Part shown: one piece after another, positions 1 through 64,000 of the stretch
Numbering within the stretch: the stretch's first letter is position 1
Layout: the number at the start of each line of letters is the position of its first letter
From: Ramlibacter sp.
GTDB taxonomy: Bacteria; Pseudomonadota; Gammaproteobacteria; Burkholderiales; Burkholderiaceae_C
Reading direction: 5' to 3'
Assembly: GCF_035554825.1 (NCBI RefSeq)
Contig: NZ_DATMHS010000103.1
Location: 8,377-72,376, forward strand
Length of the DNA stretch: 64,000 bases
Made by a program: the position numbers and the translations under genes
Notes under the pieces: generated by a model
What the model was told of the DNA's origin: nothing
The model's database searches: none
What the model saw: the letters and a program-made list of their open reading frames with translations, nothing else

Positions 1-492
1 CAGGTCCAGGATTCTGGCGCTGATCTCGCCCAGCGCCTGGTCCCAGGAGATCCGCTCGTACTTGCCGTTCACGAGCTTCATGGGGTAGCGCAGCCGGAAC
101 TCGCCGTGGCCGTGCTCGCGGATCGCCGCGCCCTTGGCGCAGTGCGCGCCCAGGTTGAGCGGCGAGTCGAACACCGGCTCCTGCCGCACCCACACGCCGT
201 TCTCGACCACCGCGTCGATCGCGCAGCCCACCGAGCAGTGGGTGCAGACGGTGCGCTTGACCTCGATCTTGCCCTGGCCGACCGCCGGGGCGCGGCCCTC
301 GGCGGCGCGCGCCTTCTTCACCAGCGTCAGCGACGAGGCGGCGAGGCCGACGCCGACGCCCAGCCCCGAGCGGCGCAGGAAACCGCGCCGGTCCATGGTC
401 GGCAGCGCGTGCGAGAGGCCCCGCTGCAGGCTGTGGACGAAGGCGGTGCGGGTGCCGGCGGGCGCCGCCGCGGCTTTCTTGGTCAGCAACAT
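1..492 (-). CDS. Tat-exported (periplasmic-type) formate dehydrogenase catalytic alpha subunit, N-terminal 164 codons; gene continues beyond the left edge
   Basis: Own translation of the minus strand from ATG 490-492: MLLTKKAAAAPAGTRTAFVHSLQRGLSHALPTMDRRGFLRRSGLGVGVGLAASSL... This carries a twin-arginine signal. It is followed by KRTVCTHCSVGCAIDAVVENGVWVRQEP, the N-terminal 4Fe-4S Cys motif of FdnG/FdoG-type molybdopterin enzymes. Not in the ORF track because no stop lies in the window. Confidence 0.85.
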   Translation of the reverse strand, partial: MLLTKKAAAAPAGTRTAFVHSLQRGLSHALPTMDRRGFLRRSGLGVGVGLAASSLTLVKKARAAEGRAPAVGQGKIEVKRTVCTHCSVGCAIDAVVENGVWVRQEPVFDSPLNLGAHCAKGAAIREHGHGEFRLRYPMKLVNGKYERISWDQALGEISARILDL

Positions 493-580
493 GATGACGA
501 CTCCTGCGAGGCGCGCTCGGGTCGGGCGGGCCTGGAACGAAGGGAACGCTGGACGGCCATGGACCTTCCGCCGGGGAAGG

Positions 581-787
581 TCACACGCGGGTGGTCTGGT
601 AGTAGCGCTTGACGTGTTCCGTCAGCTGGTAGCCGCCGCCGCGCGCCGGCGGCGCCTTGGCCTGCGCGGGTTGGTCTTGCGGCTCGCCGGCCGCCGGCAG
701 CAGGCTGGCCGCGGCGGCGAGGGCACCGGCGGTGCCGGCGCCGGCAAAGACGGTACGGCGTGACAAGAGGCTCTTCGGCTGCTTCAT
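581..787 (-). CDS. Small Tat-signal protein of the 'formate dehydrogenase region TAT target' type
   Basis: Internal ATG (785-787) of the 581..946 ORF, preceded by GGGGAGA. The 68-aa product is MKQPKSLLSRRTVFAGAGTAGALAAAASLLPAAG...YQLTEHVKRYYQTTRV, with an RR motif. It lies directly upstream of the Tat-FDH alpha gene. Confidence 0.75.
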   Translation of the reverse strand: MKQPKSLLSRRTVFAGAGTAGALAAAASLLPAAGEPQDQPAQAKAPPARGGGYQLTEHVKRYYQTTRV

Positions 788-914
788 CGCTGTCTCCCCT
801 GGCATCGAATTCATTCGACGCTGCCGCTGCAATGTAGTCCGCCGGGAAAACCCCTGCACTGATGGAAACCCCAGGATGGTGCACGCAGCCTGCTTGGGCT
901 GGCGGTCGCGGGGT

Positions 915-1532
915 TCAATCGAGCAGGTCGAAACCCTGTGCTTCAACGCTCATGAAGGCCTGGGTGAACCCCGCCAGCGCCCTGTAGAAACGGGCCGCCG
1001 GGTGGGCCGCGATCGCCTCGCACAGCGGGGCCATCCACGGCTGCAACTGCGCGCAGAAGAACGACCGCTGCCTTGTCAGGTTGCTGACAGCCACGTCGTC
1101 GCCGGCGATGAGGTAGCGCATCACCTCGCACAGGTAGGCGATGTGGTCTTCCGTTTCCGGCATGGCCTCGTCGCGCCCCAGCCCCAGGGCCGCCAGTTCG
1201 TCGCGCAGGCGGGCCAGCGGCTTGTCGTTGAGAAAACCGCTGAGATAGTGCGAACCGAACAGATAGACCTCCGGCTTGCCGACGCCGCCGAACAGCGCGT
1301 GGTATTCGCCGGCGATCGCCTGGTCGCTGCCGCCGCGCGCGGCGCCCACCAGCTGCCGCCACGGCTCTTCGAGGTAGGCCCCGGCCGCGGGCGCTTCGGT
1401 CGGCGCGACCCGCAGTGCCGCCAGCAGTTCGGGCGGCGGCGGGGCGTAGAACAGCTGCGCCAGCAGGCCGTACACCTCGGCCCGGGCGGTTTCCTCGTCG
1501 AGGGTGGTGGAGACAGGGATCGGTTCCGTCAT
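915..1532 (-). CDS. TorD/DmsD-family redox-enzyme maturation chaperone (FDH-specific by context)
   Basis: 205-aa ORF with normal composition (EYHALFGGVGKPEVYLFGSHYLSGFLNDKPLARLRDEL, EDHIAYLCEVMRYL). It sits between the poly-ferredoxin gene and the Tat-FDH genes. Confidence 0.8.
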   Translation of the reverse strand: MTEPIPVSTTLDEETARAEVYGLLAQLFYAPPPPELLAALRVAPTEAPAAGAYLEEPWRQLVGAARGGSDQAIAGEYHALFGGVGKPEVYLFGSHYLSGFLNDKPLARLRDELAALGLGRDEAMPETEDHIAYLCEVMRYLIAGDDVAVSNLTRQRSFFCAQLQPWMAPLCEAIAAHPAARFYRALAGFTQAFMSVEAQGFDLLD

Positions 1533-1538
1533 GGGCGG

Positions 1539-3623
1539 CTACAGGTCGGTGATCTTGACTTCGTCGGCCGCGGCGTAGATGTCGATGACCCGGCAATCGC
1601 CGCACATCTTCAGCCGCTCCAGCGCCGGCCCCTGGAACATCGAATGCCCCGCCAGCCGGCCCAGCATCGCCTCGATCGCCTTGAGCGTGCCGAACGGCTT
1701 GCCGCAGCGGATGCAGGCATACGGCTGCGCCTCGTTCAGCACGCGCGGCTGGCGCCGCTCGGGCGCGGGCAGCAGGCGCGGCTGCAGCGCGATGGCGTGC
1801 TCGGGGCAGGTCGTGGCGCACAGCCCGCATTGCACGCAGTTCTTCTCGATGAAGCGCAGCTGCGGCGACTGGGCGTTGTCCTGCAGCGCGCTCGCCGGGC
1901 AGGCGCTCACGCAGCTGAGGCACAGCGTGCACTTGTCCCGATCCACCTCGATCGCGCCCAGCGGCGCGCCCGCCGGCAGCGCGATCGGCGCCGGCCGCGC
2001 GCCGGCGTGCGCCATCAGGTGATCGAGCGCCAGTTCCAGCGTCGCCCGTTTCTCGGGCGCGAAGGCGAACTTCGCCGGTACCGCCGGCGTCTCGGCGCGC
2101 TCGCGCGCCAGCAGCTGCAGTTCCTGGTCGACGTCGGCCATCGTCCGGACGCGCAGCACGGCGAAGTGCCGGCCCTGGTAGCCCAGCCCGTGCAGGATCG
2201 ATTCGGCGACCTCCATCTGCCCGGCGAGCGCATCCAGGTACTGCGGCGCCTCTTCGCCGGTCGTCAGCACCGCCACCTGCGATGCCCCCATGGCCACGGC
2301 CCCGAGCCAGGCTTCGATGCCCAGGCTGGCGGCGTGCCACACCGCCACCGGAATGACGTTGGCCGGCACGCCCTGCGCGACGCCCAGGCGGGCGCCCCGG
2401 CCGACTTCCTCGACCAGCGCCTGGCCCCGCTCCTGCGAATGCAGCAGCAGCACCGGCGCCTTGCCGCCCACCTGCAGGTAGGTCGACAGCAGGGTGCGGA
2501 ACTTGGCGCCCTGCGTCGCCGCCGTCGGATACGCGTAGCTGATCGCGCCGGTCGGACACACGGTGGTGCAGGCGCCGCAGCCGACGCACAGGTGGGCGTC
2601 GACCTTCACCTGCTGGCGGCCCTTGTCGCTGGAAATCGCCTCGGCCGAACAGACGTCGATGCAGGCCCGGCAGCCGACGGTCTGGTTGCGGCTGTGCGCG
2701 CACAGCTTCTGCTTGTAGCTGACGAAGCGCGGCTTCTCGAATTCCCCCACCAGTGCGCGCAGCTGCAGCACCGTGGCCAGCGCGCCGTCGTTCCACGCCC
2801 CGGCGGGCAGATGGAAGTAGCCCTGCGGCCGGGCGTGCTGCCGGAAGGCGGGGGCCTCGCGCAGGTCCAGCACCAGGTCGAAGCGGTCGGTCCGGCGCTC
2901 CGGCTCGCGGCTGAAGTCGATCGCGCCGGCGACGGCGCAGGCCTTCACGCAGTCGCGGTGCGAGGCGCACAGGCCGGCATCGATCTGGTAGTCCAGGCCG
3001 ATCGCGCCCTCGGGGCAGGCGGCCACGCAGGCGTTGCAGCGGGTGCACAGGTCGAGGTCGATCGGATTGGTCGCCGTCCAGGCGAGCTCGAACGCGCCGA
3101 GCCAGCCCTGCAGGCGCTCGATGCGGCCGCCCAGCACCGGGTAGCGCCGCTCCTGCGCGCCGGCGCCGCCTTGGGTGAACAGCGTGACGTCCAGCTCGTC
3201 GCCGGCCAGCGCTGCGGCGCGTTCGGCTGCCTCCATCGGGCCGATCACCAGCAGCCGGCCCGAGCTCTTGAACGTGACCGTCGGCACCGGTTGCGGATCG
3301 GGCAGGTGCGCCGCGGCCAGCAGCGCCGCCAGCTTGGGCATGGCGACGCCGGCATCGCGGCTCCAGCCGCCGGTCTCGCGGATATTGACGAAGCGCAGCG
3401 GCGCCACGGCGCCCTCGGTGTGCTGGGCGACCTCGGCGAACAGCCGCCGCTCCTGGGTGCAGGCCACGACCACCTCGCCGCCGCCCTGCACCGCCCGCTG
3501 GAAGCTCGCCGCTTCGCGCCGGCAGAGGCTGGAGTGGAGCGTCAGTTCCTCATGCAGCGCCGTCCCCAGTTTGCCCGGGTCCAGCGGCATCGTCTTGTTG
3601 CAGTCGCAAATCAGGGTCGGCAT
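1539..3623 (-). CDS. Large poly-ferredoxin (multiple 4Fe-4S binding domains), FDH accessory cluster
   Basis: Frame of the 1539..3761 ORF. I start it at the internal ATG 3621-3623 (MPTLICDCNKTMPLD). Repeated CxxCxxCxxxCP motifs are present: CTRCNACVAACP, CVGCGACTTVCP, CTLCLSCVSACP, CVQCGLCATTCP and others. Confidence 0.8.
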   Translation of the reverse strand: MPTLICDCNKTMPLDPGKLGTALHEELTLHSSLCRREAASFQRAVQGGGEVVVACTQERRLFAEVAQHTEGAVAPLRFVNIRETGGWSRDAGVAMPKLAALLAAAHLPDPQPVPTVTFKSSGRLLVIGPMEAAERAAALAGDELDVTLFTQGGAGAQERRYPVLGGRIERLQGWLGAFELAWTATNPIDLDLCTRCNACVAACPEGAIGLDYQIDAGLCASHRDCVKACAVAGAIDFSREPERRTDRFDLVLDLREAPAFRQHARPQGYFHLPAGAWNDGALATVLQLRALVGEFEKPRFVSYKQKLCAHSRNQTVGCRACIDVCSAEAISSDKGRQQVKVDAHLCVGCGACTTVCPTGAISYAYPTAATQGAKFRTLLSTYLQVGGKAPVLLLHSQERGQALVEEVGRGARLGVAQGVPANVIPVAVWHAASLGIEAWLGAVAMGASQVAVLTTGEEAPQYLDALAGQMEVAESILHGLGYQGRHFAVLRVRTMADVDQELQLLARERAETPAVPAKFAFAPEKRATLELALDHLMAHAGARPAPIALPAGAPLGAIEVDRDKCTLCLSCVSACPASALQDNAQSPQLRFIEKNCVQCGLCATTCPEHAIALQPRLLPAPERRQPRVLNEAQPYACIRCGKPFGTLKAIEAMLGRLAGHSMFQGPALERLKMCGDCRVIDIYAAADEVKITDL

Positions 3624-4167
3624 GGTCGGGGTGCTCGGGAACGGTCTCGGACTGTGCCACGGATCGCACGGTGGGCTTATCCGCAACATCCCTGGGCTGC
3701 TGCGCCGTCGGGGCGGTTGCGTCGGGCTCGTCGAACAGGCGCAGGAACGCCGCGCCGGCAAGCTGTCGCGCCATCGCGGCGGGCAGCGGATCGGGCTTGC
3801 TGTAGTCGTCGATGTAGACGTCGAGCCCGTCCATCACGTTGAAGCGCGGATCGGCGAACAGCTTCTTCAGCGCCGCGTTCTTGACCTCGGGCGCCACGTC
3901 GCGCGCGGCGAACCGCCGGAAGTCGGACTGCGCCGTGAGCCCGTGCACGTCGTCCATCGTCGGCGGCGGATCGGCGGCCGGCGGGGCCGCAGTGCCGGCG
4001 CCGGTGGCAGCTGGCGTCGCCGCCGCCGTTGCCCTTGCGGGAGCCGGCGCCGCAGCCGCCGCCGGCGCGTCGGCCGCCGCCACCGGCGGCACGGGCTCGC
4101 CGAGCGGCTTGCCCTCGCGCGCATCGAGCTTGCGGCGCGACCAGCGCCCAAGGAAGCCGTCACTCAT
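3550..4167 (-). CDS. DUF3306-like protein (function unknown)
   Basis: 205-aa ORF with N-terminus MSDGFLGRWSRRKLDAREGK and an Ala/Pro-rich linker. From memory these are typical of DUF3306 proteins that travel with this FDH accessory set. Overlaps DUF3305 by 8 nt and the poly-ferredoxin start by 74 nt. Confidence 0.65.
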   Translation of the reverse strand: MSDGFLGRWSRRKLDAREGKPLGEPVPPVAAADAPAAAAAPAPARATAAATPAATGAGTAAPPAADPPPTMDDVHGLTAQSDFRRFAARDVAPEVKNAALKKLFADPRFNVMDGLDVYIDDYSKPDPLPAAMARQLAGAAFLRLFDEPDATAPTAQQPRDVADKPTVRSVAQSETVPEHPDHADPDLRLQQDDAAGPGQTGDGAA

Positions 4168-4723
4168 GGCCGCCGCCGAACTGCTTCTCGGTCGTCACCG
4201 ACGCCGGGTTGCCGAAGCGGTCCTGCAGCGGACGGAAGCTCTGCGGCCGCCGCCGCTTCTTCGGCTCGATGACGTAATGCTCGTCGGCGAAGGCGCGGGC
4301 CCATTCGACGACGGCGGGCGGCGCGGGCACCTGCTCGACCGTCTCCTGCGCGTCGAGCCAGCGGCCGGCGTCGTGATAACTCAGCGTGACGGCGACCGGG
4401 CGCGCCATCGGCTCGGGCGCGACGGTCGGCGCCTCCTCCATCCGCCACAGCACGAACCAGCCCGGCGCCGCCGTCGTCACGTTCAGGTAATAGCCTTCGG
4501 CATCATCGCGGAACAGCTCCACCCGCAAGCCCGGATGCAGCCAGCGCTCGCCCTCCTCGCTGCGCACCAGCAGGCGCGGCTCGCTGCCGTACGCCGGTTC
4601 GTGCGGGACCACGTCGTCGAGCACCCAGCGCCAGGGCTGCCAGCGGTTGGCGAGCCGCTCGCGGCGCATGATCACCGCGACGTCGATGCTGGGACGTTCC
4701 ATCATGCGGGCACTGTAATCCAT
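4160..4723 (-). CDS. DUF3305-like protein (function unknown)
   Basis: 187-aa ORF with non-biased composition (RWQPWRWVLDDVVPHEP..GYYLNVTTAAPGWFVLWRMEE). First gene of the minus-strand FDH accessory operon. Confidence 0.65.
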   Translation of the reverse strand: MDYSARMMERPSIDVAVIMRRERLANRWQPWRWVLDDVVPHEPAYGSEPRLLVRSEEGERWLHPGLRVELFRDDAEGYYLNVTTAAPGWFVLWRMEEAPTVAPEPMARPVAVTLSYHDAGRWLDAQETVEQVPAPPAVVEWARAFADEHYVIEPKKRRRPQSFRPLQDRFGNPASVTTEKQFGGGHE

Positions 4724-4777
4724 GCCCGGCTACCATTCACGGCCCGGACTTACCCGCACCGATCACAGGGAGACACC

Positions 4778-5230
4778 ATGAGCCATCCGACCGCCGGCCC
4801 CAGCCGACGCCTGTTCGCCGCGGCCTGCGCGGCGCTGGCCGCCGCCGCGCTGCCGCTGGGCGCCGCCCGGGCGCAGGCCGCCGGCAAGCCCAACCGGGTG
4901 GTGCTGCAGGTGAGCGACGCCGATCCGCAGAAATGGACGCTGGCGCTCAGCAACGCCTACAACGTGCAGAACGGCGTCGGCGCCGACGGCGTCGAGCTCG
5001 AGATCGTGGTCTACGGCCCGGGGATCGGCATGCTCAGGAACGGCTCGCCGGTCGCCGACCGCGTGGCCAGCGCGATGAAGTCGGGCATCGCCGTCGTCGC
5101 CTGCGAGAACACCATGACGGCGCAGAAGCTCACCAAGCGCGACATGCTGCCCGACATCGGGTACGTGCCGGCCGGCGTGGTGGAACTGATGAAACGCCAG
5201 CAGCAGGGCTGGGCCTACATCCGGCCCTGA
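4778..5230 (+). CDS. DsrE/DsrF-like family protein with a Tat-type signal peptide
   Basis: Internal ATG 4778 of the 3839..5230 frame. The product begins MSHPTAGPSRRLFAAACAALAAAALPLGAARAQA and continues NRVVLQVSDADPQKW...IAVVACENTM (DsrE-like fold signature). Preceded by AGGGAGA. Confidence 0.7.
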   Translation: MSHPTAGPSRRLFAAACAALAAAALPLGAARAQAAGKPNRVVLQVSDADPQKWTLALSNAYNVQNGVGADGVELEIVVYGPGIGMLRNGSPVADRVASAMKSGIAVVACENTMTAQKLTKRDMLPDIGYVPAGVVELMKRQQQGWAYIRP

Positions 5231-5251
5231 CGCCGCTGGCGGCCGGCGCGC

Positions 5252-8104
5252 TCAGCCGCTGATGGCGACCGCGCAGTACTTGAACTCCGGGATCTTGCCG
5301 AAGGGGTCCAGCGCGGCGTTGGTCAACAGGTTCGCCGCGGCCTCGACGTAAGCGAAGGGGATGAACACCGTGCCCGGCGCGGTACCGTCGTCGCGGCGCA
5401 GGTACAGTTCGACCTCGCCGCGGCGCGAGCGCACGCGCACGCGCTGGCCCGGCTCGAGTCCCAGCGCCTCGATGTCGGCGCCGCACAGCGACGCCGTCGC
5501 CACCGGCTCGATCGCGTCGAGCACCGCCGAGCGCCGCGTCATGCTGCCGGTGTGCCAGTGCTCCAGCTGGCGACCGGTGATCAGCACGAAAGGAAAATCG
5601 GCGTCGGGCCGCTCGTTGGCCGGCACCAGGCCGGTGGGCACCAGCGTCACCCGGCCGTCGGGCGTCGGAAAGCGGTCGATGAAGACGATCGGCTGGCCCG
5701 GGTCTTCCTCCGTGAGGCAGGGGAACGTGACGCTGCCCTCACGCTGCAGCCGCTCCCAGCTGATGCCGCCGATCGCCGCATGCTGCGCCTGCCGCATCTC
5801 CTCGTAGACGGCGGCGACTCCGCAGTCCGGCCCCGGGTAGTTCCACGTCAGGCCCAGGCGCCGCGCCATCTCCTGGATCAGCCACAGGTCGGGCCTGGCG
5901 TCGCCGGGCGGATCGATGGCCTGCCGCCCCAGCTGCAGCATCCGGTCGGTGTTGGTCACGGTGCCGCTCTTCTCGGGCCACGCCGTCGCCGGCAGCACCA
6001 CGTCGGCGAGCCAGGCGGTCTCGGTCATGAAGATATCCTGCACCACCAGGTGCTCCAGCGCCGCCAGCGCCTCGCGCGCGTGGTTCAGGTCGGGGTCGCT
6101 CATCGCGGGGTTCTCGCCCATGATGTACATGCCGCGCACCTTGTGCGGATCGCTGTCCGGCGCCAGCGCCTTGTCCATGATCTCGACCACCGTGTAGCCG
6201 GGCCGTTCGTCCAGGCGGGCCCCCCAGAACTGCTCGAACCAGGCATGTGCCTCGCGGTCGTCCACCCGCTGGTAGTTCGGAAACATCATCGGAATCAGCC
6301 CGGCGTCGCTCGCCCCCTGCACGTTGTTCTGGCCGCGCAGCGGGTGCAGCCCGCTGCCGGGCTTGCCGATCTGGCCGGCCACGGTGCACAGCGCGATCAG
6401 CGCGCGCACGTTGTCGGTGCCGTGGACGTGCTGGCTCACGCCCATGCCCCACAGGATCATCGCGCTGCCGGCGGTGGCGAACGCGCGCGCCACCTCGCGG
6501 ATCGCCGGCGCCGCGATACCGCACACCGGTGCCATTGCCTCCGGGCTGAAGCGCGCGACGCTCTCGCGCAGCGCCGCGTAGTTGCTGGCGCGGGCGGCGA
6601 TGAACGCCTCGTTGGCGAGCCCTTCCTCGATGATCGTGTGGATCATCGCGTTGACCAGCGCCACGTCGCCGTCGGCCTTGAACTGCAGCGTGCGCCAGGC
6701 ATGGCGCGAGAGCTCGGTCGCCCGCGGGTCGGCCAGCACGATCCTGGTGCCCTGCCTGGCCGCGTTCTTCATCCAGGTCGCCGCGACCGGATGGTTGCTG
6801 GTCGGATTGGAGCCGATCACCAGGATCAGATCCGAGTGCTCGATGTCGTTCACCTGGTTGCTCACGGCGCCGGAGCCCACGCCTTCGAGCAGCGCGGCGA
6901 CGCTCGAGGCGTGGCACAGCCGGGTGCAGTGGTCGACGTTGTTGCTGCGAAAGCCGGTGCGCACCAGCTTCTGGAACAGGTAGGCCTCCTCGTTCGTGCC
7001 CTTGGCCGAGCCGAAGCCGGCCAGCGACTTCGGCCCGCGCCGGTCGCGCAGGTCGACCAGCCGGCCGGCGGCGAGCGCCAGCGCCTCGTCCCAGCTCGCT
7101 TCGCGGAAGACATCGCCCCAGCGCGCGGGATCGCGCTGCACGTCGGTGTCCTTGGCCACGCCGTCCTTGCGGATCAAGGGCGTGGTGAGCCGATGCGGAT
7201 GGTGCGCGTAGTCGAAGCCGAAGCGTCCCTTGACGCACAGGCGGCCGTGGTTGGCCGGCCCGTCGCGGCCATCGACGGCGACGATCTTCCGGTCGCGCAC
7301 CTTGTAGGTGATCAGGCAGCCGACGCCGCAGAACGGGCACACCGACGCGACTTCGCGGTCGACCCGCTGCGAGCCGACCAGGGTCTTGGGCATCAGTGCG
7401 CCCGTCGGGCAGGCCTGCACGCATTCGCCGCAGGCCACGCAGGTGCTGTCGCCCATGGCGTCGCCGAGGTCGAACACGATCACGCTCTGCGCGCCGCGGC
7501 GGGCGTAGCCGATCACGTCGTTGACCTGCTCCTCGCGGCAGGCGCGCACGCAGCGCTGGCACTGGATGCAGGCGTCCAGGTTGACGGCCATCGCCGGGTG
7601 CGAGAGGTCGGGGGCCGGCTGGCGGCGGCGCAACGCCTTGAGTTGCGGTCGCGCGCTGACTTGCAGCCTGGCGGCCCATTCGCTCAGTTCGCCGTGCTGG
7701 CCGACACCGGCGGGCTCGGCCGCCGCCGCCGGCGCGGGCGGGAGCTCGCCGCGCCGCTCCGCCGGCGGCTGCGCGCCGTCGGTCCACTTGTAGCCCGCGT
7801 CCGGCATGTCCGCCAGCAGCAGCTCCACCACCATGCGCTGGCTTTTCAGGGCGCGTTCGCTGCGCGCGCGCACCTGCATGCCCGGCGTCACGGCGCGGCA
7901 GCAGCTCGGCGCGAGCACCCGCTCGCCGGCGATCTCCACCACGCAGGCACGGCAGTTGCCGTCCGGCCGGTAGCCGTCCTGGTGGCACAGGCGGGGAATC
8001 TCGACGCCCGCGCGGCGCGCGGCTTCGAGGATGGTGTCGCCTTCGACGGCCTTGACGGCCACGCCGTCCAGCTCGAAGTCGACCAGGGGGAGATCAGATT
8101 TCAT
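5252..8104 (-). CDS. fdsA: NAD-linked formate dehydrogenase alpha subunit (NuoG-like Fe-S N-terminus plus molybdopterin domain)
   Basis: 950-aa ORF. 2Fe-2S region: CHQDGYRPDGNCRACVVEI. 4Fe-4S motifs: CIQCQRCVRAC and CVACGECVQACPTGAL. MopB domain with active-site region NNVDHCTRLCHASSV (Cys, not an in-frame TGA). 11-nt overlap with the upstream beta gene. Confidence 0.93.
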   Translation of the reverse strand: MKSDLPLVDFELDGVAVKAVEGDTILEAARRAGVEIPRLCHQDGYRPDGNCRACVVEIAGERVLAPSCCRAVTPGMQVRARSERALKSQRMVVELLLADMPDAGYKWTDGAQPPAERRGELPPAPAAAAEPAGVGQHGELSEWAARLQVSARPQLKALRRRQPAPDLSHPAMAVNLDACIQCQRCVRACREEQVNDVIGYARRGAQSVIVFDLGDAMGDSTCVACGECVQACPTGALMPKTLVGSQRVDREVASVCPFCGVGCLITYKVRDRKIVAVDGRDGPANHGRLCVKGRFGFDYAHHPHRLTTPLIRKDGVAKDTDVQRDPARWGDVFREASWDEALALAAGRLVDLRDRRGPKSLAGFGSAKGTNEEAYLFQKLVRTGFRSNNVDHCTRLCHASSVAALLEGVGSGAVSNQVNDIEHSDLILVIGSNPTSNHPVAATWMKNAARQGTRIVLADPRATELSRHAWRTLQFKADGDVALVNAMIHTIIEEGLANEAFIAARASNYAALRESVARFSPEAMAPVCGIAAPAIREVARAFATAGSAMILWGMGVSQHVHGTDNVRALIALCTVAGQIGKPGSGLHPLRGQNNVQGASDAGLIPMMFPNYQRVDDREAHAWFEQFWGARLDERPGYTVVEIMDKALAPDSDPHKVRGMYIMGENPAMSDPDLNHAREALAALEHLVVQDIFMTETAWLADVVLPATAWPEKSGTVTNTDRMLQLGRQAIDPPGDARPDLWLIQEMARRLGLTWNYPGPDCGVAAVYEEMRQAQHAAIGGISWERLQREGSVTFPCLTEEDPGQPIVFIDRFPTPDGRVTLVPTGLVPANERPDADFPFVLITGRQLEHWHTGSMTRRSAVLDAIEPVATASLCGADIEALGLEPGQRVRVRSRRGEVELYLRRDDGTAPGTVFIPFAYVEAAANLLTNAALDPFGKIPEFKYCAVAISG

Positions 8105-9839
8105 GGGGGAAGTAGTCCTGCACGCAGCGCACCGGATTGGGCGCCGCCTGGCCGAGGCCGCAGATCGACGCGTCGGCCATCACCTGGTTCAGGTCCGTCA
8201 GCGTACCGTTGTCCCACTGCGGCGCTTCCATCAGCAGCGCCGCCTTCGACGTGCCGACCCGGCACGGGGTGCATTGGCCGCAGCTCTCGTGCGCGAAGAA
8301 CCGCATCATGTTGAGCGCGGCGTCGCGCGCGCGGTCGTGCTGGCCCAGCACGATGATGGCGGCCGAGCCGATGAAGCAGCCGTGCGGCTGCAGCGTGTCG
8401 AAGTCGAGCGGCAGGTCGGCCAGCCGGGCCGGCAGGATGCCGCCCGACGCGCCGCCCGGCAGGTAGCCGTAGAGCTGGTGGCCGGGCGCCATGCCGCCGC
8501 AGTATTCGTCGATCAGCTGGCGCAGCGTGATCCCGGCCGGGGCGAGCTTGACGCCCGGCTGGGCGACGCGGCCGCTGACGCTGAAGGAGCGCAGGCCCTG
8601 CCGCCCGTTGCGTCCGGCGCCGGCGAACCACTCGGGGCCCCGCTCCAGGATGTCGCGCACCCAGAACAGCGTCTCGAAGTTGTGTTCCAGCGTCGGCCGG
8701 CCGAACAGGCCGACCTGGGCGACGTACGGCGGGCGCAGCCGCGGCTCGCCGCGCTTGCCTTCGATGCTCTCGATCATCGCGGACTCCTCGCCGCAGATGT
8801 AGGCGCCGGCGCCGCGCCGCAGCTCGATGCGCGGCAGCGGACACGGCGGGTCGGCCTGCAGCGCCGCGAGTTCCGCCTCGAGCAGCGCCCGGCAGGCGTG
8901 GTACTCGTCGCGCAGGTAGATGAACACCGCCTCGGTGCCGGCCACCTGCGCCGCGATCAGCATTCCCTCCAGGAACCGGTGCGGGTCGCGCTCCAGGTAG
9001 AAGCGGTCCTTGAAGGTGCCGGGCTCGCCTTCGTCGATGTTGACGGCCAGGTAGCGCGGCGCGGGCTGCTCGCCCACGATCCGCCACTTGCGCCCGGCCG
9101 GGAAGCCGGCGCCGCCCAGGCCCCGCAGCCCGGAGGCTTCCATCGCGCGCAGCACCCGGTCGGCATCGTCCTCGCAGTTGACGACGGCGGCGGCCGTCGC
9201 ATAGCCGCCCTGCTCGCGGTACGCCCGGTAGCCGACGAAGCCGGACGGCATCGCCGCGCGACCGCGTTCGCCAGCCGGCCGCTGCTGCTCGCCGGCGACC
9301 GCCTGCGCCAGCAGCTCGGGGGTCGCCTGGCCCACGGCGACCTGCCCGACGAGCGCCGCCGGCGCCTGCTCGCAGCGGCCGATGCACGGCGCGGCGATCA
9401 CGCGCACCGCACGGCCGACGATCTGCGGCAGCCGCTCCAGCAGCGCGCGCGCGCCGGCCAGCTCGCAGGACAGGCCGTCGCACACCCGCACCGTGAGCTC
9501 GGCGCCGGGTCGGTCGTCCGGCAACAGGTCGAAGTGGTGGTAGAAGCTCGCCACCTCCATCACCTCGGCCATCGGAATGTTCATCTCGCGCGCCAGCGCC
9601 ACCAGGTGCCGCTCGTGCAGCCCGTGCCAGCGGTCGTTGACGCGGTGGAGGTACTCGATCAGCAGGTCGCGCCGGTGGCCGCCGGCGGGCACCGGGCCGA
9701 TGAGGCTTCGCACTTCGGCCAGCGCGCCTTCCTGCGGCTGGCGGCCCTTGAGCTTGGCGGCGCGGCGCAGGCTGCGGCGCAACGCCTCGGCCGTCCCGAG
9801 CACGGTGGCGGGAGCATTCCCCATGAGTTCTCGATCCAA
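8094..9839 (-). CDS. Formate dehydrogenase beta subunit, fused NuoE-like (2Fe-2S) and NuoF-like (FMN/NAD/4Fe-4S) domains
   Basis: 581-aa ORF. NuoE-like part: VRVCDGLSCELAG..APCIGRCEQAP. NuoF-like part: GLRGLGGAGFPAGRKW, NIDEGEPGTFKDR, ESCGQCTPCR. The start could instead be the ATG at 9824. Confidence 0.9.
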   Translation of the reverse strand: MDRELMGNAPATVLGTAEALRRSLRRAAKLKGRQPQEGALAEVRSLIGPVPAGGHRRDLLIEYLHRVNDRWHGLHERHLVALAREMNIPMAEVMEVASFYHHFDLLPDDRPGAELTVRVCDGLSCELAGARALLERLPQIVGRAVRVIAAPCIGRCEQAPAALVGQVAVGQATPELLAQAVAGEQQRPAGERGRAAMPSGFVGYRAYREQGGYATAAAVVNCEDDADRVLRAMEASGLRGLGGAGFPAGRKWRIVGEQPAPRYLAVNIDEGEPGTFKDRFYLERDPHRFLEGMLIAAQVAGTEAVFIYLRDEYHACRALLEAELAALQADPPCPLPRIELRRGAGAYICGEESAMIESIEGKRGEPRLRPPYVAQVGLFGRPTLEHNFETLFWVRDILERGPEWFAGAGRNGRQGLRSFSVSGRVAQPGVKLAPAGITLRQLIDEYCGGMAPGHQLYGYLPGGASGGILPARLADLPLDFDTLQPHGCFIGSAAIIVLGQHDRARDAALNMMRFFAHESCGQCTPCRVGTSKAALLMEAPQWDNGTLTDLNQVMADASICGLGQAAPNPVRCVQDYFPHEI

Positions 9840-9878
9840 AAAAACGTAACAGCTGCGCGGTCGAGCGCGACCGCGCAG
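9835..9878 (-). terminator. Rho-independent terminator after the DASS transporter gene
   Basis: Perfect 11-bp stem ctgcgcggtcg / cgaccgcgcag with a 4-nt loop (9853-9878). On the minus strand it is followed by ctgttacgTTTTTTT. Confidence 0.7.
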
Positions 9879-9911
9879 AGCGCGCTGCTGTCCCGTTCGT
9901 TCACGACCTCG

Positions 9912-11383
9912 CTACAGGTATCCGAGCATATTCCACCACACCGCGCCGACCGCGACCAGGATCGCCAGATTGACGACGCTCATGACGGCGCCGGCGGCCC
10001 ACCACTCGTTGAGCGTGGCATAGCCGGAACCGAAGATGATCGGCGCGGTGCCGGTGCCGTAATGGGTCAGCGACATCATCAGCGACGAGGCGAACGCCAG
10101 GACCAGCGCGAACAGCATCGGCGGCGCGCCGAGCGCCACGCCGGCGGCGAAGAACGCCCCGAACATCGCGGTGATGTGGGCGGTGGTGCTGGCGAAGAAA
10201 TAGTGCGCGTAGAAATAGATCAGCACCAGGATCGCCGTCGCGCTGATCCAGCCCAGCCCGAGCTGGCCGATGCCCTGCCGGATGGTGGTCGACACCCAGC
10301 CGACCAGGCCCAGCTTGCCCAGGAAGGTGGCCATCATCACCAGGGCGGCGAACCAGACCAGCGTGTCCCAGGCGCTTTTCGCCTTCAGGATGTCGTCCCA
10401 GTCGAGCACGCCGGTGACCAGCAGCAGCGACAGGCCGATGAAGGCGGCGGTGGTGGCGTTGATCTCGAAGGCGGGGCCCAACAGCAGCGCGGGCACCTCG
10501 CCCACAGCAGCAGCATCAGCCCCAGGACGCCCAGCGTGATGTATTCGGAAGCCTTCACGGGCCCCAGCCGGGCCAGTTCGTTCTGGGCCAGTTCCTTGGC
10601 GTTGGGCGTGTTCTTGATCTCGGGCGGGAACAGCAAGTACAGCACCAGCGGCATCACCAGCAGCATGCACAGGGCCGGCAGCAGCGCCGCCAGCGCCCAC
10701 TGGCCCCACGTGATCCTGATGGCGGAGTTGGTGGCCTTGGCGACCAGGTCGACGATCAGCGGGTTGGGCGCGGTGGCCGTGATGAACATGGCCGACGTGA
10801 TCGGGTTGGTGTTGTAGTTGACCAGCGCCAGGTAGCGCCCGATCTTGCGGGCGGTCCCGAGTTCGGCGCTGGAGCCGAAGGCGTCGGCCACCGAGCGCAT
10901 GATCGGGTGGATGATGGCCCCGCCGCGGGCCGTGTTGCTCGGCGTCACCGGCGCGATCGCCACTTCCGACAGCACCAGGCCGTAGGCCACGCCGATCGTC
11001 TTGCGTCCGAACAGCGAGATGAAGTAGTAGCCGATGCGGGTGCCCAGCCCGGTCTTGCTCAGGGCGGCCGAGATCATCACCGCGATGGCGATCAGCCAGA
11101 TCAGCGCGTTGGAAAAGCCGCTCAGCGCATCGGCGATCGCGCCCTCGGGATTGTGCGGGCGCGTGACGCCGGTGAGCGCCACCAGCGAGATCGCGACGAT
11201 CGACAGGGCGCCGATCGGCATGGCCTTGCCGATGATCGCGGCGATGGTGCCGATGAACAGGGCCAGCAGATGCCAGGCCTCGGGACTGACCTTGGCGGGC
11301 ACCGGGATGACGAACCAGAACAGGAGGGCGATGCCGATGGCGATCGCGCTGGGAAGGGGCTTGGGGAGAGACTGCTTGAGCAT
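9912..11383 (-). pseudogene. DASS-family (divalent anion:Na+ symporter / 2-oxoglutarate-malate translocator-like) anion permease, interrupted by a single-base frameshift
   Basis: The N-terminal 294 codons read well in ORF 10385..11383 up to ...YITLGVLGLMLLLW. The C-terminal part reads well in ORF 9912..10709 from GEVPALLLGPAFEINATTAAFIGLSLLLVTGVLDWDDI... to the stop. The two frames meet at the C-run 10501-10503; one extra C (G in the sense strand) would give LLLWGEVPALLL. Confidence 0.8.
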
Positions 11384-11627
11384 GGCGTTCGACGCCTGCC
11401 GCCGGGCCGCGGTGCGGCCGTGACGGCGGCAGGCTTTGCAGGCTGCTGGAGCAATAGCTCCATAACCATGCAGTGATTTTACGAACGCCTCAGCGATGCA
11501 ACGAGTGCCGGGCCGGCCGACTTGCGCATCGTTTGACCTTCCTCATCTCGCCGGCGCAGGCGGCGCGCGCAAGCCGGCGCGCCCGGACGCAACCGTGCCC
11601 GCGCACGCCCCGGGCGCCGCGCCGGAT

Positions 11628-12719
11628 TCAGGTGCCCTTGGAGACCGTGATGGTGGGGAACTTGGAAGAGAAATCCTTGGCCTTGGCCGCGATCTTGATC
11701 GCCACCTGGCGTGCCACGGCCTTGTAGATCGCCGCCACCTCGCCGTCGGGCTCGGCCACCACGGTCGGCTTGCCGCTGTCGGCCTGCAGCCGGATCCTGA
11801 TGTCCAGCGGCAGCGCGCCCAGATAGTCCATGCCGTACTCGGCCGCCATCCGCTGGCCGCCGCCCTCGCCGAAGATGTGTTCGGCGTGGCCGCACTGGCT
11901 GCACACGTGCACCGCCATGTTCTCGACGATGCCCAGGATCGGCACGCCGACCTTCTCGAACATCTTGATGCCCTTCTTGGCGTCGAGCAGCGCGATGTCC
12001 TGCGGCGTCGTCACGATCACCGCGCCGGTCATCGGCACCCGCTGGGACAGCGTGAGCTGGATGTCGCCGGTGCCTGGCGGCATGTCGACGACGAGGTAAT
12101 CGAGGTCCTGCCAGTTGGTCTGGCGCAGCAGCTGCTCCAGGGCCTGGGTGGCCATCGGGCCGCGCCAGATCATCGCGTCGTCCGGGGCGACCAGAAAGCC
12201 GATCGACATCACCTGCACGCCGTAGTTCTCCAGCGGCTCCATGGTCTTGCCGTCGGCCGACTCCGGCCGCTGGTCGATCCCCATCATCATCGGCTGGCTG
12301 GGGCCGTAGATGTCGGCGTCCAGGATGCCCACGCGGGCGCCCTCGGCGGCCAGCGCCAGCGCCAGGTTCACCGCCATCGTGCTCTTGCCGACGCCGCCCT
12401 TGCCGGAGGCGACGGCGACGATGTTCTTGACGCCCGGCAGCAGTTGCACGCCGCGCTGGGCGGCGTGGGCCACGATCTTGCTGCCCAGGGTGGCCGAGAC
12501 GTTCCTGACGCCCGGCACGGCCTTGGCCGCATTCACCAGCGCCGTGCGCAGCGCCGGGATCTGGCTCTTGGCCGGATAGCCCAGCTCCACCTCGAACGAA
12601 ACGTCGCCCTCGTGCACCTGCAGGTTGCGCAGCGCCTTGGTGCTGACGAAATCCTTGCCGGTGTTGGGATCGATCACGGCCGAAAGGGCCTGGAGCAGCT
12701 GGTCTTGGGATGCGGACAT
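11628..12719 (-). CDS. apbC: Fe-S cluster carrier ATPase ApbC/Mrp
   Basis: Internal ATG 12717-12719 ([25 protein letters not shown]). P-loop [12 protein letters not shown]. CxxC motif (CSQCGH). Confidence 0.9.
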
Positions 12720-12857
12720 GGGTGGGGATTCCTCTGCGGCAAGTGTACCGACTCGATCCTGCTCCCCTCGCGATGTCCCCGCCGCGCGCAGGGCAGCCGC
12801 GGCCTGCGGCCGGCGCAAAGCGGTCGCCTAGAATTCCTGGTTCCCTGGAAGCCCACC

Positions 12858-14942
12858 ATGCCCGCACAGCGCAAGCTCTTCGTCACCACCGCCCTGCCGT
12901 ACGCCAACGGCAAGTTCCACATCGGCCACATCATGGAATACATCCAGGCCGACATCTGGGTGCGGCACCAGCGGATGCACGGGCACATGGTTCATTTCGT
13001 CGGCGCCGACGACGCCCATGGGGCGCCGATCATGATCGCCGCCGAAAAGGCCGGCAAGACACCGCAGGCCTTCGTCGCCGACATCGCCGCCGGCCGCCGC
13101 CAGTACCTGGACGGCTTCCACATCCAGTTCGACAACTGGCACTCCACCGACAGCGCCGAGAACACCGAGCTGGCGCAAGGCATCTACCGCACGCTGCGCG
13201 CCAACGGCCTGATCGCGACGCGCACCATCGAGCAGTTCTACGATCCGGTCAAGGGCATGTTCCTGCCGGACCGCTACATCAAGGGCGAGTGCCCCACCTG
13301 CCACGCGAAGGACCAGTACGGCGACTCGTGCGAGGTGTGCAGCAGCGTCTACGCGCCGACCGACCTGATCGAGCCCTACTCCACGCTGAGCGGCGCCCGG
13401 CCCGAGCTGCGCAGCTCCGAGCATTTCTTCTTCAAGCTCTCGGACCCGAAGGTGGTCGCCTTCCTCCAGGCCTGGACCCAGGACGGCAAGCTGCAGCCCG
13501 AAGTCGCCAAGAAGGCCAGCGAGTGGTTCGAGGCCGGCATGGCCGACTGGGACATCAGCCGCGACGCACCCTACTTCGGCATCGAGATCCCGGATGCGCC
13601 GGGCAAGTACTTCTACGTGTGGCTGGACGCGCCGATCGGCTACCTGGCCAGCCTGAAAAACCACTTCGACCAGGGCCAGGCCCAGAACCACTGGGACCCG
13701 GCCTCGCGCACCGACGCCTCGTTCGACGACTTCGTGGCCGACCCGGCGGTGGAGCAGGTGCACTTCATCGGCAAGGACATCGTGTACTTCCACACCCTGT
13801 TCTGGCCGGCGATGCTGCAGTTCTCGGGCCGCAAGACGCCCGACCAGATCAACGTGCACGGCTTCATCACCGTCAGTGGCGAGAAGATGAGCAAGAGCCG
13901 CGGCACCGGCATCGACCCGCTGAAGTACCTCTCGCTCGGCATGAACCCCGAGTGGCTGCGCTACTACATCGCCGCCAAGCTCAACAGCAAGGTCGAGGAC
14001 GTCGACTTCAACCCGGACGATTTCGTCGCCCGCGTCAACGCCGACCTGGTGGGCAAGTACGTCAACATCGCCAGCCGGGCGGCGAAGTTCGTGCCCGGCG
14101 GCAAGCTGGTCAAGAGCGATGTGGCCCGGCTCGCCCCGGCGCGCCGCGTCGAGGAGATCGGCAAGCTCTACGAAGCGCGCGAGTACGGCAAGGCGCTGCG
14201 CGAGATCATGGCCTTCGCCGACGAGATCAACCTGCGCTTCGACGGCGCCGCGCCCTGGAAGCTGGTGAAGGAAGGCCGCGGCGCCGAGGCGGCGCAGGTG
14301 TGCTCCGAATGCCTGGAGCTGTTCAAGGTGCTCACGGCCTGCCTCAAGCCCGTGCTGCCCGAACTCGCGCTGCACGCCGAAGCCTTCCTGCAGTGCCAGC
14401 CGCTGACCTGGGCCAACGCCGCCCTGCCCCTGGGCGAGGGCCACCAGATCGGCGAGTACAAGCACCTGATGCAGCGGGTCGACCCCAAGCAGATCGACGC
14501 CTTGTTCGAACCGCCCGCCGAAGCGGCCGCAGCGGCGCCGGAGGCGCCGGCCGCGCCCGCCACCGGCGGCCGCAGCGACCCGGGCGGCGAAGGGCTGGCC
14601 GCCACCATCAACATCGACGAGTTCGCCAAGGTGGACCTGCGGATCGCGAAGATCCTGCGCTGCGCACCGGTGGAGGGTTCGACCAAGTTGCTGCAGCTGG
14701 AGCTCGACATCGGCGAGACCTCGCCGCGCAACGTGTTCGCGGGAATCGCCTCGGCCTACGAGCCCCAGGAGCTGGTCGGCAAGTTCACGGTGATGGTCGC
14801 CAACCTGGCGCCGCGCAAGATGAAGTTCGGCATCAGCGAAGGGATGGTGCTGGCCGCCAGCCACGCCGACCAGAAAGCCAACCCCGGCATCTTCATCCTG
14901 CAGCCCTGGCCCGGCGCCAAGCCTGGCATGCGGGTGCGCTGA
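12858..14942 (+). CDS. metG: Methionine--tRNA ligase
   Basis: ATG 12858. Product begins [28 protein letters not shown] (HIGH motif). Also has KMSKSRG (KMSKS), a Zn knuckle [17 protein letters not shown], and a C-terminal tRNA-binding domain. Confidence 0.95.
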
Positions 14943-14952
14943 AGCAACCGCG

Positions 14953-15078
14953 GCCGCGCTGCTCCGAGCTGGTTGGCACCGGGTTCGGTGCTCCGGCATG
15001 GTTGGAGCAGCCCCTTCGGCGCTCCGGCGCGGTCGCTGCACCGGCATTCGGCGCTCCAGCATGGTCGGCGCCGGCCGC
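14953..15078. repeat. Tandem array of about 31-32-nt imperfect repeats (3 clear copies plus 1 degenerate) in the metG 3-prime region
   Basis: Cores are ttcggtgctccggcatggttg (14984), ttcggcgctccggcgcggtcg (15015) and ttcggcgctccagcatggtcg (15047). Each pair shares 18/21 positions. A weaker copy, ..gctccgagctggttgg.., starts near 14955. Confidence 0.7.
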
Positions 15079-15094
15079 TGCCAACCAAGCCTGA

Positions 15095-15118
15095 GCGCAG
15101 GCATCCGGCCTGCGCTTT
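15095..15118 (+). terminator. Rho-independent terminator of metG
   Basis: Stem gcgcaggc / gcctgcgc (8 bp) with loop atccg, then TTT. Confidence 0.65.
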
Positions 15119-15160
15119 ACATGCGCTCCCTAGAATGGCCGATCTTCAGAAGGCCGCCCG

Positions 15161-15391
15161 ATGTCCCGCAGTACCGCTTCTCCCCTTCGTTTCGTTCGTC
15201 GCTGCGTCGCGCTGGCCGCGATCGCCGCCGGCAGCGCGTTGCTTGGCGGCTGCGCGGTGGTCACCGTCGCCGGTGCGGCGGTCGGCGTGGCGGCGACCGG
15301 GGTGGGGCTGGCCGTGGATGCCGGCGTCGGCGCGGTGAAGCTCACCGGCAAGGCGGTGGGCGCGGTGCTGCCCTCGGGCGACGAGCAGTAA
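15161..15391 (+). CDS. Small Gly/Ala/Val-rich lipoprotein (hypothetical)
   Basis: 76-aa ORF with a signal peptide and lipobox (AAGSALLGGC). The mature part is glycine-zipper-like (VAGAAVGVAATGVGLAVDAGVGAV). Confidence 0.5.
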   Translation: MSRSTASPLRFVRRCVALAAIAAGSALLGGCAVVTVAGAAVGVAATGVGLAVDAGVGAVKLTGKAVGAVLPSGDEQ

Positions 15392-15394
15392 CTC

Positions 15395-15913
15395 CTACTT
15401 GCGCCGGCGCACGGCGGCGAGGATGCCGCGCATGATTTCCAGCGGTGGCGGCGGGCATCCCGGCACGGTGAAGTCGACCGGCAGCACCTTGGCGACGCCG
15501 CCGCGCGTCGCATAGCTCTCGCCGAAGATGCCGCCGCAGGCGCCGCAATCGCCGACGGCGACCACCAGGCGCGGCTCGGGCATCGCGTCGTAGGTGCGCA
15601 GCAGGGCCTCTTCCATGTTGCGCGTCACCGGCCCGGTCACCAGCAACAGGTCGGCGTGGCGCGGACTGGCCACGAATTTGATGCCCAGCCCTTCCAGGTT
15701 GTAGTAGGGGTTGTTCAGCGCGTGGATCTCCAGCTCGCAGCCGTTGCAGGACCCCGCATCGACCGCGCGGATGGCCAGCGCCTGGCCCAGGATGTCCAGC
15801 AGTTGCTGCTGGATGCCGGCGACGGCGGCCGCCGCATCGGCCTGCGCAGGGGCGAACGGCGGCGCCTCGGTCGGCATGCCGGCGCGCCCGATCTGGCGGA
15901 CGATCTTCCACAT
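15395..15913 (-). CDS. NuoB/HyfI/HycG-like small subunit of an Ehr-type (hydrogenase-4-like) complex
   Basis: 172 aa. Motifs: DAGSCNGCELE, SPRHADLLLVTGPVT, GDCGACGG, VPGCPP. The Cys set for the proximal 4Fe-4S cluster is retained. Confidence 0.9.
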   Translation of the reverse strand: MWKIVRQIGRAGMPTEAPPFAPAQADAAAAVAGIQQQLLDILGQALAIRAVDAGSCNGCELEIHALNNPYYNLEGLGIKFVASPRHADLLLVTGPVTRNMEEALLRTYDAMPEPRLVVAVGDCGACGGIFGESYATRGGVAKVLPVDFTVPGCPPPPLEIMRGILAAVRRRK

Positions 15914-17464
15914 CTAGAGGTCCACTCCCGAATAAACCAGGTTGAACGACTTGTTGATCAGCGGGAAGTCGGGAACGATGTTGCCGATCACCGCGTGTTC
16001 GAGCGCCGGCCAGTTCTGCCACGACGGATCGTGGCAGTGGCAGCGCCGGATGCTGCCGTCCGCGCCGAGCTCCAGCGCCACCAGCACTTCGCCCCGCCAG
16101 CCTTCCACCCAGCCGACGCCGACCCCGGCCTGCGCCGGCGCAGCGATCGCGGCGCGCACTTCGCCGGCGGGCATCCGGCCGCAGATCTCGCGGATCAGCC
16201 GCAGCGACTCGAAGGTCTCGAAGAAGCGCACCGCCACGCGCGCGCGCACGTCGCCGGTCTGCTCGCCGGCGGCCGCCACTTGCAGTTCCTGGTACGGCAC
16301 CCAGGGGTGCTCACAGCGCAGGTCGGTGGTGCGGCCACTGGCGCGGGCGGCCAGGCCGGTCAGGCCCAGCCGGGCGGCCAGCGCCGGCGTGACGACGCCG
16401 GTGGTGGTGAAGCGGTCCTGCAGCCCTGCATGGGATTCGTAGATGGCGGCCAGCGAGCGCACTTCGGCCTCGATCTGCGTGCATTGCCGCAGCAGGCGCT
16501 GGCGCATGGCGTCGTCGAGGGCGACCGCGACGCCGCCGGGCACCACGCAGTCCATCGTCAGCCGGTGGCCGAACGCCGCCTGCGACAGCCGCAGCCAGTC
16601 CTCGCGCAGGCGCGAGAACTGCGCCAGGCCGAAGGCGAGCGCCGCATCGTTGCCGAGCGCGCCGAGATCGCCCAGATGATTCGCCACCCGTTCGCGCTCG
16701 AGCAGCAAGGCGCGCAGCCACAGCGCCGCTGGCGGCACCTGCACGCCCAGTGCGCTCTCGAGCGCCATGCAGTAGGCCCAGGCGAAAGCGACCGTCGAGT
16801 CGCCCGACACGCGCCCGGCGAGCCGGTGCGCCTCCAGCGGCGCCATGCGCGTGAAGCGCTGCTCGACGCCCTTGTGGGTGTAGCCCAGGCGCTGCTCCAG
16901 CCGCAGCACCTTCTCGCCGACCACCGAGAACCGGAAGTGGCCCGGCTCGATGATGCCGGCATGCACCGGCCCGACGGCGATCTCGTGCACGCCGTCGCCT
17001 GCCACCCGCACGAAAGGATAGTCCTGCAACGGGGTCTGCGGCACGCCCGCCGGCGCGGCACCCCGGCGCAGCGGCCGGTAGCCGTCGGGCCAGCCCCCGT
17101 GCGCGAGCCAGGGCCGGCTGTCCTCGGCGCCTTCGGCCACCACGCCGACCATATCGGCGGCGGCGCGCTGCATGCGGGCGGCGAAGGGAAACAGCCGCGA
17201 CAGGTCGGGATAGGAGCTCTGGCCCGGTTCCAGCTGCAGGTCGAGCCAGTACAGGCCCTGCTGCACGGCATAGGCGGCGGACAGGGCCAGGCGCGGTTGC
17301 GCCCCCTCGCCCCGGTCGCCGGCCCACAGCGCGACCAGCCGGCCGCCGCCGGCCGCCACGGTGCGCGCGCCGGCCAGCCACTGCAGCGCGTCGACGCTGG
17401 CGCGCCATATCGGCAGCGGCCCGGGCAGCCGCTGGAGCGCGAGGTTGAGGCCGGACAGTGCCAT
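15914..17464 (-). CDS. Fused NuoC-NuoD / HyfG-HycE-like large subunit lacking the Ni-Fe cysteine ligands (Ehr-type)
   Basis: 516 aa. Has GPVHAGIIEPGHFRF and RLGYTHKGVEQ. The L1 position reads RVSGDSTVAF and the C-terminus reads NLVYSGVDL, with no Cys at either site. Confidence 0.9.
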   Translation of the reverse strand: MALSGLNLALQRLPGPLPIWRASVDALQWLAGARTVAAGGGRLVALWAGDRGEGAQPRLALSAAYAVQQGLYWLDLQLEPGQSSYPDLSRLFPFAARMQRAAADMVGVVAEGAEDSRPWLAHGGWPDGYRPLRRGAAPAGVPQTPLQDYPFVRVAGDGVHEIAVGPVHAGIIEPGHFRFSVVGEKVLRLEQRLGYTHKGVEQRFTRMAPLEAHRLAGRVSGDSTVAFAWAYCMALESALGVQVPPAALWLRALLLERERVANHLGDLGALGNDAALAFGLAQFSRLREDWLRLSQAAFGHRLTMDCVVPGGVAVALDDAMRQRLLRQCTQIEAEVRSLAAIYESHAGLQDRFTTTGVVTPALAARLGLTGLAARASGRTTDLRCEHPWVPYQELQVAAAGEQTGDVRARVAVRFFETFESLRLIREICGRMPAGEVRAAIAAPAQAGVGVGWVEGWRGEVLVALELGADGSIRRCHCHDPSWQNWPALEHAVIGNIVPDFPLINKSFNLVYSGVDL

Positions 17465-17468
17465 CGCT

Positions 17469-18935
17469 TCAGTTCCCCAGCATGCGCGCCGCCTGCCGGT
17501 ACCACATGTCCAGGTAGGGCGGGATGTACAGGCCCAGCATCAGGCCGAGGCCGAGGTGGACGAACACCGGGATCAGCGCCGGCGGATGCGGCAGCCGCCG
17601 CACCGTCGTGTCGCCGAACACCATCGGCTGGACCCGGCTGAACACGCTGGCGAACGCCACCCCCAGCGCGATCAGCAGGAACGGCGTGGCCCAGGACTGC
17701 TCGCGCATGGCGGTGGTCACGATCAGGAATTCGCTGGCGAACACGCCGAACGGCGGCATGCCCAGGATCGCCAGCGAGCCGAGCATCAGGCCCCAGCCCA
17801 CCCTCGGGCTGATCTTGATCAGGCCGCGGATCTCGTCCATCACCTGGGTGCCGGCCTTCTGCGCGGCATGGCCGACCGCGAAGAAGATGGCCGACTTCAC
17901 GAGCGAATGCACGGTCATGTGCAAGAGGCCGGCGAAGCTGGCGATCGGCCCGCCCATGCCGAAGGCGAACGTCATCAGCCCCATGTGCTCGATCGACGAA
18001 TAGGCGAACATGCGCTTGACGTCCTTCTGCCGGATCAGCAGGAAGGCCGACACCACGACCGAGAGCAGGCCGAACCCCATCATCAGGTTGCCGGCAAGAT
18101 GGCTGTGCAGCGCGCCGTCGGTGAGCACCTTGCCGCGCAGCGCCGCGTAGAGCGCCACGTTCAGCAGCAGGCCCGACAGCACGGCCGACACCGGCGTCGG
18201 GCCTTCGGCGTGCGCGTCGGGCAGCCAGTTGTGCAGCGGCACCAGGCCCACCTTGGTGCCGTAGCCGATGAAAAGGAACGCAAACGCCAGCGTCATGATG
18301 TTGGGATCGAGCCGGTCCTTCACCGCGTCCAGGTGGGTCCACAGCAGCGCGCCGCCCTCGGCGCCGAGCACCTTCTCCGCCGCCATGTACAGCAGCACCG
18401 TGCCGAACAGGGCCTGCGCGATGCCGACGCCGCACAGGATGAAGTACTTCCAGGCCGCTTCCAGGCTGGCGGCCGTGCGGTAGACGCTGACCAGCAGCAC
18501 GGTGGTGAGGGTCGCCGCTTCCATCGCCACCCACAGGATGCCCATGTTGTTGGTGGTCAGCGCCAGCAGCATGGTGAAGCTGAACAGCTGGTACATGCTG
18601 TGGTACAGGCGCAGCCGGCCGGGCGTCATCTTGCCGTGGTCGCGCTCCACCCGCATGTAGGGGCGCGAGAAGATCGCCGTGGTCAGCCCGACGAACGCCG
18701 TCAGCGTGACCAGGAACACGTTCAGCGGATCGATGAAGAATTCCTCGCCCAGGGCAAACAGCGGACCGTCGGAGATGACGCGGGCCGTCAGGCCGCAGGC
18801 GGCCAGGAACGTGCCCAGGCTGAAGGCGACGTTGATCTCGGGCGCCTCGTCCCAGTGGCCGCACAGGGCCAGCACCACCCCGCCGGCCAGCGGGATGGCG
18901 AGCACCAGGAACAGCACGTCGATCGCCATCGTCAC
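17469..18935 (-). CDS. HyfF / NuoM-N-like antiporter-type membrane subunit
   Basis: 488 aa, polytopic. Motifs: GTKVGLVPLHNWLPDAHAEGPTPVSAVLSG and FAYSSIEHMG. GTG start overlaps the upstream stop (GTGA). Confidence 0.9.
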   Translation of the reverse strand: MTMAIDVLFLVLAIPLAGGVVLALCGHWDEAPEINVAFSLGTFLAACGLTARVISDGPLFALGEEFFIDPLNVFLVTLTAFVGLTTAIFSRPYMRVERDHGKMTPGRLRLYHSMYQLFSFTMLLALTTNNMGILWVAMEAATLTTVLLVSVYRTAASLEAAWKYFILCGVGIAQALFGTVLLYMAAEKVLGAEGGALLWTHLDAVKDRLDPNIMTLAFAFLFIGYGTKVGLVPLHNWLPDAHAEGPTPVSAVLSGLLLNVALYAALRGKVLTDGALHSHLAGNLMMGFGLLSVVVSAFLLIRQKDVKRMFAYSSIEHMGLMTFAFGMGGPIASFAGLLHMTVHSLVKSAIFFAVGHAAQKAGTQVMDEIRGLIKISPRVGWGLMLGSLAILGMPPFGVFASEFLIVTTAMREQSWATPFLLIALGVAFASVFSRVQPMVFGDTTVRRLPHPPALIPVFVHLGLGLMLGLYIPPYLDMWYRQAARMLGN

Positions 18936-19591
18936 TGGTCCTTCAGTTGTTCGAGGTGCCGGATGTCCAGGCTGTCGAACTGCTCGCGGATCTGGAACAT
19001 GAACACGCCCAGGATCAGCACGCCGATCAGCACGTCCAGGGCGATGCCCAGTTCCACCACCATCGGCATGCCGTAGGTGGCGGAGGTGGCGGCGAAGAAC
19101 AGGCCGTTCTCCATCGCCAGGAAGCCGATCACCTGCGGCACGGCCTTGGCGCGCGTGATCATCATCAGGAAGGACAGCAGCACGCAGGCCAGCGCGATGC
19201 CCAGCGTGCCGCGCGCCAGCGCGGTGGCCAGCTGCGCGATCGGCGTGGCGAGGTTGAAGGCGAAGATCACCACCAGGATGCCGATCAGCATGGTGGTCGG
19301 GATGTTGATCAGCGTCTCGACGTCCCAGCGGATCTTCAGGCGGTCGATGATCCGGTGCAGCAGCACCGGGATCAGCACCACCTTCAGCACGAAGGTGAGC
19401 GCCGCCGACAGGTACAGGTGCGGCTGCCCGGTCACGTAGCCCACCACCACCGTGGAGACCACCAGCGCCAGGCCCTGCAACGTGAACAGGTTGATCAGCG
19501 ACAGGATGCGGCGCTGCGAAATCATCGCGAACGCCAGCATCAGCAGCAGCGCGCCGATCAGGTTGATCGACTGGGCCAGCAGCTCCCTCAT
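18932..19591 (-). CDS. HyfE-like small membrane subunit
   Basis: Internal ATG 19589-19591 (MRELLAQSINLIGALLLML...). 219 aa, multiple TM helices, FLAMENGLFFAA motif. Overlaps both neighbours by 4 nt. Confidence 0.85.
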   Translation of the reverse strand: MRELLAQSINLIGALLLMLAFAMISQRRILSLINLFTLQGLALVVSTVVVGYVTGQPHLYLSAALTFVLKVVLIPVLLHRIIDRLKIRWDVETLINIPTTMLIGILVVIFAFNLATPIAQLATALARGTLGIALACVLLSFLMMITRAKAVPQVIGFLAMENGLFFAATSATYGMPMVVELGIALDVLIGVLILGVFMFQIREQFDSLDIRHLEQLKDQ

Positions 19592-20550
19592 GCCACCGCC
19601 TTTCCGGACGCCAGCAGCAGGTGCACCAGCATGCCGATCACCGCCAGCAGGAACGCCGCCGCCAGGAACTCCGGCACGCGGAAGATCCGCATCTTGGCCG
19701 CCAGCGTCTCCAGCACCGCCAGGCCGATGCCGCCGATGGCCAGTTTCAGCACCAGCACCGGCAACGCCAGCAGCAGCGCGAGCGGCGCCTGCGCGTCGGC
19801 GATGCCCCAGGGGAAGAACAGCGCCAGCCCGATGCAGGAGTAGGCGAACAGCTTCAGGCTCGCCGCCCACTCCAGCAGCGCCAGGTGCCGGCCCGAGTAT
19901 TCGAGGATCAGCGCCTCGTGGATCATCGTCAGCTCCAGGTGCGTCGCCGGGTTGTCCACCGGCACCCGGGCGTTCTCGGCCAGCGAAACCATCGTGAACG
20001 CCACCCCGGCGAACGCCAGCGCGGGGTGGATCGCCAGCTCCCGATGGGCCAGCGTTTCGACCACCGTGGCAAGCGAGGTGGAGCCAGAGATCAGGGAGGC
20101 GGAAAACAGCACCATCAGCAGCGCCGGTTCGGCCAGGAAGCCGATCAGCATTTCGCGGCGGGCGCCGAGCGTGCCGAACGAGGTGCCGATGTCCATCGCC
20201 GCCAGCGAGATGAACACCCGCGCCAGCGCGAACAGGCCGACCAGCGCGATCGCGTCGGCCGCCGGGGCCAGCGGCAGGTCGGTGGACATGGTCGGCACGA
20301 TGGAACTGGCCAGCGCCATGCAGCCGAACACGATGTAGGGGACGGCCCGAAACAGCGGCGACGCGTGCTCGGCCACCACCGAGTCCTTGTGGAACAGCTT
20401 GTGCAGCAGCTTGTACGGCTGCCACAGGCTGGGGGCCGACTTGTTCTGCAGCCACGCCCGCCACTGGTTCACCCAGCCGGTCAGCAGCGGGGCCAGCGCC
20501 AGCGCCACGAGGATCTCCAGCGCCTGGGCGGCGAAGCCGAGCGGGCTCAT
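19588..20550 (-). CDS. HyfC/HycD / NuoH-like membrane subunit
   Basis: Internal ATG 20548-20550 (MSPLGFAAQALEILVALALAPLLTGWVNQWRAWLQNK). 320 aa. Has VPVDNPATHLELTMIHEALILEYSG, typical of HycD/NuoH-like proteins. Confidence 0.88.
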   Translation of the reverse strand: MSPLGFAAQALEILVALALAPLLTGWVNQWRAWLQNKSAPSLWQPYKLLHKLFHKDSVVAEHASPLFRAVPYIVFGCMALASSIVPTMSTDLPLAPAADAIALVGLFALARVFISLAAMDIGTSFGTLGARREMLIGFLAEPALLMVLFSASLISGSTSLATVVETLAHRELAIHPALAFAGVAFTMVSLAENARVPVDNPATHLELTMIHEALILEYSGRHLALLEWAASLKLFAYSCIGLALFFPWGIADAQAPLALLLALPVLVLKLAIGGIGLAVLETLAAKMRIFRVPEFLAAAFLLAVIGMLVHLLLASGKAVA

Positions 20551-22580
20551 CGGCGCACCACCATGAGGACGGCGATCAAGGTCGCGAAGCTGTACAGCAG
20601 GTACACCGAAATGCGCCCCTGCTGCAGCAGCCCGACCAGGCGCGCGATGCGTGACGCCAGCGCCACCAGCGGCAGGTAGATCCAGCGCCAGAAATGGTCT
20701 TCGACCACCACCCGGTAGCGCGGCTCGGCATCGAACGGCGTCGGCAGCTCGCGGCGCATCACGAAGAAGGGCTCGAAGATCTGCCGGATCGGCTGGCCGA
20801 AGCCTTCGGCCGTGTCCTGCATGCGGGCGTTCTGCCAGGGGAAGCCGCAGTCCCAGGGCGCGGCGCGGCGCAGCCGGCCGTGATAGAAGACCCGCACCAG
20901 CAGGTAGGCCAGCCCGCAGCTGGCCGCGACCCCGAACAGGAAGATCACCGGGCCGTAGCTGGCGCGCTCGACGCTGATCGGCGCGAGCAGCCAGCCGCCG
21001 GCCGCCACCGTGCGGCCGAGGCCGGCGCCCAGGAGCTGCTGCGTCACCGGATCGATGAACTGGATGAACTGCACCGGCGCCAGGCCCAGCCCGACGCAGC
21101 CGAGCACCAGCCACAACATGCCCACGCGTTCCCAGGCGCCGGCGTCATGGGCCTGGGCCAGCTTTTCCTCGCGCGGCTGGCCCAGGAAGATCACGCCGAA
21201 GAACTTCACCATGGTGTAGCCGGCCAGCGCCGCCACCAGCGCGATCAGCGCGGCGACCACGGGAATGAGCATGTTCAGCAGCGAATCGGGCAGCCCCGGC
21301 GTGAACAGGAAGCTTTGCAGCAGCAGCCACTCCGAGACGAAGCCGCCCAGCGGCGGCAGGCCGGCGCTGGTCAGCACGCCGACCAGGGTGACCCAGGCCA
21401 CCCACGGCATGTAGCGGATCAGGCCGCCCAGCTTGCCCAGGCTGCGCTCGGCGGTGGCGTGCAGCACGCAGCCGGTGCTCAGGAACAGCAGGCTCTTGAA
21501 GACGGCGTGGCTGGCGACGTGGTAGAGGGCCGCCGTGAGCGCCAGCGCCGCCAGCGCCTTCATGCCGTAGCCGGCGAAGACGACCGTCAGTCCGATGCTG
21601 GCGAACAGCAGGCCGATGTTCTCGATCGACGAGTAGGCCAGCAGGCGCTTCATGTCGACCTGCACCGCCGCGAACACGACGCCGAACAGCGCCGTCGCCA
21701 GCCCCAATGCCAGCAGCAGGCCGCCCCACCACCACAGCTGCGTGTGCAGCAGGTCGAACGACACGCGCAGCAGCCCGTACACGGCGGTCTTGAGCATCAC
21801 CGCGCTCATCAGCGCGGACACCGGCGATGGCGCCGCCGGGTGCGCCTCCGGCAGCCACACGTGCAGCGGCAGCAGGCCGGCCTTGGCGCCGAACCCCAGC
21901 AGCGCCAGCAGGAAGGCGGTGGAGGCCCAGAACGGCGAGAGCTGCTGCGCCCGCATGTTGGCGAAGGTGTAGTCGCCGGTGTTGGCCTGCAGCACGCCGA
22001 AGCACAGCAGGATGGCGACGGCGCCGATGTGCGCCATGGTGAGGTACAGGTAGCCGGCACGGCGCACCTCGTCGATGCGGTGGTTGGCCGTGACCAGGAA
22101 GTAGGACGACAGCGCCATCGTCTCCCACATCACCATGAAGGCATAGGCGTCCGCGGCGAGCACGACCAGCGTCATGCTGGCCAGGAACACGTGGTATTCG
22201 AGGCACAGCAGCCCCGGTGGCGTGCCTTCGGCCTTGCGGAAATAGCCGGCGGCGAAGACCGACACCCCGGCCCCCACGGCGCCGATCACCATCAGGAAGA
22301 ATGCGGCCAGGCTGTCCAGGCGCAGGTGGAACGGCAGGTTCGGCAGCCCGACCGGCAGCACCACCGACTGCGCGCCGCCGAAGACCGAGGGCAAGGCGGC
22401 GCCGAACAGCAGCAGCCCGACGGCCCCGCCGGCGGGAAAGAGCACGCGCGAGACGAAGGTGAACCGCCGCAGCGCCACGATGCCGGCCACCCCGATCAGC
22501 AGCCATGCGGCAACGGCCAGCAGCATCCAGTCGAGCCGTTGCCAGCCGCCGGCATGCATCAGTACGGTGATGTCCGTCAT
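20547..22580 (-). CDS. HyfB/HycC / NuoL-like antiporter-type membrane subunit
   Basis: 677 aa. Motifs: GAKAGLLPLHVWLPEAHPAAPSPVSALMS and LAYSSIENIG. The C-terminal extension is as in HyfB. Confidence 0.9.
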   Translation of the reverse strand: MTDITVLMHAGGWQRLDWMLLAVAAWLLIGVAGIVALRRFTFVSRVLFPAGGAVGLLLFGAALPSVFGGAQSVVLPVGLPNLPFHLRLDSLAAFFLMVIGAVGAGVSVFAAGYFRKAEGTPPGLLCLEYHVFLASMTLVVLAADAYAFMVMWETMALSSYFLVTANHRIDEVRRAGYLYLTMAHIGAVAILLCFGVLQANTGDYTFANMRAQQLSPFWASTAFLLALLGFGAKAGLLPLHVWLPEAHPAAPSPVSALMSAVMLKTAVYGLLRVSFDLLHTQLWWWGGLLLALGLATALFGVVFAAVQVDMKRLLAYSSIENIGLLFASIGLTVVFAGYGMKALAALALTAALYHVASHAVFKSLLFLSTGCVLHATAERSLGKLGGLIRYMPWVAWVTLVGVLTSAGLPPLGGFVSEWLLLQSFLFTPGLPDSLLNMLIPVVAALIALVAALAGYTMVKFFGVIFLGQPREEKLAQAHDAGAWERVGMLWLVLGCVGLGLAPVQFIQFIDPVTQQLLGAGLGRTVAAGGWLLAPISVERASYGPVIFLFGVAASCGLAYLLVRVFYHGRLRRAAPWDCGFPWQNARMQDTAEGFGQPIRQIFEPFFVMRRELPTPFDAEPRYRVVVEDHFWRWIYLPLVALASRIARLVGLLQQGRISVYLLYSFATLIAVLMVVRR

Positions 22581-22648
22581 TCCTCTGCCCGCGCCGACCG
22601 GCGCAGTGGCCGCCGATCTCGTGTCGGGTCACCTGCTGAGGGGGCGCG

Positions 22649-22671
22649 GATGGGCATATGGTAAACCCATC
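22649..22671. promoter_or_regulatory. Inverted repeat GATGGG-N11-CCCATC with an AT-rich core, in the promoter region of the Ehr-type operon
   Basis: The site reads gatgggcatatggtaaacccatc. It is the only AT-rich patch in the 162-nt region upstream of the HyfB-like start (22580). Confidence 0.3.
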
Positions 22672-22742
22672 GGCGGCGCGGGGCAGCCAAAGGCCGGGCT
22701 GCTGGCGCATGTTTGCGCGCCGGGCGCCACCTGCCGGCGGCT

Positions 22743-23246
22743 TCAGCGGCCCCGGTGCTCCAGCGCCTCGGGATCGGGCGCGCTGCTGGTGCGCAGCACC
22801 CGGTAGTCCGGGTTGAACCAGACCGTGAACACCATCGAGGTGTTGGGCGGCTCCAGGTAGCGCCAGTCCCAGGCGATTTCGTTCTTCAGGGCGTACGGGG
22901 TCTTCTTCATCGGCTTGCCGAGCAGGCGGCGCACCTCCTCCATGGCCATGCCGGGCTGCACCTGGGCGAAGGTGCGCGGGTTCAGCACCTGCCGCAGCGA
23001 GGTCATCTTCCCGTCCGGGCCGATGCCGATCATGAAGTTCTGGTGGCCGGACGGCTGCCGGTTGTATTCGAAGATGCGCTCGCCGCCGGCGCCGTCCCAG
23101 ATGTTCTCGGGCGCGCCGAAGCGCTGGCGCACGTCCGCCTCGGTCGACACGCCCTCCTCCAGCTCGCGCACGCGCTGGGGATCGCACGCCGCCAGGACGG
23201 TCAACGCCAGCATCAGGGCGGCGCGGCCCAGCTTCTTGATCAGCAT
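22743..23246 (-). CDS. SmpA/OmlA (BamE-like) domain lipoprotein
   Basis: Internal ATG 23244-23246. Product begins MLIKKLGRAALMLALTVLAAC (lipobox), then EEGVSTEADVRQRFGAP...MEEVRRLLGKP, two BamE-like repeats. Confidence 0.7.
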   Translation of the reverse strand: MLIKKLGRAALMLALTVLAACDPQRVRELEEGVSTEADVRQRFGAPENIWDGAGGERIFEYNRQPSGHQNFMIGIGPDGKMTSLRQVLNPRTFAQVQPGMAMEEVRRLLGKPMKKTPYALKNEIAWDWRYLEPPNTSMVFTVWFNPDYRVLRTSSAPDPEALEHRGR

Positions 23247-23291
23247 CAACGGCACTCGGAGGTAAAATTCGGCTCGAAAGGCTTCCAGTCT

Positions 23292-23513
23292 ATGTCCATC
23301 CTGCTTCGCATCTTCCGCCGCCCCGACTACAACTCGGACACGACCGAATTCATCGAGCAGCTCAAGGCCAGGAAGCCGGACATCGAGGCCCAGCAGCGCG
23401 TCGGCCGTTCGCTGCTGTGGGACAAGCACATCGACCGCGACGCCACCGAGGAGTGGCAGGCGGCCCGCGTGCGCCAGAAATCCTACGTCTACTTCTCCCA
23501 ATCGGGCCGATGA
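23292..23513 (+). CDS. DUF3460-like small protein
   Basis: ATG 23292. 73-aa product MSILLRIFRRPDYNSDTTEFIEQLKARKPDIEAQQRVGRSLLWDK.... Its stop overlaps the scpA start (ATGA). Confidence 0.6.
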   Translation: MSILLRIFRRPDYNSDTTEFIEQLKARKPDIEAQQRVGRSLLWDKHIDRDATEEWQAARVRQKSYVYFSQSGR

Positions 23514-24364
23514 CGGCACCGGCGCCCGCGACGCTGCCTGAGCCGCCGGCGCCCGAGCTGGGCGGCATGCCCGACGTCGTCGACCAGGTCGCGCTGGCGC
23601 GGCTGTATGGCGAACCGCTGTTCGCCATGCCGACCGACCTCTACATTCCGCCGGACGCGCTGGAGGTCTTCCTCGAAGCCTTCGAGGGGCCGCTGGACCT
23701 GCTGCTGTACCTGATCCGCAAGCAGAACTTCAACATCCTCGACATCCCGATGGCCGGCGTCACCCGCCAGTACCTGGCCTACGTCGAGGAGATTCGCTCG
23801 CGCAATCTGGAGCTGGCCGCCGAATACCTGCTGATGGCGGCGATGCTGATCGAGATCAAGTCGCGCATGCTGCTGCCGCCGCGCAAGAGCGCGGAGGGCC
23901 AGGAGCCCGAGGACCCGCGCGCCGAGCTGGTGCGCCGGCTGCTGGAATACGAGCAGATGAAGCTCGCGGCGGCGCGCCTGAACGAGGCGCCGCAGCTGGG
24001 CCGCGACGTGTGGCGCGGGCAGGTCTACATCGAGCAGTCGCTGCAGCCGCGCTTTCCCGACGTCAACGTGGCCGACCTGCAGGAAGCCTGGCGCGACATC
24101 GTCAGGCGCGCCAAGCTGGTGCAGCACCACAAGATCACGCGCGAGGAGCTGTCCGTGCGCGAGCACATGAGCGTGGTGCTGCGGGCGCTGCAGGGCCGCA
24201 AGTTCGTCGAGTTCGAGCAGCTGTTCGATCCGACGCGCGGCATGCCGGTGCTGATCGTCACCTTCATCGCCGTGCTGGAGCTGGCGAAGGAAGCGCTGAT
24301 CGACCTGACGCAGGCCGAGGCGTTCGCGCCGATTTACGTGCGGCTGGCCTACCAGCCGGCCTGA
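23510..24364 (+). CDS. scpA: Segregation and condensation protein A
   Basis: ATG 23510. Motifs: FEGPLDLLLYLIRKQNFNILDIPMAGVTRQYL and ELAAEYLLMAAMLIEIKSRMLLP. Confidence 0.88.
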   Translation: MTAPAPATLPEPPAPELGGMPDVVDQVALARLYGEPLFAMPTDLYIPPDALEVFLEAFEGPLDLLLYLIRKQNFNILDIPMAGVTRQYLAYVEEIRSRNLELAAEYLLMAAMLIEIKSRMLLPPRKSAEGQEPEDPRAELVRRLLEYEQMKLAAARLNEAPQLGRDVWRGQVYIEQSLQPRFPDVNVADLQEAWRDIVRRAKLVQHHKITREELSVREHMSVVLRALQGRKFVEFEQLFDPTRGMPVLIVTFIAVLELAKEALIDLTQAEAFAPIYVRLAYQPA

Positions 24365-24401
24365 CAAGAAGTATGGCCCCCGGTGGGGCAGAGGTGATCC
24401 C

Positions 24402-26006
24402 GTGACTGCGACTTCCATGGACTTCGACGTACTGATCGTGGGCAGCGGCCTGGCCGGCCTGTCCGCGGCGTTGCACCTGGCGCCCACCCACCGCGTGGCG
24501 GTGCTCACCAAGCGCGGCATCACCGACGGCTCGAGCGAGCGCGCCCAGGGCGGCATCGCCGCCGTGATGGCCGAGGGCGACACCTTCCAGTCGCACGTCG
24601 ACGACACCATCGTCGCCGGCGCCGGCCTGAACGACGTGGCCGCCACCCGCTTCGTGGTGGAGCACGCGCCCGAGAGCATCGAATGGCTGCGCCAGCTCGG
24701 GGTGCCGTTCTCGCTGGAGGACGGCCACCTGCACCTGACCCGCGAAGGCGGCCACAGCGCGCGCCGCATCGTGCACGTGACCGACGCCACCGGCGCCGCG
24801 GTGCAGCAGACGCTGATCGAGCACGTGCGCCGCACGCCCAACATCACCGTCTTCGAGCAGCACACGCTGGTGGACCTGATCACCAGCCGCAAGCTCGGCA
24901 TGTCGACGGCGACGCCGCCGGCCTGCCTGGGCCTGTACGCGCTCGACGAGGCCACCGACCAGGTGATCACCCTGCGCGCGCCGCAGACCATCCTGGCCAC
25001 CGGCGGGGCCGGCAAGGTCTACCTGTACACGACCAACCCGGACACGTCGACCGGCGACGGCATCGCGGCCGCCTGGCGCGCCGGCTGCCGGGTGACGAAC
25101 ATGGAGTTCATCCAGTTCCACCCGACCTGCCTGTACCACCCCAACGTCAAGTCGTTCCTGATCAGCGAGGCGGTGCGCGGCGAAGGCGGCCGGCTGCTGC
25201 TGCCGGACGGCACCCGCTTCATGCCCAGGCACGATGCGCGCGGCGAGCTGGCGCCGCGCGACGTGGTGGCGCGGGCCATCGACTTCGAGATGAAGAAGGG
25301 GGGCCTGGACTGCGTCTACCTGGACATCTCGCACCAGCCCGAAGCGTTCATCCGCGAACACTTCCCGACCATCCACGCGCGCTGCCTGGAACTGGGCATC
25401 GACATCACCAAACAGCCGATCCCGGTGGTGCCGGCCGCGCACTACACCTGCGGCGGCATCCACACCGACCTGGCCGGCCGCACCGACCTGGCAGGCCTGC
25501 ACGCCATCGGGGAGGCGGCATACACCGGCCTGCACGGCGCCAACCGGCTGGCGAGCAACTCGCTGGTCGAATGCATGGTGTTCGCCCGGGCCGCCGCGCA
25601 CGACATCCGCGCGACGCCCTTGCCGACGCCGCCGGCGGTGCCGCCCTGGGACGTGAGCCGCGTCACCGATCCCGACGAATGCGTGGTGATCTCGCACAAC
25701 TGGGACGAGCTGCGCCGTTCGATGTGGGACTACGTCGGCATCGTGCGCACCAACAAGCGCCTGGAGCGCGCCGCCCACCGCATCCGGCTGCTGCAGGAGG
25801 AGATCCAGGAGTTCTACGCGAACTTCCACGTCACGCGCGACCTGCTGGAGCTGCGCAACCTGGTCACCGTGGCCGACCTGATCGTGAAGTCGGCCCAGGC
25901 CCGCCACGAGAGCCGCGGCCTGCACTTCAGCCGCGACTATCCGGACCTGCTGCCCAACGCCCTGCCGACCATCCTCACCCAGGAACAGGTGCTCTCGCGC
26001 GCCTGA
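24402..26006 (+). CDS. nadB: L-aspartate oxidase
   Basis: 534 aa, GTG start. Motifs: DVLIVGSGLAGLSAAL, AQGGIAAV, HYTCGGI, RLASNSLVECMVF. Confidence 0.93.
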   Translation: MTATSMDFDVLIVGSGLAGLSAALHLAPTHRVAVLTKRGITDGSSERAQGGIAAVMAEGDTFQSHVDDTIVAGAGLNDVAATRFVVEHAPESIEWLRQLGVPFSLEDGHLHLTREGGHSARRIVHVTDATGAAVQQTLIEHVRRTPNITVFEQHTLVDLITSRKLGMSTATPPACLGLYALDEATDQVITLRAPQTILATGGAGKVYLYTTNPDTSTGDGIAAAWRAGCRVTNMEFIQFHPTCLYHPNVKSFLISEAVRGEGGRLLLPDGTRFMPRHDARGELAPRDVVARAIDFEMKKGGLDCVYLDISHQPEAFIREHFPTIHARCLELGIDITKQPIPVVPAAHYTCGGIHTDLAGRTDLAGLHAIGEAAYTGLHGANRLASNSLVECMVFARAAAHDIRATPLPTPPAVPPWDVSRVTDPDECVVISHNWDELRRSMWDYVGIVRTNKRLERAAHRIRLLQEEIQEFYANFHVTRDLLELRNLVTVADLIVKSAQARHESRGLHFSRDYPDLLPNALPTILTQEQVLSRA

Positions 26007-26025
26007 GGCGAGGCGCGGCCCGCCG

Positions 26026-27150
26026 TCAGGCGGCGCCGATGTTCGGCACCAGGGCGCCCGCCGGCTGCCCGGCCTTCAACGCCGCGGTGAACGCGAGCAT
26101 GCGGTCGATCGGCACGCGCGCCCGCGCGCCGACCTGCGGATCGACGTGGATCTCGTTGGCGCCGGTCTCCAGGACGTTCGCCAGTCCCGCCAGGCCGTTC
26201 ATCGCCATCCAGGGGCAGTGCGCGCAGCTCTTGCAGGTGGCGCTGTTGCCGGCCGTCGGCGCCTCGATGAACACCTTGCCGGGGTTGAGCGTGCGCAGCT
26301 TGTGCATCATGCCGTTGTCGGTGGCGACGATGAATTCGCCGGCGTCCATCTCGCGCGCCGCCTTCAGGATCGCCGAGGTGGAACCCACCGCATCGGCGAG
26401 CGCGACCACGTCCGCCGGCGACTCGGGATGCACCAGCACCTTCGCCTTGGGGTACTGCTTCTTCAGCGACTCCAGCTCGAAGGCCTTGAACTCGTCGTGC
26501 ACGATGCAGGCGCCGTTCCAGAACACCATGTCGGCCCCGGTCTCGCGCTGGATGTAGTGGCCCAGGTGGCGGTCGGGCGCCCACAGGATCTTCTGCCCGG
26601 CGTCCTTGAGCGCGCGCACGATGTCCACGGCGCAGCTGGAAGTGACGAGCCAGTCCGAGCGCGCCTTCACGGCGGCGCTGGTGTTGGCATAGACGACCAC
26701 CGTGCGGTCCGGGTGCTGGTCGCAGAACGCCGAGAACTCGCCGATCGGGCAGCCGAGGTCGAGCGAGCAGGTCGCGTCCAGGTCCGGCATCAGCACGCGC
26801 TTTTCCGGGGACAGGATCTTGGCGGTCTCGCCCATGAAGCGCACGCCCGAGACCACCAGCGTGGTGGCGGGATGGTCGCGCCCGAAGCGCGCCATCTCCA
26901 GCGAGTCGCTGACGATGCCGCCGGTTTCCTCGGCCAGGTCCTGCAGGTCGGGGTGGACGTAGTAGTGCGACACCATCACGGCGTCGCGCTCCTTCAGCAG
27001 GCGGCGCACCCGCTCCTTCAGTTCGGCCCGTTCGGCCGGCGAAGGCTCGGCGGGCACCCGGGCCCAGGCATGCTTGGTGTCGCAGGCATTGCCCGGCAGG
27101 GGCTGCTCGTATTCGACGTCGACGATGGGGATGACGGCACTCATGCTCAT
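26026..27150 (-). CDS. nadA: Quinolinate synthase
   Basis: Internal ATG 27148-27150 ([14 protein letters not shown]...). Motifs: [46 protein letters not shown]. Confidence 0.92.
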
Positions 27151-28010
27151 AGTTCCTTGAGCCGCATGGAGAAGTCGATGGCCTTCACGTCCTTCGTGAT
27201 GGCTCCGATGGAGATCCGGTCCACGCCGGTTTCGGCCAGCGCGCGCACGGTGTCCAGCGTGACGCCGCCGGAGATTTCGAGGATCGCGCGGCGGTCGTTG
27301 ATGAGGACGGCTTCGCGCAGGGTGGGCAGGTCCATGTTGTCCAGCAGGATCATGGTGGCGCCGCCGTCCAGCGCTTCGCGCAGCTGCGCCAGCGTCTCCA
27401 CCTCGATCTCGACGAAGCTGGCCCGCGACGCCACCGCGGACGCCGCCTGCAGCACCTGCCGCACGCCGCCCGCGGCGGCGATGTGGTTTTCCTTGATCAG
27501 CACGGCATCGAACAGCCCGATGCGGTGATTGGTGCCGCCGCCGACCCGCACCGCGTACTTCTGCGCCAGCCGCAGCCCCGGCAGGGTCTTGCGGGTGTCG
27601 ACGATCTTCGCCCGGGTGCCGCGCACTGCCTCGACATACGTCGCCGTCTGGGTCGCCACGGCACTGAGCAGCTGCAGGAAGTTCAGGGCGGTGCGCTCGG
27701 CCGTCAGCAGGGCGCGGGCGCTGCCCTCCACCTCCAGCACCACCTGGTCGGCCAGGGTGCGCTGGCCCTCGGGCACCAGCCAGCGCAGCACCGCCTCGGG
27801 CTCGACCTGGCGCACGGCGGCGTCGACCCAGGGCGCGCCGCAGATCACGGCCTGCTGGCGCGAGAGCACGCGGGCGCGGGCCCGCCGCCCGGCCGGCACC
27901 AGCCCGGCCGTCAGGTCGCCGGCGCCGACGTCCTCGGCCAGGGCGCGGGCGGCGTCCGAGCGCGCCAGGTCGGCCACCGCCGCCGCCGTAAATTCGAAAC
28001 TGTTTGCCAT
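27147..28010 (-). CDS. nadC: Nicotinate-nucleotide diphosphorylase (carboxylating)
   Basis: Internal ATG 28008-28010 (MANSFEF...). Motifs: [42 protein letters not shown]. 4-nt overlap with nadA. Confidence 0.92.
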
Positions 28011-28169
28011 CGGCCAAGCATAGCCGGATGGCGCGACCGTCATGGCCGCGCGGCCTTGTTCGGCGTCAAGCAGCCCCGTCGGGCCGCCGGCGCCGCTTCG
28101 CGTGGCGCCGACGCCCTGCCGTGGCCGTGGCCTACGCGGCCCCGGCGCCAACCCGGCCACAATCGCGCC

Positions 28170-28529
28170 ATGAACACGGCCTACGCTGAACTGGAGCCGG
28201 CACGCGCGGACGTCGACGCGCTGCCCGGGGCGACGCTGCTGGAATTCGGGACGCCCTGGTGCGGCTGGTGCCGCGGCGCGCAACCGCTGATCGCCCAGGC
28301 CCTGGACGGCCGCGACGGGGTGCGGCACCTGAAGGTCGAGGACGGCAGCGGCCGGCCGCTGGGGCGCTCGTTCCGGGTGAAGCTGTGGCCGACGCTGGTC
28401 TTCCTGCGCGATGGCCAGGAACTGGCGCGGCTGGTGCGGCCGCAGGGGGCCGACGAGATCCGGCAGGCGCTCGACCGCATCGCCGCGGCCAGCGCCGACC
28501 CGCCGGGCGGGCCGGCGCCGCGCGGCTGA
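28170..28529 (+). CDS. Thioredoxin-family protein (WCGWC active site)
   Basis: ATG 28170, 119 aa. Has LLEFGTPWCGWCRGAQP and LWPTLVFLRDGQE. Confidence 0.75.
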   Translation: MNTAYAELEPARADVDALPGATLLEFGTPWCGWCRGAQPLIAQALDGRDGVRHLKVEDGSGRPLGRSFRVKLWPTLVFLRDGQELARLVRPQGADEIRQALDRIAAASADPPGGPAPRG

Positions 28530-29947
<1,418 letters not shown>

Positions 29948-29951
<4 letters not shown>

Positions 29952-31579
29952 TGGATGCTCTCCGAGAGATTGCTGGCGCTGTCGACCACCGGCAGGCGGG
30001 CCGGCAGCAGGACCCGGAAGGTGCTGCCCTCGCCCACGGTGCTCTCGACCTCGATCTCGCCGCCGTGCGAACGCACGATGCCGTAGCTCACCGACAGGCC
30101 CAGCCCGGTCCCCTTGCCGACCTCCTTGGACGTGAAGAACGGATCGAAGATGCGTTGCAGGTTCGCCGCCGGGATGCCGCAGCCGGTGTCGGTGATCTCG
30201 ATCTGGACGGCGGGCGACGGCGCGCCGGCGCCGGCGAACCGGCGCGCGGGGAGCAGCCGGCTGCGCGCGGTGATGCGGCCCGGGCCCTCGATCGCCTGCT
30301 GCGCGTTGACCAGGATGTTCATCAGCACCTGCTTGATCAGGTCCGCGTCCACCGACAGCGGCGGCAGCTCGGGGTCGAGGTCCGTCACGATCTCGATTTG
30401 CTGCAGGGCCGCCGAGCGCTCGACGAAGCGCACCGTGTCCTCGATCAGCTGGTTGACGTCGACCAGCGCCTTTTCCGGTGTCTTCTCGCGCGCGAAATCG
30501 AGCAGGCGCCGGATGATGCTGGCGCAGCGCTTGGTCTCGCGGATCACGAGATCCAGGTCCTCGGCGTCGGCGCTGCCCTCGGGCATCTTCTTGCGCAGCA
30601 GCGTGGTGAAGGTGAGCACGCCGGTGAGCGGGTTGTTCAGTTCATGGGCGATGCCCGCGGCCAGCTGCCCGATCGAGGCGAGCTTTTCGCCGCGCGCCAC
30701 TTCGGCTTCGGCCAGCCGCAGCTCCTCGGTGCGCTCCTTGACCTTCTCCTCGAGCTTTTCGACCCACTGCTCCAGGTCTTCGTGCGACTTCTTGACGGCG
30801 CCCATCATGGCGTTGGTGGAGCGGGCGAGGCTGCCGAATTCGTCGTCGCCGCGCACCGGGATCGGGCTGTCGAAGTTGCCCGAGGCGAGGCGCTTGGCGC
30901 CCTTCTCCAGGTCGCGCAGCGGCACGTAGATCATGCGGTGCAGCAGCCAGCCGACCGACAGCGACACCAGCAGGATGAAGCCGATCGACACCGCGATCAT
31001 GTTGATCACGTGGGCGCGCAGCTGCTTGTTGATGGCGTCCATCGAGTAGGTGATGTCCACCACGCCGAGCACCGACTGCACTTGCGGATGGCGGTGGCAC
31101 GAGGCGCTGGAACACGACGGCTCGTTGCGGATCACCTCCATGTTGCCCAGCATCTGGTGCTTGTCGGCGGTCTCGAACAGCCGCCACTTCTTGTGGTTCG
31201 GGATGTCCGACAGCACCCGCTCGCCCTGGTGGCAGTTGGAGCAGTGCTCGGCCTCCTTGTCGATGTTGCTGCCGATCTCCTCGGGCCGGTTCGAGTGCGC
31301 GATGACCCCGTTCTTGCGCAGCACGCGGACCCGCTGGATGCCTTCCTGCTTGCCGATGTCGTGGATGATCTTGTCGACGATGTCGGGCTCGTCCAGCAGC
31401 ATCGCGTAGCGCGTGCTGCGGGCGATCACCTGCGACAGCTGCGTCATGTGGGTCACCAGCGCGCTGAGCTGGTCGTTGCGCGCCTGCTGCACCAGCAACA
31501 GCACGAACAGCACCATCACGGCCACCAGGGCGGCGCTGAGATAGAGGCTGACTTTCGCTTTGAGGCTGGTCGGAAACAT
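29948..31579 (-). CDS. Sensor histidine kinase: TM, periplasmic domain with CxxCH and Cx4CH, TM, HAMP, HisKA, HATPase
   Basis: 543 aa. TM1 is about res 11-30. CSNCH is at res 113-117 (nt 31229-31243) and CSSASCH at res 156-162 (nt 31094-31114). TM2 is about res 190-212. HAMP, then the H-box AAGIAHELNNPL, then the ATPase motifs DTGCGI and GTGLGLS. 4-nt overlap with the downstream regulator. Confidence 0.9.
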
Positions 31580-31700
31580 CCGAGGCGGCGCAGGCGGGGG
31601 GCTGCTGCGCCTCGCGCCAGTGTGCCCTCAACCATGGAAGGGCCTTTTGATGCCAAGCAAGTGGCCCCGCATTCCCGAACCCCGCGCGCCCCCCGGCGCC

Positions 31701-31730
31701 CAAAAGCAAAGCGGGGCCGCAGCCCCGCTT
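31701..31730 (-). terminator. Rho-independent terminator after the S41 protease gene
   Basis: On the minus strand: aagcggggc tgcg gccccgctt followed by TGCTTTTGG. Confidence 0.6.
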
Positions 31731-31765
31731 CGTCGACCGCCGCCGGCGGGTCCGACCCGCCCGGC

Positions 31766-33208
31766 TCAGTTTTCCTTCTTCTCGTCCTTGCGCTCGACGA
31801 TCTGGGTCTTGCTCACCAGGACCGGGCGGCCCTTGAGCTGGTTGAGCGCCTGGACCAGCTGGAAGTCCTTGTCGCTGCCGAATTCCGGCATCTTGCGGTC
31901 GGCCACGGGCTTCTTGGCTTCCTCTTCGGCGCGCTTGCGCGCTTCCTCGCGGGCCTTCTCGCGCGCCGGGTCCCTGGCGGCGTCCTTGCCCTGGCCGGCC
32001 GTGAGATGGTGCTCGAGGTCGGCTTCGCGGGTGCGCAAGGCGGAGAACAGGTTGCCCTCCTCGGTCTCGTCGACCATGACGTCGGGCACGATGCCCTTGG
32101 CCTGGATCGACTTGCCCGTCGGCGTGTAGTAGCGCGCCGTCGTCAGCTTCAGGCCGGTGTCCGGGCCGAGCGGGCGCACCGTCTGCACCGAGCCCTTGCC
32201 GAAGGTCTGGCTGCCCAGCAGGGTCGCCCGCTTGTGGTCCTGCAGGGCGCCGGCGACGATCTCGCTGGCCGAGGCCGAACCCTCGTTGACCAGCACCACC
32301 AGCGGCACCGATTTCAGGGCCGCCGGCAGGCGGCGCAGCGGATCGGAGCCGGCCCGGCGCTGGTAGTACTCCGGCGCCGCCTTGTAGACGAACTTGCTCT
32401 CGGCCAGCTGGCCGTTGGTCGAGACCACGGTGACGTTCTCCGGCAGGAAGGCGGCGGAGATGGCCACGGCGGCGTCCAGCAGGCCGCCCGGGTCGTTGCG
32501 CAGGTCGAGCACCATGCCCTTCAGGTGGGGCTCGGCCTTGTAGATCTCCTCGACCTTGCGCACGAAGTCATCGACCGTGCGCTCCTGGAACTGCGACAGG
32601 CGGATCCAGCCGTAGCCCGGCTCGATGACCTTGCCCTTGACCGACTGGGTCTTGATCTCCTCCCGGGTGATGGTCGCCGGGAAGCTGCGGTTCTCGTCCT
32701 TGCGGAAGATGGTCAGCGTCACCTTGGTGCCGGGCTCGCCGCGCATGCGCTTGACGGCGTCGCTCAGGGACAGGCCCTTGACCACCGTGTCGTCGATCTT
32801 GGTGATCAGGTCGTTCTGCTTGAGGCCGGCGCGGTAGGCGGGCGAACCCTCGATCGGCGAGACCACCTTCACCAGCCCGTCTTCCTGCGAGATCTCGATG
32901 CCGACGCCGACGAAGCGGCCGGAGGTGCCTTCGCGGAATTCCTTGAAGGACTTCTTGTCGAAGTACTGCGAGTGGGGATCGAGGCTGGCGACCATCCCCG
33001 AGATGGCGTCGGTGATCAGCTTCTTCTCGTCGACCGGTTCGACGTAGTCGCTCTTGACCATGCCGAACACGGCGGCCAGCTGCTGCAGCTCCTCCAGCGG
33101 CAACGGCGCCAGCGAGCCACGGGCGACCGTCTGCAACGACACCGTCGTCAGCGCGCCGGCCAGGGCGCCCACGGAAATCCAGCCGGCGATCTTCAGTTTG
33201 TGGCTCAT
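31766..33208 (-). CDS. S41-family carboxy-terminal processing protease
   Basis: Internal ATG 33206-33208 (MSHKLKIAGWISVGALAG...). PDZ domain: GVGIEISQEDGLVKVVSPIEGSPAYRAGL. Catalytic region: LDLRNDPGGLL, GSASASEI, TFGKGSVQ. Confidence 0.9.
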   Translation of the reverse strand: MSHKLKIAGWISVGALAGALTTVSLQTVARGSLAPLPLEELQQLAAVFGMVKSDYVEPVDEKKLITDAISGMVASLDPHSQYFDKKSFKEFREGTSGRFVGVGIEISQEDGLVKVVSPIEGSPAYRAGLKQNDLITKIDDTVVKGLSLSDAVKRMRGEPGTKVTLTIFRKDENRSFPATITREEIKTQSVKGKVIEPGYGWIRLSQFQERTVDDFVRKVEEIYKAEPHLKGMVLDLRNDPGGLLDAAVAISAAFLPENVTVVSTNGQLAESKFVYKAAPEYYQRRAGSDPLRRLPAALKSVPLVVLVNEGSASASEIVAGALQDHKRATLLGSQTFGKGSVQTVRPLGPDTGLKLTTARYYTPTGKSIQAKGIVPDVMVDETEEGNLFSALRTREADLEHHLTAGQGKDAARDPAREKAREEARKRAEEEAKKPVADRKMPEFGSDKDFQLVQALNQLKGRPVLVSKTQIVERKDEKKEN

Positions 33209-33377
33209 AGCGGGGGAGTCCAGTCCTTCAGCGTTCGGAAAATATACACCTGAGAGGATGCTCTGACGCAATGGTTACTTGCGGGTTCCCCTCTTCTCGC
33301 GCGGATGTGCGAAAAGCTTTGTGTTTCCCCGACTTTATCCCGAGGCGGCCGGCCGCGCGCGCCGCCCGGACATGTCC

Positions 33378-34121
33378 TCAGGCCTTGCCCTGGCTGGCCA
33401 CGGCGGCCGCCGCCCTGGCCGCCGCCTCGGCGTCGCCCAGGTAATAGTGGCGCAGCGGGTTCAGGTTGCCATCGAGCTCGTACACCAGCGGAATCCCGTT
33501 CGGGATGTTCAGCCCGACGATGTCCTGGTCCGAGATCCGATCGAGGTATTTCACCAGGGCGCGGATCGAGTTGCCGTGGGCCGCCACCAGCACCCGGCGG
33601 CCGGAGGTGATGGCGGGCGCCATCGACTCGTTCCAGAACGGCAGCACCCGCGCCACCACGTCCTTCAGCGACTCGGTGAGCGGCACCTGCGCCGGCTGCA
33701 GGTCCGCGTAGCGCGGGTCGCCCCGCTCGCAGCGCGGATCCTCCGGCGTCAGGGCCGGCGGCGCGATGTCGTAGCTGCGGCGCCAGATCAGGACCTGCTC
33801 GTCGCCGAACTTGCGGGCCGTCTCCGCCTTGTTCAGGCCCTGCAGCGCACCGTAATGCCGCTCGTTCAGGCGCCAGGAGTGCGCCACCGGCAGCCAGGTC
33901 CGGTCCATCTCGTCCAGGCAGTGCCACAGGGTGCGGGTGGCGCGCTTCAGGACGCTGGTGTAACAGAGGTCGAACTCCCAGCCACCCTCCTTCAGCAGCC
34001 GTCCCGAGGTCTTGGCCTGCTCGATGCCGGTGGGCGTCAGGTCGACGTCGGTCCAGCCGGTGAAGCGGTTTTCCAGGTTCCAGGTCGATTCGCCGTGGCG
34101 GATCAGGACGAGCTTGTACAT
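33378..34121 (-). CDS. gpmA: 2,3-bisphosphoglycerate-dependent phosphoglycerate mutase
   Basis: 247 aa. Motifs: [18 protein letters not shown] and [10 protein letters not shown]. Confidence 0.95.
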
Positions 34122-34204
34122 GGGCAGTGGGCCTCGGGATGCGGTGCAAAACCCGGCATTTTAGAATCGCGGGTTCACCCGAACACCGCACTGCACAAGG
34201 AAAC

Positions 34205-34612
34205 ATGAAATTCATCATCGACAACTGGATGCTCATCTCGGTGGCACTGGTCTCCGGCGCCATGCTGGTGTGGCCGGCCATCCAGGGCTCGGCCGGGGGC
34301 GGACTCACGGCCGCCAACGCCGTCCAGCTCATCAACCGGGAGCGCGCGGTGGTGGTCGACGTCTGCTCGCCCGAGGAATTCGCCGGGGGCCATGTCGGCG
34401 GGGCCAGGAACGTACCGCTGGGCCAGCTGGAACAGCGCCTGCCGGAGGTCGTGAAGAACAAGACGGTGCCCCTGATCCTCGTGTGCGCCAGCGGCGCGCG
34501 CGCCAGCCGCGCCGCTGGCGTCGCCAAGAAACTGGGCTACGAGCAGGCCCAAGTCCTGGCCGGCGGGATGAAAGCCTGGAAAGAAGCTAACCTTCCGGTC
34601 GAGAAAGCCTGA
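34205..34612 (+). CDS. Membrane-anchored rhodanese-domain protein
   Basis: ATG 34205, preceded by AAGGAAA. N-terminal TM segment (MKFIIDNWMLISVALVSGAMLVW). Rhodanese active-site loop LVCASGARASRAA. Confidence 0.8.
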   Translation: MKFIIDNWMLISVALVSGAMLVWPAIQGSAGGGLTAANAVQLINRERAVVVDVCSPEEFAGGHVGGARNVPLGQLEQRLPEVVKNKTVPLILVCASGARASRAAGVAKKLGYEQAQVLAGGMKAWKEANLPVEKA

Positions 34613-34665
34613 GGGCCGGCGCACGACAGGCGTGCGCCCGGCACCCCGCCAGGCACAGGAATCCC

Positions 34666-34932
34666 ATGCAGCCCGTCAAGATGTACACCACGGCCGTTTG
34701 CCCGTTCTGCATTCGCGCCAAGCAGATCCTCAAGGCCCGCGGCGTCGAATCGATCGAAGAGGTCCGGGTCGACGCCAGCCCCGAGGAACGCATGAAGATG
34801 ATGGAGATCACCGGCCGCCGGACGGTGCCGCAGATCTTCATCGGCGACACCCACGTCGGCGGCTGCGACGACCTCATGGCGCTCGACAGCCAGGGCGGCC
34901 TGGTGCCGCTGCTGAACGGCGCTTCCAGCTGA
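34666..34932 (+). CDS. grxC: Glutaredoxin 3
   Basis: 88 aa. Motifs: YTTAVCPFCIRAK (CPFC) and TVPQIFIGDTHVGGCDDL. Confidence 0.92.
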   Translation: MQPVKMYTTAVCPFCIRAKQILKARGVESIEEVRVDASPEERMKMMEITGRRTVPQIFIGDTHVGGCDDLMALDSQGGLVPLLNGASS

Positions 34933-34985
34933 GGCGGCCCGTCGGGCGGGCGGCGGCCCGCGGCCTGAGATAATCGCTCCTTTCA

Positions 34986-35014
34986 GCCCGCCAGGCGGCC
35001 GCCGGCGGGCTTTT
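34986..35014 (+). terminator. Possible hairpin/attenuator between grxC and secB
   Basis: Stem gcccgcc ... ggcgggc followed by TTTT. secB starts only 27 nt later, so read-through is likely. Confidence 0.35.
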
Positions 35015-35040
35015 CGCTCGCATTGACAGGAAACAAAGCC

Positions 35041-35505
35041 ATGGCCGACCAGCAAGCCGATCCCGTGTTCCAGATCCAGCGCGTCTACCTCAAGGAAGCG
35101 TCGCTGGAGCAGCCCAATTCCCCGGCCATCCTGCTGGAGCAGGAGCAGCCGACCGTCGACATCCAGCTCGGCGTGGAAGCCGCGCCGGCCGCCGACGGCG
35201 TCTTCGAGGTGGCGGTGACCGCCACCGTCACGACCAAGATCAAGGACAAGACGGTGTTCCTGGTCGAGGTCAAGCAGGCCGGCATCTTCGAGATCCGCAA
35301 CATCCCGGCCGAGCAGATGAGCGCGATCATGGGCATCGCCTGCCCGCAGATCGTCTACCCCTACCTGCGCAGCAACGTGTCCGACATCGTGACGCGCGCC
35401 GGCTTCCCGCCCGTGCACCTGGCCGAGATCAACTTCCAGGCCATGTACGAGCAGCAGCAGGCCCAGCAGGCCGAGCAGCCGTCCGGCATCATCACCACCG
35501 CCTGA
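35041..35505 (+). CDS. secB: Protein-export chaperone SecB
   Basis: ATG 35041 is preferred over the track's upstream TTG 35023. Product begins [28 protein letters not shown]. Also has [10 protein letters not shown] and [24 protein letters not shown]. Confidence 0.9.
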
Positions 35506-35533
35506 ACGGGCGGCGGCCGGCGCGGGCAGGACC

Positions 35534-36535
35534 ATGAAGATCGTGGTGTTCGGCGCCGGCGCCTGGGGCACGGCCCTGGCCGTGTCGGCCGCCAGCCGGC
35601 ATCAGGTGACGCTCTGGGCGCGCGACGCCGCCCAGGCCGACGCGATCGGGGCGCGGCGCGAGAACCGGCGCTACCTGCCGGGCATCGCGCTGCCGCCGGC
35701 ACTGGCCATCACCTCCGGGGCGCCGTCGGACGTGCCGAGCCTCGCCGTGGCCGCCGATCTGGCGGTCGTCGCCACGCCGATGGCGGGCCTGCGTGAACTG
35801 CTCGCGCTGCTGCGGCAGCACCCGGGCCCCGTTGCCTGGCTGTGCAAGGGCTTCGAGGCGCCGGCCGGCGGCGGCGACGGCCTGCTCGGCCATGAGGTCA
35901 AGGCCCAGGTCGCGCCCGACCTGCGCGCCGGCGTGCTCAGCGGCCCCAGCTTCGCCATCGAGGTGGCGCGCGGCCAGCCGACGGCGCTGGTCGCCGCCAG
36001 CGACGATCCCGGCGTGCGCACCGCGCTGGTGGCGGCGTTCCACAGCCCGCAGCTGCGGGTGTATGCCAACGACGACGTCGCCGGGGTCGAGATCGGCGGT
36101 GCCGTGAAGAACGTGCTGGCGATCGCCACCGGCCTGTGCGACGGGCTCGAGCTGGGCCTGAACGCCCGCGCCGCGCTGATCACCCGCGGCCTGGCCGAAA
36201 TCACCCGGCTCGGGGTCGCGCTCGGCGCCCGCCCGGAAACCTTCATGGGCCTGTCGGGCCTGGGCGACCTGGTGCTCACCGCCACCGGGGACCTGAGCCG
36301 CAACCGCCGCGTCGGCCTGCTGCTGGCCCAGGGCAAGTCCCTGGCCGAAGCGGTGGCCTCGCTGGGCCACGTCGCCGAAGGCGTCTATTGCGCCAGGGCG
36401 GTGGTGCGGCGCGCCGCCCACGCCGGCGTCGACATGCCGATCGCCCGCGCCGTGGTGGCGCTGCTCGATGGCGAGCTGAAGCCCTCGGGCGCGGTCGCGG
36501 CCCTGATGGGACGCGACCCCGTCGCCGAGGGCTGA
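35534..36535 (+). CDS. gpsA: NAD(P)H-dependent glycerol-3-phosphate dehydrogenase
   Basis: 333 aa. Motifs: [43 protein letters not shown]. Confidence 0.93.
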
Positions 36536-36575
36536 GCCCGCCGGGCGGCGCCTCCCCAGGGCCGCCCCAACTCCG

Positions 36576-37238
36576 TCATGCCTGCGCCGGGTGCTGCGCC
36601 ACCGGCGGCGCCGGCTCGTCTTCGTCGACATCCTCGTAGCCGGTGATCATCGCCTTGATGTGGGCGGTGGGCGTGTGCCCCAGGGTGGCCAGGTAGGGGT
36701 GGATGAACATGTAGAAGACGAAGAAGATGAAGATCAGCACGTGCACGGTGTCGACCACGCGGATGCCGCCGACCAGGTCGATCAGGTGCGAGAAGCGCTT
36801 GACGTCCCACAGCAGCAGCCCGGTGGCGAACTGCAGCGGCAGCAGGAACAGCATCAGGATCTGGTAGAGCGTGCGCTGCAGCGGGTTGAACTTGTGGTAC
36901 GGGTCGATCCGGTGCGGATTGGGCTCGCCGTGGAACATGCCCCAGCCGTAGTACTGCATCTGCGCCAGCGAAGCCTTGGTCAGCTTGATGATGTTGAACT
37001 CCGGGTGGTAGGCCATGTTCCGCGGCGAGAACAGGTAGAACAGCAGCCAGAGCAGGAAGTTGGCGATCAGCGCGAACGCCACCCAGTTGTGCACCACCAC
37101 GGCGGTGCGGAACGACATCAGCTGGAACAGGTCGAGGTACCTGATCTGCACGCCGGTGACGATCAGCACGATGAACAGCAGCGCATTGGCCCAGTGCCAG
37201 ATCCGCACCGGCAGGGGGTTGACGTACAGCTTGCCCAT
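36576..37238 (-). CDS. Four-helix b-type cytochrome (HydC/FdnI/PhsC-like, Ni_hydr_CYTB family)
   Basis: Internal ATG 37236-37238 (MGKLYVNPLPVRIWHWANALLFIVLIVTG...), 220 aa. His residues fall in predicted TM1, TM2 and TM4 (RIWHW, VVVHNW, DTVHVLIFIFFVFYMFIHPY). The start is 2 nt after the stop of the nine-heme cytochrome gene. Confidence 0.85.
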   Translation of the reverse strand: MGKLYVNPLPVRIWHWANALLFIVLIVTGVQIRYLDLFQLMSFRTAVVVHNWVAFALIANFLLWLLFYLFSPRNMAYHPEFNIIKLTKASLAQMQYYGWGMFHGEPNPHRIDPYHKFNPLQRTLYQILMLFLLPLQFATGLLLWDVKRFSHLIDLVGGIRVVDTVHVLIFIFFVFYMFIHPYLATLGHTPTAHIKAMITGYEDVDEDEPAPPVAQHPAQA

Positions 37239-37240
37239 GA

Positions 37241-38593
37241 TCAGCTCCTCTCCTTCGATGGTCCGTCGGCGTCCGCCGGCCGGGCCCGCCGCCGGCGGAA
37301 CATCAGCTGCATCACCAAGTGGGCGCCCGGAATGGCGATGCCGGCGGCCAGGGCCATCAGCAGCAGGACGTCCAGCAGCTTGATGCGCGTGCTGCCGATC
37401 GCGTAGAAGCCGCCGACCGCGCCGATCGACTCGAGCGAGGTCAGCACACCCTGGCTCGCGTCGTGCCGCAGCGGCCGGCCGTCGGCGCCGGCCATGCTCA
37501 CGGTGACGCTCTGGAACGAGGCAGCGCCCTGGCGGTGGCAGGTGTCGCAGTCCTTCAGCGCGAGGCCCTTCGCGGCGAGCCGGTGGGCCTGCACGCCGGT
37601 CTGCACTTCCAGCCGGCCGCGCAGCACGGTCCTGGCGGCCGCGCCTTCCTGGTTGAACTCCTGCAACAGACTCCACAGCGCGCGCGCGTCCAGTCCCGCC
37701 GGCGTGCGACCCGCCTCGTCGGCCAGTTTCACGAACTTGGGCACGCCGACGCTGCCGGCCTGCTGCGGTGCCCCACCCTCGTAGACGCGCAGGTTGACGC
37801 GGCGCGTGGTTCCCGGCGAATGGCAGGCCGGGCAGGAGATCGCCTCGAGGTGGCGCTGCGTGTTGGGCAGCCACTGCGCGTGGCTGGTCGCCACTTCCTT
37901 GTGGCAGGACAGGCAGCCGGTCCTGAGATGGTCGCCGAGCGCCGCCGCCGCCACGTTGTGCGTGCGGTGGCAGTCCTTGCAGACCAGGGCCTCGTCGCCG
38001 CCCTGGCCGTGCACGCTGTCGGCAAAGGCCCGGGTGATCGCGCCGTGGCACGCCTGGCAGGGCGCGGCCTGCGCCTGCCCGGCCCCCCGCTCCTTGGCCG
38101 AACGGGTGGCATGCGGGTCGTGGCAGTCCGTGCACAGCGGCGCCTTCTCGCTGCCGGCCTTCACCAGGGCCGCGTGGACGCTGTCCTCGTACTGCTTCAT
38201 CGTCTTCTTGTGGCAGTCGCGGCAGGTTTCCATCTGCCCGAGCGCGAACGCGCGCCGGCTGGCGACCGGCCTGCTGCCGCCCTTGCCGTGCGTCGCGGCG
38301 TCGAGGTCGGAGTGGCAGCCTTCGCAGCCGTCCGCCGCGTGCACCGACGATGCGAAGGCCCTGGGCGCGATGGCCAGCGACAGCCGCTCGCCGTTGCCCA
38401 GGGTGCGGTCCAGTTCCGGCCTGGCATGGCATGCGAGACAAGCCTTGTCCTGGCTGGAGAGGACGTCCCTGGCCGGGGCGGCCTGCGCCGCCAGGCCGGG
38501 AAGGGACACGACCAGCGCCAGGACCACCGCCACGAAGGCCACGGCCCGGCGCCGGCCGTCGGCCGTGCCGGGGAAGGTGCCGGAGGTTGTCAT
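37241..38593 (-). CDS. Nine-heme c-type cytochrome with N-terminal signal peptide and C-terminal TM anchor
   Basis: Internal ATG 38591-38593 (MTTSGTFPGTADGRRRAVAFVAVVLALVVSLPGLAAQA). Nine CxxCH motifs: CLACH, CEGCH, CRDCH, CTDCH, CQACH, CKDCH, CLSCH, CPACH, CDTCH. C-terminal helix LLDVLLLMALAAGIAIPGAHLV. Confidence 0.9.
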   Translation of the reverse strand: MTTSGTFPGTADGRRRAVAFVAVVLALVVSLPGLAAQAAPARDVLSSQDKACLACHARPELDRTLGNGERLSLAIAPRAFASSVHAADGCEGCHSDLDAATHGKGGSRPVASRRAFALGQMETCRDCHKKTMKQYEDSVHAALVKAGSEKAPLCTDCHDPHATRSAKERGAGQAQAAPCQACHGAITRAFADSVHGQGGDEALVCKDCHRTHNVAAAALGDHLRTGCLSCHKEVATSHAQWLPNTQRHLEAISCPACHSPGTTRRVNLRVYEGGAPQQAGSVGVPKFVKLADEAGRTPAGLDARALWSLLQEFNQEGAAARTVLRGRLEVQTGVQAHRLAAKGLALKDCDTCHRQGAASFQSVTVSMAGADGRPLRHDASQGVLTSLESIGAVGGFYAIGSTRIKLLDVLLLMALAAGIAIPGAHLVMQLMFRRRRARPADADGPSKERS

Positions 38594-38633
38594 GCCGTCC
38601 TCGCTCGAGCGTTCGGGCCCGGCACCTGCTCCG

Positions 38634-39359
38634 TCACGACTTCGCGGCTGCGGCGCCAGCCGGGGCCCGGGCGCCGGTCCACACCAGCATCGCGAGCCCC
38701 ACGAAAGGATAGGCGATGACGTAGCCGAGTCCAACGAACGGCGCGCCGAACAGCCTGAGCATGAAGCCGGCGAAGGCCAGGCCTTCGCGCACCCGCGGCG
38801 ACGCCAGCGCCGCCTTGCCGCCGATCCAGGCCAGCATGCCGAGGCCGACGAACGGCAGCAGCACGGCGTACAGCAAACCGACGAACGGTGCCGACAGGAA
38901 CAGCAGCATGTTGACGAACGTGCCCCGCTGCGGCGGTGCTTCGGCCGGCACGGCCGGGCTTGCCGCGGGCGCGGCGGCCGGCGCGACCGGCGCGGGCTGC
39001 AGCGCCTTGGCCGTGCTCGCCTCGATCATCTCGGGCGAGAGCGGCTTGTGCAGGAACTCGGATACGCCGGCGGCGCGGGCGCGTTCCTCGCTGGTCTGGC
39101 TGCCGTAGCCCGTCACGATGACGACGGGCGTCCACGGCTGCCGTGCCTTCACGCGTTCGGCGACCTCGAGCCCGTTCATGCCGGGCATGCGCAGGTCGGT
39201 GAAGACCACGTCGTAGGTTTCGGCCTGGAGCTTTTGCAGCGCGTCGTAGCCGTCCTCGGCCGTGACGACGATGTAGCCCTTGCCGGACAGAACACGGTTG
39301 AAGCTCTTGCCAACCACCGGGTCGTCATCGACGACCAATACCTTGCGCAGTGCACTCAT
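38634..39359 (-). CDS. Receiver-domain protein fused to a C-terminal membrane module with duplicated PFVGL motifs
   Basis: Internal ATG 39357-39359 (MSALRKVLVVDDDPVVGKSF...), 241 aa. Acceptor Asp in VVFTDLRMPG (D55); LHKPL. After an Ala/Pro linker come two similar hydrophobic units: SAPFVGLLYAVLLPFVGLGMLAWIG and GAPFVGLGYVIAYPFVGLAMLVWTG. Confidence 0.85.
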   Translation of the reverse strand: MSALRKVLVVDDDPVVGKSFNRVLSGKGYIVVTAEDGYDALQKLQAETYDVVFTDLRMPGMNGLEVAERVKARQPWTPVVIVTGYGSQTSEERARAAGVSEFLHKPLSPEMIEASTAKALQPAPVAPAAAPAASPAVPAEAPPQRGTFVNMLLFLSAPFVGLLYAVLLPFVGLGMLAWIGGKAALASPRVREGLAFAGFMLRLFGAPFVGLGYVIAYPFVGLAMLVWTGARAPAGAAAAKS

Positions 39360-39787
39360 GATGGACTCCTTTGAAATTCGGGCTGATGGGGGCCGGCGAC
39401 GCTGTGCAGGGCCCAGCACTTGTGCCGGAGCGCCGCGGTCGATGCTTCGATCACCTGGTCGGGACCGAGCGGCTTGGCGAGATAGTCGTAGGCGCCGAGG
39501 GCGACGGCTTCCTTGGCGGACTCGATGGTGGGATCGCCGGTGACGATGATCACCTCGCTGGCCGGCCACCGCTGCTTGAGCGCGCGCAGCACCGTCATGC
39601 CGTCGACGTCCGGCATGCGCAGGTCGAGCAGCACCACGTCGGCCGGGTCGTCCTGCATCGCCTGGGCGGCCTGGGCCCCGCCCTCGACCGACTTCACCTG
39701 GCAGTGCGCCGAGTCGAGGATCCGCGTGAAGCTGCGGCGCACCACTTCTTCGTCGTCGACGATGAGGATCTTGGCCTTGTGGTTCAT
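39356..39787 (-). CDS. Single-domain (CheY-like) response regulator
   Basis: 143 aa. Motifs: ILIVDDEEVV, VVLLDLRMPDVDG, IIVTG, LAKPL. 4-nt overlap (ATGA) with the next gene. Confidence 0.9.
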   Translation of the reverse strand: MNHKAKILIVDDEEVVRRSFTRILDSAHCQVKSVEGGAQAAQAMQDDPADVVLLDLRMPDVDGMTVLRALKQRWPASEVIIVTGDPTIESAKEAVALGAYDYLAKPLGPDQVIEASTAALRHKCWALHSVAGPHQPEFQRSPS

Positions 39788-39822
39788 GGTGTCCGCCTGG
39801 TCTTCCCTATGGCTGGCTCAAA

Positions 39823-39837
39823 GCATCAGCCGTGCCA
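39823..39837 (-). promoter_or_regulatory. Sigma-54 (-24/-12) promoter of the receiver/cytochrome operon
   Basis: The minus strand reads TGGCACGGCTGATGC(TT), against the consensus TGGCAC-N5-TTGCW (one mismatch). The GC of the -12 element is 36 nt upstream of ATG 39787. Confidence 0.7.
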
Positions 39838-39880
39838 GGCTCGCGCGGCTTCGGGATTTCGCTTGCGTGGCAACGACTTG

Positions 39881-39997
39881 CGCATCGGAGCGCGGGCGCG
39901 GGCCGGGCGCCGCGGCGGGCGCGAAGTACATCCGCGCCATGCAGCCGGCCCGGCCCGCGCGGGGAATCCTTCGGCCAATCAACGACTTGCGTCATCG
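39881..39997. promoter_or_regulatory. Two copies of a direct repeat caacgacttgcg(N0-1)catcg, candidate upstream activator sites
   Basis: An exact 12-mer, caacgacttgcg, occurs at 39881-39892 and 39980-39991, 99 bp apart. The copies lie 44-55 and 143-154 nt upstream of the -24 element. Confidence 0.45.
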
Positions 39998-40089
39998 CCG
40001 CCGGCGCGGCGCGGCCTATACACCGGGCCATGCCGCGGCGGCCTCCTGCCACGCGACGGCGCGGGCGAAGGTTGGCCGACAATGGCGCC

Positions 40090-40854
40090 ATGACGGACGA
40101 CCAGCTGTTGCGGTACTCGCGCCACATCCTGCTCGAGGAAGTGGGCGTCGAAGGGCAGGAGCGCCTGCTGGCGGGCCACGCGCTCGTGATCGGCGCCGGC
40201 GGGCTCGGCTCGCCGGTGGCGCTCTACCTCGGCACCGCCGGTGTCGGGCGGATCACGCTCGTCGACAACGACCTGGTGGACCTGACCAACCTGCAGCGTC
40301 AGATCGCGCACAACCTGGCGCGCGTGGGCCGGCCCAAGACCGAATCGGCGCGCGAGGCCATCGCGGCGATCAATCCGGAGCCGCGGGTCGAGACCGTCAC
40401 GCAACGCGCCGACGACGCGCTGCTGGCGCGGCTGGTGCCGGCGGCGGATGTGGTGATCGACTGCTCCGACAACTTCCATACGCGTCACGCGATCAATGCC
40501 GCCTGTGTGCGGCACGCCAAGCCGCTGGTGTCGGGCGCCGCGATCCGCTTCGACGGGCAGGTCACCGTCTACGACACGCGCGACCCGCAGTCCCCCTGCT
40601 ACGCCTGCCTGTTCGCGCCGGCGGACGAATTCGAGGAAACGCGCTGCGCCACCATGGGCGTCTTCGCGCCATTGGTGGGCATCGTGGGCGCCGTGCAGGC
40701 CGCCGAAGCGCTCAAGCTCCTGAGCGGCGCGGGCACCTCGCTGGCCGGTCGGCTGCAGATGCTCGACGCGCGCCACATGGAGTGGCACGAGGTGCGCGTG
40801 CCGCGCAACATGGAGTGCCCCGTGTGCCGCGGCCGCGGGCTCGCGGCCCGCTAG
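40090..40854 (+). CDS. moeB: Molybdopterin-synthase adenylyltransferase
   Basis: ATG 40090. Product begins MTDDQLLRYSRHILLEEVGVEGQERL. Also has VIGAGGLGSPVALYLGTAGVG, DLTNLQRQ, and the CYACLF...CPVC zinc site. Confidence 0.9.
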   Translation: MTDDQLLRYSRHILLEEVGVEGQERLLAGHALVIGAGGLGSPVALYLGTAGVGRITLVDNDLVDLTNLQRQIAHNLARVGRPKTESAREAIAAINPEPRVETVTQRADDALLARLVPAADVVIDCSDNFHTRHAINAACVRHAKPLVSGAAIRFDGQVTVYDTRDPQSPCYACLFAPADEFEETRCATMGVFAPLVGIVGAVQAAEALKLLSGAGTSLAGRLQMLDARHMEWHEVRVPRNMECPVCRGRGLAAR

Positions 40855-40876
40855 TCGCCAGCCCGGCGCCGCTGCC

Positions 40877-41227
40877 TCAGCGGCGGGCCAAGCGCGTAGG
40901 CGGGCCGGCGTTCACCGGGGGCCCGGCCGGCGCGGCCAGGTCGGCGGACGGCTGCAATGATGCATCGACCTGGCCGACGACGACCGGCAAGGCGGCGCTG
41001 GGGGCCGCAGCGCGGCGGTCCTCGTCCAGTGGCGGAACGAGACAGTAGATGCCTGCCGCCGACGCGGTGATGGCGAAGGCCAGCACCTCGAGCAAGGGAC
41101 TGCGCGGGCCGTCCTGGGCATGGCTGCCCGGGGGCGGTGGCGGACGCAGGCGCGCGGCCGCCCAGGCACGCGGGCGCTCGCTGGCGCGCAGTGCGTTTCT
41201 CGGGCCGGGGTTCCTGTGAGAACGCAT
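40877..41227 (-). CDS. Hypothetical Pro/Ala-rich single-pass membrane protein
   Basis: ATG 41225-41227 is preceded by AAGGGAGGTCAC, a strong SD. 116 aa with one hydrophobic helix (LLEVLAFAITASAAGIYCLVPPL). No family recognised. Two other frames also stay open here, which is common at this GC content. Confidence 0.4.
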   Translation of the reverse strand: MRSHRNPGPRNALRASERPRAWAAARLRPPPPPGSHAQDGPRSPLLEVLAFAITASAAGIYCLVPPLDEDRRAAAPSAALPVVVGQVDASLQPSADLAAPAGPPVNAGPPTRLARR

Positions 41228-41420
41228 GTGACCTCCCTTGCCGGCATGCGCCGCGTGGGGCAGATGGCTCTGCGCGCGCACACGGATGCCTGAACAAATT
41301 ACAGACGCTGTGCCAAGCGCCCGCATGGGAGGAACGTCCTTGTCAAGGCCCGGTCAACGTAACAATCGCAAAGATTAGCCACAATCAGTCGCAGCCGCTG
41401 GGCCCCACGGTCGAGGTGTC

Positions 41421-42839
41421 TCAGCGGGCGCCGCGCGCATCCGGCGGCACCCGGGGCGGCCGCGGAATCGGCTGCGTCTGCTCGTAGGCCCGGGCCGCGC
41501 GCAACACCAGTGCATCGCCGAACATCGGTCCGACCAGCTGCAGGCCTATCGGCAAGCCGGCGCTGGTGAGGCCGCATGGGATGGTGCACGCGGGCTGCTG
41601 CGTCAGGTTGAAGGGGTAGCTGAAGGGCGTCCATCCCAGCATCGCCTGGGGATTCATCACGCTGTGCCCGGCCGGCCTGGCGTCGAATGCCGGCACCGTG
41701 ACAGCCGGCGTCACCAGCAGGTCGTGGTGCATCATGAACTGGCGCATGCGGGAGCCGAGTTCGCCGCGGCGCAGGTTGAGCTGCTGCACCTGGAGTGCGC
41801 TGTAGCCGGCGCCCAGTTCGGCCTCGGCCCGGAAGTCCGGGTCGGTCACGGCCTGCTGCTCCCGGGTCAGCCCGCTCCACACCGTCCAGGCGCCGACGAA
41901 CCACAGCCCGGTGGTGATCTCGAGCGGATCGTCGAAACCCGGATCGATCTGCTCCACGTGGGCACCCATGGAGGCCAGCCGGTCCACGGCGCGGCGCACC
42001 GCGCGGGCGACCTCGGCGTCGACCTTGGCATAGCCGAGCGTGGGCGAGAAGGCGATGCGCAGGCCCCGGATGCCGTCCTCCAGGCCGGCGCAGTAGTCGC
42101 TCTCGTCGGCGGGCAAGGCGGTCCAGTCGCGCGCGTCGGGCCGCTTCATCACGTTCATCGCGAGCGCGGCGTCCGCGACGCTCATCGTGTGCGGCCCCAG
42201 GTGCGCCACCGTGCCGAATGGCGACAGCGGATAGGCCGGCACCCGGCCGAAGCTCGGCTTCAGGCCGAAGTTGCCGCAGAAGGCGGCGGGAATGCGGACG
42301 CTGCCGGCGCCGTCGGTGCCGATGGCGATGGGGCACAGCCCGGCGGCGACCGCGGCCGCGGTGCCGCCCGACGAGCCGCCCGCGGTCTTGGCCAGGTCCC
42401 ACGGATTGCGGGTGATGCCCGTCAGCGGCGAGTTGGTCTCGCCCTTGCAGCCGAACTCCGGCGTGGTGGTCTTGCCCAGCAGCACGGCGCCGGCTTCGCG
42501 CAGTCGGGCCGTCACCGGCGCGTCGATCTCCCACGGCTGGCCGGGATCGATGCTGCGCGAGCCGCGCAGGGTGGGCATGCCGCGGGTGAGGATCAGGTCC
42601 TTGATCGCGACCGGCACGCCGTCCAGCGGCCCGCAGGGCGCGCCGCGCGACCAGCGCTGCTCGCTCGCGCGCGCGCTGGCCAGCGCCGGCGCCTCGTCGA
42701 TCCAGCAGAACGCCTTGAGCAGCGGATCGAGCTCGCGAATGCGGGCGAAAAACGCCCGCGTGGTCTCGACCGGCGAGGCGCGTTGGGTACGGTACAGATG
42801 CAGCAGCTCGGTCGCCGAGCACCGCGTGAGATCGGACAT
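41421..42839 (-). CDS. Amidase-signature (GatA-like) family amidase
   Basis: Internal ATG 42837-42839 (MSDLTRCSATELLHLY...). Motifs: GVPVAIKD, GGSSGGTAAAVAAG, IGTDGAGSVRIPAAFCG. Confidence 0.88.
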   Translation of the reverse strand: MSDLTRCSATELLHLYRTQRASPVETTRAFFARIRELDPLLKAFCWIDEAPALASARASEQRWSRGAPCGPLDGVPVAIKDLILTRGMPTLRGSRSIDPGQPWEIDAPVTARLREAGAVLLGKTTTPEFGCKGETNSPLTGITRNPWDLAKTAGGSSGGTAAAVAAGLCPIAIGTDGAGSVRIPAAFCGNFGLKPSFGRVPAYPLSPFGTVAHLGPHTMSVADAALAMNVMKRPDARDWTALPADESDYCAGLEDGIRGLRIAFSPTLGYAKVDAEVARAVRRAVDRLASMGAHVEQIDPGFDDPLEITTGLWFVGAWTVWSGLTREQQAVTDPDFRAEAELGAGYSALQVQQLNLRRGELGSRMRQFMMHHDLLVTPAVTVPAFDARPAGHSVMNPQAMLGWTPFSYPFNLTQQPACTIPCGLTSAGLPIGLQLVGPMFGDALVLRAARAYEQTQPIPRPPRVPPDARGAR

Positions 42840-42918
42840 GACGGTCTCTCCCTGGAGCCGCCCATGATGCGCGCGCGCTGCGCCGCGCGTCGCTGGTGTT
42901 AGCCCTAGGCGCCGGGGG

Positions 42919-45216
42919 CTAGGGCCCGTACGTGGTGCCGGGCGCGCCCGGCGCATGCGGGCGCTGGGCCTGGTCGGACGGCGCGCCCCCCGCGGGCGAC
43001 GGCGCCTTGGCCGCGGGCCCATCCGTGGGGGCAGCGTGCTCGTCCTTGCCGTTGGGCGCCGGCTGCGAATTCCTGGCGCCGCCCAGGATGCGGCCGAGCA
43101 GGCCCGGCTTCTTCGATGGATCCTTCGCCTCCGGCGGCTGCGCCATCACGGCGATGCGAGCGGCCTGGTACGCGGAGGCGGCCTCCCGCAAGGCGGGTCC
43201 GCAATTCGCGTCCTTGCCCGGCCCGGTTTCGACCGTGGCAGCCAATGCCAGCAGCGGATTGACCGCCCCCAGCGCCAGCGCCAGGCCACCGCGCGCCGCC
43301 AGCGCGCCCTTGTCCGGGCCGGCCTTCGGCTGGCCGAAGGTGCCGGCGATCTTCAGCGGCGAGCGCAGGCTGAGGATGCTCATGTCCTTCGGATAGGGCC
43401 GCAAGGTGATGTCCATGGCCTCGTTGGCCAGGCTCACCTGGCCGTTGCCGTAGATCACGGTGTCGCTGGTGTCCAGCACCAGGGCCCGGGTGGTCATCAG
43501 GCCCTTGTCGACGTCGAACGCGGCCGCCGCGCAACGCAGCTCCACGTTCTTGTCGCCTTCCACGAAGAACTTGATGATCTCGCCGCCGTCGATGCCGGCG
43601 ACCTCCATCAGCAGGTTGCTGATCTCGCCGCGTCCCATCAGCAGCGCGACGGCGCCCGAGGAACTGGCCAGCATGTGCGCCACCGAGTTGCCCCGGCCCT
43701 TGAGGTCGATGTCGCCGTGAATCTTGCCGAAGCTGGCCTTGGTCAGCTTCGCCGTCGGGAACAGCCGGTTCAGCTCGAGCGAGCGCGCGTCGAGATGGAC
43801 CTCGGCCACCGCGGGGTTGGCGCCGCCGTCGATGCGGATGCGACCGGCCAGGCTGCCGCCGGCGACGCCGACGTCCATGGGATCGAGGTTCAGCACGCCG
43901 TCCTTGAGGCGCACGTGCACCGTCATGCGATCCAGCGGCAACTGCTTCACGTGCGAGATCCTGGCGGCGCGATAGGTCACGTCGCTGTTCATCTTGCGCA
44001 GCCGCTCGACGTCCAGCAGCGCCGTCGGCAGCACCTTGCGGCCGCCGTCCTGCGCCGGCGACGCCGCCCGCAGCGGCTTGGAGCGGTCGCCCTTGACCTG
44101 CGGCAGCGCGGCGGCGCTGCGCGGCTGCTCGTCCAGGCCCACCAGCGGCGCGAGGTCGTCGAAGTCGAGCGCTTTCGATTCGAGCTTGCCGGTGAGCAGC
44201 GGCACCTCGCGGGCGCGGTCGAAGGCGAGTTCGCCATGCAGGTCCGAGTTGCCGAGCTTGCCGTTGATGCCGGCGATGCGCCACACCTCGCCTTGCTTGG
44301 CCAGTTGCCCTTGCAGCGAGTAGCGCGGCGTCGCGGGCAGCACCAGGCCGACCAGCTTGTACAGCTCCTGCAGGTCGCGGCCCTGGATGCTGAAGCTGGC
44401 GTTGGCGCCATCCAGGGTCGCCAGGCTCGCGACCGAGCCCTTCGCGCGCAGCGTCGTGTTGGCGGCCGTCGCTTCGATCTCAGCCGGGAACGGGCGCTGC
44501 AGCGGGCCGCGCAGGTACAGCACGTTGCCGGTGCGGCCCTTGGCCGCGAAGCTTTCCTTCTGCCAGGTGCCCTTGGCCGTGAAGCTCAATGGCAGGGCGC
44601 CACCCTCGGTGCCCGGCGCCGGGGCGCCGCCGTTGGCCTGGTCCTTGCCGGCCGCCGGTGCGGTGAAGCGCAACGGACCGTCGATCGCGAACCGGGTGTG
44701 GATATCGGCACCGTGGGCCGGCGCGACGAAATGCACCGTTCCCTCGTCCACCACCAGGGCCCCGATGTCGGGCAGGTTGGCGGGGTCCTTGGTGTCGCGC
44801 CCCATCGACCAGCTGCGGCGGCCGTCGGGCTCGATCTGCAAGCCCAGCTGCGGCCTGGTGAACCGGATCAGCGGCAGCACGATCCGGCGCTTGAGCAGCG
44901 GCAGCAGTTCGACGTCGATCTCCGCGCCGTCGGCCTTGACCAGCAGCGGGTCACGCGCCCATTCGGGATTCGCAAATTCGATGCCGTCGGCCACGATCCG
45001 CGTCGTGCGCCCGAGCTTCACGTCCAGCCGGCGGGTGATCTCGAAGTGGCGCCCGGTCCGCTCGCTCACGTAGCGATTCAGGGGGCCGCGCAGCACGTCC
45101 CAGGGAAAGAAGGCGATCAGCAGCGCGAGCGCCGCCAGCAGCACGGCGATGCCCAGGACGATCTTGAGCCACAGCGGGTGGCCGAGCGATGGTTCATGGG
45201 TCGCGGCGCCGTCCAT
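42919..45216 (-). CDS. asmA: AsmA-family outer-membrane biogenesis protein
   Basis: 765 aa. N-terminal anchor LWLKIVLGIAVLLAALALLIAFFPWD, then a long beta-rich periplasmic region, then a C-terminal AsmA_2-like segment (DLKGRGNSVAHMLASSSG..). Confidence 0.8.
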   Translation of the reverse strand: MDGAATHEPSLGHPLWLKIVLGIAVLLAALALLIAFFPWDVLRGPLNRYVSERTGRHFEITRRLDVKLGRTTRIVADGIEFANPEWARDPLLVKADGAEIDVELLPLLKRRIVLPLIRFTRPQLGLQIEPDGRRSWSMGRDTKDPANLPDIGALVVDEGTVHFVAPAHGADIHTRFAIDGPLRFTAPAAGKDQANGGAPAPGTEGGALPLSFTAKGTWQKESFAAKGRTGNVLYLRGPLQRPFPAEIEATAANTTLRAKGSVASLATLDGANASFSIQGRDLQELYKLVGLVLPATPRYSLQGQLAKQGEVWRIAGINGKLGNSDLHGELAFDRAREVPLLTGKLESKALDFDDLAPLVGLDEQPRSAAALPQVKGDRSKPLRAASPAQDGGRKVLPTALLDVERLRKMNSDVTYRAARISHVKQLPLDRMTVHVRLKDGVLNLDPMDVGVAGGSLAGRIRIDGGANPAVAEVHLDARSLELNRLFPTAKLTKASFGKIHGDIDLKGRGNSVAHMLASSSGAVALLMGRGEISNLLMEVAGIDGGEIIKFFVEGDKNVELRCAAAAFDVDKGLMTTRALVLDTSDTVIYGNGQVSLANEAMDITLRPYPKDMSILSLRSPLKIAGTFGQPKAGPDKGALAARGGLALALGAVNPLLALAATVETGPGKDANCGPALREAASAYQAARIAVMAQPPEAKDPSKKPGLLGRILGGARNSQPAPNGKDEHAAPTDGPAAKAPSPAGGAPSDQAQRPHAPGAPGTTYGP

Positions 45217-45225
45217 GCGATGCGG

Positions 45226-45402
45226 TCAGCGCGCGGCGTGGGCCGGCGCGCTCGGTTCGTGCCACGAGCGGTGCACCACCAGCACCTGGCGCTCGCCCGC
45301 GGACGGCTGTTGTGGCGCCGGCTGCGGCTCGCCCAGCGCCAGCAGGGCTGCTGCCATCAGCGTGCCGAAGAAGATCATGGCGGATTGAAGCAGCAGTCTC
45401 AT
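45226..45402 (-). CDS. Small putative secreted protein upstream of asmA
   Basis: Internal ATG 45400-45402. 58-aa product MRLLLQSAMIFFGTLMAAALLALGEPQPAPQQPSAGERQVLVVHRSWHEP.... Its stop is 10 nt before the asmA start. No family recognised. Confidence 0.35.
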   Translation of the reverse strand: MRLLLQSAMIFFGTLMAAALLALGEPQPAPQQPSAGERQVLVVHRSWHEPSAPAHAAR

Positions 45403-45500
45403 GGCGTGGTTCCTGTGGCAGTCCAGTGTGCGCAAGCCACGCGCCGTGCCTGGTCGGTTGGTCACGGCTCCTCCTGTCAGCCCGGACCTACGCCGGGACT

Positions 45501-45516
45501 GTAGGATTCATCCTAC
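45501..45516. promoter_or_regulatory. Perfect 16-bp palindrome GTAGGATTCATCCTAC (candidate operator)
   Basis: Lies in the divergent intergenic region between the small ORF/asmA and the orphan receiver gene. A further CCTAC half-site is at 45487-45491. Confidence 0.4.
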
Positions 45517-45638
45517 CGGGCCCTGTACGCTGCACTGGCAGAATGCAAGAGTGGGGGCCCCAGGAGCGACCTCCGGTCTTGCGCTCGCGACAACGACATC
45601 AACACCGTGAAGCCCTTCCAGCCCTGATCCGACCAGCT

Positions 45639-46028
45639 GTGGAATTGCGCACCTACATCGTCGAAGACAATGCCACGATCCGCGAGAACCTGATCGGTGC
45701 GCTGGAAGAACTCGCATCCATCAAGCCGCTCGGGTGGGCGGAGACGGAGGGCCAGGCCACCGACTGGCTGGGTCAGCACCGCGGCGGCTGGGACCTCGCC
45801 ATCGTCGACCTGTTTCTCAAGCAGGGCAGCGGACTGGGCGTCCTGGAAGCGTGCCGCGGACGCGACGCCGGGCAGCGGGTGGTGGTCCTGAGCAACTACG
45901 CCACCACCGACATGCGCAAGCGCTGCATGCAGCTGGGCGCCGATGCCGTCTTCGACAAGTCGAACGAGATCGACGCCCTGGTCGAGTACTGCATCCTGCA
46001 GACCGAAGGATCGCGGCCGGATGCCTGA
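45639..46028 (+). CDS. Single-domain response regulator (orphan receiver)
   Basis: In-frame GTG 45639 (VELRTYIVEDNATIRENL..). Acceptor Asp in DLAIVDLFLKQGSG; FDKS. The start codon is uncertain (TTG 45645 is an alternative). Confidence 0.75.
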   Translation: MELRTYIVEDNATIRENLIGALEELASIKPLGWAETEGQATDWLGQHRGGWDLAIVDLFLKQGSGLGVLEACRGRDAGQRVVVLSNYATTDMRKRCMQLGADAVFDKSNEIDALVEYCILQTEGSRPDA

Positions 46029-46035
46029 ATTCGGC

Positions 46036-46668
46036 TCAGTCGATCAGTTTGTTCTTGAGCGCGTAGTAGGTGAGATCGCTGTTCGAAGCGAGGCTCATTT
46101 TTTCCATCAGGCGCGTGCGGTACGTGCTGACGGTCTTGACGCTCAGGGAGAGGGCCTTGGCGATGTCGCCGGCGGTCTCGCCCTTGGCGAGCTTGAGGAA
46201 CACTTGGAATTCACGTTCGGACAGCTGCTCGTGGGGCGCCCCGCCTTCCTTGCGATTGAGCTGCTGCGCAAGCAGTTCGGCGACGGCCGGCGAGATGTAG
46301 CGCCGGCCCAGGGCGATGGTGCGGATCGCGTTGACGATCTCCATCGGCTCGCATTCCTTGTTGAGGTAGCCGCTCGCGCCCTGGCGAATCAGGTTCATCG
46401 CGTAGTGTTCCTCGGGATAGCCCGACAGGATCAGGATGCCGACGTCCGGCGCCTTGGCGCGGATCATGCCCAGCGCGTCGATGCCGCTTTGTCCGGGCAT
46501 CGACAGGTCCATCACCAGGACATCGAGTTCCGTGGTGCGCACCAGATCGATCGCTTCGCGGCCGCTCGCGGCCTCGCCCACCACCCGCAGGTCGACCTGT
46601 TCGGAGAAGAACTGTTTCAGCCCCGAACGGACGATGGCGTGGTCATCGACAATGCCGACTTTGATCAT
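46036..46668 (-). CDS. NarL/FixJ (LuxR)-family response regulator
   Basis: 210 aa. Receiver: VGIVDDH, VLVMDLSMPG. LuxR HTH: LSEREFQVFLKLAKGETAGDIAKALSLSVKTVSTYRTRLMEKM. Confidence 0.92.
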   Translation of the reverse strand: MIKVGIVDDHAIVRSGLKQFFSEQVDLRVVGEAASGREAIDLVRTTELDVLVMDLSMPGQSGIDALGMIRAKAPDVGILILSGYPEEHYAMNLIRQGASGYLNKECEPMEIVNAIRTIALGRRYISPAVAELLAQQLNRKEGGAPHEQLSEREFQVFLKLAKGETAGDIAKALSLSVKTVSTYRTRLMEKMSLASNSDLTYYALKNKLID

Positions 46669-46780
46669 GTGTGTCCTCTTTCGCGTCTAGTTTGGAGCAT
46701 TGTGCCCAACTTTCAACTCAAAAGACCTACCCTTCGGTCATGATTATTCTGGATTTTAGGCACAACGAGCGGAGGCCCGC

Positions 46781-48145
46781 ATGAGATTCATGCGTTTCTT
46801 CTCCATGCCGAAAATGGGGATCAGCCTGGCGCTCGCGCTGCTGGCAGCGTGCGTTCTCATCGGCATCAACGAAACCGGTTTCACCCAGTCCACCAAGGCC
46901 CTCGACAACATCGCCGATGCTTCCCGCACCCGCGCATCGCTCAACCGGGTGCTGCAGCACGTGCTCGACGCCGAGACCGGCTCGCGCGGCTACCTGCTCA
47001 CGGGGGACCCGCGCTATCTCGAACCCTACAACGCCGCCGTCGCCGAAATCGGCCAGCAGCTCGATGCGCTGCGCACCATCTACGCCCCCAACGCCGACGA
47101 GTACGCCGTCCTGGGCCAGCTCACCCGCAACGTGCAGCGCAAGCTGGCCGAGATGGACCTGTCGGTGCGGATGCGCAAGCAGGGCAACGAGGACGCCTGG
47201 AAGTTCGTGCTGATGACCGACGTCGGCAAGGAGCACATGGATGCCATCCGCGAGCAGGCGACCAAACTGATCAACTCGTCGACGGCGCGCATGGAAGTCA
47301 GCCAGGTGCAGGTGCGCCGCTCCCTGCTGCTTTCGCGCATCGGCATCGCGGCGGTCGCCATGGCCGGCCTGCTCGCCTTCTATCTGTATCTGCGCCAGAC
47401 GACGGCGCTGGAGCGCGCCGGCGAACAGCAGCAAAAGATCCTGCAGCAGGAACGCGACCTGCTCGAGCGCCAGGTGCGCGAGCGCACCGCGACGCTGGCC
47501 GAACTGGCCACCCACTTGCAGCAGGTGCGCGAAGAAGAGCGCGGGCACCTGGCGCGCGAACTGCACGACGAGCTCGGGGCCCTGCTGACGGCGGCCAAGC
47601 TCGATGTCGCGCGGCTCAAGTCCCGACTGGGCACACCCGTCACGCCGGAGGTGTCGCAGCGGCTTCAGCATCTGAACGAAGCGCTCAACAGCGGCATTGC
47701 GTTGAAGCGCCGCATCATCGAGGACCTGCGGCCGTCGTCGCTGTCCAACCTGGGGCTCACGGCGTCGCTCGAGATCCTGGCACGCGAGTTCTCCGAGCGC
47801 TCGGGGATCGAGGTCACCTCCGAACTCGAACGGGTCGATCTCGACGAGCCGAGCCAGCTCACGGTGTACCGGCTGGTGCAGGAGTCGCTCACCAACGTGG
47901 GCAAGTACGCGGAAGCCAAGCACGTGGCCATCACGCTCCAGAACCACGAGAACCACGTGGAGGTCGAGATCGGCGACGACGGCAAAGGCTTCAATGTCAC
48001 CGCCATCCGCCCGTCGACCCACGGCCTCGCCGGGATGCGGCACCGGGTCGAAGCGGCCGGTGGGCGGCTCACCGTGGTGTCGACCCCGGGCAAGGGCAGC
48101 CGGATCTCGGCCGTGCTGCCGAAGCAGGTGCTCACTGCGGCCTGA
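46781..48145 (+). CDS. CHASE3-domain sensor histidine kinase (HisKA_3/NarX-type)
   Basis: 454 aa. TM, then a CHASE3-like periplasmic region ([22 protein letters not shown]), a second TM, a coiled coil, the H-box [17 protein letters not shown], and the ATPase domain ([15 protein letters not shown]). Confidence 0.88.
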
Positions 48146-48327
48146 GTCCGGCCGAGTTTGTCCGAAAGCGCCGGTTTGCGCGTCAGCGCATTCCTACGTA
48201 CGCCACCCCCGCCTACCGACATCCGGTCACGCCTGCCGCTGATCACTCGCGCTCGAGCGCGGGCACTACCCTTGCCGCAGGCGTCGCGGCGCCGCCATCA
48301 ACCCGGCCGCGGCCCAAGGAGTTCCAG

Positions 48328-48492
48328 ATGTTGCACTACGCCATTGTGTTCCTCGTGATCGCGCTGATCGCCGCCCTCTTCGGCTTCGGCGGCATTGCCG
48401 CGGGCGCGGTGGGCATCGCGAAGATCCTGTTCTTCGTGTTCGTGATCATGGCCATCGTCGCATTCGTCGTGAACTTCAGCCGCAAGGGTTAG
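48328..48492 (+). CDS. DUF1328 (UPF0391/YtjA-like) small membrane protein
   Basis: ATG 48328 after AAGGAG. 54-aa product [50 protein letters not shown]. Confidence 0.8.
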
Positions 48493-48534
48493 GGCAGACA
48501 GCTTTCCACCATCCCACACAAGAGGAATCGCACC

Positions 48535-48873
48535 ATGTTCTCCAGCAAACAACTCCATGCCTCCGCCGCCGGCGACGAGGCGCTCGGCGTGACGGAAAAA
48601 GCGCTCGGCACCACCAAGGAACTCGCCGCCCACGCGATCGACCGGGTGCGCGGCCTGGGCAGCGAGGTGAAGGGCTATGCGTCGCGTGGCGTCAGCACCA
48701 TGGGCGACGCGACCAGCGTCGCCAGCCGCCAGCTGGGCCAGTACGCCAAGGCCACCGGCCGCTACGTGAGCGACGAGCCGGTGAAGTCCGCCCTGATCGC
48801 CGCCGCCGTCGGTGCCGCCGTGACGGCACTGGTGCTGGCGCTGCGTCGCAACAGCAAGCGCTACTACTACTGA
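48535..48873 (+). CDS. DUF883 (ElaB/YqjD-like) tail-anchored stress protein
   Basis: 112 aa. C-terminal region is PVKSALIAAAVGAAVTALVLALRR, with an amphipathic N-terminal region. Confidence 0.75.
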   Translation: MFSSKQLHASAAGDEALGVTEKALGTTKELAAHAIDRVRGLGSEVKGYASRGVSTMGDATSVASRQLGQYAKATGRYVSDEPVKSALIAAAVGAAVTALVLALRRNSKRYYY

Positions 48874-48893
48874 CACCCGCGCCCGAGGCCCGC

Positions 48894-49265
48894 ATGGTCC
48901 ATCCCATTTTTTCGGTGCTGATCACCCGACCCGAACTGGTCATGGACCACGTCGCGGGCTACGCGGCGCTCGTGCAGGAAGAGGCGTCCAGCGTCGGCCT
49001 GGAGGTTGCCAAGCGCGTGATCGCCTGGGGCGTCGCCGTGCTGGGCCTGATCGTGTTCCTGGTGCTGGCGGGCGTGGCCGTGATGCTCGGGGCGACCCAG
49101 GGCTTCCACTGGTCGCTGGTGCTCACGCCCGCGGTCGCCCTGGCGGTCTCGGCGATCGCCTGGAACGTCGCGCGCCAGCGGCTGCCGGCCAAGGCCTTCA
49201 CCGAGCTGCGGGCCCAGCTGGACGCCGACGCGCAGGCACTGCGCACGATCGGAGCGCGCACATGA
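48894..49265 (+). CDS. YqjE-like (phage-holin-family/DUF1469) membrane protein
   Basis: 123 aa with two central TM helices (VIAWGVAVLGLIVFLVLAGVAVML, LVLTPAVALAVSAIAW). It follows a DUF883 gene, as in yqjD-yqjE. Confidence 0.65.
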   Translation: MVHPIFSVLITRPELVMDHVAGYAALVQEEASSVGLEVAKRVIAWGVAVLGLIVFLVLAGVAVMLGATQGFHWSLVLTPAVALAVSAIAWNVARQRLPAKAFTELRAQLDADAQALRTIGART

Positions 49266-49347
49266 GCGGCGCGGCGACGCGCTGCACCCTCCTGCCGGCA
49301 TGCTGCCGGCCGCCAGCCAACTCCTTCGCCCGGCGCGGGAGGGCCCG

Positions 49348-49839
49348 ATGAGCAATGCCTCCGACAAGCTGGCCCAGACCCGGCTGGCGATCATCGCCCA
49401 CCTGCACAGCCGCGAGCGCCACCACGAACGGCGCGGCAGCGATCACTACGACGACGCGGCGGCCCAGGAAGGCGCGGGCGGCCAGGAGCGGCGCTGGGGC
49501 CGACGTGGGTCGAGCGACGGCGAATCGCGCCATCGCAGCGCGGGCGGCTGGCTCGGTCACCTCCGGCACGTGGTGCGCACCTGGTGGCGGCACCACCCGG
49601 CGAGCATGGGCCTGGAGCTGGTGACGCCGGTCCTGTCCAACTACGCGTCGCGCAAGCCGGTGCAGTACCTCGGCATCGCGGCCGCGGTGGGCGCGGTCGT
49701 GATGCTGGCACGGCCGTGGCGGCTGATTTCGGTCACCGGCCTGGTCGTGGCGATCGTGAAGTCGTCGCAGCTGTCGAGCGTCGTGATGTCGGCGATGGCG
49801 GGCGCCGACTACGGCAAGGACGGCGAGCCGCCGGTATGA
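49348..49839 (+). CDS. Hypothetical His/Arg-rich protein with C-terminal TM segments (YqjK-position)
   Basis: Internal ATG 49348 (MSNASDKLAQTRLAIIAHLHSRE...). Hydrophobic segments: YLGIAAAVGAVVMLARPW and ISVTGLVVAIV. No family recognised. Confidence 0.5.
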   Translation: MSNASDKLAQTRLAIIAHLHSRERHHERRGSDHYDDAAAQEGAGGQERRWGRRGSSDGESRHRSAGGWLGHLRHVVRTWWRHHPASMGLELVTPVLSNYASRKPVQYLGIAAAVGAVVMLARPWRLISVTGLVVAIVKSSQLSSVVMSAMAGADYGKDGEPPV

Positions 49840-49936
49840 GATCAGGCAAGCCGGAGCGCGTGGTGCCGTCGCCCCGGGGAGTTCAATTGGGAAGCTTCGG
49901 CACCGACCATCATTTCAACGCAACAAGGAGAAGATC

Positions 49937-50260
49937 ATGATCACCACCAAATACGCACGCGCGTTCGCATTCGCCCTGGTGGCCGGGGCCACCGTCCTGA
50001 GCACGGGCTGCTCGGTCATCCGCGGCCAGGAATCGGTCGGCGCCTACGTCGACGACACCACGATCACGGCGGCCGTGAAGGCCAAGTTCGTCGAGGACAA
50101 GACCGTCGACGCCGGCGCGATCAAGGTGCAGACCCTCAACGGCACCGTGCAGCTGTCCGGTTTCGCGAAGTCCAACGCGGAGAAGGCCAAGGCCGAATAC
50201 ATCGCGCGCAACACCAAGGGCGTGCGCGAGGTGCAGAACCACCTGACGGTCCGTCCCTGA
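49937..50260 (+). CDS. BON-domain lipoprotein (OsmY-like)
   Basis: 107 aa. Lipobox VLSTGC. BON domain: DDTTITAAVKAKFVEDKTVDAGAIKVQTLNGTVQLSGFA...GVREVQNHLTV. SD is AAGGAGAAG. Confidence 0.85.
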   Translation: MITTKYARAFAFALVAGATVLSTGCSVIRGQESVGAYVDDTTITAAVKAKFVEDKTVDAGAIKVQTLNGTVQLSGFAKSNAEKAKAEYIARNTKGVREVQNHLTVRP

Positions 50261-50294
50261 GGCGACGCGCGGGGCTGCGGCCCCGCCGCACGGA

Positions 50295-50332
50295 GGCAGG
50301 CGAGCGGCCCACGGGGGCGCGCCTGCCTTTTC
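50295..50332 (+). terminator. Terminator-like hairpin after the BON lipoprotein gene
   Basis: Stem ggcaggcg / cgcctgcc followed by TTTTCT. A second GC hairpin, gcggggctgcggccccgc, lies at 50269-50286. Confidence 0.5.
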
Positions 50333-50351
50333 TCATGGGCGAGCGCATCCG

Positions 50352-51464
50352 ATGAAGACGTTCCGTTGCGGCCACTGCGGCCAGCCGCTGTTTTTCGAGA
50401 ACGTGCAGTGCCTGCGCTGCGGCAGCGCGGTGGCGTTCCTGCCGGACCGGCTGGCGCTGGCGGCGATCGAGCCGGCGCCGGGCGCCGCCGAGGGCCTGTG
50501 GCGCCAGCGCGGCCGCGGCCAGGCCGGCGGCCGCGCCTATCGCCTGTGCCGCAACCACGGCGAGCACCAGGCCTGCAACTTCGCCGTGTCGGCCGACGAT
50601 CCGAACCCGCTGTGCGTCTCCTGCCGCCAGACGCGGCTCCTGCCGGACCTGTCGCTGCCGGACAACCACCAGCGCTGGTATCGCATCGAGATGGCGAAGC
50701 GGCGCCTGTTCTACACCCTGGCCAAGCTGGGCCTGGTCGCCGTGGAGCCGCCCGGCGGCCGGCGCGACGGCCCGATCTTCGAATTCCTCGCGGACCTGCC
50801 CGGCCATCAGGTGCTCACCGGCCATTGCGATGGCGTGATCACCCTGAACATCGCCGAGGCGGACGACACCGAGCGGGTGCGCCGCCGGGTCGCGCTGCAC
50901 GAGCCGTATCGCACCTTGCTCGGTCACCTGCGCCACGAATCCGGCCACTATTACTGGGACCGCCTGATCCGCGACGGCGATCGCCTGGACGCGTTCCGCG
51001 CGATGTTCGGGGACGACCGCCTCGACTACGGGGAGGCGCTGGACCGCTACTACGCCGCCGGCGGCGCGGCGCCTGGCTGGCAGCAGCAGTACGTCACGGC
51101 CTATGCCACCGCCCATCCCTGGGAGGACTGGGCCGAGACCTGGGCCCACTACCTGCACATGGTGGACCTGCTGGAAACCGCGGCCTCGTACAGCACGCGG
51201 CTGACGGTGCCGGGCGACGGCGCGGAAGCAGAAGCGGTCGCGAATCCGTTCGGCCGGGGCGCGGGCGATTTCGGCCAGCTCGTCGAGCAGTGGATCCCGC
51301 TCACGCTGCTGGTCAACAGCCTGAACCGCAGCCTGGGACATGACGATGCCTACCCGTTCGCGCTGAGCCCCGGGGCGCTGGACAAATTGCGCTTCGTCCA
51401 CGACGTGATCCACGCCGCGCCGCCGCCGGCCGGGTCGCGCGGCGAAGGCGCCGCGCCGACATGA
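50352..51464 (+). CDS. Zinc-ribbon plus putative zinc metallopeptidase domain protein
   Basis: 370 aa. N-terminal zinc ribbon: CGHCGQPLFFENVQCLRCGS. HExxH motif: LRHESGHYYW. Also has HPWEDWAETWAHYLH. Confidence 0.75.
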   Translation: MKTFRCGHCGQPLFFENVQCLRCGSAVAFLPDRLALAAIEPAPGAAEGLWRQRGRGQAGGRAYRLCRNHGEHQACNFAVSADDPNPLCVSCRQTRLLPDLSLPDNHQRWYRIEMAKRRLFYTLAKLGLVAVEPPGGRRDGPIFEFLADLPGHQVLTGHCDGVITLNIAEADDTERVRRRVALHEPYRTLLGHLRHESGHYYWDRLIRDGDRLDAFRAMFGDDRLDYGEALDRYYAAGGAAPGWQQQYVTAYATAHPWEDWAETWAHYLHMVDLLETAASYSTRLTVPGDGAEAEAVANPFGRGAGDFGQLVEQWIPLTLLVNSLNRSLGHDDAYPFALSPGALDKLRFVHDVIHAAPPPAGSRGEGAAPT

Positions 51465-51530
51465 GGCCGAGCGCGGCCTGAAAAAGCCAGGGCCACCCCA
51501 CGGTGGCCCAGCAGCGCCTGGCGGGCGGCC

Positions 51531-52055
51531 TCAGCTGGCCTTGATGGTCAGCTGGTTGTTCACCGAGGTCACGCCCTTGACGCGGTGCGCCACTTCGGTC
51601 GCCCGCTCCTTGGCGCTGGCCGTGGGCGCCGGGCCGCTCAGGGTGACCACGCCGTTCTGCGTGTCGACGTCGATCCGCAGCGCGCTCAGCTCCTTGTCCG
51701 CGACCAGGGCCGCGTTCACCTTGGCGGTGACGGAGGCATCGTCGACCTTGTCGGCCGCGGCGCTGCCCAGCGCCCGGGTCTTGTCGGCCGCCGCCGCGCC
51801 CATGGCCCGGGTGTCGTCGGCTGCCGCCGCGCCCATGGCCTTGGTGCTTTCGGCGGCCCGGTCGGCCGCGGCGCCGGCACTGGCCGTGGCGTCACGCGCC
51901 TCGCGACGCGCGCCCTGCGCCGTCTGGCCGGCCCGCGTCGACGCTTCGTTGCGCTCGGCCGCGGTGCGCTCGTCGGCGCGATCGCAGCCGGCGAGCCCCA
52001 GCAGCAACGCTGCCGCGGAGATCGCGAGCAATGGCTTGCGGTGGATGGTCTTCAT
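51531..52055 (-). CDS. BON-domain lipoprotein with an Ala-rich repeat linker
   Basis: Internal ATG 52053-52055. Product begins MKTIHRKPLLAISAAALLLGLAGC. Repeated linker units: AMGAAAADDTRAMGAAAADKTRALGSAAADK. C-terminal BON domain: IDVDTQNGVVTLSG..GVTSVNNQLTI. Confidence 0.8.
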   Translation of the reverse strand: MKTIHRKPLLAISAAALLLGLAGCDRADERTAAERNEASTRAGQTAQGARREARDATASAGAAADRAAESTKAMGAAAADDTRAMGAAAADKTRALGSAAADKVDDASVTAKVNAALVADKELSALRIDVDTQNGVVTLSGPAPTASAKERATEVAHRVKGVTSVNNQLTIKAS

Positions 52056-52120
52056 GGGGAACTCCTCTGTCTCGAATGGTGACGAACCGGGGCCTTGCAC
52101 CCCGCAACGTTCCACTCTAG

Positions 52121-54664
52121 TCAGCGCACCCCAGCCGTGCCGTCGGAGCGCTCCGAAGCAGCTGTAGGAGAAGGCGAGGAATCGCGCTCCATGTCGCGCA
52201 GGATGCGGTCCAGGCGCGTCGACAGCTGCTCCGTGGACAACTGCTCGCGGAACCGCTCCACCATCAGCGGCAAGCTCATCGGGCTGGGATGCCGCAGCGG
52301 CGCGTGCTCCAGGGCCCTCGACAGGATTCGTTCGAGCGTGGCTCGCAGGCGCGACAGCTCCAGCTCCTGGCTCAGCACTTCGTGCTGGGCCTGGCTGAGC
52401 AGCAGGTTGCCGCGGTCGTACTTGCGGAACACTTCGAAGAACAAGCCGCTGGATGCCTGCAGCTGGCGCGCGCTCTTCGGCTGGCCGGGGTAACCCGAGA
52501 ACACCAGCCCGGCCACGCGCGCGATCTCGCGAAAGCGGCGCTGCGCCAGCTCGGTCGAATTGAGCGAGGCCAGCACGTCGCTCAGGAGATCCTCGGTGGT
52601 GAACACCGCGCGGCTGGTCACCGGGGCGAGGTCGATCGGCTCGGCGCTGACCAGTTCGAATCCGTAGTCGTTCACCGACATGCTGAAGGTGTTGGGCCGA
52701 TCGCGCGCGAGGCGCCAGGCGAGCAGGCTGGCCAGCCCCAGGTGCACATGGCGGCCGGCAAACGGATAGAGATACACATGGTGGCCTTCGCGCGAGTGGA
52801 AGGTCTCCAGCAGCACGGCCTGCGGGGTCGGAATGCGCGACAGCCGCGCCTGCGTTTCCAGCATCGGACGGGCGGCCTGCAGTTCGGGCTCGACGAAGTC
52901 GCCGCGCGCGGCCCGCTGCATCATCTCCAGCACGGCGTCGCCCATTTCGGTGGACAGCGCCATCTTGCTGCCCTGCCAAGTCGGCACGGTCCCCTTGTTC
53001 CTGGTGGCCTTGCGCACGTACGCGGCCATCTCGCGCACCCGCACGAACTCGAGCAGGCGGCCGGCGAAGAAGAAACAGTCGCCGCGCCGCAGCCGGGCGA
53101 TGAAGCCTTCCTCGATGGTGCCGATGTGGCCGCCGGTGAGCCACTTGACCTGCATCGCCGCGTCGCTGACGATGGTGCCGATGCCGAGCCGGTGGCGCTT
53201 GGCGATCTGGCGGTCCGGGACGCGGTAGACGCCCTGCTCGTCGGCGGCGATCCGGTGGTAGTCCGGATAGGCGGTGAGGCTGTCGCCGCCGCGTTCGCAG
53301 AACGCCAGCGCCCATTCGAATTCGGCACGCGTGAGCTCGCGATAGGCCCAGGCCGTGCGCACCTCCTCGTACAGCTCCTCCGGCCGGAAGCCGCCCCCCA
53401 GCGCCACCGTGACGAGGTGCTGGACCAGCACGTCGAGCGGCTTGTCGGGCGAGGAGCGGTCCTCGATGCGGCCGGCATGGACCGCCTCGCGCGCGGCGGC
53501 GGCCTCGATGATCTCCATGGTGTTGGTCGGCACCAGCGTGAGCCGGCTGGCGCGACCCGGGGCGTGGCCGCTGCGGCCGGCGCGCTGCATCATGCGGGCC
53601 ACGCCCTTGGGCGAGCCGATCTGCAGCACGCGCTCGACCGGCAGGAAATCGACGCCCAGGTCCAGCGACGAGGTCGCGACCACCGCGCGCAGCCGGCCTT
53701 CCTTCAGCCCCTGCTCCACCCAGTCACGGGTCGACTTGTCGATCGAGCCGTGGTGCAGCGCGATCTCGCCGGCCCAGTCGGGCCGGGACTCCAGCAGCAA
53801 CTGGTACCAGATCTCGGCCTGCGAGCGCACGTTGGTGAAGACCAGCGTGGTGCCGGAGCGGGCGATCTCGTCCACCACCGGCTGCTGCATGCGCGCGCCC
53901 AGGTGCCCGGCCCACGAGTACTTGCCGGGGTCGGGCGGAATCAGCGTGTCGATGACGATGTCCTTCTCGATCTTGCCCTGGACCAGCACCGGCGCGGGCG
54001 CCGCGGCGCGCTGCCCCGGCTGGCAGAGGGTGGCCATCGCGGTCTGCAGGTTGCCGAGCGTGGCGCTGAGGCCCCAGGCGACCAGCCGCGGGTTGAGCCG
54101 CCAGAGCCGCGCCAGGGCCAGCTGCGCCTGCACGCCGCGCTTGCTGCCGATCAGCTCGTGCCATTCGTCGACCACCACGAACTCGACTGGCGCCAGTTCC
54201 TCGGGCGCGTGCGGGCGCGTGAGCATCAGGCTCAGCGACTCGGGCGTCGTCACCAGCACGGTGGGAAAACGGCGGTCCTGCCGCGCCCGCTCGGCGCTGG
54301 GCGTGTCGCCGGTGCGCTGGCCGATGGTCCAGTCGGGCGCCAGGTCCCGCAGCGGCTGCGCCAGGGCGCGCGTGGTGTCCGAGGCGAGCGCCCGCATCGG
54401 GGTCAGCCAGATCACCCGCAGCGGCTGCGCGGCCCCGGGGTCGTGCCGCCGCAGCAAGGCCTGCAACATGGCCAGCCAGACCGCATAGGTCTTGCCCGAG
54501 CCGGTGGTCGCGTGGAGCATCCCGCTGCGCCCCTGCGCCACGGCGTCCCACACCTGCTGCTGGAACGGGAACGCCTGCCAGCCCCGACCGGCGAGCCAGT
54601 CCGCCACGGTCGATGCGGTCTTCGGCGAGGGGCCGGGTACTGCGGCAGGCATGGAAAGCGGCAC
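52121..54664 (-). CDS. Ligase-associated DNA damage response DEXH-box helicase (Lhr-like)
   Basis: 847 aa. Motifs: ATTGSGKT (Walker A) and VVVDEWHEL (DEXH). Lhr-type C-terminal domain. GTG start 54664, or ATG 54652. Confidence 0.88.
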   Translation of the reverse strand: MPLSMPAAVPGPSPKTASTVADWLAGRGWQAFPFQQQVWDAVAQGRSGMLHATTGSGKTYAVWLAMLQALLRRHDPGAAQPLRVIWLTPMRALASDTTRALAQPLRDLAPDWTIGQRTGDTPSAERARQDRRFPTVLVTTPESLSLMLTRPHAPEELAPVEFVVVDEWHELIGSKRGVQAQLALARLWRLNPRLVAWGLSATLGNLQTAMATLCQPGQRAAAPAPVLVQGKIEKDIVIDTLIPPDPGKYSWAGHLGARMQQPVVDEIARSGTTLVFTNVRSQAEIWYQLLLESRPDWAGEIALHHGSIDKSTRDWVEQGLKEGRLRAVVATSSLDLGVDFLPVERVLQIGSPKGVARMMQRAGRSGHAPGRASRLTLVPTNTMEIIEAAAAREAVHAGRIEDRSSPDKPLDVLVQHLVTVALGGGFRPEELYEEVRTAWAYRELTRAEFEWALAFCERGGDSLTAYPDYHRIAADEQGVYRVPDRQIAKRHRLGIGTIVSDAAMQVKWLTGGHIGTIEEGFIARLRRGDCFFFAGRLLEFVRVREMAAYVRKATRNKGTVPTWQGSKMALSTEMGDAVLEMMQRAARGDFVEPELQAARPMLETQARLSRIPTPQAVLLETFHSREGHHVYLYPFAGRHVHLGLASLLAWRLARDRPNTFSMSVNDYGFELVSAEPIDLAPVTSRAVFTTEDLLSDVLASLNSTELAQRRFREIARVAGLVFSGYPGQPKSARQLQASSGLFFEVFRKYDRGNLLLSQAQHEVLSQELELSRLRATLERILSRALEHAPLRHPSPMSLPLMVERFREQLSTEQLSTRLDRILRDMERDSSPSPTAASERSDGTAGVR

Positions 54665-54797
54665 GGAGATGTCGGGCCATCGATTGTGGCGGGATCCGGC
54701 GCTGCCCGGGCCGGCCCGGCGGCAGCGAGCCGTGGCGACGGCGCCATGCGCCCCTCACGCCGGCATGCGGCGCGCGGCCAGGCGCCCCGAGGGTGCA

Positions 54798-55634
54798 TCA
54801 CGCGGTGAGGATCCAGCCCTCCAGCGGATCGAGGGTGTCCGGCAGTCCGTACCAGGGCGCGCCATGGCGCTGGGCCCAGGCAGCCTGGATCAGGCACAGC
54901 ACGGCGTCCAGACGGTCGCCGCTCGCGTCCTGCACCAGCGCGTCGTGCTGCGCATGGGTGAGCTTCAGCCGCAGGTTCAGGCGGGTGTGGCCCTGCTCCA
55001 GCCCCGTGACCAGGTCCTTGCGCGCGATCAGGCGATCGGGCGTCTGCCTGGCCCTCTCGTCGCTCTTGTAGCTGCGGCGCCCGAGCAGCTCGCGCGCCAG
55101 CAGCCCCGGATAGGCCTCCAGCGCCACGCGGCGCGGATCGCCCTCGTGCAGCCCCGGGATGTGGACGCCGGCGCGCAGCAGCCGCGGCAGCGCGGCGTGC
55201 AGCATGTATGCCACCGGCGGGTTGACCCATTTCATCGACGGGCTGGAGCCGGCGAGCTTGTCGAAGGCGCGATTGGCAAACTTGGCGCCTGCCGGCCGGC
55301 CATCGCAGAACCGGGCGAAGGTGGTTCGGATCTCGCCCCGCGAGAGGCTCGCGTAGTGCTCGATGCAGGCGCGCCACTGCACCGGCCAGCGCAGCTGCTC
55401 CACCAGCTCGCGCGGCAGCCCGAACGGGAAATCGAAGCCGCCGACCCAGTCGCGCGGCTGCGCCAGCCAGGCTTCGAAGGCATCCAGGGTCTCCAGCAGT
55501 TCGATGCGTTCGAGCACCACCCGGCCGGCGCGCTGGTTTCCCAGCGCCAGCACGATCGGCTTGCGGCGCGTCGGGGCGCTGGAGAAATCGCAGCCGACCA
55601 GCAGCGGCTGCGCCGCGCTCAGGGCTGGCCGCAC
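54798..55634 (-). CDS. DUF429-domain protein (function unknown)
   Basis: The C-terminal 278 codons of the 54798..56504 frame have normal composition (LLVGCDFSSAPTRRKPIVLALG...FDFPFGLPRELV...). The only plausible start is the in-frame GTG 55632-55634, which overlaps the upstream stop by 16 nt. Confidence 0.6.
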   Translation of the reverse strand: MRPALSAAQPLLVGCDFSSAPTRRKPIVLALGNQRAGRVVLERIELLETLDAFEAWLAQPRDWVGGFDFPFGLPRELVEQLRWPVQWRACIEHYASLSRGEIRTTFARFCDGRPAGAKFANRAFDKLAGSSPSMKWVNPPVAYMLHAALPRLLRAGVHIPGLHEGDPRRVALEAYPGLLARELLGRRSYKSDERARQTPDRLIARKDLVTGLEQGHTRLNLRLKLTHAQHDALVQDASGDRLDAVLCLIQAAWAQRHGAPWYGLPDTLDPLEGWILTA

Positions 55635-56611
55635 TCCACCACCACGTTGCCGGTCGCCTGGCCCCACTCCACCAGTTCGTGCGCCTCGGCGATGCGCGCC
55701 AGGGGGAAGCGGGCCGCGACGTTGTGCCGCAGCGCCCCGCGGCGCAGCCAGTCGCCGACATGGGCCTGGGCCTGGGCGCGGTCGGCCGGCGGCAGCTCGT
55801 AGACGATGAAAAAGCGCAGCCGCACGTTGTTGAGGATCAGGGGGAAGAACGGCAGCTTGAACTCGCCCGCGCCGCTGCCGTAGACGACGATGTCGCCGCC
55901 CGGCTTGAGCACCTGCAGGTCGAGCGCCGCATTGGCCGCGATGTCGACCTCGATGATGCGGTCCACCCCGGCGCCGCCGGTCGCGGCGCGGACCCGCTCG
56001 GCGGCGTCGCCGCTGCGGTAGTCGACGGCCAGATCGGCGCCGGCGTCCAGCGCCAGCCTGGCCTTGGCGTCGCTGCTCACCGTCGAGATGACCTGCCGCG
56101 CGCCGAGCAGCCGCGCGCACTGGATGGCGTAGTGGCCCACCGCGCCGGCACCGCCGGCCACCAGCACAGAACGGCCGACGACGCCGCCATCCACGGCCGC
56201 CGCCTGGTAGGCGGTCAACGCCGGAATGCCCAGGCAGGCGCCGGCGTCGTAGCCCACGTTGTCGGGCAGGTGCACCGCCTGCGGCGCCGGCAGCACCACG
56301 TATTCGGCGGCCGTGCCCCAGGCCCGCTTCCAGGCGCCGTTCCAGAGCCAGACGCGCTCGCCGACACGCGGCGCCGCCACGCCGGTGCCGACCGCGTCGA
56401 CGATGCCGGCGCCGTCGCTGTGGGGCACGATCCGGGGAAACGGCAGGACCTTGTTGCGCAGGCCGGCGCGGCCTTTCACGTCGGAGGGGTTGACGCCGGA
56501 ACACACCACGCGCACCCGCACCTCGCCCGGGCCGGGCTGGGGCAGTTCCATCTGCCCGAGGTGCAGGACTTCACGCGCCGGGCCGGTGGCTTCGTAGAAC
56601 GCAGCTTGCAT
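55619..56611 (-). CDS. NADPH:quinone oxidoreductase (zeta-crystallin/MDR family)
   Basis: Internal ATG 56609-56611 (MQAAFYEATGPAREVLHLGQMELP...). Motifs: GVNPSDV and VLVAGGAGAVGHYAIQ. Confidence 0.85.
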   Translation of the reverse strand: MQAAFYEATGPAREVLHLGQMELPQPGPGEVRVRVVCSGVNPSDVKGRAGLRNKVLPFPRIVPHSDGAGIVDAVGTGVAAPRVGERVWLWNGAWKRAWGTAAEYVVLPAPQAVHLPDNVGYDAGACLGIPALTAYQAAAVDGGVVGRSVLVAGGAGAVGHYAIQCARLLGARQVISTVSSDAKARLALDAGADLAVDYRSGDAAERVRAATGGAGVDRIIEVDIAANAALDLQVLKPGGDIVVYGSGAGEFKLPFFPLILNNVRLRFFIVYELPPADRAQAQAHVGDWLRRGALRHNVAARFPLARIAEAHELVEWGQATGNVVVECGQP

Positions 56612-56649
56612 GTCAGATCCCTCCCGCGTGATTGGTGTGCCAACGATTG

Positions 56650-56773
56650 TTGAACGCAGAGGCCGCAAAGAGGACGCAAAGGACGCAGAGAAATCCCCGC
56701 ATCGGTTTGCCACCGCCCTCGTCTCCCGTCTCCTCTGCGTTCGCTGCGTCTCCTCTGCGCCCTCTGCGTTCAA
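56650..56773. repeat. REP-like composite palindrome built from GACGCA(G/A)AG sub-repeats
   Basis: The left arm, 56650-56692 (ttgaacgcagaggccgcaaagaggacgcaaaggacgcagagaa), pairs with the reverse complement of 56729-56773 at 35/43 positions. The outer 13 nt, ttgaacgcagagg / cctctgcgttcaa, match perfectly. The spacer is 36 nt. Confidence 0.75.
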
Positions 56774-56820
56774 GGAGCGCATCGGATGCGAGGGTGCAGC
56801 TCAAGGCGGGAAACGCGACG

Positions 56821-57243
56821 CTACACCCGCCCGCACACGGCCGCCGTGGCGGCGAGGTCGACCAGCAGCGCCAGCGACACGGCGCCCGACAACGAATACG
56901 GGTCGAGCTCGGGCCGTTCCGAGTATTTCAGCAGCTGGGTGTGATTGGACTTGGAGATGTTGACCTGCCCCATGCTCCAGCCGCCGAAGCGCCGCTCCAG
57001 GATTTCCTCGTAGTGCAGCAGCGTCACGTCGCGATGCCGGGCGTCGCGCACGATGTCGCCGTACAGCTGGTTCACCTGCTCGCGGCCGCCCTCGATGCAC
57101 TGCAGGAAGATGCCGCCGCCGTGGCAGAGCACGCCGGTGATGCCGTGGGCCGGGTTGTGCTCGCGCGATTGCGCCAGGATCGATTCGATGGCCTCCGGGC
57201 TGGCATCCACCGCCCGGCTGGCATAGAGCAGTCGCACCAACAT
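56821..57243 (-). CDS. Short BLUF-domain blue-light photoreceptor
   Basis: Internal ATG 57241-57243. 140-aa product begins MLVRLLYASRA...HNPAHGITGVLCHGGGIFLQCIEG...FGGWSMG. The photocycle residues are all present (Y7, N30, Q48, W89, M91). Confidence 0.88.
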   Translation of the reverse strand: MLVRLLYASRAVDASPEAIESILAQSREHNPAHGITGVLCHGGGIFLQCIEGGREQVNQLYGDIVRDARHRDVTLLHYEEILERRFGGWSMGQVNISKSNHTQLLKYSERPELDPYSLSGAVSLALLVDLAATAAVCGRV

Positions 57244-57245
57244 GG

Positions 57246-57980
57246 CTAGTCCTTCCGCGGCACCAGGGCCAGGAATTCGCGGCGCAGGGCCGGGTCCTTC
57301 AGGAACACGCCGCGCATGACGGAGGTGAGCATCCTGGCGTCCATGTCCTTCACGCCCCGCCAGGCCATGCAGTAGTGGCTCGCTTCCATCACCAGCGCCA
57401 GCCCGTCGGGCTGGGTCTTTTCCATGATCAGGTCGGCCAGCTGCACCACCGCCTCTTCCTGGATCTGCGGCCGCCCCATCACCCACTCGGCCAGCCGCGC
57501 GTACTTGGACAGGCCGATCACGTTGGTGTGCTCGTTGGGCATCACGCCGATCCAGAGCTTGCCGATCACCGGGCAGAAGTGGTGGCTGCAGGCGCTGCGC
57601 ACCGCGATCGGGCCGACGATCATCAGCTCGTTGAGGTGCTCCGCGTTCGGAAACTCGGTGATCGTCGGCGGCTTCACGTACCGGCCCCGGAACACCTCGC
57701 TCACGTACATCTTGGCGACCCGGCGGGCGGTGTCGGCGGTGTTGTGGTCGCTTTCGGTGTCGATCACCAGGCTGTCGAGCACGCCCTTCATCTTGGACTC
57801 GACTTCCTGCTGCAGCGCCTCCAGCTCGCCCGGTTCCAGGAACGCGGCGATGTTGTCGTTCGCATGGAAGCGCTTGCGCGCCGCCAGGATGCGCTGCCGG
57901 ATCTTCACCGACACCGGGGTCCCGGCGTCGGGGTTGGATGCGTCGGATGCGTCCATGGAGTGTTCGGCCTTCATCAGCAT
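57246..57980 (-). CDS. folE: GTP cyclohydrolase I (FolE type IA)
   Basis: Motifs: TARRVAKMYVSEVFRG, SACSHHFCPV, VIGLSKYARLAEWVMGRPQIQEE, HYCMAWRGV. The start is ambiguous among ATGs at 57980, 57974 and 57956. Confidence 0.9.
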   Translation of the reverse strand: MLMKAEHSMDASDASNPDAGTPVSVKIRQRILAARKRFHANDNIAAFLEPGELEALQQEVESKMKGVLDSLVIDTESDHNTADTARRVAKMYVSEVFRGRYVKPPTITEFPNAEHLNELMIVGPIAVRSACSHHFCPVIGKLWIGVMPNEHTNVIGLSKYARLAEWVMGRPQIQEEAVVQLADLIMEKTQPDGLALVMEASHYCMAWRGVKDMDARMLTSVMRGVFLKDPALRREFLALVPRKD

Positions 57981-58047
57981 GCCAAATGCTAACACCGGGG
58001 CCCGGACGCGGCGGCCGCCCGGCCCGGCCGCCACGACGGCGCAGCGG

Positions 58048-59772
58048 CTATGCGCCCAACAGCGCCTCCAGGTCCTGCAGCGTGTTGGCCTCGTGCAGCG
58101 GCTTGTCGAAGCGGATGCGCAACATGCGCGGGAAGCGCACGGCGATGCCGCTCTTGTGCCGCCCGCTGCGGTTGATGCCTTCGAAGCCCAGCTCGAACAC
58201 CAGCGACGGCCGCAGGCTGCGCACCGGACCGAACTTTTCCACCGTGCTCTTGCGGATGATCGCGTCCACCTGCCGGAATTCCTCGTCCGTCAGCCCGGAA
58301 TAGGCCTTCGCGAAGGGCACCAGTTGCAGGCTGCCCGGGACGGCCGGTTCCTTGCGGCCGATCGCCCCGAGCACCGCCTCCACCTCGTCCTTGTCCGCCG
58401 GCGGCCGGTTCCAGACGGCGAAGGTGTAGTCGGTGTAGACCGAGGCGCGGCGGCCGTGGCCGGGCTGCGCGTACACCAGCACGCAATCGATCGTCATCGG
58501 GTCGATCTTCCACTTCCACCACAGGCCCTCGGCCTTGGTGCGGCCGGTTCCGTAGGCCGCATCGATCCGCTTGAGCATGAAGCCCTCGACCCCCAGCTCG
58601 CGCGAGCGCTCGCGCCGCTGCGCGAAGGCGAGCCAGGAAGCCGCCGTCTCCAGCGGCGACAGCTTCAGCCGGGTGGGCGCCAGCAGCGCTTCCAGGCGGA
58701 CGCGCCGCTCGCGCTGCGGCAGCGCCCGCACATCCTGGCCGTCCTGTTCCAGCAGGTCGTACGCCATGAAGGTGACCGGCGCCTCCGCCAGCACCTTCCG
58801 GCTCAGGTTCTTGCGGCCGATGCGCTGCTGCAGCAGGGCGAACGGCGCCGGCCGGCCGATCCAGGTGCCGGCCGGCTCGGCCGGCTCGTCCTGCCACACC
58901 AGGATCTCGCCGTCGAGCACCGTGCCGTCCGGCAGGCTCTGCGCCAGTTCGACGATTTCCGGGAAGCGCTCGGTCACCAGCTCCTCGCCGCGCGACCAGA
59001 CCCACACCCGCCCGGCCCGCTTGATCACCTGGCCGCGGATGCCGTCGTATTTCCACTCCACCTGCCATTCGCCGACGTCGCCCAGGCGCGACGCGAATAC
59101 TTCCGGCGGCGCGTCGAGCTGGTGGGCCAGGAAGAAGGGATAGGGCTGGCCCTCGTCCTGCGGACCGGGCGCGCCGGCCCCGGCGGCGGCGACCAGGCTC
59201 AGGTAGCGTTCCGGCGTCGGCATCACCTTGCCGTCGGTGTACCCCATCATCCGTTGCGCCACCTGCTTGGCGTCGACCGCGGCATGCGCGGCCAGCGCGC
59301 GCTGCACCAGCAGCTTGCTCACGCCGACGCGAAAGCCGCCGCCGATCAATTTGGTCAGCAGAAAGCGCTCCTGCATGTCGAGCTCGCGCCAGTAGGAGGT
59401 CACCCGCTCGGCGATCTGCGCCTCGCTCGCGCCGCGCAGCGGCAGCAGCCGTTCCTCCACCCAGGCCGCCAGGCCCAGGTCGGTCACCTCGTTGCCGCGC
59501 GGCAGCACCAGCGCGATGGTCTCGGCGAGGTCGCCCACGGCCTGGTAGCACTCGTCGAACAGCCAGCCGGGGATGCCGGCGACCTGGCAGGCCAGCTGCG
59601 ACAGGAAGCCCATGGGCACCACCTGGCGCGGCTTGCCGCCGGCCAGGAAGTAGACCGCCCAGGCCGCGTCGGCCGCCGGCGCCTGGGCGAAGTAGCGCTG
59701 CAGCGCGTCGAGCTTGGCGTTGGTCGACGTGGTCGCATCGAGTTCGGCAAACAGCTGCGAGAAGCGCTTCAT
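58048..59772 (-). CDS. ATP-dependent DNA ligase of the ligase-associated DNA damage response set
   Basis: Internal ATG 59770-59772 (MKRFSQLFAELDATTSTNAKLDAL...). Adenylation motif EWKYDGIRGQ. OB-fold domain. 4-nt overlap with the upstream exonuclease gene. Confidence 0.9.
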   Translation of the reverse strand: MKRFSQLFAELDATTSTNAKLDALQRYFAQAPAADAAWAVYFLAGGKPRQVVPMGFLSQLACQVAGIPGWLFDECYQAVGDLAETIALVLPRGNEVTDLGLAAWVEERLLPLRGASEAQIAERVTSYWRELDMQERFLLTKLIGGGFRVGVSKLLVQRALAAHAAVDAKQVAQRMMGYTDGKVMPTPERYLSLVAAAGAGAPGPQDEGQPYPFFLAHQLDAPPEVFASRLGDVGEWQVEWKYDGIRGQVIKRAGRVWVWSRGEELVTERFPEIVELAQSLPDGTVLDGEILVWQDEPAEPAGTWIGRPAPFALLQQRIGRKNLSRKVLAEAPVTFMAYDLLEQDGQDVRALPQRERRVRLEALLAPTRLKLSPLETAASWLAFAQRRERSRELGVEGFMLKRIDAAYGTGRTKAEGLWWKWKIDPMTIDCVLVYAQPGHGRRASVYTDYTFAVWNRPPADKDEVEAVLGAIGRKEPAVPGSLQLVPFAKAYSGLTDEEFRQVDAIIRKSTVEKFGPVRSLRPSLVFELGFEGINRSGRHKSGIAVRFPRMLRIRFDKPLHEANTLQDLEALLGA

Positions 59773-60803
59773 GCGGCGTCGGGCTCCTGGGCGTCGGCCT
59801 CGACGGCGTCGCCGCCGTATTCGGTCTCGAACAACTCGCCGCGCAAGCCGTGCTCGCCGAGAAAGCGCGCCAGCACCGGTCCGCTGCCGTGCGTGACGAT
59901 GATCCGCTGCGCGCCGGTCGCGTCGATGGCGGCGAGCAGCCCCGGCCAGTCGGCGTGGTCGGACAGCGCGAAGCCGCGGTCCCAGCCGCCACGCCGGCGG
60001 GTGCCGCGCACCTGCATCCAGCCGCTGGCGAAGGCCGTGCTGGCGTCGCCGAAGCGGCGCAGCCACGGGCTGGCGGCGGCGCTGGGCGGGCACACGACGA
60101 GCGCCCGCCGCAGGTCTGCCTTGTCCTTCACCTCGGTCACGTGCAGCGTGTCGGGCAGCGCCACGCCGGCGGCCCGGTACGCGTCGTTGAGCGGCTGCAC
60201 GGCGCCGTGCACCACGATCGGGCCGATCGACGGGTCGACGCCGCTCAGGATGCGCTGGGCCTTGCCGAAGCTGTAGCAGGCCAGCACGCTGGCGCGGCCG
60301 GCCAGCACGTTGCGGCTCCACCAGTCGTTGATGTCGGCGAACAGCTCGTCGTCCGGGCACCAGCGGTAGATCGGCAGGCCGAAGGTGGATTCGGTGATGA
60401 ACACGTCGCAGCGCACCGCCTCGAACGGCGCGCAGGTGGGGTCGGGCGCCACCTTGTAGTCGCCGCTGGCCACCCACACCCGGCCGCGATGCTCCAGCCG
60501 CACCTGCGCCGAACCGAGCACGTGGCCGGCCGGGTGCAGCGAGAGCGTGACGCCGTGGTGCACGACCCGCTCGCCATAGGGCAGCGTCTGCAGCGCGATG
60601 TCGCCCAGCCGGGCACGCAGCACCGGTTCGCCCGCGCGCGAGGCCAGGTAGCTGCCGTGGCCCACGCGCGCGTGGTCCGAGTGGGCATGGGTGATCACGG
60701 CGCGCGGCACCGGCCGCCACGGATCGATGAAGAAATCGCCGGCGGGGCAATAGAGCCCCTCGGGCCGCTGGACGATCAGGTCCTCGGTCGGTTCCACGGC
60801 CAC
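59769..60803 (-). CDS. Ligase-associated DNA damage response exonuclease (metallo-beta-lactamase/beta-CASP fold)
   Basis: In-frame GTG 60801-60803 (VAVEPTEDLIVQRPEGLYCPAGDFFIDPW). Motifs: ITHAHSDHA, HPAGHVLGSAQ, LSDHADW. Confidence 0.85.
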   Translation of the reverse strand: MAVEPTEDLIVQRPEGLYCPAGDFFIDPWRPVPRAVITHAHSDHARVGHGSYLASRAGEPVLRARLGDIALQTLPYGERVVHHGVTLSLHPAGHVLGSAQVRLEHRGRVWVASGDYKVAPDPTCAPFEAVRCDVFITESTFGLPIYRWCPDDELFADINDWWSRNVLAGRASVLACYSFGKAQRILSGVDPSIGPIVVHGAVQPLNDAYRAAGVALPDTLHVTEVKDKADLRRALVVCPPSAAASPWLRRFGDASTAFASGWMQVRGTRRRGGWDRGFALSDHADWPGLLAAIDATGAQRIIVTHGSGPVLARFLGEHGLRGELFETEYGGDAVEADAQEPDAA

Positions 60804-60808
60804 CGCAG

Positions 60809-62029
60809 CTACAGGTACTTCTTGCCCTGGATCACCAGCGCCAGGCGCATCAGCGCCAGCGCGACGTGCTCCATGAAGCGCTGGCGCAGCGGCCGCCGGC
60901 CGTATTCGTCGGCGCTCATGGCGCGCCCCTCCTGGCGGATCGCCACCATGAGCCGCTGGCGCAGTTGTTCGGCGAACGGCCGGTCCTCGACCACCACGTT
61001 GGCCTCGCGCGCCAGCAGCAGGCTCAGCGGATCGAGGTTGGACGAGCCCACCGTGGACCAGCGGCCGTCGATCACCGCCACCTTCGCGTGCAGGAAGCTG
61101 GGCGAGTACTCGTGGATCTCGACGCCGGCGCGCAGCAGGGCGCCGTAGACCGGCCGCGCCGCGTAGTACTGCATGAAGTACTCGTAGCGCCCCTGCAGCA
61201 GCAAGCGCACCTTGACGCCACGCCCGGCCGCCGCGATCAGCGCCAGCCGCATCTTGCGGCCGGGCACGAAGTAGGCGTTGGCGATGATGATCTCCTCGCG
61301 CGCGCGGCCGATCGCCCGCCGGTAGGCCCGTTCGATGCGCGCGCGGTTGCGCAGGTTGTCGCGCAGCAGCAGCGCCGCCCTGGCCCGCGGCTGCGAATGG
61401 CCGGACGGGTAGCGCTTGCGCCGCGCGCGGCCGCCCTGGGAGGCGCGCAGCGCGTCCAGCGCGACCCCCAGCCTGGCCTGCCGGATGTCGCGCACCGCCT
61501 GCATGCGCCACCATAGGCGGCCCATGCTGGCCTCGGCCTCGGCCACCAGCGGCCCGGTGACGCGCACCGCGAAGTCCAGCCGGGGCGCCGCCAGCGGCCC
61601 GTGGTTCGGGTCGTGGAGGTCGTCCAGGATGTTGATGCCGCCGCAGAACGCCACGGCGCCGTCGACGACGCACAGCTTGCGATGCAGCCGCCGCCAGCTG
61701 CCGAGCCACAGCATGCCCAGCCAGCCGAGCGGCGCATAGACGCGCCAGCCGACCCCGGCGCGGTGCAGGCGCTCGCGCTGCCCGGCGCCGAGCGGCGGCG
61801 TGCCGAACCCGTCGACCACCACCTTCACGCTCACGCCGCGCTCGCCGGCGCGCAGCAGGGCGGCGACCACCAGTTCGGCCGAGCCCGTGAAATCGAAGAT
61901 ATAGGTCTCCAGCCGCACCTCGCGCTGGGCGGCGTCGATCGCCTCCACCAGCGCCGGGAACAGTTCGCCGCTGCCCTGGAGCAGCTGCACCTCGTGGCCG
62001 CTGCGGGGAGAGGAGGTGGCGTGCGACAT
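60809..62029 (-). CDS. clsB: Phospholipase-D-family cardiolipin synthase (ClsB-like)
   Basis: Internal ATG 62027-62029 (MSHATSSPRSGHEVQLLQG...). Two HKD motifs: HRKLCVVDGAVAFCGGINI and HAKVAVIDGRWSTVGSSNLD. Confidence 0.8.
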   Translation of the reverse strand: MSHATSSPRSGHEVQLLQGSGELFPALVEAIDAAQREVRLETYIFDFTGSAELVVAALLRAGERGVSVKVVVDGFGTPPLGAGQRERLHRAGVGWRVYAPLGWLGMLWLGSWRRLHRKLCVVDGAVAFCGGINILDDLHDPNHGPLAAPRLDFAVRVTGPLVAEAEASMGRLWWRMQAVRDIRQARLGVALDALRASQGGRARRKRYPSGHSQPRARAALLLRDNLRNRARIERAYRRAIGRAREEIIIANAYFVPGRKMRLALIAAAGRGVKVRLLLQGRYEYFMQYYAARPVYGALLRAGVEIHEYSPSFLHAKVAVIDGRWSTVGSSNLDPLSLLLAREANVVVEDRPFAEQLRQRLMVAIRQEGRAMSADEYGRRPLRQRFMEHVALALMRLALVIQGKKYL

Positions 62030-62037
62030 GGCCGCGC

Positions 62038-62766
62038 CTAGAGCTTGAACTCCGCGATCAGTGGCAGGTGGTCGGACATGCGCCACCAGATGCGGCCGCG
62101 CGGCACGTGCACGCCGACCGGCTTGACGCCGCGCGCATACACGTAGTCCAGTTGCGTCAGCGGCAGCCGCGAGGGGTAGGTCAGCACCCGCTCGCCGTGG
62201 AAGTCGCGCAGGCCCAGCTGGCCCATCGCCGGCCGCAGCTTGCCGCCCCAATCGTTCAGATCGCCGGCGACCACCACCGGCGCCCGGCGCGGCACTTCGC
62301 GCTCGATGAACTGCCCCAGCTGCTCCACCTGGCGCACCCGGCTGCCGGCGATGAGACCCAGGTGCAGCACGATGACGTGCACCGTCTGGTTGTGCGCCCG
62401 CACCTCCACGTGCAGCAGGCCGCGCTGCTCGAAACGGTGGTCCGACATGTCCTCGTGGCCGTGCGACACGACCGGCCAGCGCGAGAGCAAGGCGTTGCCG
62501 TGCTCGCCGTGCCGGGTGGTGGCATTGGTCTGGTACACCGCCTGGTAGCCTTCGGGGCACAGGAACTCGGCCTGCGGCAGCGCGGGCCAGCGGGTGAAGT
62601 AGCGCTCCTCGCGCCGGTGCAGCTTGCGCACTTCCTGCAGGCACACCACGTCGGCATCGAGCTGCTCCACCGCGTGTCCCAGGTTGTGGATCTCCAGCCG
62701 GCGCGCCGGGCCGACGCCCTGCACGCCCTTGTGGATGTTGTAGGTGGCCACGCGCAGCAAGGGCAT
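62038..62766 (-). CDS. Endonuclease/exonuclease/phosphatase-family protein (YbhP-like)
   Basis: Internal ATG 62764-62766 (MPLLRVATYNIHKGV...). Motifs: DVVCLQEV, GDLNDW, SDHLPLIAEF. The pairing with a ClsB-like gene matches E. coli ybhP-clsB. Confidence 0.8.
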   Translation of the reverse strand: MPLLRVATYNIHKGVQGVGPARRLEIHNLGHAVEQLDADVVCLQEVRKLHRREERYFTRWPALPQAEFLCPEGYQAVYQTNATTRHGEHGNALLSRWPVVSHGHEDMSDHRFEQRGLLHVEVRAHNQTVHVIVLHLGLIAGSRVRQVEQLGQFIEREVPRRAPVVVAGDLNDWGGKLRPAMGQLGLRDFHGERVLTYPSRLPLTQLDYVYARGVKPVGVHVPRGRIWWRMSDHLPLIAEFKL

Positions 62767-62833
62767 CGTCAGCGGCCCTCCCCTGCCCCCGCGGGTCGGG
62801 TCAGCGGCAGTGGCGGGCGGATGGTGCGCGAAC

Positions 62834-63298
62834 TCATCGCGCAAATTGTGGCAGCAACAGGATCGCTTCGGCGTTGGACGGCGAGAAGCACGCGTCGGCC
62901 GCCGCGCGCCAAGGTAACCAGCGGTATCCCGTGTGTTCGCGCGGATTGAGCGTCACCGGCGTTCCGGCCGGCACGCACAGGCCGAACACGTGCTCGCTGT
63001 TGCGGGTGACGCCAGGCGCGTAGCGATGCAGCCACCGCGGATAGATGTCGTAGACGTTCTCCAGCGCCCAGTCGACCAGCCCGCGCTGCAGCGGCGTGCC
63101 CGGCGCGCAATCGATCCCGGTCTCCTCGAACACCTCGCGCGCCGCGGTCTCGGCCAGCGGCTCGTCCGCGCGGTCCTTGCTGCCGGTGACGGACTGCCAG
63201 AAATCGGGCGCGTCGGCCCGATTGATGAGCAGCACGTCGAGCTGGGGCGTGTGGATCACCACCAGGACCGACTCGGGGATCTTGAAGGGACGTGGCAT
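62834..63298 (-). CDS. nudB: Dihydroneopterin triphosphate diphosphatase (NUDIX)
   Basis: Internal ATG 63296-63298. Motifs: DAPDFWQSVTGS, REVFEETG (Nudix box), HRYAPGVTRNSEHVF. These closely mirror E. coli NudB motifs. Confidence 0.85.
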   Translation of the reverse strand: MPRPFKIPESVLVVIHTPQLDVLLINRADAPDFWQSVTGSKDRADEPLAETAAREVFEETGIDCAPGTPLQRGLVDWALENVYDIYPRWLHRYAPGVTRNSEHVFGLCVPAGTPVTLNPREHTGYRWLPWRAAADACFSPSNAEAILLLPQFAR

Positions 63299-63352
63299 CA
63301 ATGACGAAAGGGCGCCGCAGCGCCCTTTCATTCTGCCGCACCGGCGGCTGCC

Positions 63353-64000
63353 TCAGGCCGCGGGTTGCGGATTGCGCAGGCGGATGTGCAGCTCGCGCAG
63401 CTGCTTTTCGTCGACCGGGCTCGGCGCCTGCGTCAGCAGGTCCTGCGCGCGCTGGGTCTTCGGGAACGCGATCACGTCGCGCAGCGATTCGGCGCCGGTC
63501 ATCAGCATCACGAAGCGATCCAGGCCGATCGCGATGCCGCCGTGCGGCGGCGCGCCGTACTGCAGCGCGTCCAGCAGGAACCCGAACTTGGCCTGCGCTT
63601 CCTCCGGGCCGATCTTCAGGGCGCGGAACACCTTGCTCTGCACGTCCTCGCGGTGGATCCGCACCGAACCGCCGCCCAGCTCGATGCCGTTGAGCACCGC
63701 GTCGTAGGCCTTGGCGACGCAGCGGCCGGGATCGCTTTCCAGCCAGTCCTCGTGGCCGTCCTTGGGCGAGGTGAAGGGGTGGTGCACGGCATTCCAGCGC
63801 TGGCCGTCCTCGTCGAACTCGAACATCGGGAAGTCGATCACCCACAGCGGCTTCCACTCGCCCTCGATCAGGCCGTGGCTCTTGCCGAATTCGCTGTGGC
63901 CGACCTTCACCCGCAGCGCGCCGATCGCGTCGTTGACGACCTTCTGCTTGTCGGCGCCGAAGAAGATCAGGTCGCCGTTGACGGCGCCGGTGCGCTGCAC
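63353..64000 (-). CDS. aspS: Aspartate--tRNA ligase, C-terminal 215 codons (gene continues beyond the right edge)
   Basis: Motifs: [56 protein letters not shown] (class II motif 3). Confidence 0.92.

Follow-up and report, generated by a model that had tools for sequence, protein, structure and literature searches.

An Ehr-type operon related to hydrogenase 4, with a large subunit lacking Ni-Fe ligands, in a Ramlibacter-like betaproteobacterium

The window analyzed here, a stretch of 64,000 nucleotides from Ramlibacter sp. (GCF_035554825.1 NZ_DATMHS010000103.1:8377-72376), contains six intact, closely packed open reading frames on the minus strand, running from 22580 to 15395, which encode HyfB-, HyfC-, HyfE-, HyfF-, HyfG-, and HyfI-like subunits. 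The genes, designated ehrABCDLS, and their features are as follows.

22581..22742, minus strand: intergenic region 5' of ehrA, presumed promoter region
20547..22580, minus strand: ehrA, HyfB/HycC/NuoL-like antiporter-like subunit, 677 aa (NCBIfam hydrogenase 4 subunit B, 928 bits)
19588..20550, minus strand: ehrB, HyfC/HycD/NuoH-like subunit, 320 aa (Pfam NADHdh, E = 3.9e-31)
18932..19591, minus strand: ehrC, HyfE-like small membrane subunit, 219 aa (NCBIfam hydrogenase 4 membrane subunit, E = 3.9e-26, a match that falls under the model's own cut-off)
17469..18935, minus strand: ehrD, HyfF-like antiporter-like subunit, 488 aa (NCBIfam hydrogenase 4 subunit F, 909 bits)
15914..17464, minus strand: ehrL, fused NuoC-NuoD/HyfG-like large subunit without Ni-Fe ligands, 516 aa (Pfam Complex1_30kDa and Complex1_49kDa)
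16928..16972, minus strand: loop motif GPVHAGIIEPGHFRF, EhrL residues 165-179, near-invariant in Ehr proteins and true group 4 hydrogenases
16784..16813, minus strand: former L1 Ni-Fe motif RVSGDSTVAF, EhrL residues 218-227, opposite RVCGICGFAH of HycE and HyfG
15917..15943, minus strand: former L2 Ni-Fe motif and C-terminus NLVYSGVDL, EhrL residues 508-516, opposite DPCYSCTD(R)
15395..15913, minus strand: ehrS, HyfI/HycG/NuoB-like small subunit, 172 aa (Pfam Oxidored_q6, E = 6.7e-32)
15848..15913, minus strand: EhrS residues 1-22, remnant of a HyfH/HycF/NuoI-type N-terminus (BLASTP against E. coli HyfH)

A sequence-only reading of this DNA had described these genes as translationally coupled; the reading frames were located at the exact positions it gave, and the junctions (three 4-nt overlaps, a 4-nt gap, and a 0-nt gap) read as claimed. 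The ehrB start codon overlaps the ehrA stop in an ATGA at 20547-20550, and the ehrB/ehrC and ehrC/ehrD junctions are an ATGA (19588-19591) and a GTGA (18932-18935), with an in-frame ATG two codons downstream of the GTG as an alternative start for ehrD. The TGA of ehrD is followed by 4 nt and the ATG of ehrL, while the TAG of ehrL has the ATG of ehrS directly after it. No sigma-70 consensus was found in the region upstream of ehrA, and 50 aligned upstream regions contained no conserved sigma-54 or FNR-type box. As had been claimed, the window has neither a ferredoxin subunit nor maturation genes: no hyp, hycI, HyfA, or HycB turned up among those of its genes that were scanned. Genes for formate dehydrogenase H and for an FhlA/HyfR-type regulator were likewise not found in the ehr operon.

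The six Hyf-like assignments of the earlier reading are backed by Pfam, NCBIfam, and BLASTP against the E. coli Hyf proteins. EhrA is 35% identical to HyfB, with HycC as its best solved relative (7z0s_C, E = 9e-66); EhrB is 34% identical to HyfC and matches HycD (7z0s_D, E = 3e-42); and EhrD is 45% identical to HyfF. For EhrC, identity to HyfE is 23% (E = 2e-11), NuoK-like signals are only weak, and the sequence search gave no solved relative. EhrA keeps charged positions in four transmembrane helices (TM5 Glu153, TM7 Lys233, TM8 Lys264, and TM12 Glu417) and EhrD retains Glu139, Lys228, and Glu402, its TM8 position being an Asn, as in E. coli HyfF. Conserved charged residues of the transmembrane helices are retained in EhrB as well as in both antiporter-like subunits. 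By homology, EhrB would anchor the peripheral arm in the membrane.

The large subunit is of the fused NuoC-NuoD type, like HyfG and the HycE protein of formate hydrogenlyase-1 (HycBCDEFG, PDB 7Z0S). EhrL is 31% identical to E. coli HyfG (BLASTP) and matches HycE (7z0s_E) with E = 3.5e-61 (phmmer); HycE is also the top Foldseek match (TM 0.82) of its single-chain AlphaFold model (pLDDT 82, pTM 0.86), in which residues 146-197 and 493-516, at the interface, are predicted with low confidence. The motif pairing originally made by eye was reproduced by phmmer against HycE and by MAFFT against HyfG. It confirms that all four Ni-Fe cysteine ligands are lost, RVCGICGFAH having become RVSGDSTVAF and DPCYSCTD having become NLVYSGVD; the substitutes are Ser, Ser, Val (where relatives have Ser), and Gly, and the L1 His is also lost. 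Moreover, EhrL has no C-terminal extension and stops where the 32-residue tail of HyfG begins after CYSCTDR. On these alignments, EhrL is unable to bind Ni-Fe. Its Ile172 and Gly221 occupy the positions of His38 and Tyr87 of Thermus thermophilus Nqo4, both quinone contacts in complex I, and the protein lacks these Tyr and His contacts as well. Glu173 is retained and corresponds to the Glu of DEPGH in HycE and HyfG.

The altered motifs are themselves conserved, and the signature that replaces the Ni-Fe motifs across the family, S-G-D-[STN] and L-S-Y-[SA]-G, is reported here for the first time. It was present in 120/120 matches of a profile search and is kept in about 70 Cys-less representatives (50% clustering). 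In the L1-derived motif, every one of 120 close homologues keeps Asp222 and 119 keep Gly221, with Ser220 near-invariant, and the S-G-D-[STN] pattern persists in distant Ehr clades. The family consensus of the L2-derived motif is NLSYSGHDL, from which the window protein deviates by S510V and H514V; Val510 was found in no other protein compared, and Val514 is rare. The NuoD likeness of the C-terminus that had been pointed out does exist, in that EhrL ends tail-less at the same position as complex I NuoD and the window protein shares Val at the same two C-terminal positions, but it is mostly peculiar to this protein and does not extend to the family consensus. Near-invariant positions number 172 of 516. 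Regions 151-300 and 451-516 are 81-87% conserved, compared with about 50% in the NuoC-like domain, and the remodelled pocket (S-G-D-S, N-L-S/V-Y-S-G, Glu173, Arg457, and Asp479) is the best-conserved part of EhrL.

EhrS is 42% identical to E. coli HyfI and matches HycG (E = 9e-37) and MbhJ (E = 8e-36), with its cysteines aligned to their ligands. Cys56, Cys59, Cys123, and Cys153 are invariant in 70/70 homologues; Cys126, the extra Cys of "DCGACGG", is not conserved. In agreement with the earlier reading, EhrS retains all four ligands for one proximal [4Fe-4S] cluster. A second new observation is that EhrS starts with the HyfH N-terminus and that other Ehr clades retain the ferredoxin module, fused or separate. 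Residues 1-22 are identical to HyfH 1-22 at 11 of 22 positions (BLASTP E = 6e-4), a score reached by 0/100,000 shuffles, and fused Fer4-NuoB subunits, like the separate Methanoperedens ferredoxin gene, start with this N-terminus too. The two-cluster, 8-Cys ferredoxin core is missing after it; the claim that a HyfH/NuoI-type ferredoxin subunit is absent therefore holds for the core, but an N-terminal remnant survives in EhrS.

Gene order is the same in 80/80 related loci, wherever the contig permits, and these span Burkholderiales, Rhodocyclales, and beyond. With dN/dS of 0.09-0.41 against three relatives, each of the six genes is under purifying selection. Constraint is strongest on the membrane subunits (80-95% identity, dN/dS 0.09-0.2), and the peripheral subunits EhrL and EhrS evolve faster. 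In the flanks of the related loci, no partner gene is conserved beside the operon.

The architecture is that of a Hyf-type (group 4) membrane hydrogenase, with one-to-one best matches to HyfB, C, E, F, G, and I of E. coli hydrogenase 4/formate hydrogenlyase-2 (HyfABCDEFGHIJ) at 23-45% identity and a CxxC-type cluster motif in the small subunit common to Ehr and E. coli Hyf/Hyc. In contrast to Hyf/Hyc, Ehr has no Ni-Fe ligands, no C-terminal maturation tail, and no equivalents of HyfA, HyfD, and HyfJ, and HyfH has shrunk to the 22-residue remnant fused to the HyfI-like subunit. Complex I (NuoB, NuoCD, NuoH, NuoL/M/N) has a homologous core module, but its cluster motif is a tandem CC and its NuoA, E, F, G, I, and J have no equivalents in Ehr. 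Pyrococcus MBS/Mbx and MBH belong to the same superfamily, with significant matches to MbhL, MbhJ, MbhM, MbhH, MbsL, MbsJ, and MbsH; they are far more distant (E-values of 1e-16 to 1e-31 for L). MBS and MBH also contain a subunit of the NuoI type and a much larger set of Mrp-type subunits.

We are highly confident that the window encodes an Ehr complex (ehrABCDLS) and not a hydrogenase, in a Ramlibacter-like betaproteobacterium. The assignment, already made in the sequence-only reading, fits the published definition of Ehr as group 4 hydrogenase relatives without CxxC motifs and of unknown function (PMC10284858, PMC6349859, PMC10432482). The class was first named in Geobacter, and the six-gene hyfBCEFGI/ehrABCDLS cluster was noted earlier in Cupriavidus (PMC2864759), Acidithiobacillus ferrooxidans (PMC7735108), and Methylacidiphilum (PMC6688271), as well as in Nitrospira. 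Subunit types and gene order are as in G. sulfurreducens GSU0739-0745, the "hyfBCEFGI" clusters H16_A2196-2201 of C. necator and Rmet_4666-4671 of C. metallidurans, and Ehr of A. ferrooxidans, Nitrospira, and Methylacidiphilum; the large subunit without Ni-Fe cysteines and the NuoB-like subunit with a [4Fe-4S] site are common to all. Ehr of Methanoperedens (seven genes) and of Acidobacteriota/Fraserbacteria shares S-G-D-x and L-S-Y-S-G in L with the window form, along with the membrane subunits and their order. The 2x[4Fe-4S] module is retained as a separate 112-aa gene in the former and is fused to S (Fer4-NuoB) in the latter, as in paralogues of Rhodoferax-like loci, whereas it is deleted in the window and Nitrospira Ehr. 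Literature searches aimed at the class turned up no established function, as had been stated, and no demonstration of a donor, acceptor, or activity.

Redox-coupled ion translocation, taken in general, is the likeliest function of Ehr, although we give it only even odds, and any specific redox partner is at best an unlikely guess. In such a complex, which would still translocate H+ or Na+, electrons passing through the single EhrS cluster may alter the charge or the protonation state of the polar pocket where L, S, and the NuoH-like subunit meet; such a change would drive, or be driven by, ion passage via EhrB, EhrC, EhrD, and EhrA. Since the ferredoxin-type input module has been excised from EhrS, the redox partner would have to dock directly on EhrS or EhrL; candidates are a soluble ferredoxin or flavodoxin, or some other enzyme with a ferredoxin-like domain. 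The second partner would most plausibly be quinone from the membrane pool or a small molecule in the pocket, and the complex could run either way, including reduction of a low-potential carrier driven by the ion gradient. Retention of the 2x[4Fe-4S] module in other Ehr clades points to a redox function of the family, and the higher abundance of Geobacter sulfurreducens Ehr subunits with formate (PMC7894505) also counts in favor of this reading.

Several observations sit less easily with a redox role. With the input module lost in the window clade, redox chemistry may equally well have been abandoned there, the cluster then being only structural; there are no recognizable quinone-contact residues and no partner gene next to the operon; EhrL and EhrS are the faster-evolving subunits; and S510V and H514V fall within the conserved pocket motif.

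An Mrp-like cation/proton exchanger or pH-homeostasis device without redox chemistry, in which the peripheral arm with its Fe-S cluster would be a structural cap or a regulatory redox/O2 sensor, is improbable but deserves some weight. It would accommodate the loss of the ferredoxin core with one isolated cluster left, the absence of both a Ni-Fe and a recognizable quinone site, the strong constraint on the membrane subunits, and flanks without a conserved redox partner gene, and a role in pH homeostasis has been suggested for Methylacidiphilum ehrABCDLS (PMC6688271). However, the EhrS ligands are invariant, the cluster-adjacent pocket is the most conserved part of EhrL, the two further [4Fe-4S] clusters of sister clades would be pointless without electron transfer, and equivalents of MrpE, MrpF, and MrpG are missing.

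It is rather unlikely that Ehr is the membrane module of a complex-I-like formate-oxidizing assembly, with the neighboring NAD-type formate dehydrogenase (Fds) docking on EhrS/EhrL in place of the HyfH core and supplying electrons from formate. A formate dehydrogenase-Ehr complex has already been proposed in print for Margulisbacteria and Saganbacteria (PMC6349859), and in G. sulfurreducens all detected Ehr subunits were more abundant with formate than in hydrogen-containing conditions (PMC7894505). In the window, fdsB and fdsA lie at 5252-9839, 5.5-10 kb from ehrS, an arrangement shared with Ramlibacter lithotrophicus; FdsA has a NuoG-like part with Fer2_4, Fer4 dicluster, and Nqo3-type ferredoxin domains, and FdsB has NuoF- and NuoE-like parts. 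However, fds and ehr are not one operon, being separated by genes in mixed orientations (a transporter gene with a frameshift, mrp, metG, and a gene for a small lipoprotein), and the model offers no acceptor for the electrons. The hint of a formate-linked role that had been drawn from nearby formate dehydrogenases loses ground, as close FdsA and FdsB homologues occur within 10 kb in only 1/80 related loci, four others having only weak matches (25-43% identity). FdsABG-type enzymes have, in addition, been isolated as soluble NAD+-reducing enzymes.

That ehr is a decaying, functionless remnant of a hydrogenase-4 operon is very improbable. The catalytic ligands, HyfA, D, H, J, and R, and the protease-cleaved tail are indeed lost, and the C. 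metallidurans genome paper terms the cluster an "incomplete operon" (PMC2864759). This reading is contradicted by the conservation data: purifying selection on all six genes (dN/dS well below 1), together with former active-site regions that are the most conserved in EhrL, argues against a remnant, as do six intact frames with coupled junctions, one gene order in 80 loci, the near-invariant third of EhrL, more than 8000 scored homologues, and detection of the protein in Geobacter (PMC7894505, PMC8691401). A hydrogenase with non-canonical ligands has next to no probability, despite HycE being the closest solved relative and overall fold and despite JGI records reading "Ni,Fe-hydrogenase III large subunit", since the absence of every one of the four Cys ligands contradicts it, EhrL has no C-terminal maturation peptide, and the A. 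ferrooxidans homologue is a non-hydrogenase per HydDB, with no cluster subunit detected in H2-grown cells (PMC7735108).

The window operon is an ordinary further example of a known, well-conserved, and functionally unsolved class. Three Cupriavidus loci (L030, L036, and L043) carry direct orthologues, with EhrL 67% and the membrane subunits 77-85% identical. Nothing essential separates the window from known Ehr; the minor differences are the two valines of the L2-derived motif and a C-H-C-H motif at EhrL residues 475-478, which is restricted to the betaproteobacterial clade.

The genes at 15395-22580 almost certainly encode an energy-converting hydrogenase-related (Ehr) complex and not a hydrogenase. 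In this window, whose G+C content is about 70%, six minus-strand ORFs lie tightly packed at exactly the coordinates given in the sequence-only reading:

ehrA, 20547-22580, minus strand, 677 aa: Proton_antipo_M (Pfam), 'hydrogenase 4 subunit B' at 928 bits (NCBIfam)
ehrB, 19588-20550, minus strand, 320 aa: NADHdh (Pfam/NCBIfam scan)
ehrC, 18932-19591, minus strand, 219 aa: 'hydrogenase 4 membrane subunit' (Pfam/NCBIfam scan)
ehrD, 17469-18935, minus strand, 488 aa: 'hydrogenase 4 subunit F' at 909 bits
ehrL, 15914-17464, minus strand, 516 aa: Complex1_30kDa and Complex1_49kDa
ehrS, 15395-15913, minus strand, 172 aa: Oxidored_q6

The successive junctions read ATGA, ATGA, GTGA, TGA followed by four nucleotides and ATG, and TAG abutting ATG, and such packing suggests that the genes are translationally coupled. 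When the E. coli hyf operon (fetched as locus L088) was used as the BLASTP reference, EhrA, EhrB, EhrC, EhrD, EhrL and EhrS found their one-to-one best matches in HyfB (35% identity), HyfC (34%), HyfE (23%), HyfF (45%), HyfG (31%) and HyfI (42%), respectively. The gene set is that of the Ehr class: NuoL-, NuoH- and HyfE-like subunits plus another antiporter-like one, with L and S last (order A-B-C-D-L-S). Loci of Nitrospira, Methanoperedens, Acidobacteriota and Fraserbacteria share this order. This class, named 'Ech-hydrogenase-related' or 'energy-converting hydrogenase-related' and encoded by ehrABCDLS (PMC6688271, PMC8691401), is placed near the group 4f hydrogenases, lacks their CxxC motifs and is of unknown function (PMC10284858, PMC10432482, PMC7304191).

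The loss of all four Ni-Fe cysteines from the large subunit, EhrL, had been claimed by eye, and alignments to HycE (the large subunit of formate hydrogenlyase-1) and to HyfG gave the same placement; this observation and the assignment to the Ehr class are both upheld. By phmmer, the top solved-structure match of EhrL is HycE (7z0s_E, E = 3.5e-61), followed by MbhL and the NuoD/Nqo4 chains of complex I. At the first former Ni-Fe motif (L1, residues 218-227), RVSGDSTVAF stands opposite RVCGICGFAH of HycE/HyfG, both by phmmer and in a separate MAFFT alignment with HyfG. At the second (L2, residues 508-516), NLVYSGVD stands opposite DPCYSCTD (phmmer to HycE; MAFFT to HyfG), the C-terminus in the window reading NLVYSGVDL. 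The four cysteine positions are thereby occupied by S, S, V and G, the L1 histidine is also lost, and the group 4 motifs RxCGxCxxxH (L1) and DPCxxCxxR (L2) are absent. Absent too is the C-terminal extension that HyfG and HycE carry and that a maturation protease cleaves off: HyfG runs 32 residues past CYSCTDR, and EhrL ends at the aligned ...SGVDL. The NuoD-like look of this terminus (15917-15943) is due to Val510 and Val514. Both are atypical for the clade, residue 510 being Ser in >90% of homologues and S510V being seen in the window EhrL only, among about 80-120 homologues; residue 514 is usually His in the clade.

In the ungapped phmmer alignment with T. thermophilus Nqo4 (2fug_4), Gly221 and Ile172 fall at the positions of the quinone contacts Tyr87 and His38. 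Missing complex I quinone-contact residues were reportedly described by Marreiros et al. in 2013 as a defining trait of the Ehr class. With the cysteine ligands and the equivalents of Tyr87 and His38 all gone, EhrL fits the pattern neither of hydrogenases nor of the quinone site in complex I. A C-H-C-H stretch (residues 475-478) was considered as a new metal site of the family and rejected, since only the betaproteobacterial clade has it; the stretch in other Ehr clades is R-x-K-V-x-D-P-S.

The AlphaFold model of the EhrL chain alone, made from a 51-sequence alignment, reaches a pLDDT of 82 and a pTM of 0.86, with low confidence only in residues 146-197 and 493-516. Both segments are conserved, and in homologues they lie where the large subunit meets the small and NuoH-like ones. 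Foldseek with this model ranked HycE first (TM 0.82), followed by the fused NuoCD of Aquifex and E. coli complex I, and returned nothing closer to EhrL than HycE in PDB entries to April 2026; since this best match reaches only 28% identity, no Ehr structure is present among those entries.

An exhaustive search with EhrL against 50%-identity cluster representatives returned 6441 proteins (E up to 0.001). Among the best 150, which were examined, roughly 100 were at least 440 aa long and were aligned, and 86 full-length proteins could be classified. About 70 of these 86 are Cys-less and share R-[VI]-S-G-D-[STNE] together with N-L-S-Y-[SA]-G-x-D-L. Within the same best 150 of 6441, 15 representatives retain four cysteines (RxCGxC, ELCY[SA]C), only at 32-37% identity, and a few have a single one; the nearest representatives, as ranked by the search, are overwhelmingly Cys-less with the same signature. 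A profile built from 50 distant Cys-less representatives added 120 proteins from Methanoperedens/ANME-2, Nitrospira, Acidobacteriota and Fraserbacteria, all with S-G-D and S-Y-[SA]-G. Taken across both searches, the signatures show systematic replacement of three of the four cysteines by Ser/Thr and of the fourth by Gly (S, S/T, S, G). The Cys-less family also has an invariant Asp inserted between the first two former cysteine positions, and D-P-S in place of R-S-[AP]-S.

Ehr complexes are very widespread, with members in Burkholderiales, Nitrospira, Methanoperedens and Acidobacteriota as well as candidate phyla. The labels 'hydrogenase 4' or 'NADH-quinone oxidoreductase subunit C' are routinely given to them in error, so that H2 metabolism is over-predicted; S-G-D-[STN] with L-S-Y-[SA]-G is a family-wide replacement signature that can be used to flag such non-hydrogenases. 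A Nitrospira cluster was initially taken as a group 4 hydrogenase (PMC5596200), the A. ferrooxidans cluster was classified as non-hydrogenase by HydDB (PMC7735108), and the hyfBCEFGI cluster of C. metallidurans and C. necator was judged unlikely to be a lithotrophic hydrogenase (PMC2864759).

Conservation was followed in 80 related loci spanning Ramlibacter, Rhodoferax, Polaromonas, Accumulibacter, Cupriavidus, Ralstonia, Aromatoleum, Methylibium and others, and every contig of sufficient length preserves the order A-B-C-D-L-S. Ramlibacter proteins, at up to 77% identity, are the closest relatives; across the related loci, identity to the window is 70-95% for the membrane subunits, 61-77% for L and about 60-80% for S. 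Purifying selection acts on all six genes, most loosely on L: Nei-Gojobori dN/dS against three Ramlibacter loci spans 0.09-0.29 (A to D), 0.18-0.26 (S) and 0.27-0.41 (L). Within the large subunit, the strongest constraint falls on the former active site rather than on the remainder. The variable parts are the NuoC-like domain and residues 301-450, and the active-site-homologous regions 151-300 and 451-516 are 81-87% conserved. Among 120 close homologues, 172 of the 516 positions are near-invariant, including Glu173 in GPVHAGIIEPGHFRF, Arg218, Gly221, Asp222, Arg457 and Asp479, and almost the entire C-terminal stretch from Pro498 to Asp515.

The small subunit, EhrS, retains one cluster site: Cys56, Cys59, Cys123 and Cys153 are in register with the [4Fe-4S] ligands of HycG and MbhJ and are unchanged in 70/70 homologues. 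It reads CNGC in the style of hydrogenase small subunits, where the complex I chain has tandem cysteines. The operon contains no gene for a NuoI-type 2x[4Fe-4S] subunit of the HyfH, HycF, EchF or MbhN type, which in group 4 hydrogenases connects the donor with the small subunit; all that appears to survive of one is a 22-residue remnant fused to EhrS. Its N-terminus (residues 1-22, window 15848-15913), MWKIVRQIGRAGMPTEAPPFAP, is identical at 11/22 residues to the N-terminus of the NuoI-like E. coli HyfH (BLASTP E = 6e-4), a score matched by 0/100,000 shuffles, and shows no likeness to the N-termini of HyfI or Methanoperedens EhrS. A HyfH-like N-terminus also begins fused S subunits and a separate Methanoperedens ferredoxin. 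EhrS of the six-gene type is therefore best read as a putative HyfH-HyfI fusion from which the 8-Cys core was deleted, leaving the proximal cluster alone. A weak match between EhrS 19-37 and HyfH 123-141, both starting PFAP (E = 0.03, not significant), is a hint that the deletion ran between two repeats coding for PFAP.

The electron-input module varies across the family. In Nitrospira (locus L081) the gene set is again the six, with PAS-histidine-kinase and NtrC-type sigma-54 regulators on its flanks. In Methanoperedens (L083, L085), a 112-aa 2x[4Fe-4S] gene lies between L and S, and a Usp gene is present. The S subunit of Acidobacteriota and Fraserbacteria is 270 aa long: in Acidobacteriota a ferredoxin domain is fused to the NuoB-like domain, and in Fraserbacteria Pfam supports the NuoB-like domain only, yet the N-terminus is HyfH-like. 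A hybrid PAS kinase adjoins ehr in the Acidobacteriota locus (L087), and these kinase and sigma-54 regulator neighbours suggest sensor-controlled, conditional expression in loci of the Nitrospira and Acidobacteriota types. In five relatives (Methylibium, Piscinibacter, Rhodoferax), a second, paralogous Ehr-like complex adjoins the six-gene operon:

L020, 924-2959: paralogous Ehr-like complex
L079, 1740-3756: paralogous Ehr-like complex
L059, 13864-16047: paralogous Ehr-like complex
L066, 17836-20032: paralogous Ehr-like complex
L074, 1990-4013: paralogous Ehr-like complex

In these paralogous complexes L has about 35% identity and the C-terminus SFDLSYCGNDL, and S carries a fused 2x[4Fe-4S] ferredoxin domain. 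A ferredoxin module that is separate, fused or deleted across Ehr clades offers natural variants for experiments. Cupriavidus necator, which is genetically tractable, has close orthologues of the window genes.

In the membrane arm, the TM5 Glu, TM7 Lys, TM11 His/His/Lys and TM12 Glu are all retained in both EhrA and EhrD. The central TM8 position of EhrD is Asn259, without the Lys; a dead proton channel was dismissed because E. coli HyfF has the same Asn, which makes it a trait of the HyfF lineage. EhrC had no solved relative by sequence search. Its identification as a NuoK homologue was not retained, the signals being weak: hhalign put Glu161 opposite Glu36 of E. coli NuoK at E = 0.14, not significant, and one EhrC homologue has a weak precomputed Pfam Oxidored_q2 match. 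Compared with complex I, which has the full NuoA-N set with NuoEFG and NuoI, the ehr operon has only NuoB-, NuoCD-, NuoH- and NuoL/M/N-like subunits and one that is possibly NuoK-like; the quinone-contact Tyr/His and tandem-Cys cluster N2 of complex I are replaced in the window form by Gly221, Ile172 and CNGC. EhrA matches MrpA and MrpD of the Mrp antiporter (7qru, 6z16). That system (MrpA-G) has no peripheral redox arm, whereas ehr adds NuoH-, NuoCD- and NuoB-like subunits and lacks MrpE/F/G.

The sequences show that the complex lacks both a Ni-Fe site and an in-cis input module; it retains one conserved [4Fe-4S] site, antiporter-like modules that are intact, and a polar pocket under strong constraint. 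We give an even chance to Ehr being a redox-coupled ion translocator. The lone EhrS cluster would exchange electrons with a directly docking partner, and a change of charge or protonation in the Ser/Asp pocket, at the interface of the L, S and NuoH-like subunits, would be coupled to movement of H+ or Na+. Coupling could run in either direction, and the second redox partner may be a quinone or a small molecule. A non-redox role in transport or sensing seems rather improbable; its main argument is that the 2x[4Fe-4S] module is deleted in the window form, but sister clades keep such modules, which is the main argument for redox chemistry in the family.

A link between Ehr and formate dehydrogenase has been hypothesized in the form of a common complex (PMC6349859), and every Ehr subunit detected in G. 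sulfurreducens was at higher abundance with formate than under hydrogen-containing conditions (PMC7894505). In the window, fdsB and fdsA of a NAD-type formate dehydrogenase lie at 5252-9839, with a DUF3305, DUF3306, poly-ferredoxin and TorD-like set further left. Of the 80 loci, only that of the closest relative, Ramlibacter lithotrophicus (L001), has close homologues of FdsA and FdsB no more than 10 kb from ehr, and in four other loci the matches are weak (25-43% identity); we regard this link as unlikely. The literature search on Ehr and the C. necator locus returned no functional study, structure, fitness data, or biochemical or genetic proof of function. Weakest are the readings of the operon as a true hydrogenase or as a remnant, both of negligible probability, the latter being rejected on gene order, dN/dS, the conserved EhrL sites and the EhrS cysteines.

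The redox-coupled translocator could be extended to a more speculative joint reading, to which we give little credence: a single-cluster converter that arose by precise loss of the ferredoxin core, with a partner in trans and the former Ni-Fe pocket, now Ser/Asp, as a novel site of catalysis or charge gating. The proximal [4Fe-4S] cluster, left exposed, would be served in trans by a detachable partner, for which FdsA (NuoG/NuoI-like) of the formate dehydrogenase nearby is a possible candidate in this genome. If true, single-cluster Ehr would be a complex-I-like pump of modular build whose input enzyme can be exchanged. More generally, Ehr function bears on the evolution of complex I from hydrogenases. 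Beyond the known class, the locus adds little except the replacement signature, the constraint pattern and the putative deleted-ferredoxin origin of EhrS.

The operon itself is isolated. Upstream are a BamE-domain lipoprotein gene (22743-23519) and scpA; downstream are a convergent small lipoprotein gene (15163-15387) and metG (12858-14942), both facing the operon, then divergent mrp/apbC. Clustering of 585 flanking ORFs from the 80 loci yielded only housekeeping genes as recurrent neighbours (metG in 19, scpA in 16, nadB in 11 and mrp in 9), and no candidate partner gene emerged from it. The mrp gene (11628-12818), close to ehr in those 9/80 loci, encodes an Mrp/ApbC/NUBPL-type Fe-S cluster carrier, and NUBPL homologues act in complex I assembly in mitochondria; its proximity to ehr is probably incidental, since the divergent metG-mrp pair recurs in related loci. 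No hyp or hyc maturation gene was present among the window genes scanned, and hyp genes elsewhere could serve other hydrogenases. The regulatory search around ehr gave no sigma-70 consensus or terminator signal above shuffle expectation, and no sigma-54 or FNR-type box was conserved across 50 ehr upstream regions.

The minus-strand stretch 915-9839 encodes FdsB with a fused NuoE-like N-terminus, FdsA, DUF3305 and DUF3306 proteins, a 740-aa protein with multiple 4Fe-4S motifs and a TorD-like chaperone. Where the sequence-only reading saw 'two different formate dehydrogenases', there may be one extended formate-dehydrogenase-related cluster; the ORFs scanned in the window include no second molybdopterin catalytic subunit. 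Between fdsB and mrp, a DASS-family (Na_sulph_symp) transporter gene (9912-11383, minus) is split across two frames: ORF 10385-11383 ends in nonsense-looking sequence, and the C-terminal part is on ORF 9912-10709. This frameshift reflects either a pseudogene or an assembly error.

Elsewhere in the window, a 497-aa multihaem c-type cytochrome with cytochrome c7, MtrC/MtrF-domain and paired-CXXCH matches is encoded among housekeeping genes at 37241-38734 (minus). Long ORFs without Pfam matches occupy 58000-62040. ARAGORN called a 98-nt tRNA-Ala at 60405-60502, a doubtful call given that Rfam had no match, to a tRNA or any other RNA family, anywhere in the window. Three consecutive small ORFs of 112, 123 and 179 aa (48535-49839, plus), of coding-like composition and with no Pfam match, lie downstream of a gene pair for a CHASE3 histidine kinase and a LuxR-type response regulator.

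Follow-up and report, generated by a model that had tools for sequence, protein, structure and literature searches.

The window analyzed in this study, a stretch of 64,000 nucleotides of Ramlibacter DNA, contains a module of six genes, all on the minus strand: two receiver genes, a cbcA-like gene for a nine-haem cytochrome c, a cbcB-like gene for a four-helix cytochrome b, the gene of a sensor kinase with haem c motifs and the gene of a BccR-like activator (Table 1). Only the dinucleotide 'tc' separates the stop codon of the cytochrome c gene from the ATG of the cytochrome b gene, and the coordinates agree with the 2-nt spacing given in a first-pass annotation of this DNA. The operon is flanked by moeB/ThiF on one side and by gpsA, secB and grxC on the other, the same genes between which the annotation had placed the pair. 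No molybdoenzyme or hydrogenase genes were found within about 15 kb of the gene pair, in keeping with its statement that a catalytic partner of either kind is absent nearby. It had also assigned to the pair receiver proteins of its own and a sigma-54 promoter, and Response_reg genes and a -24/-12 element do lie upstream. No periplasmic or outer-membrane cytochrome partner was found in the window, and no mtoAB/mtrAB porin-cytochrome cluster is located here. A consensus scan of positions 36400-40200 returned no sigma-70 promoter and one terminator-like site, which lies inside the cytochrome c gene and is within chance expectation.

Table 1. Positions of the genes and DNA elements of the module within the window.
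Feature	Position	Strand	Remark
BccR-like sigma-54-dependent response regulator, 473 aa (receiver, AAA+, HTH)	28530..29951	minus	ORF
Sensor histidine kinase, 543 aa	29948..31579	minus	Pfam HAMP, HisKA, HATPase
cbcB-like four-helix cytochrome b gene, 220 aa	37238..36576	minus	Begins with ATG
cbcA-like nine-haem c-type cytochrome gene, 450 aa	38593..37241	minus	Stop TGA 37243..37241
Membrane-anchored response regulator	39359..38634	minus	Response_reg E 2.6e-29
Stand-alone receiver, 143 aa, first operon gene	39787..39356	minus	Response_reg E 1.1e-29
Sigma-54 -24/-12 element TGGCACGGCTGATGCT	39837..39822	minus	Begins 50 nt upstream of first receiver ATG
Imperfect palindrome CTGCATG-N6-ATGTAC	39926..39944	minus	Conserved block in alignment of 14 upstream regions (A3)
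Two copies of CAAGTCGTTG(ATT)	39989..39974 and 39880..39865	minus	Conserved A3 blocks, flanking the palindrome

The cytochrome b and cytochrome c subunits

The Ni_hydr_CYTB profile of Pfam (PF01292), suggested in the first-pass annotation as a check, recognizes the cytochrome b subunit above cutoff (E 2.7e-24; 86.3 bits against 30.1). The subunit has four TM segments. His15 in TM1, His50 in TM2, and His166 and His180 in TM4, the last two being 14 residues apart, are invariant in 79 sequences, which bears out the initial description of a four-helix cytochrome of this length with histidines on these three helices. These four residues are the candidate haem ligands. The top NCBIfam match is PhsC (NF011582; E 5.4e-33), with 114.6 bits against a cutoff of 204, and the next is a hydrogenase cytochrome b, with a score of 68 against a cutoff of 121.5. 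The sole genuine PDB match of the AF2 model is the cytochrome b of E. coli hydrogenase-1 (6g94; probability 1.00; TM 0.52/0.66), with 16% identity in the structural alignment, and a phmmer search against PDB sequences returned no match. CbcB from a Geobacter cbc5 locus (L087) is 37.6% identical to the subunit over 205 of its 220 residues (E 3e-47).

The translation of the cytochrome c gene contains a signal-like hydrophobic segment at the N terminus (residues 17-35), exactly nine CxxCH motifs and a single C-terminal TM segment (residues 409-427), as had been read from the sequence initially. The same count was found in all 81 of 81 orthologues extracted from related loci, and the CxxCH motifs, nine further (distal) histidines and His425 of the TM segment are conserved at 98-100% in the orthologues. 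Because of this constant count and this conservation, the nine motifs are not a product of chance. His425 is kept across betaproteobacterial, Nitrospirota-type and Geobacter sequences. The nine haems are spread over about 365 residues, and a haem-free insert of ~90 aa lies between haems 8 and 9.

Residues 87-436 were aligned by blastp with CbcA of locus L087 (24.9% identity over 366 aa; E 9e-26). The profile of the cytochrome c family also matched a seven-haem PDB chain, 28pb_A, in two collinear blocks (E 2.1e-27). The PDB entry is labelled only 'Cytochrome c'; its chain is 97% identical to CbcA of L087 and, judged from sequence and context, is probably CbcA itself. Haems 3 and 4 are located in a segment that is missing from 28pb_A. 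Apart from these two inserted haems, the subunit lines up collinearly with seven-haem CbcA in this profile alignment. Haem number was treated here as variable within the family, in which relatives carry 7, 9 or more. Foldseek, run against the PDB with an AF2 model of this cytochrome c (pLDDT 82), gave nothing meaningful (all E > 1). This result is uninformative, because multihaem folds are poor in secondary structure and the fold library, which ends 2026-04-08, is apparently without 28pb.

Promoter, receivers and regulators

The sigma-54 promoter is shown by its conservation: of 66 related loci, 64 carry the same element at a distance of 48-62 nt ahead of the orthologous gene. The palindrome farther upstream may be where the BccR-like activator binds. 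The reverse complement of the CAAGTCGTTG copies on either side of it fits the IHF consensus, which we take to be WATCAANNNNTTR.

The first operon gene encodes a receiver in which D11, D12, D55, T83 and K105 are conserved. Its stop is overlapped by 4 nt by the start of the second gene, in whose product two repeated hydrophobic hairpins (APFVGL..LPFVGLGMLAW) come after a canonical receiver domain. The same five receiver residues and the Pro/Gly residues of the hairpins are at least 95% conserved in this membrane receiver. Of 65 informative related loci, 61 carry the stand-alone receiver and 59 the membrane receiver. Comparison with the GSU0597-, GSU0596- and GSU3489-like proteins of Geobacter gave only a weak generic receiver match, and the hairpin region had no significant similarity to the small accessory proteins of Geobacter. 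For these reasons, homology between the accessory genes of the two systems is not claimed.

The sensor kinase has a periplasmic domain (~residues 31-190) flanked by two TM helices, after which HAMP, HisKA and HATPase domains follow. The periplasmic domain has no match in Pfam or among PDB sequences. It contains two haem motifs, CxxCH (C113, C116, H117) and CxxxxCH (C156, C161, H162), both 97-100% conserved in 63 sequences that include the Geobacter kinase and CbcD. The kinase is 39.8% identical over 523 aa (E 5e-138) to the GSU0599-like kinase of the Geobacter locus, and by this similarity it is the orthologue of the kinase adjoining bccR in Geobacter. The activator gene, which overlaps the kinase gene by 4 nt, encodes a protein 52.9% identical to Geobacter BccR over 461 aa (E 1e-177). 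In the window both genes are 5 kb away from the operon, so their regulatory link to it rests on synteny in relatives: in 54 of the 63 informative loci the activator gene, with the kinase gene, is convergent to the cytochrome b gene and no more than 2.5 kb from it. The displacement in Ramlibacter looks like a lineage-specific inversion.

Thus cytochrome b, cytochrome c, kinase and activator all match the one Geobacter cbc5 locus, the layout of which agrees with the published GSU0590-0599 region. In Geobacter sulfurreducens, CbcBA (Cbc5) is encoded by GSU0594/GSU0593 and BccR by GSU0598 (Joshi, Chan & Bond 2021). Five traits were described for that system: separate c and b genes in this order, a four-TM 'thiosulfate reductase-like' b subunit, a histidine in the C-terminal helix of the c subunit, a sigma-54 promoter and a BccR-like regulator (Joshi et al. 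2021). All five are present in the Ramlibacter module. From these sequence comparisons, the gene pair is very probably a nine-haem relative of CbcBA, accompanied by the sensor kinase and the sigma-54 regulator of that system.

Distribution and proposed function

A genome scan with the family alignment (A2) detected the family in at least 327 species-level genomes, and synteny was counted in the best 80 of these. The best 80 are all Betaproteobacteria, and the host genera include Ramlibacter, Rhodoferax, Polaromonas, Piscinibacter, Sulfuritalea and Noviherbaspirillum. The first-pass annotation had expected such a conduit to be unusual in this lineage, which these counts contradict; fused CbcL homologues, MtoC and MtrH, had moreover already been reported from Betaproteobacteria. 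A literature search found no report that links CbcBA to Betaproteobacteria, and such a report may still exist. Cytochrome c and cytochrome b are separate genes, in that order, in 76 of the 80 best loci, and natural fusions of the pair (650-798 aa) also exist, with one histidine on each of helices 1-3 and two on helix 5. Proteins of ~720 aa (P0412 and relatives), in which many CxxCH motifs are fused to an FdnI-like b domain, gave weak matches and were set aside as a different b-subfamily.

The first-pass annotation had interpreted the pair as CbcL (Cbc1) split into two genes. Both have nine CxxCH motifs, the cytochrome b is of the broad HydC/FdnI kind with conserved histidines on TM1, TM2 and TM4, and the histidine pattern of the natural fusions resembles that of CbcL as described. 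With CbcL taken from its published description, however, it is the CbcBA locus to which the four core proteins all correspond. Joshi et al. 2021 report that CbcBA and CbcL have b-type domains without sequence homology to each other, and they already describe cbcB-cbcA gene fusions, which the fusions found here fit. The two genes are divided by a stop codon and 2 nt and do not form the single polypeptide with a six-TM b domain that is CbcL. The nine haems of CbcL are packed within 250 residues (30-279), whereas those of the c subunit extend over about 365 and include the ~90-aa insert that is common to CbcA, with which the subunit is collinear apart from the inserted haems 3-4. Since the subunit corresponds to a seven-haem protein plus a two-haem insertion, the equal number of nine haems in it and in CbcL is a coincidence. 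Lastly, CbcL is expressed constitutively (Joshi et al. 2021), while the operon here has a conserved inducible sigma-54 promoter. A split CbcL is thus extremely improbable. What stands of the earlier proposal of a quinol:periplasm conduit is its general kind, a membrane bc module that connects a periplasmic multihaem chain with the quinone pool; the assignment to the CbcL family does not.

As a second alternative, the pair could serve a catalytic enzyme encoded elsewhere in the genome (a hydrogenase, or a reductase of thiosulfate, polysulfide or tetrathionate) by anchoring it to the membrane and transferring its electrons; it would then act like PhsC or HydC plus a haem wire. The NCBIfam ranking, PhsC and then hydrogenase cytochrome b, and the hydrogenase-1 structural match favor this, as does a fused relative (L003) that adjoins a 433-aa rhodanese-domain protein and a NapC-like cytochrome. 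The PhsC score, however, is well under its cutoff, and no molybdoenzyme, hydrogenase or other reductase recurs in the best 80 loci with flanks of up to 10 kb. The annotation had held that a constant reductase or dehydrogenase neighbor would count against its reading, and these loci supply none. The sole recurrent non-core neighbor in them is a small monohaem cytochrome c, the others being housekeeping genes. In addition, the homologous complex of Geobacter functions with no molybdoenzyme, hydrogenase or reductase partner (Joshi et al. 2021). We therefore judge an enzyme anchor to be very unlikely, both as a unit of such an enzyme and as a PhsC- or HydC-like haem wire.

In Geobacter, cbcBA is required below -0.21 V, its induction, which occurs at low potential, requires BccR, and electrons flow from menaquinol to the periplasm at very low potential. 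We consider it highly probable that the module is the betaproteobacterial version of the CbcBA/BccR system of G. sulfurreducens, an inducible inner-membrane bc-type cytochrome that would join the quinone pool and the periplasm. In the mechanism proposed here, the kinase would read the periplasmic redox state through c-type haem(s) at its CxxCH and CxxxxCH motifs and, as gene linkage and the Geobacter genetics suggest, would phosphorylate the BccR-like activator. The activator would bind the conserved palindrome, the DNA would be bent at the IHF-like sites, and the sigma-54 promoter would be opened, if these predicted sites are used. The transcript would then supply the CbcA-like protein with its nine haems and the CbcB-like cytochrome b, along with the two phospho-receivers. 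The four b helices would hold two haems b, through His15/His180 and His50/His166, and the C-terminal helix of the c subunit with His425 would join them in the manner of the [NiFe] hydrogenase small-subunit anchor with HydC/HyaC. Electrons would travel between a quinone site and soluble periplasmic carriers by way of the two b haems and the nine bis-His c haems. The receivers, made only after induction and one of them held at the membrane, would most likely either provide feedback by taking phosphoryl groups from the kinase or gate the complex.

The abundance of signaling genes allows another interpretation, in which the bc complex and the membrane-anchored receiver would form a redox-sensing unit that signals the redox state of the quinone pool or the periplasm to the two-component system and carries no bulk respiratory current. 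Four of the six genes encode signaling proteins, one of them a membrane-anchored receiver that is co-encoded with the cytochromes in most informative loci, and downstream proteins that accept or donate electrons are absent from the window. Geobacter CbcD, a kinase-less paralogue of the sensor domain, is encoded in the same cluster. However, the kinase already has a conserved sensor domain with haem-binding motifs, so a second sensor is unneeded, and a nine-haem chain with a dihaem cytochrome b would be costly for sensing alone. This interpretation is quite unlikely.

For the CbcBA-like electron link, the function of the Geobacter complex is not simply transferable, because oxidation of ubiquinol by low-potential bis-His haems would be uphill. 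The hosts are presumed, as is general for Comamonadaceae, to use ubiquinone. Since the Ramlibacter host is probably a ubiquinone user as well, it is no less plausible that ubiquinone receives electrons from periplasmic donors of low potential. The module is likely to be a redox-induced electron link between quinone and periplasm that could operate in either direction. A bolder proposal, tentative and rather doubtful, is that the complex runs opposite to that of Geobacter, from low-potential periplasmic donors to ubiquinone, switched by the kinase and gated through phosphorylation by the docked membrane receiver. Such donors might be, for example, Fe(II) complexes, or small cytochromes, humics or shuttles in reduced form; their electrons would pass along nine c haems and two b haems, and energy might be conserved by a redox loop of the HydC/FdnI type in hosts that are largely aerobic or facultative. 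If true, the complex would be a phosphorylation-gated respiratory valve, a mode of control that, to our knowledge, has not been described for any quinone-linked cytochrome.

The proposed use of cbcBA as a marker gene requires a caveat, in that a complete cbcBA/bccR/kinase module is found in hundreds of betaproteobacterial species, and we do not know of metal reduction in most of these genera. Either the marker is unspecific, or common soil and freshwater bacteria have an unrecognized redox-induced electron exchange with the periplasm and beyond. The kinase with its c-haem motifs, which is kept from Geobacter to Betaproteobacteria, is the likely sensor for the 'redox-potential sensing' that was inferred in Geobacter; the original Geobacter paper does not discuss it. 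The betaproteobacterial hosts can be cultured aerobically, so the regulation and the membrane receiver would be easier to test in them than in Geobacter.

Comparison with known systems

PhsC is the top-scoring curated family for the b subunit, and public pipelines name its relatives accordingly. The score is nevertheless below the equivalog cutoff (114.6 vs 204), and no PhsA/PhsB genes, which would supply the molybdopterin and FeS subunits, are found here or in the best 80 loci. HyaC of E. coli and HydC of Wolinella share with the subunit the four-helix PF01292 fold and histidines on helices 1, 2 and 4, and in [NiFe] hydrogenases, too, a partner protein supplies a C-terminal TM helix, a parallel also drawn by Joshi et al. 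2021. In contrast to these, the partner here is a multihaem cytochrome and not a hydrogenase small subunit, and sequence similarity is low.

CbcL (GSU0274), MtoC and MtrH resemble the Ramlibacter pair in their nine CxxCH motifs, bis-His c haems, dihaem b membrane domain and link between quinone pool and periplasm. They differ in that CbcL, known here by its published description, is a single polypeptide with six TM helices, and in that mtoC and mtrH belong to mtoAB/mtrAB porin-cytochrome clusters.

CbcBA of Geobacter differs from the pair in having seven haems in CbcA in place of nine, and the c subunits are only about 25% identical. Two canonical phospho-receivers, one with membrane hairpins, are encoded here, whereas Geobacter has two small hypothetical membrane proteins and, as its sequence reads, an apparent degenerate receiver. 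CbcC, CbcD and CbcE are absent here. The activator and kinase genes are divergent in Geobacter, convergent in the relatives and displaced in the Ramlibacter window. The hosts are Betaproteobacteria, presumed to use ubiquinone, and those on the Geobacter side are menaquinone-using Desulfuromonadota. The likeness covers the whole module. Both systems have a c gene followed by a b gene; a multihaem c subunit with a haem-free insert and a C-terminal TM helix with a conserved histidine; a four-TM PF01292 or 'thiosulfate-reductase-like' b subunit; a sigma-54-dependent operon that opens with small accessory genes, one of them for a protein of receiver fold; and a linked NtrC-type activator together with a kinase that carries CxxCH and CxxxxCH in its periplasmic domain.

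The cytochrome pair and its operon in the window

The first-pass annotation had described the cytochrome pair, its receiver proteins and a sigma-54 promoter. That description proved accurate. Two nucleotides, 'tc', separate the TGA stop of the cytochrome c gene from the ATG of the cytochrome b gene. Upstream of the pair lie two receiver genes, and the -24/-12 element TGGCACGGCTGATGCT starts 50 nt before the ATG of the first receiver. The top curated family for the cytochrome b was PhsC, the thiosulfate-reductase cytochrome b, with a score under the family cutoff. The single genuine PDB match to its AF2 model (pLDDT 81) was the E. coli hydrogenase-1 cytochrome b, and the fold search with the cytochrome c subunit gave no usable match.

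The gap that separates gpsA from the cytochrome b gene, with which it is convergent, holds a GC-rich inverted repeat (GGGGCGGCC...GGCGCCGCCC). This repeat may be a terminator for both genes; it has no T-run after it and was therefore not picked up by the terminator consensus scan. Elsewhere in the window, a long plus-strand open frame with a single CxxCH overlaps a minus-strand frame of higher GC3, so the former may be partly non-coding.

Coordinates of features in the window and in related loci (L numbers; L087 is a Geobacter cbc5 locus)
Feature	Source	Coordinates	Strand	Description
Cytochrome c	window	38593..37241	-	450 aa; signal-like N-terminus, exactly nine CxxCH, one C-terminal TM segment
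Cytochrome b	window	37238..36576	-	220 aa; four helices, Ni_hydr_CYTB (Pfam E 2.7e-24)
gpsA/cytochrome b gap	window	36536-36575		40 nt, with inverted repeat
Housekeeping block	window	31766-36535		gpsA-secB-grxC-rhodanese-gpmA-ctpA
Histidine kinase	window	31579..29948	-	periplasmic domain with CxxCH and CxxxxCH
NtrC-type sigma-54 activator	window	29951..28530	-	4-nt overlap with kinase gene
Open frame	window	11466-14939	+	about 1158 codons, GC3 0.84
Overlapping frame	window	11628-12827	-	GC3 0.93
Monohaem cytochrome c	L034	7963-8346	-	about 110 aa
Monohaem cytochrome c	L024	13190-13525	+	about 110 aa
Monohaem cytochrome c	L029	11927-12262	+	about 110 aa
Second operon copy	L018	8765-11876		R. 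lithotrophicus, second contig
Membrane receiver	L034	9290-9874		Rhodoferax clade; one hairpin
Hairpin-only gene	L005	9480-9890		136 aa
Cytochrome c-b fusion locus	L003	8581-13289		Gammaproteobacteria MAG, GCA_017999615.1
Kinase sensor-domain comparison	L087	3283-4890 and 11003-11854

Relationship to CbcBA and to CbcL

The PDB and the literature together link the pair to CbcBA (Cbc5) of G. sulfurreducens. One PDB chain matched the cytochrome c, 28pb_A, which is labelled 'Cytochrome c' and has 278 aa and seven CxxCH. The family profile matched this chain (E 2.1e-27) in two collinear blocks, in which haems 1-2 of the two proteins align with each other and haems 5-9 of the window protein align with haems 3-7 of 28pb_A; thus haems 3-4 are an insertion in the window protein. 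The chain shares 97% identity with a 349-aa protein on Geobacter-type contigs (L087) and was putatively identified as CbcA, by sequence and gene context only.

The L087 locus contains, in order, a kinase, a divergent sigma-54 activator, an 80-aa protein, a 130-aa receiver-fold protein, a 77-aa protein, the cytochrome c, a 218-aa Ni_hydr_CYTB protein, CbcC (a multihaem cytochrome c of 329 aa that has been described as dodecahaem), a HAMP protein and a protein of 176 aa. The bccR and cbc5 region, GSU0590-0598, has been published with this layout, and the kinase upstream of bccR is taken to be GSU0599. Four window proteins were aligned with their L087 counterparts: the activator with BccR (52.9% identity over 461 aa, E 1e-177), the kinase (39.8% over 523 aa, E 5e-138), the cytochrome b with CbcB (37.6% over 205 aa, E 3e-47) and the cytochrome c with CbcA (24.9% over 366 aa, E 9e-26), the last alignment reaching the anchor helix and its His. 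The CbcBA family traits given by Joshi et al. 2021 are a four-TM b subunit for which 'thiosulfate reductase-like' is the usual annotation, a CbcA C-terminal helix that supplies a b-haem His in the manner of [NiFe] hydrogenases, a regulated sigma-54 operon beside a BccR-like regulator, and fusions in some lineages. All of these traits are seen in the window module or its relatives.

The pair had been read earlier as a split CbcL-like module. CbcL consists of a single polypeptide, has six TM helices and carries its nine haems within residues 30-279. It is also constitutive, and its b domain is without sequence homology to that of CbcBA (Joshi et al. 2021). These published facts on architecture, expression and b-domain non-homology argue against this label for the pair, so that the shared number of haems is best regarded as coincidental. 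The accompanying remark that no such conduit was known from the lineage needs qualifying, since the fused CbcL homologues MtoC and MtrH have been reported in Betaproteobacteria. With regard to CbcBA itself, no paper placing it in Betaproteobacteria was found in the literature searched; Joshi et al. 2021 name other phyla.

Conservation of the module among relatives

A scan of one genome per species identified a relative encoded in at least 327 genomes, and the best 80 of the 327 matches were used for synteny and taxonomy. All 80 are from Betaproteobacteria, including Ramlibacter (among them R. lithotrophicus and R. alkalitolerans), Piscinibacter, Noviherbaspirillum, Rhodoferax (including a MAG labelled R. 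ferrireducens), Polaromonas, Sulfuritalea and Sterolibacterium. In 76 of the 80 loci, the cytochrome c gene is followed by that for cytochrome b. Where enough downstream sequence was present, the activator, with the kinase, is convergent and within 2.5 kb in 54 of 63 loci and lies elsewhere in the locus in six. Upstream, the first receiver is present in 61 and the membrane receiver in 59 of the 65 loci with upstream sequence, and a sigma-54 element lies 48-62 nt before the first receiver in 64/66. Two further features are common to the aligned upstream regions: an imperfect palindrome, GTGCATG-N6-ATGTAC, and a motif present twice, the reverse complement of which fits the IHF consensus.

Conservation extends to residues of the encoded proteins. 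Nine CxxCH are present in 81/81 cytochrome c orthologues, in which nine further His and the TM residue His425 are conserved and no Met is conserved, which points to bis-His haems. His15, His50, His166 and His180 are invariant in the cytochrome b, both haem motifs are conserved in the kinase, and both receivers keep the complete set of phospho-acceptor residues. The periplasmic sensor domain of the kinase (approximately residues 31-190) keeps its CxxCH and CxxxxCH from Geobacter to Betaproteobacteria and matches neither a Pfam family nor any PDB sequence. Geobacter also encodes a paralogue of this domain that lacks the kinase part, CbcD (29% identity, E 1e-38). The kinase beside bccR is absent from the discussion of Joshi et al. 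2021.

In the window, the kinase and activator genes are five kb from the cytochrome operon, on the same strand. In L005, which encodes a cytochrome c about 43% identical, the order is receiver, membrane receiver, cytochrome c and cytochrome b, followed directly by the convergent activator and kinase. The window, L012 and R. lithotrophicus (L008) all have the housekeeping block between cytochrome b and kinase. L026 instead has the kinase and activator next to cytochrome b, with the same block beyond them; comparison with the window suggests that the activator-to-gpsA segment was inverted within the Ramlibacter lineage. The gpsA, secB and grxC neighbours noted in the first-pass annotation are indeed present, but given the suggested inversion this setting would be secondary.

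No recurrent catalytic neighbour of the module was found in the 80 related loci. The sole recurrent extra gene (31/80 loci, with no copy in the 64-kb window) encodes a c551-like monohaem cytochrome c of about 110 aa, which could be a soluble redox partner of the module. This periplasmic protein is c551-like around the haem site (CxKCHAIDK..KKxxSYKKIAxKYKGK) and has EEEHK at the c551 Met region.

Several variants were also observed. In some genomes (L018, L015, L013) the four-gene operon occurs a second time, and this copy has a sigma-54 element of its own; its genes in L018 and L015 encode a receiver, a one-hairpin membrane receiver, cytochrome c and cytochrome b. No kinase or activator lies near the copy in L018, the only second-copy locus with long flanks. 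The membrane receiver has two hairpins in the window and one in the Rhodoferax clade, and L005 has an additional gene for hairpins only, with no receiver domain. Fusions of the two cytochromes were found at 650-798 aa. For example, L003 encodes a natural fusion of 650 aa with nine CxxCH, flanked by a 449-aa NapC/NirT-like cytochrome and a 433-aa rhodanese-domain protein, with an OmpR-type two-component pair in place of the BccR-like regulator. This setting hints that the fused form serves a different, possibly sulfur-linked purpose.

Proposed working and comparison with Geobacter

In Geobacter experiments, the CbcBA complex was needed for electron export below -0.21 V, and BccR was needed to induce it as the potential falls. 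In the module described here, the haem-c kinase would sense the periplasmic redox state and phosphorylate the activator, which would then fire the sigma-54 promoter. Together, the b subunit and the anchor helix with its His would form a five-helix membrane module through which electrons move between a quinone site and the chain of nine haems. Both receivers would be made only after induction, and they may serve as a phosphate sink or may gate the complex. Comamonadaceae are generally ubiquinone users. Low potentials are usual for bis-His multihaem domains, and a value of -279 mV has been reported for CbcA; with ubiquinone presumed, ubiquinol oxidation would thus be uphill. Electrons would flow favourably into ubiquinone, and with this fold such flow would conserve energy.

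The betaproteobacterial module questions the use of cbcBA as a marker of metal reduction, and its carriers are tractable hosts in which to study CbcBA regulation. It differs from Geobacter CbcBA in several respects. First, the cytochrome c has nine haems, whereas Geobacter CbcA has seven. Secondly, two canonical receivers, one with one or two membrane hairpins, replace the Geobacter accessory proteins, with which sequence comparison detected no homology. Third, the CbcC, CbcD and CbcE genes of Geobacter are absent from the module. Lastly, host physiology differs between Betaproteobacteria and Geobacter.
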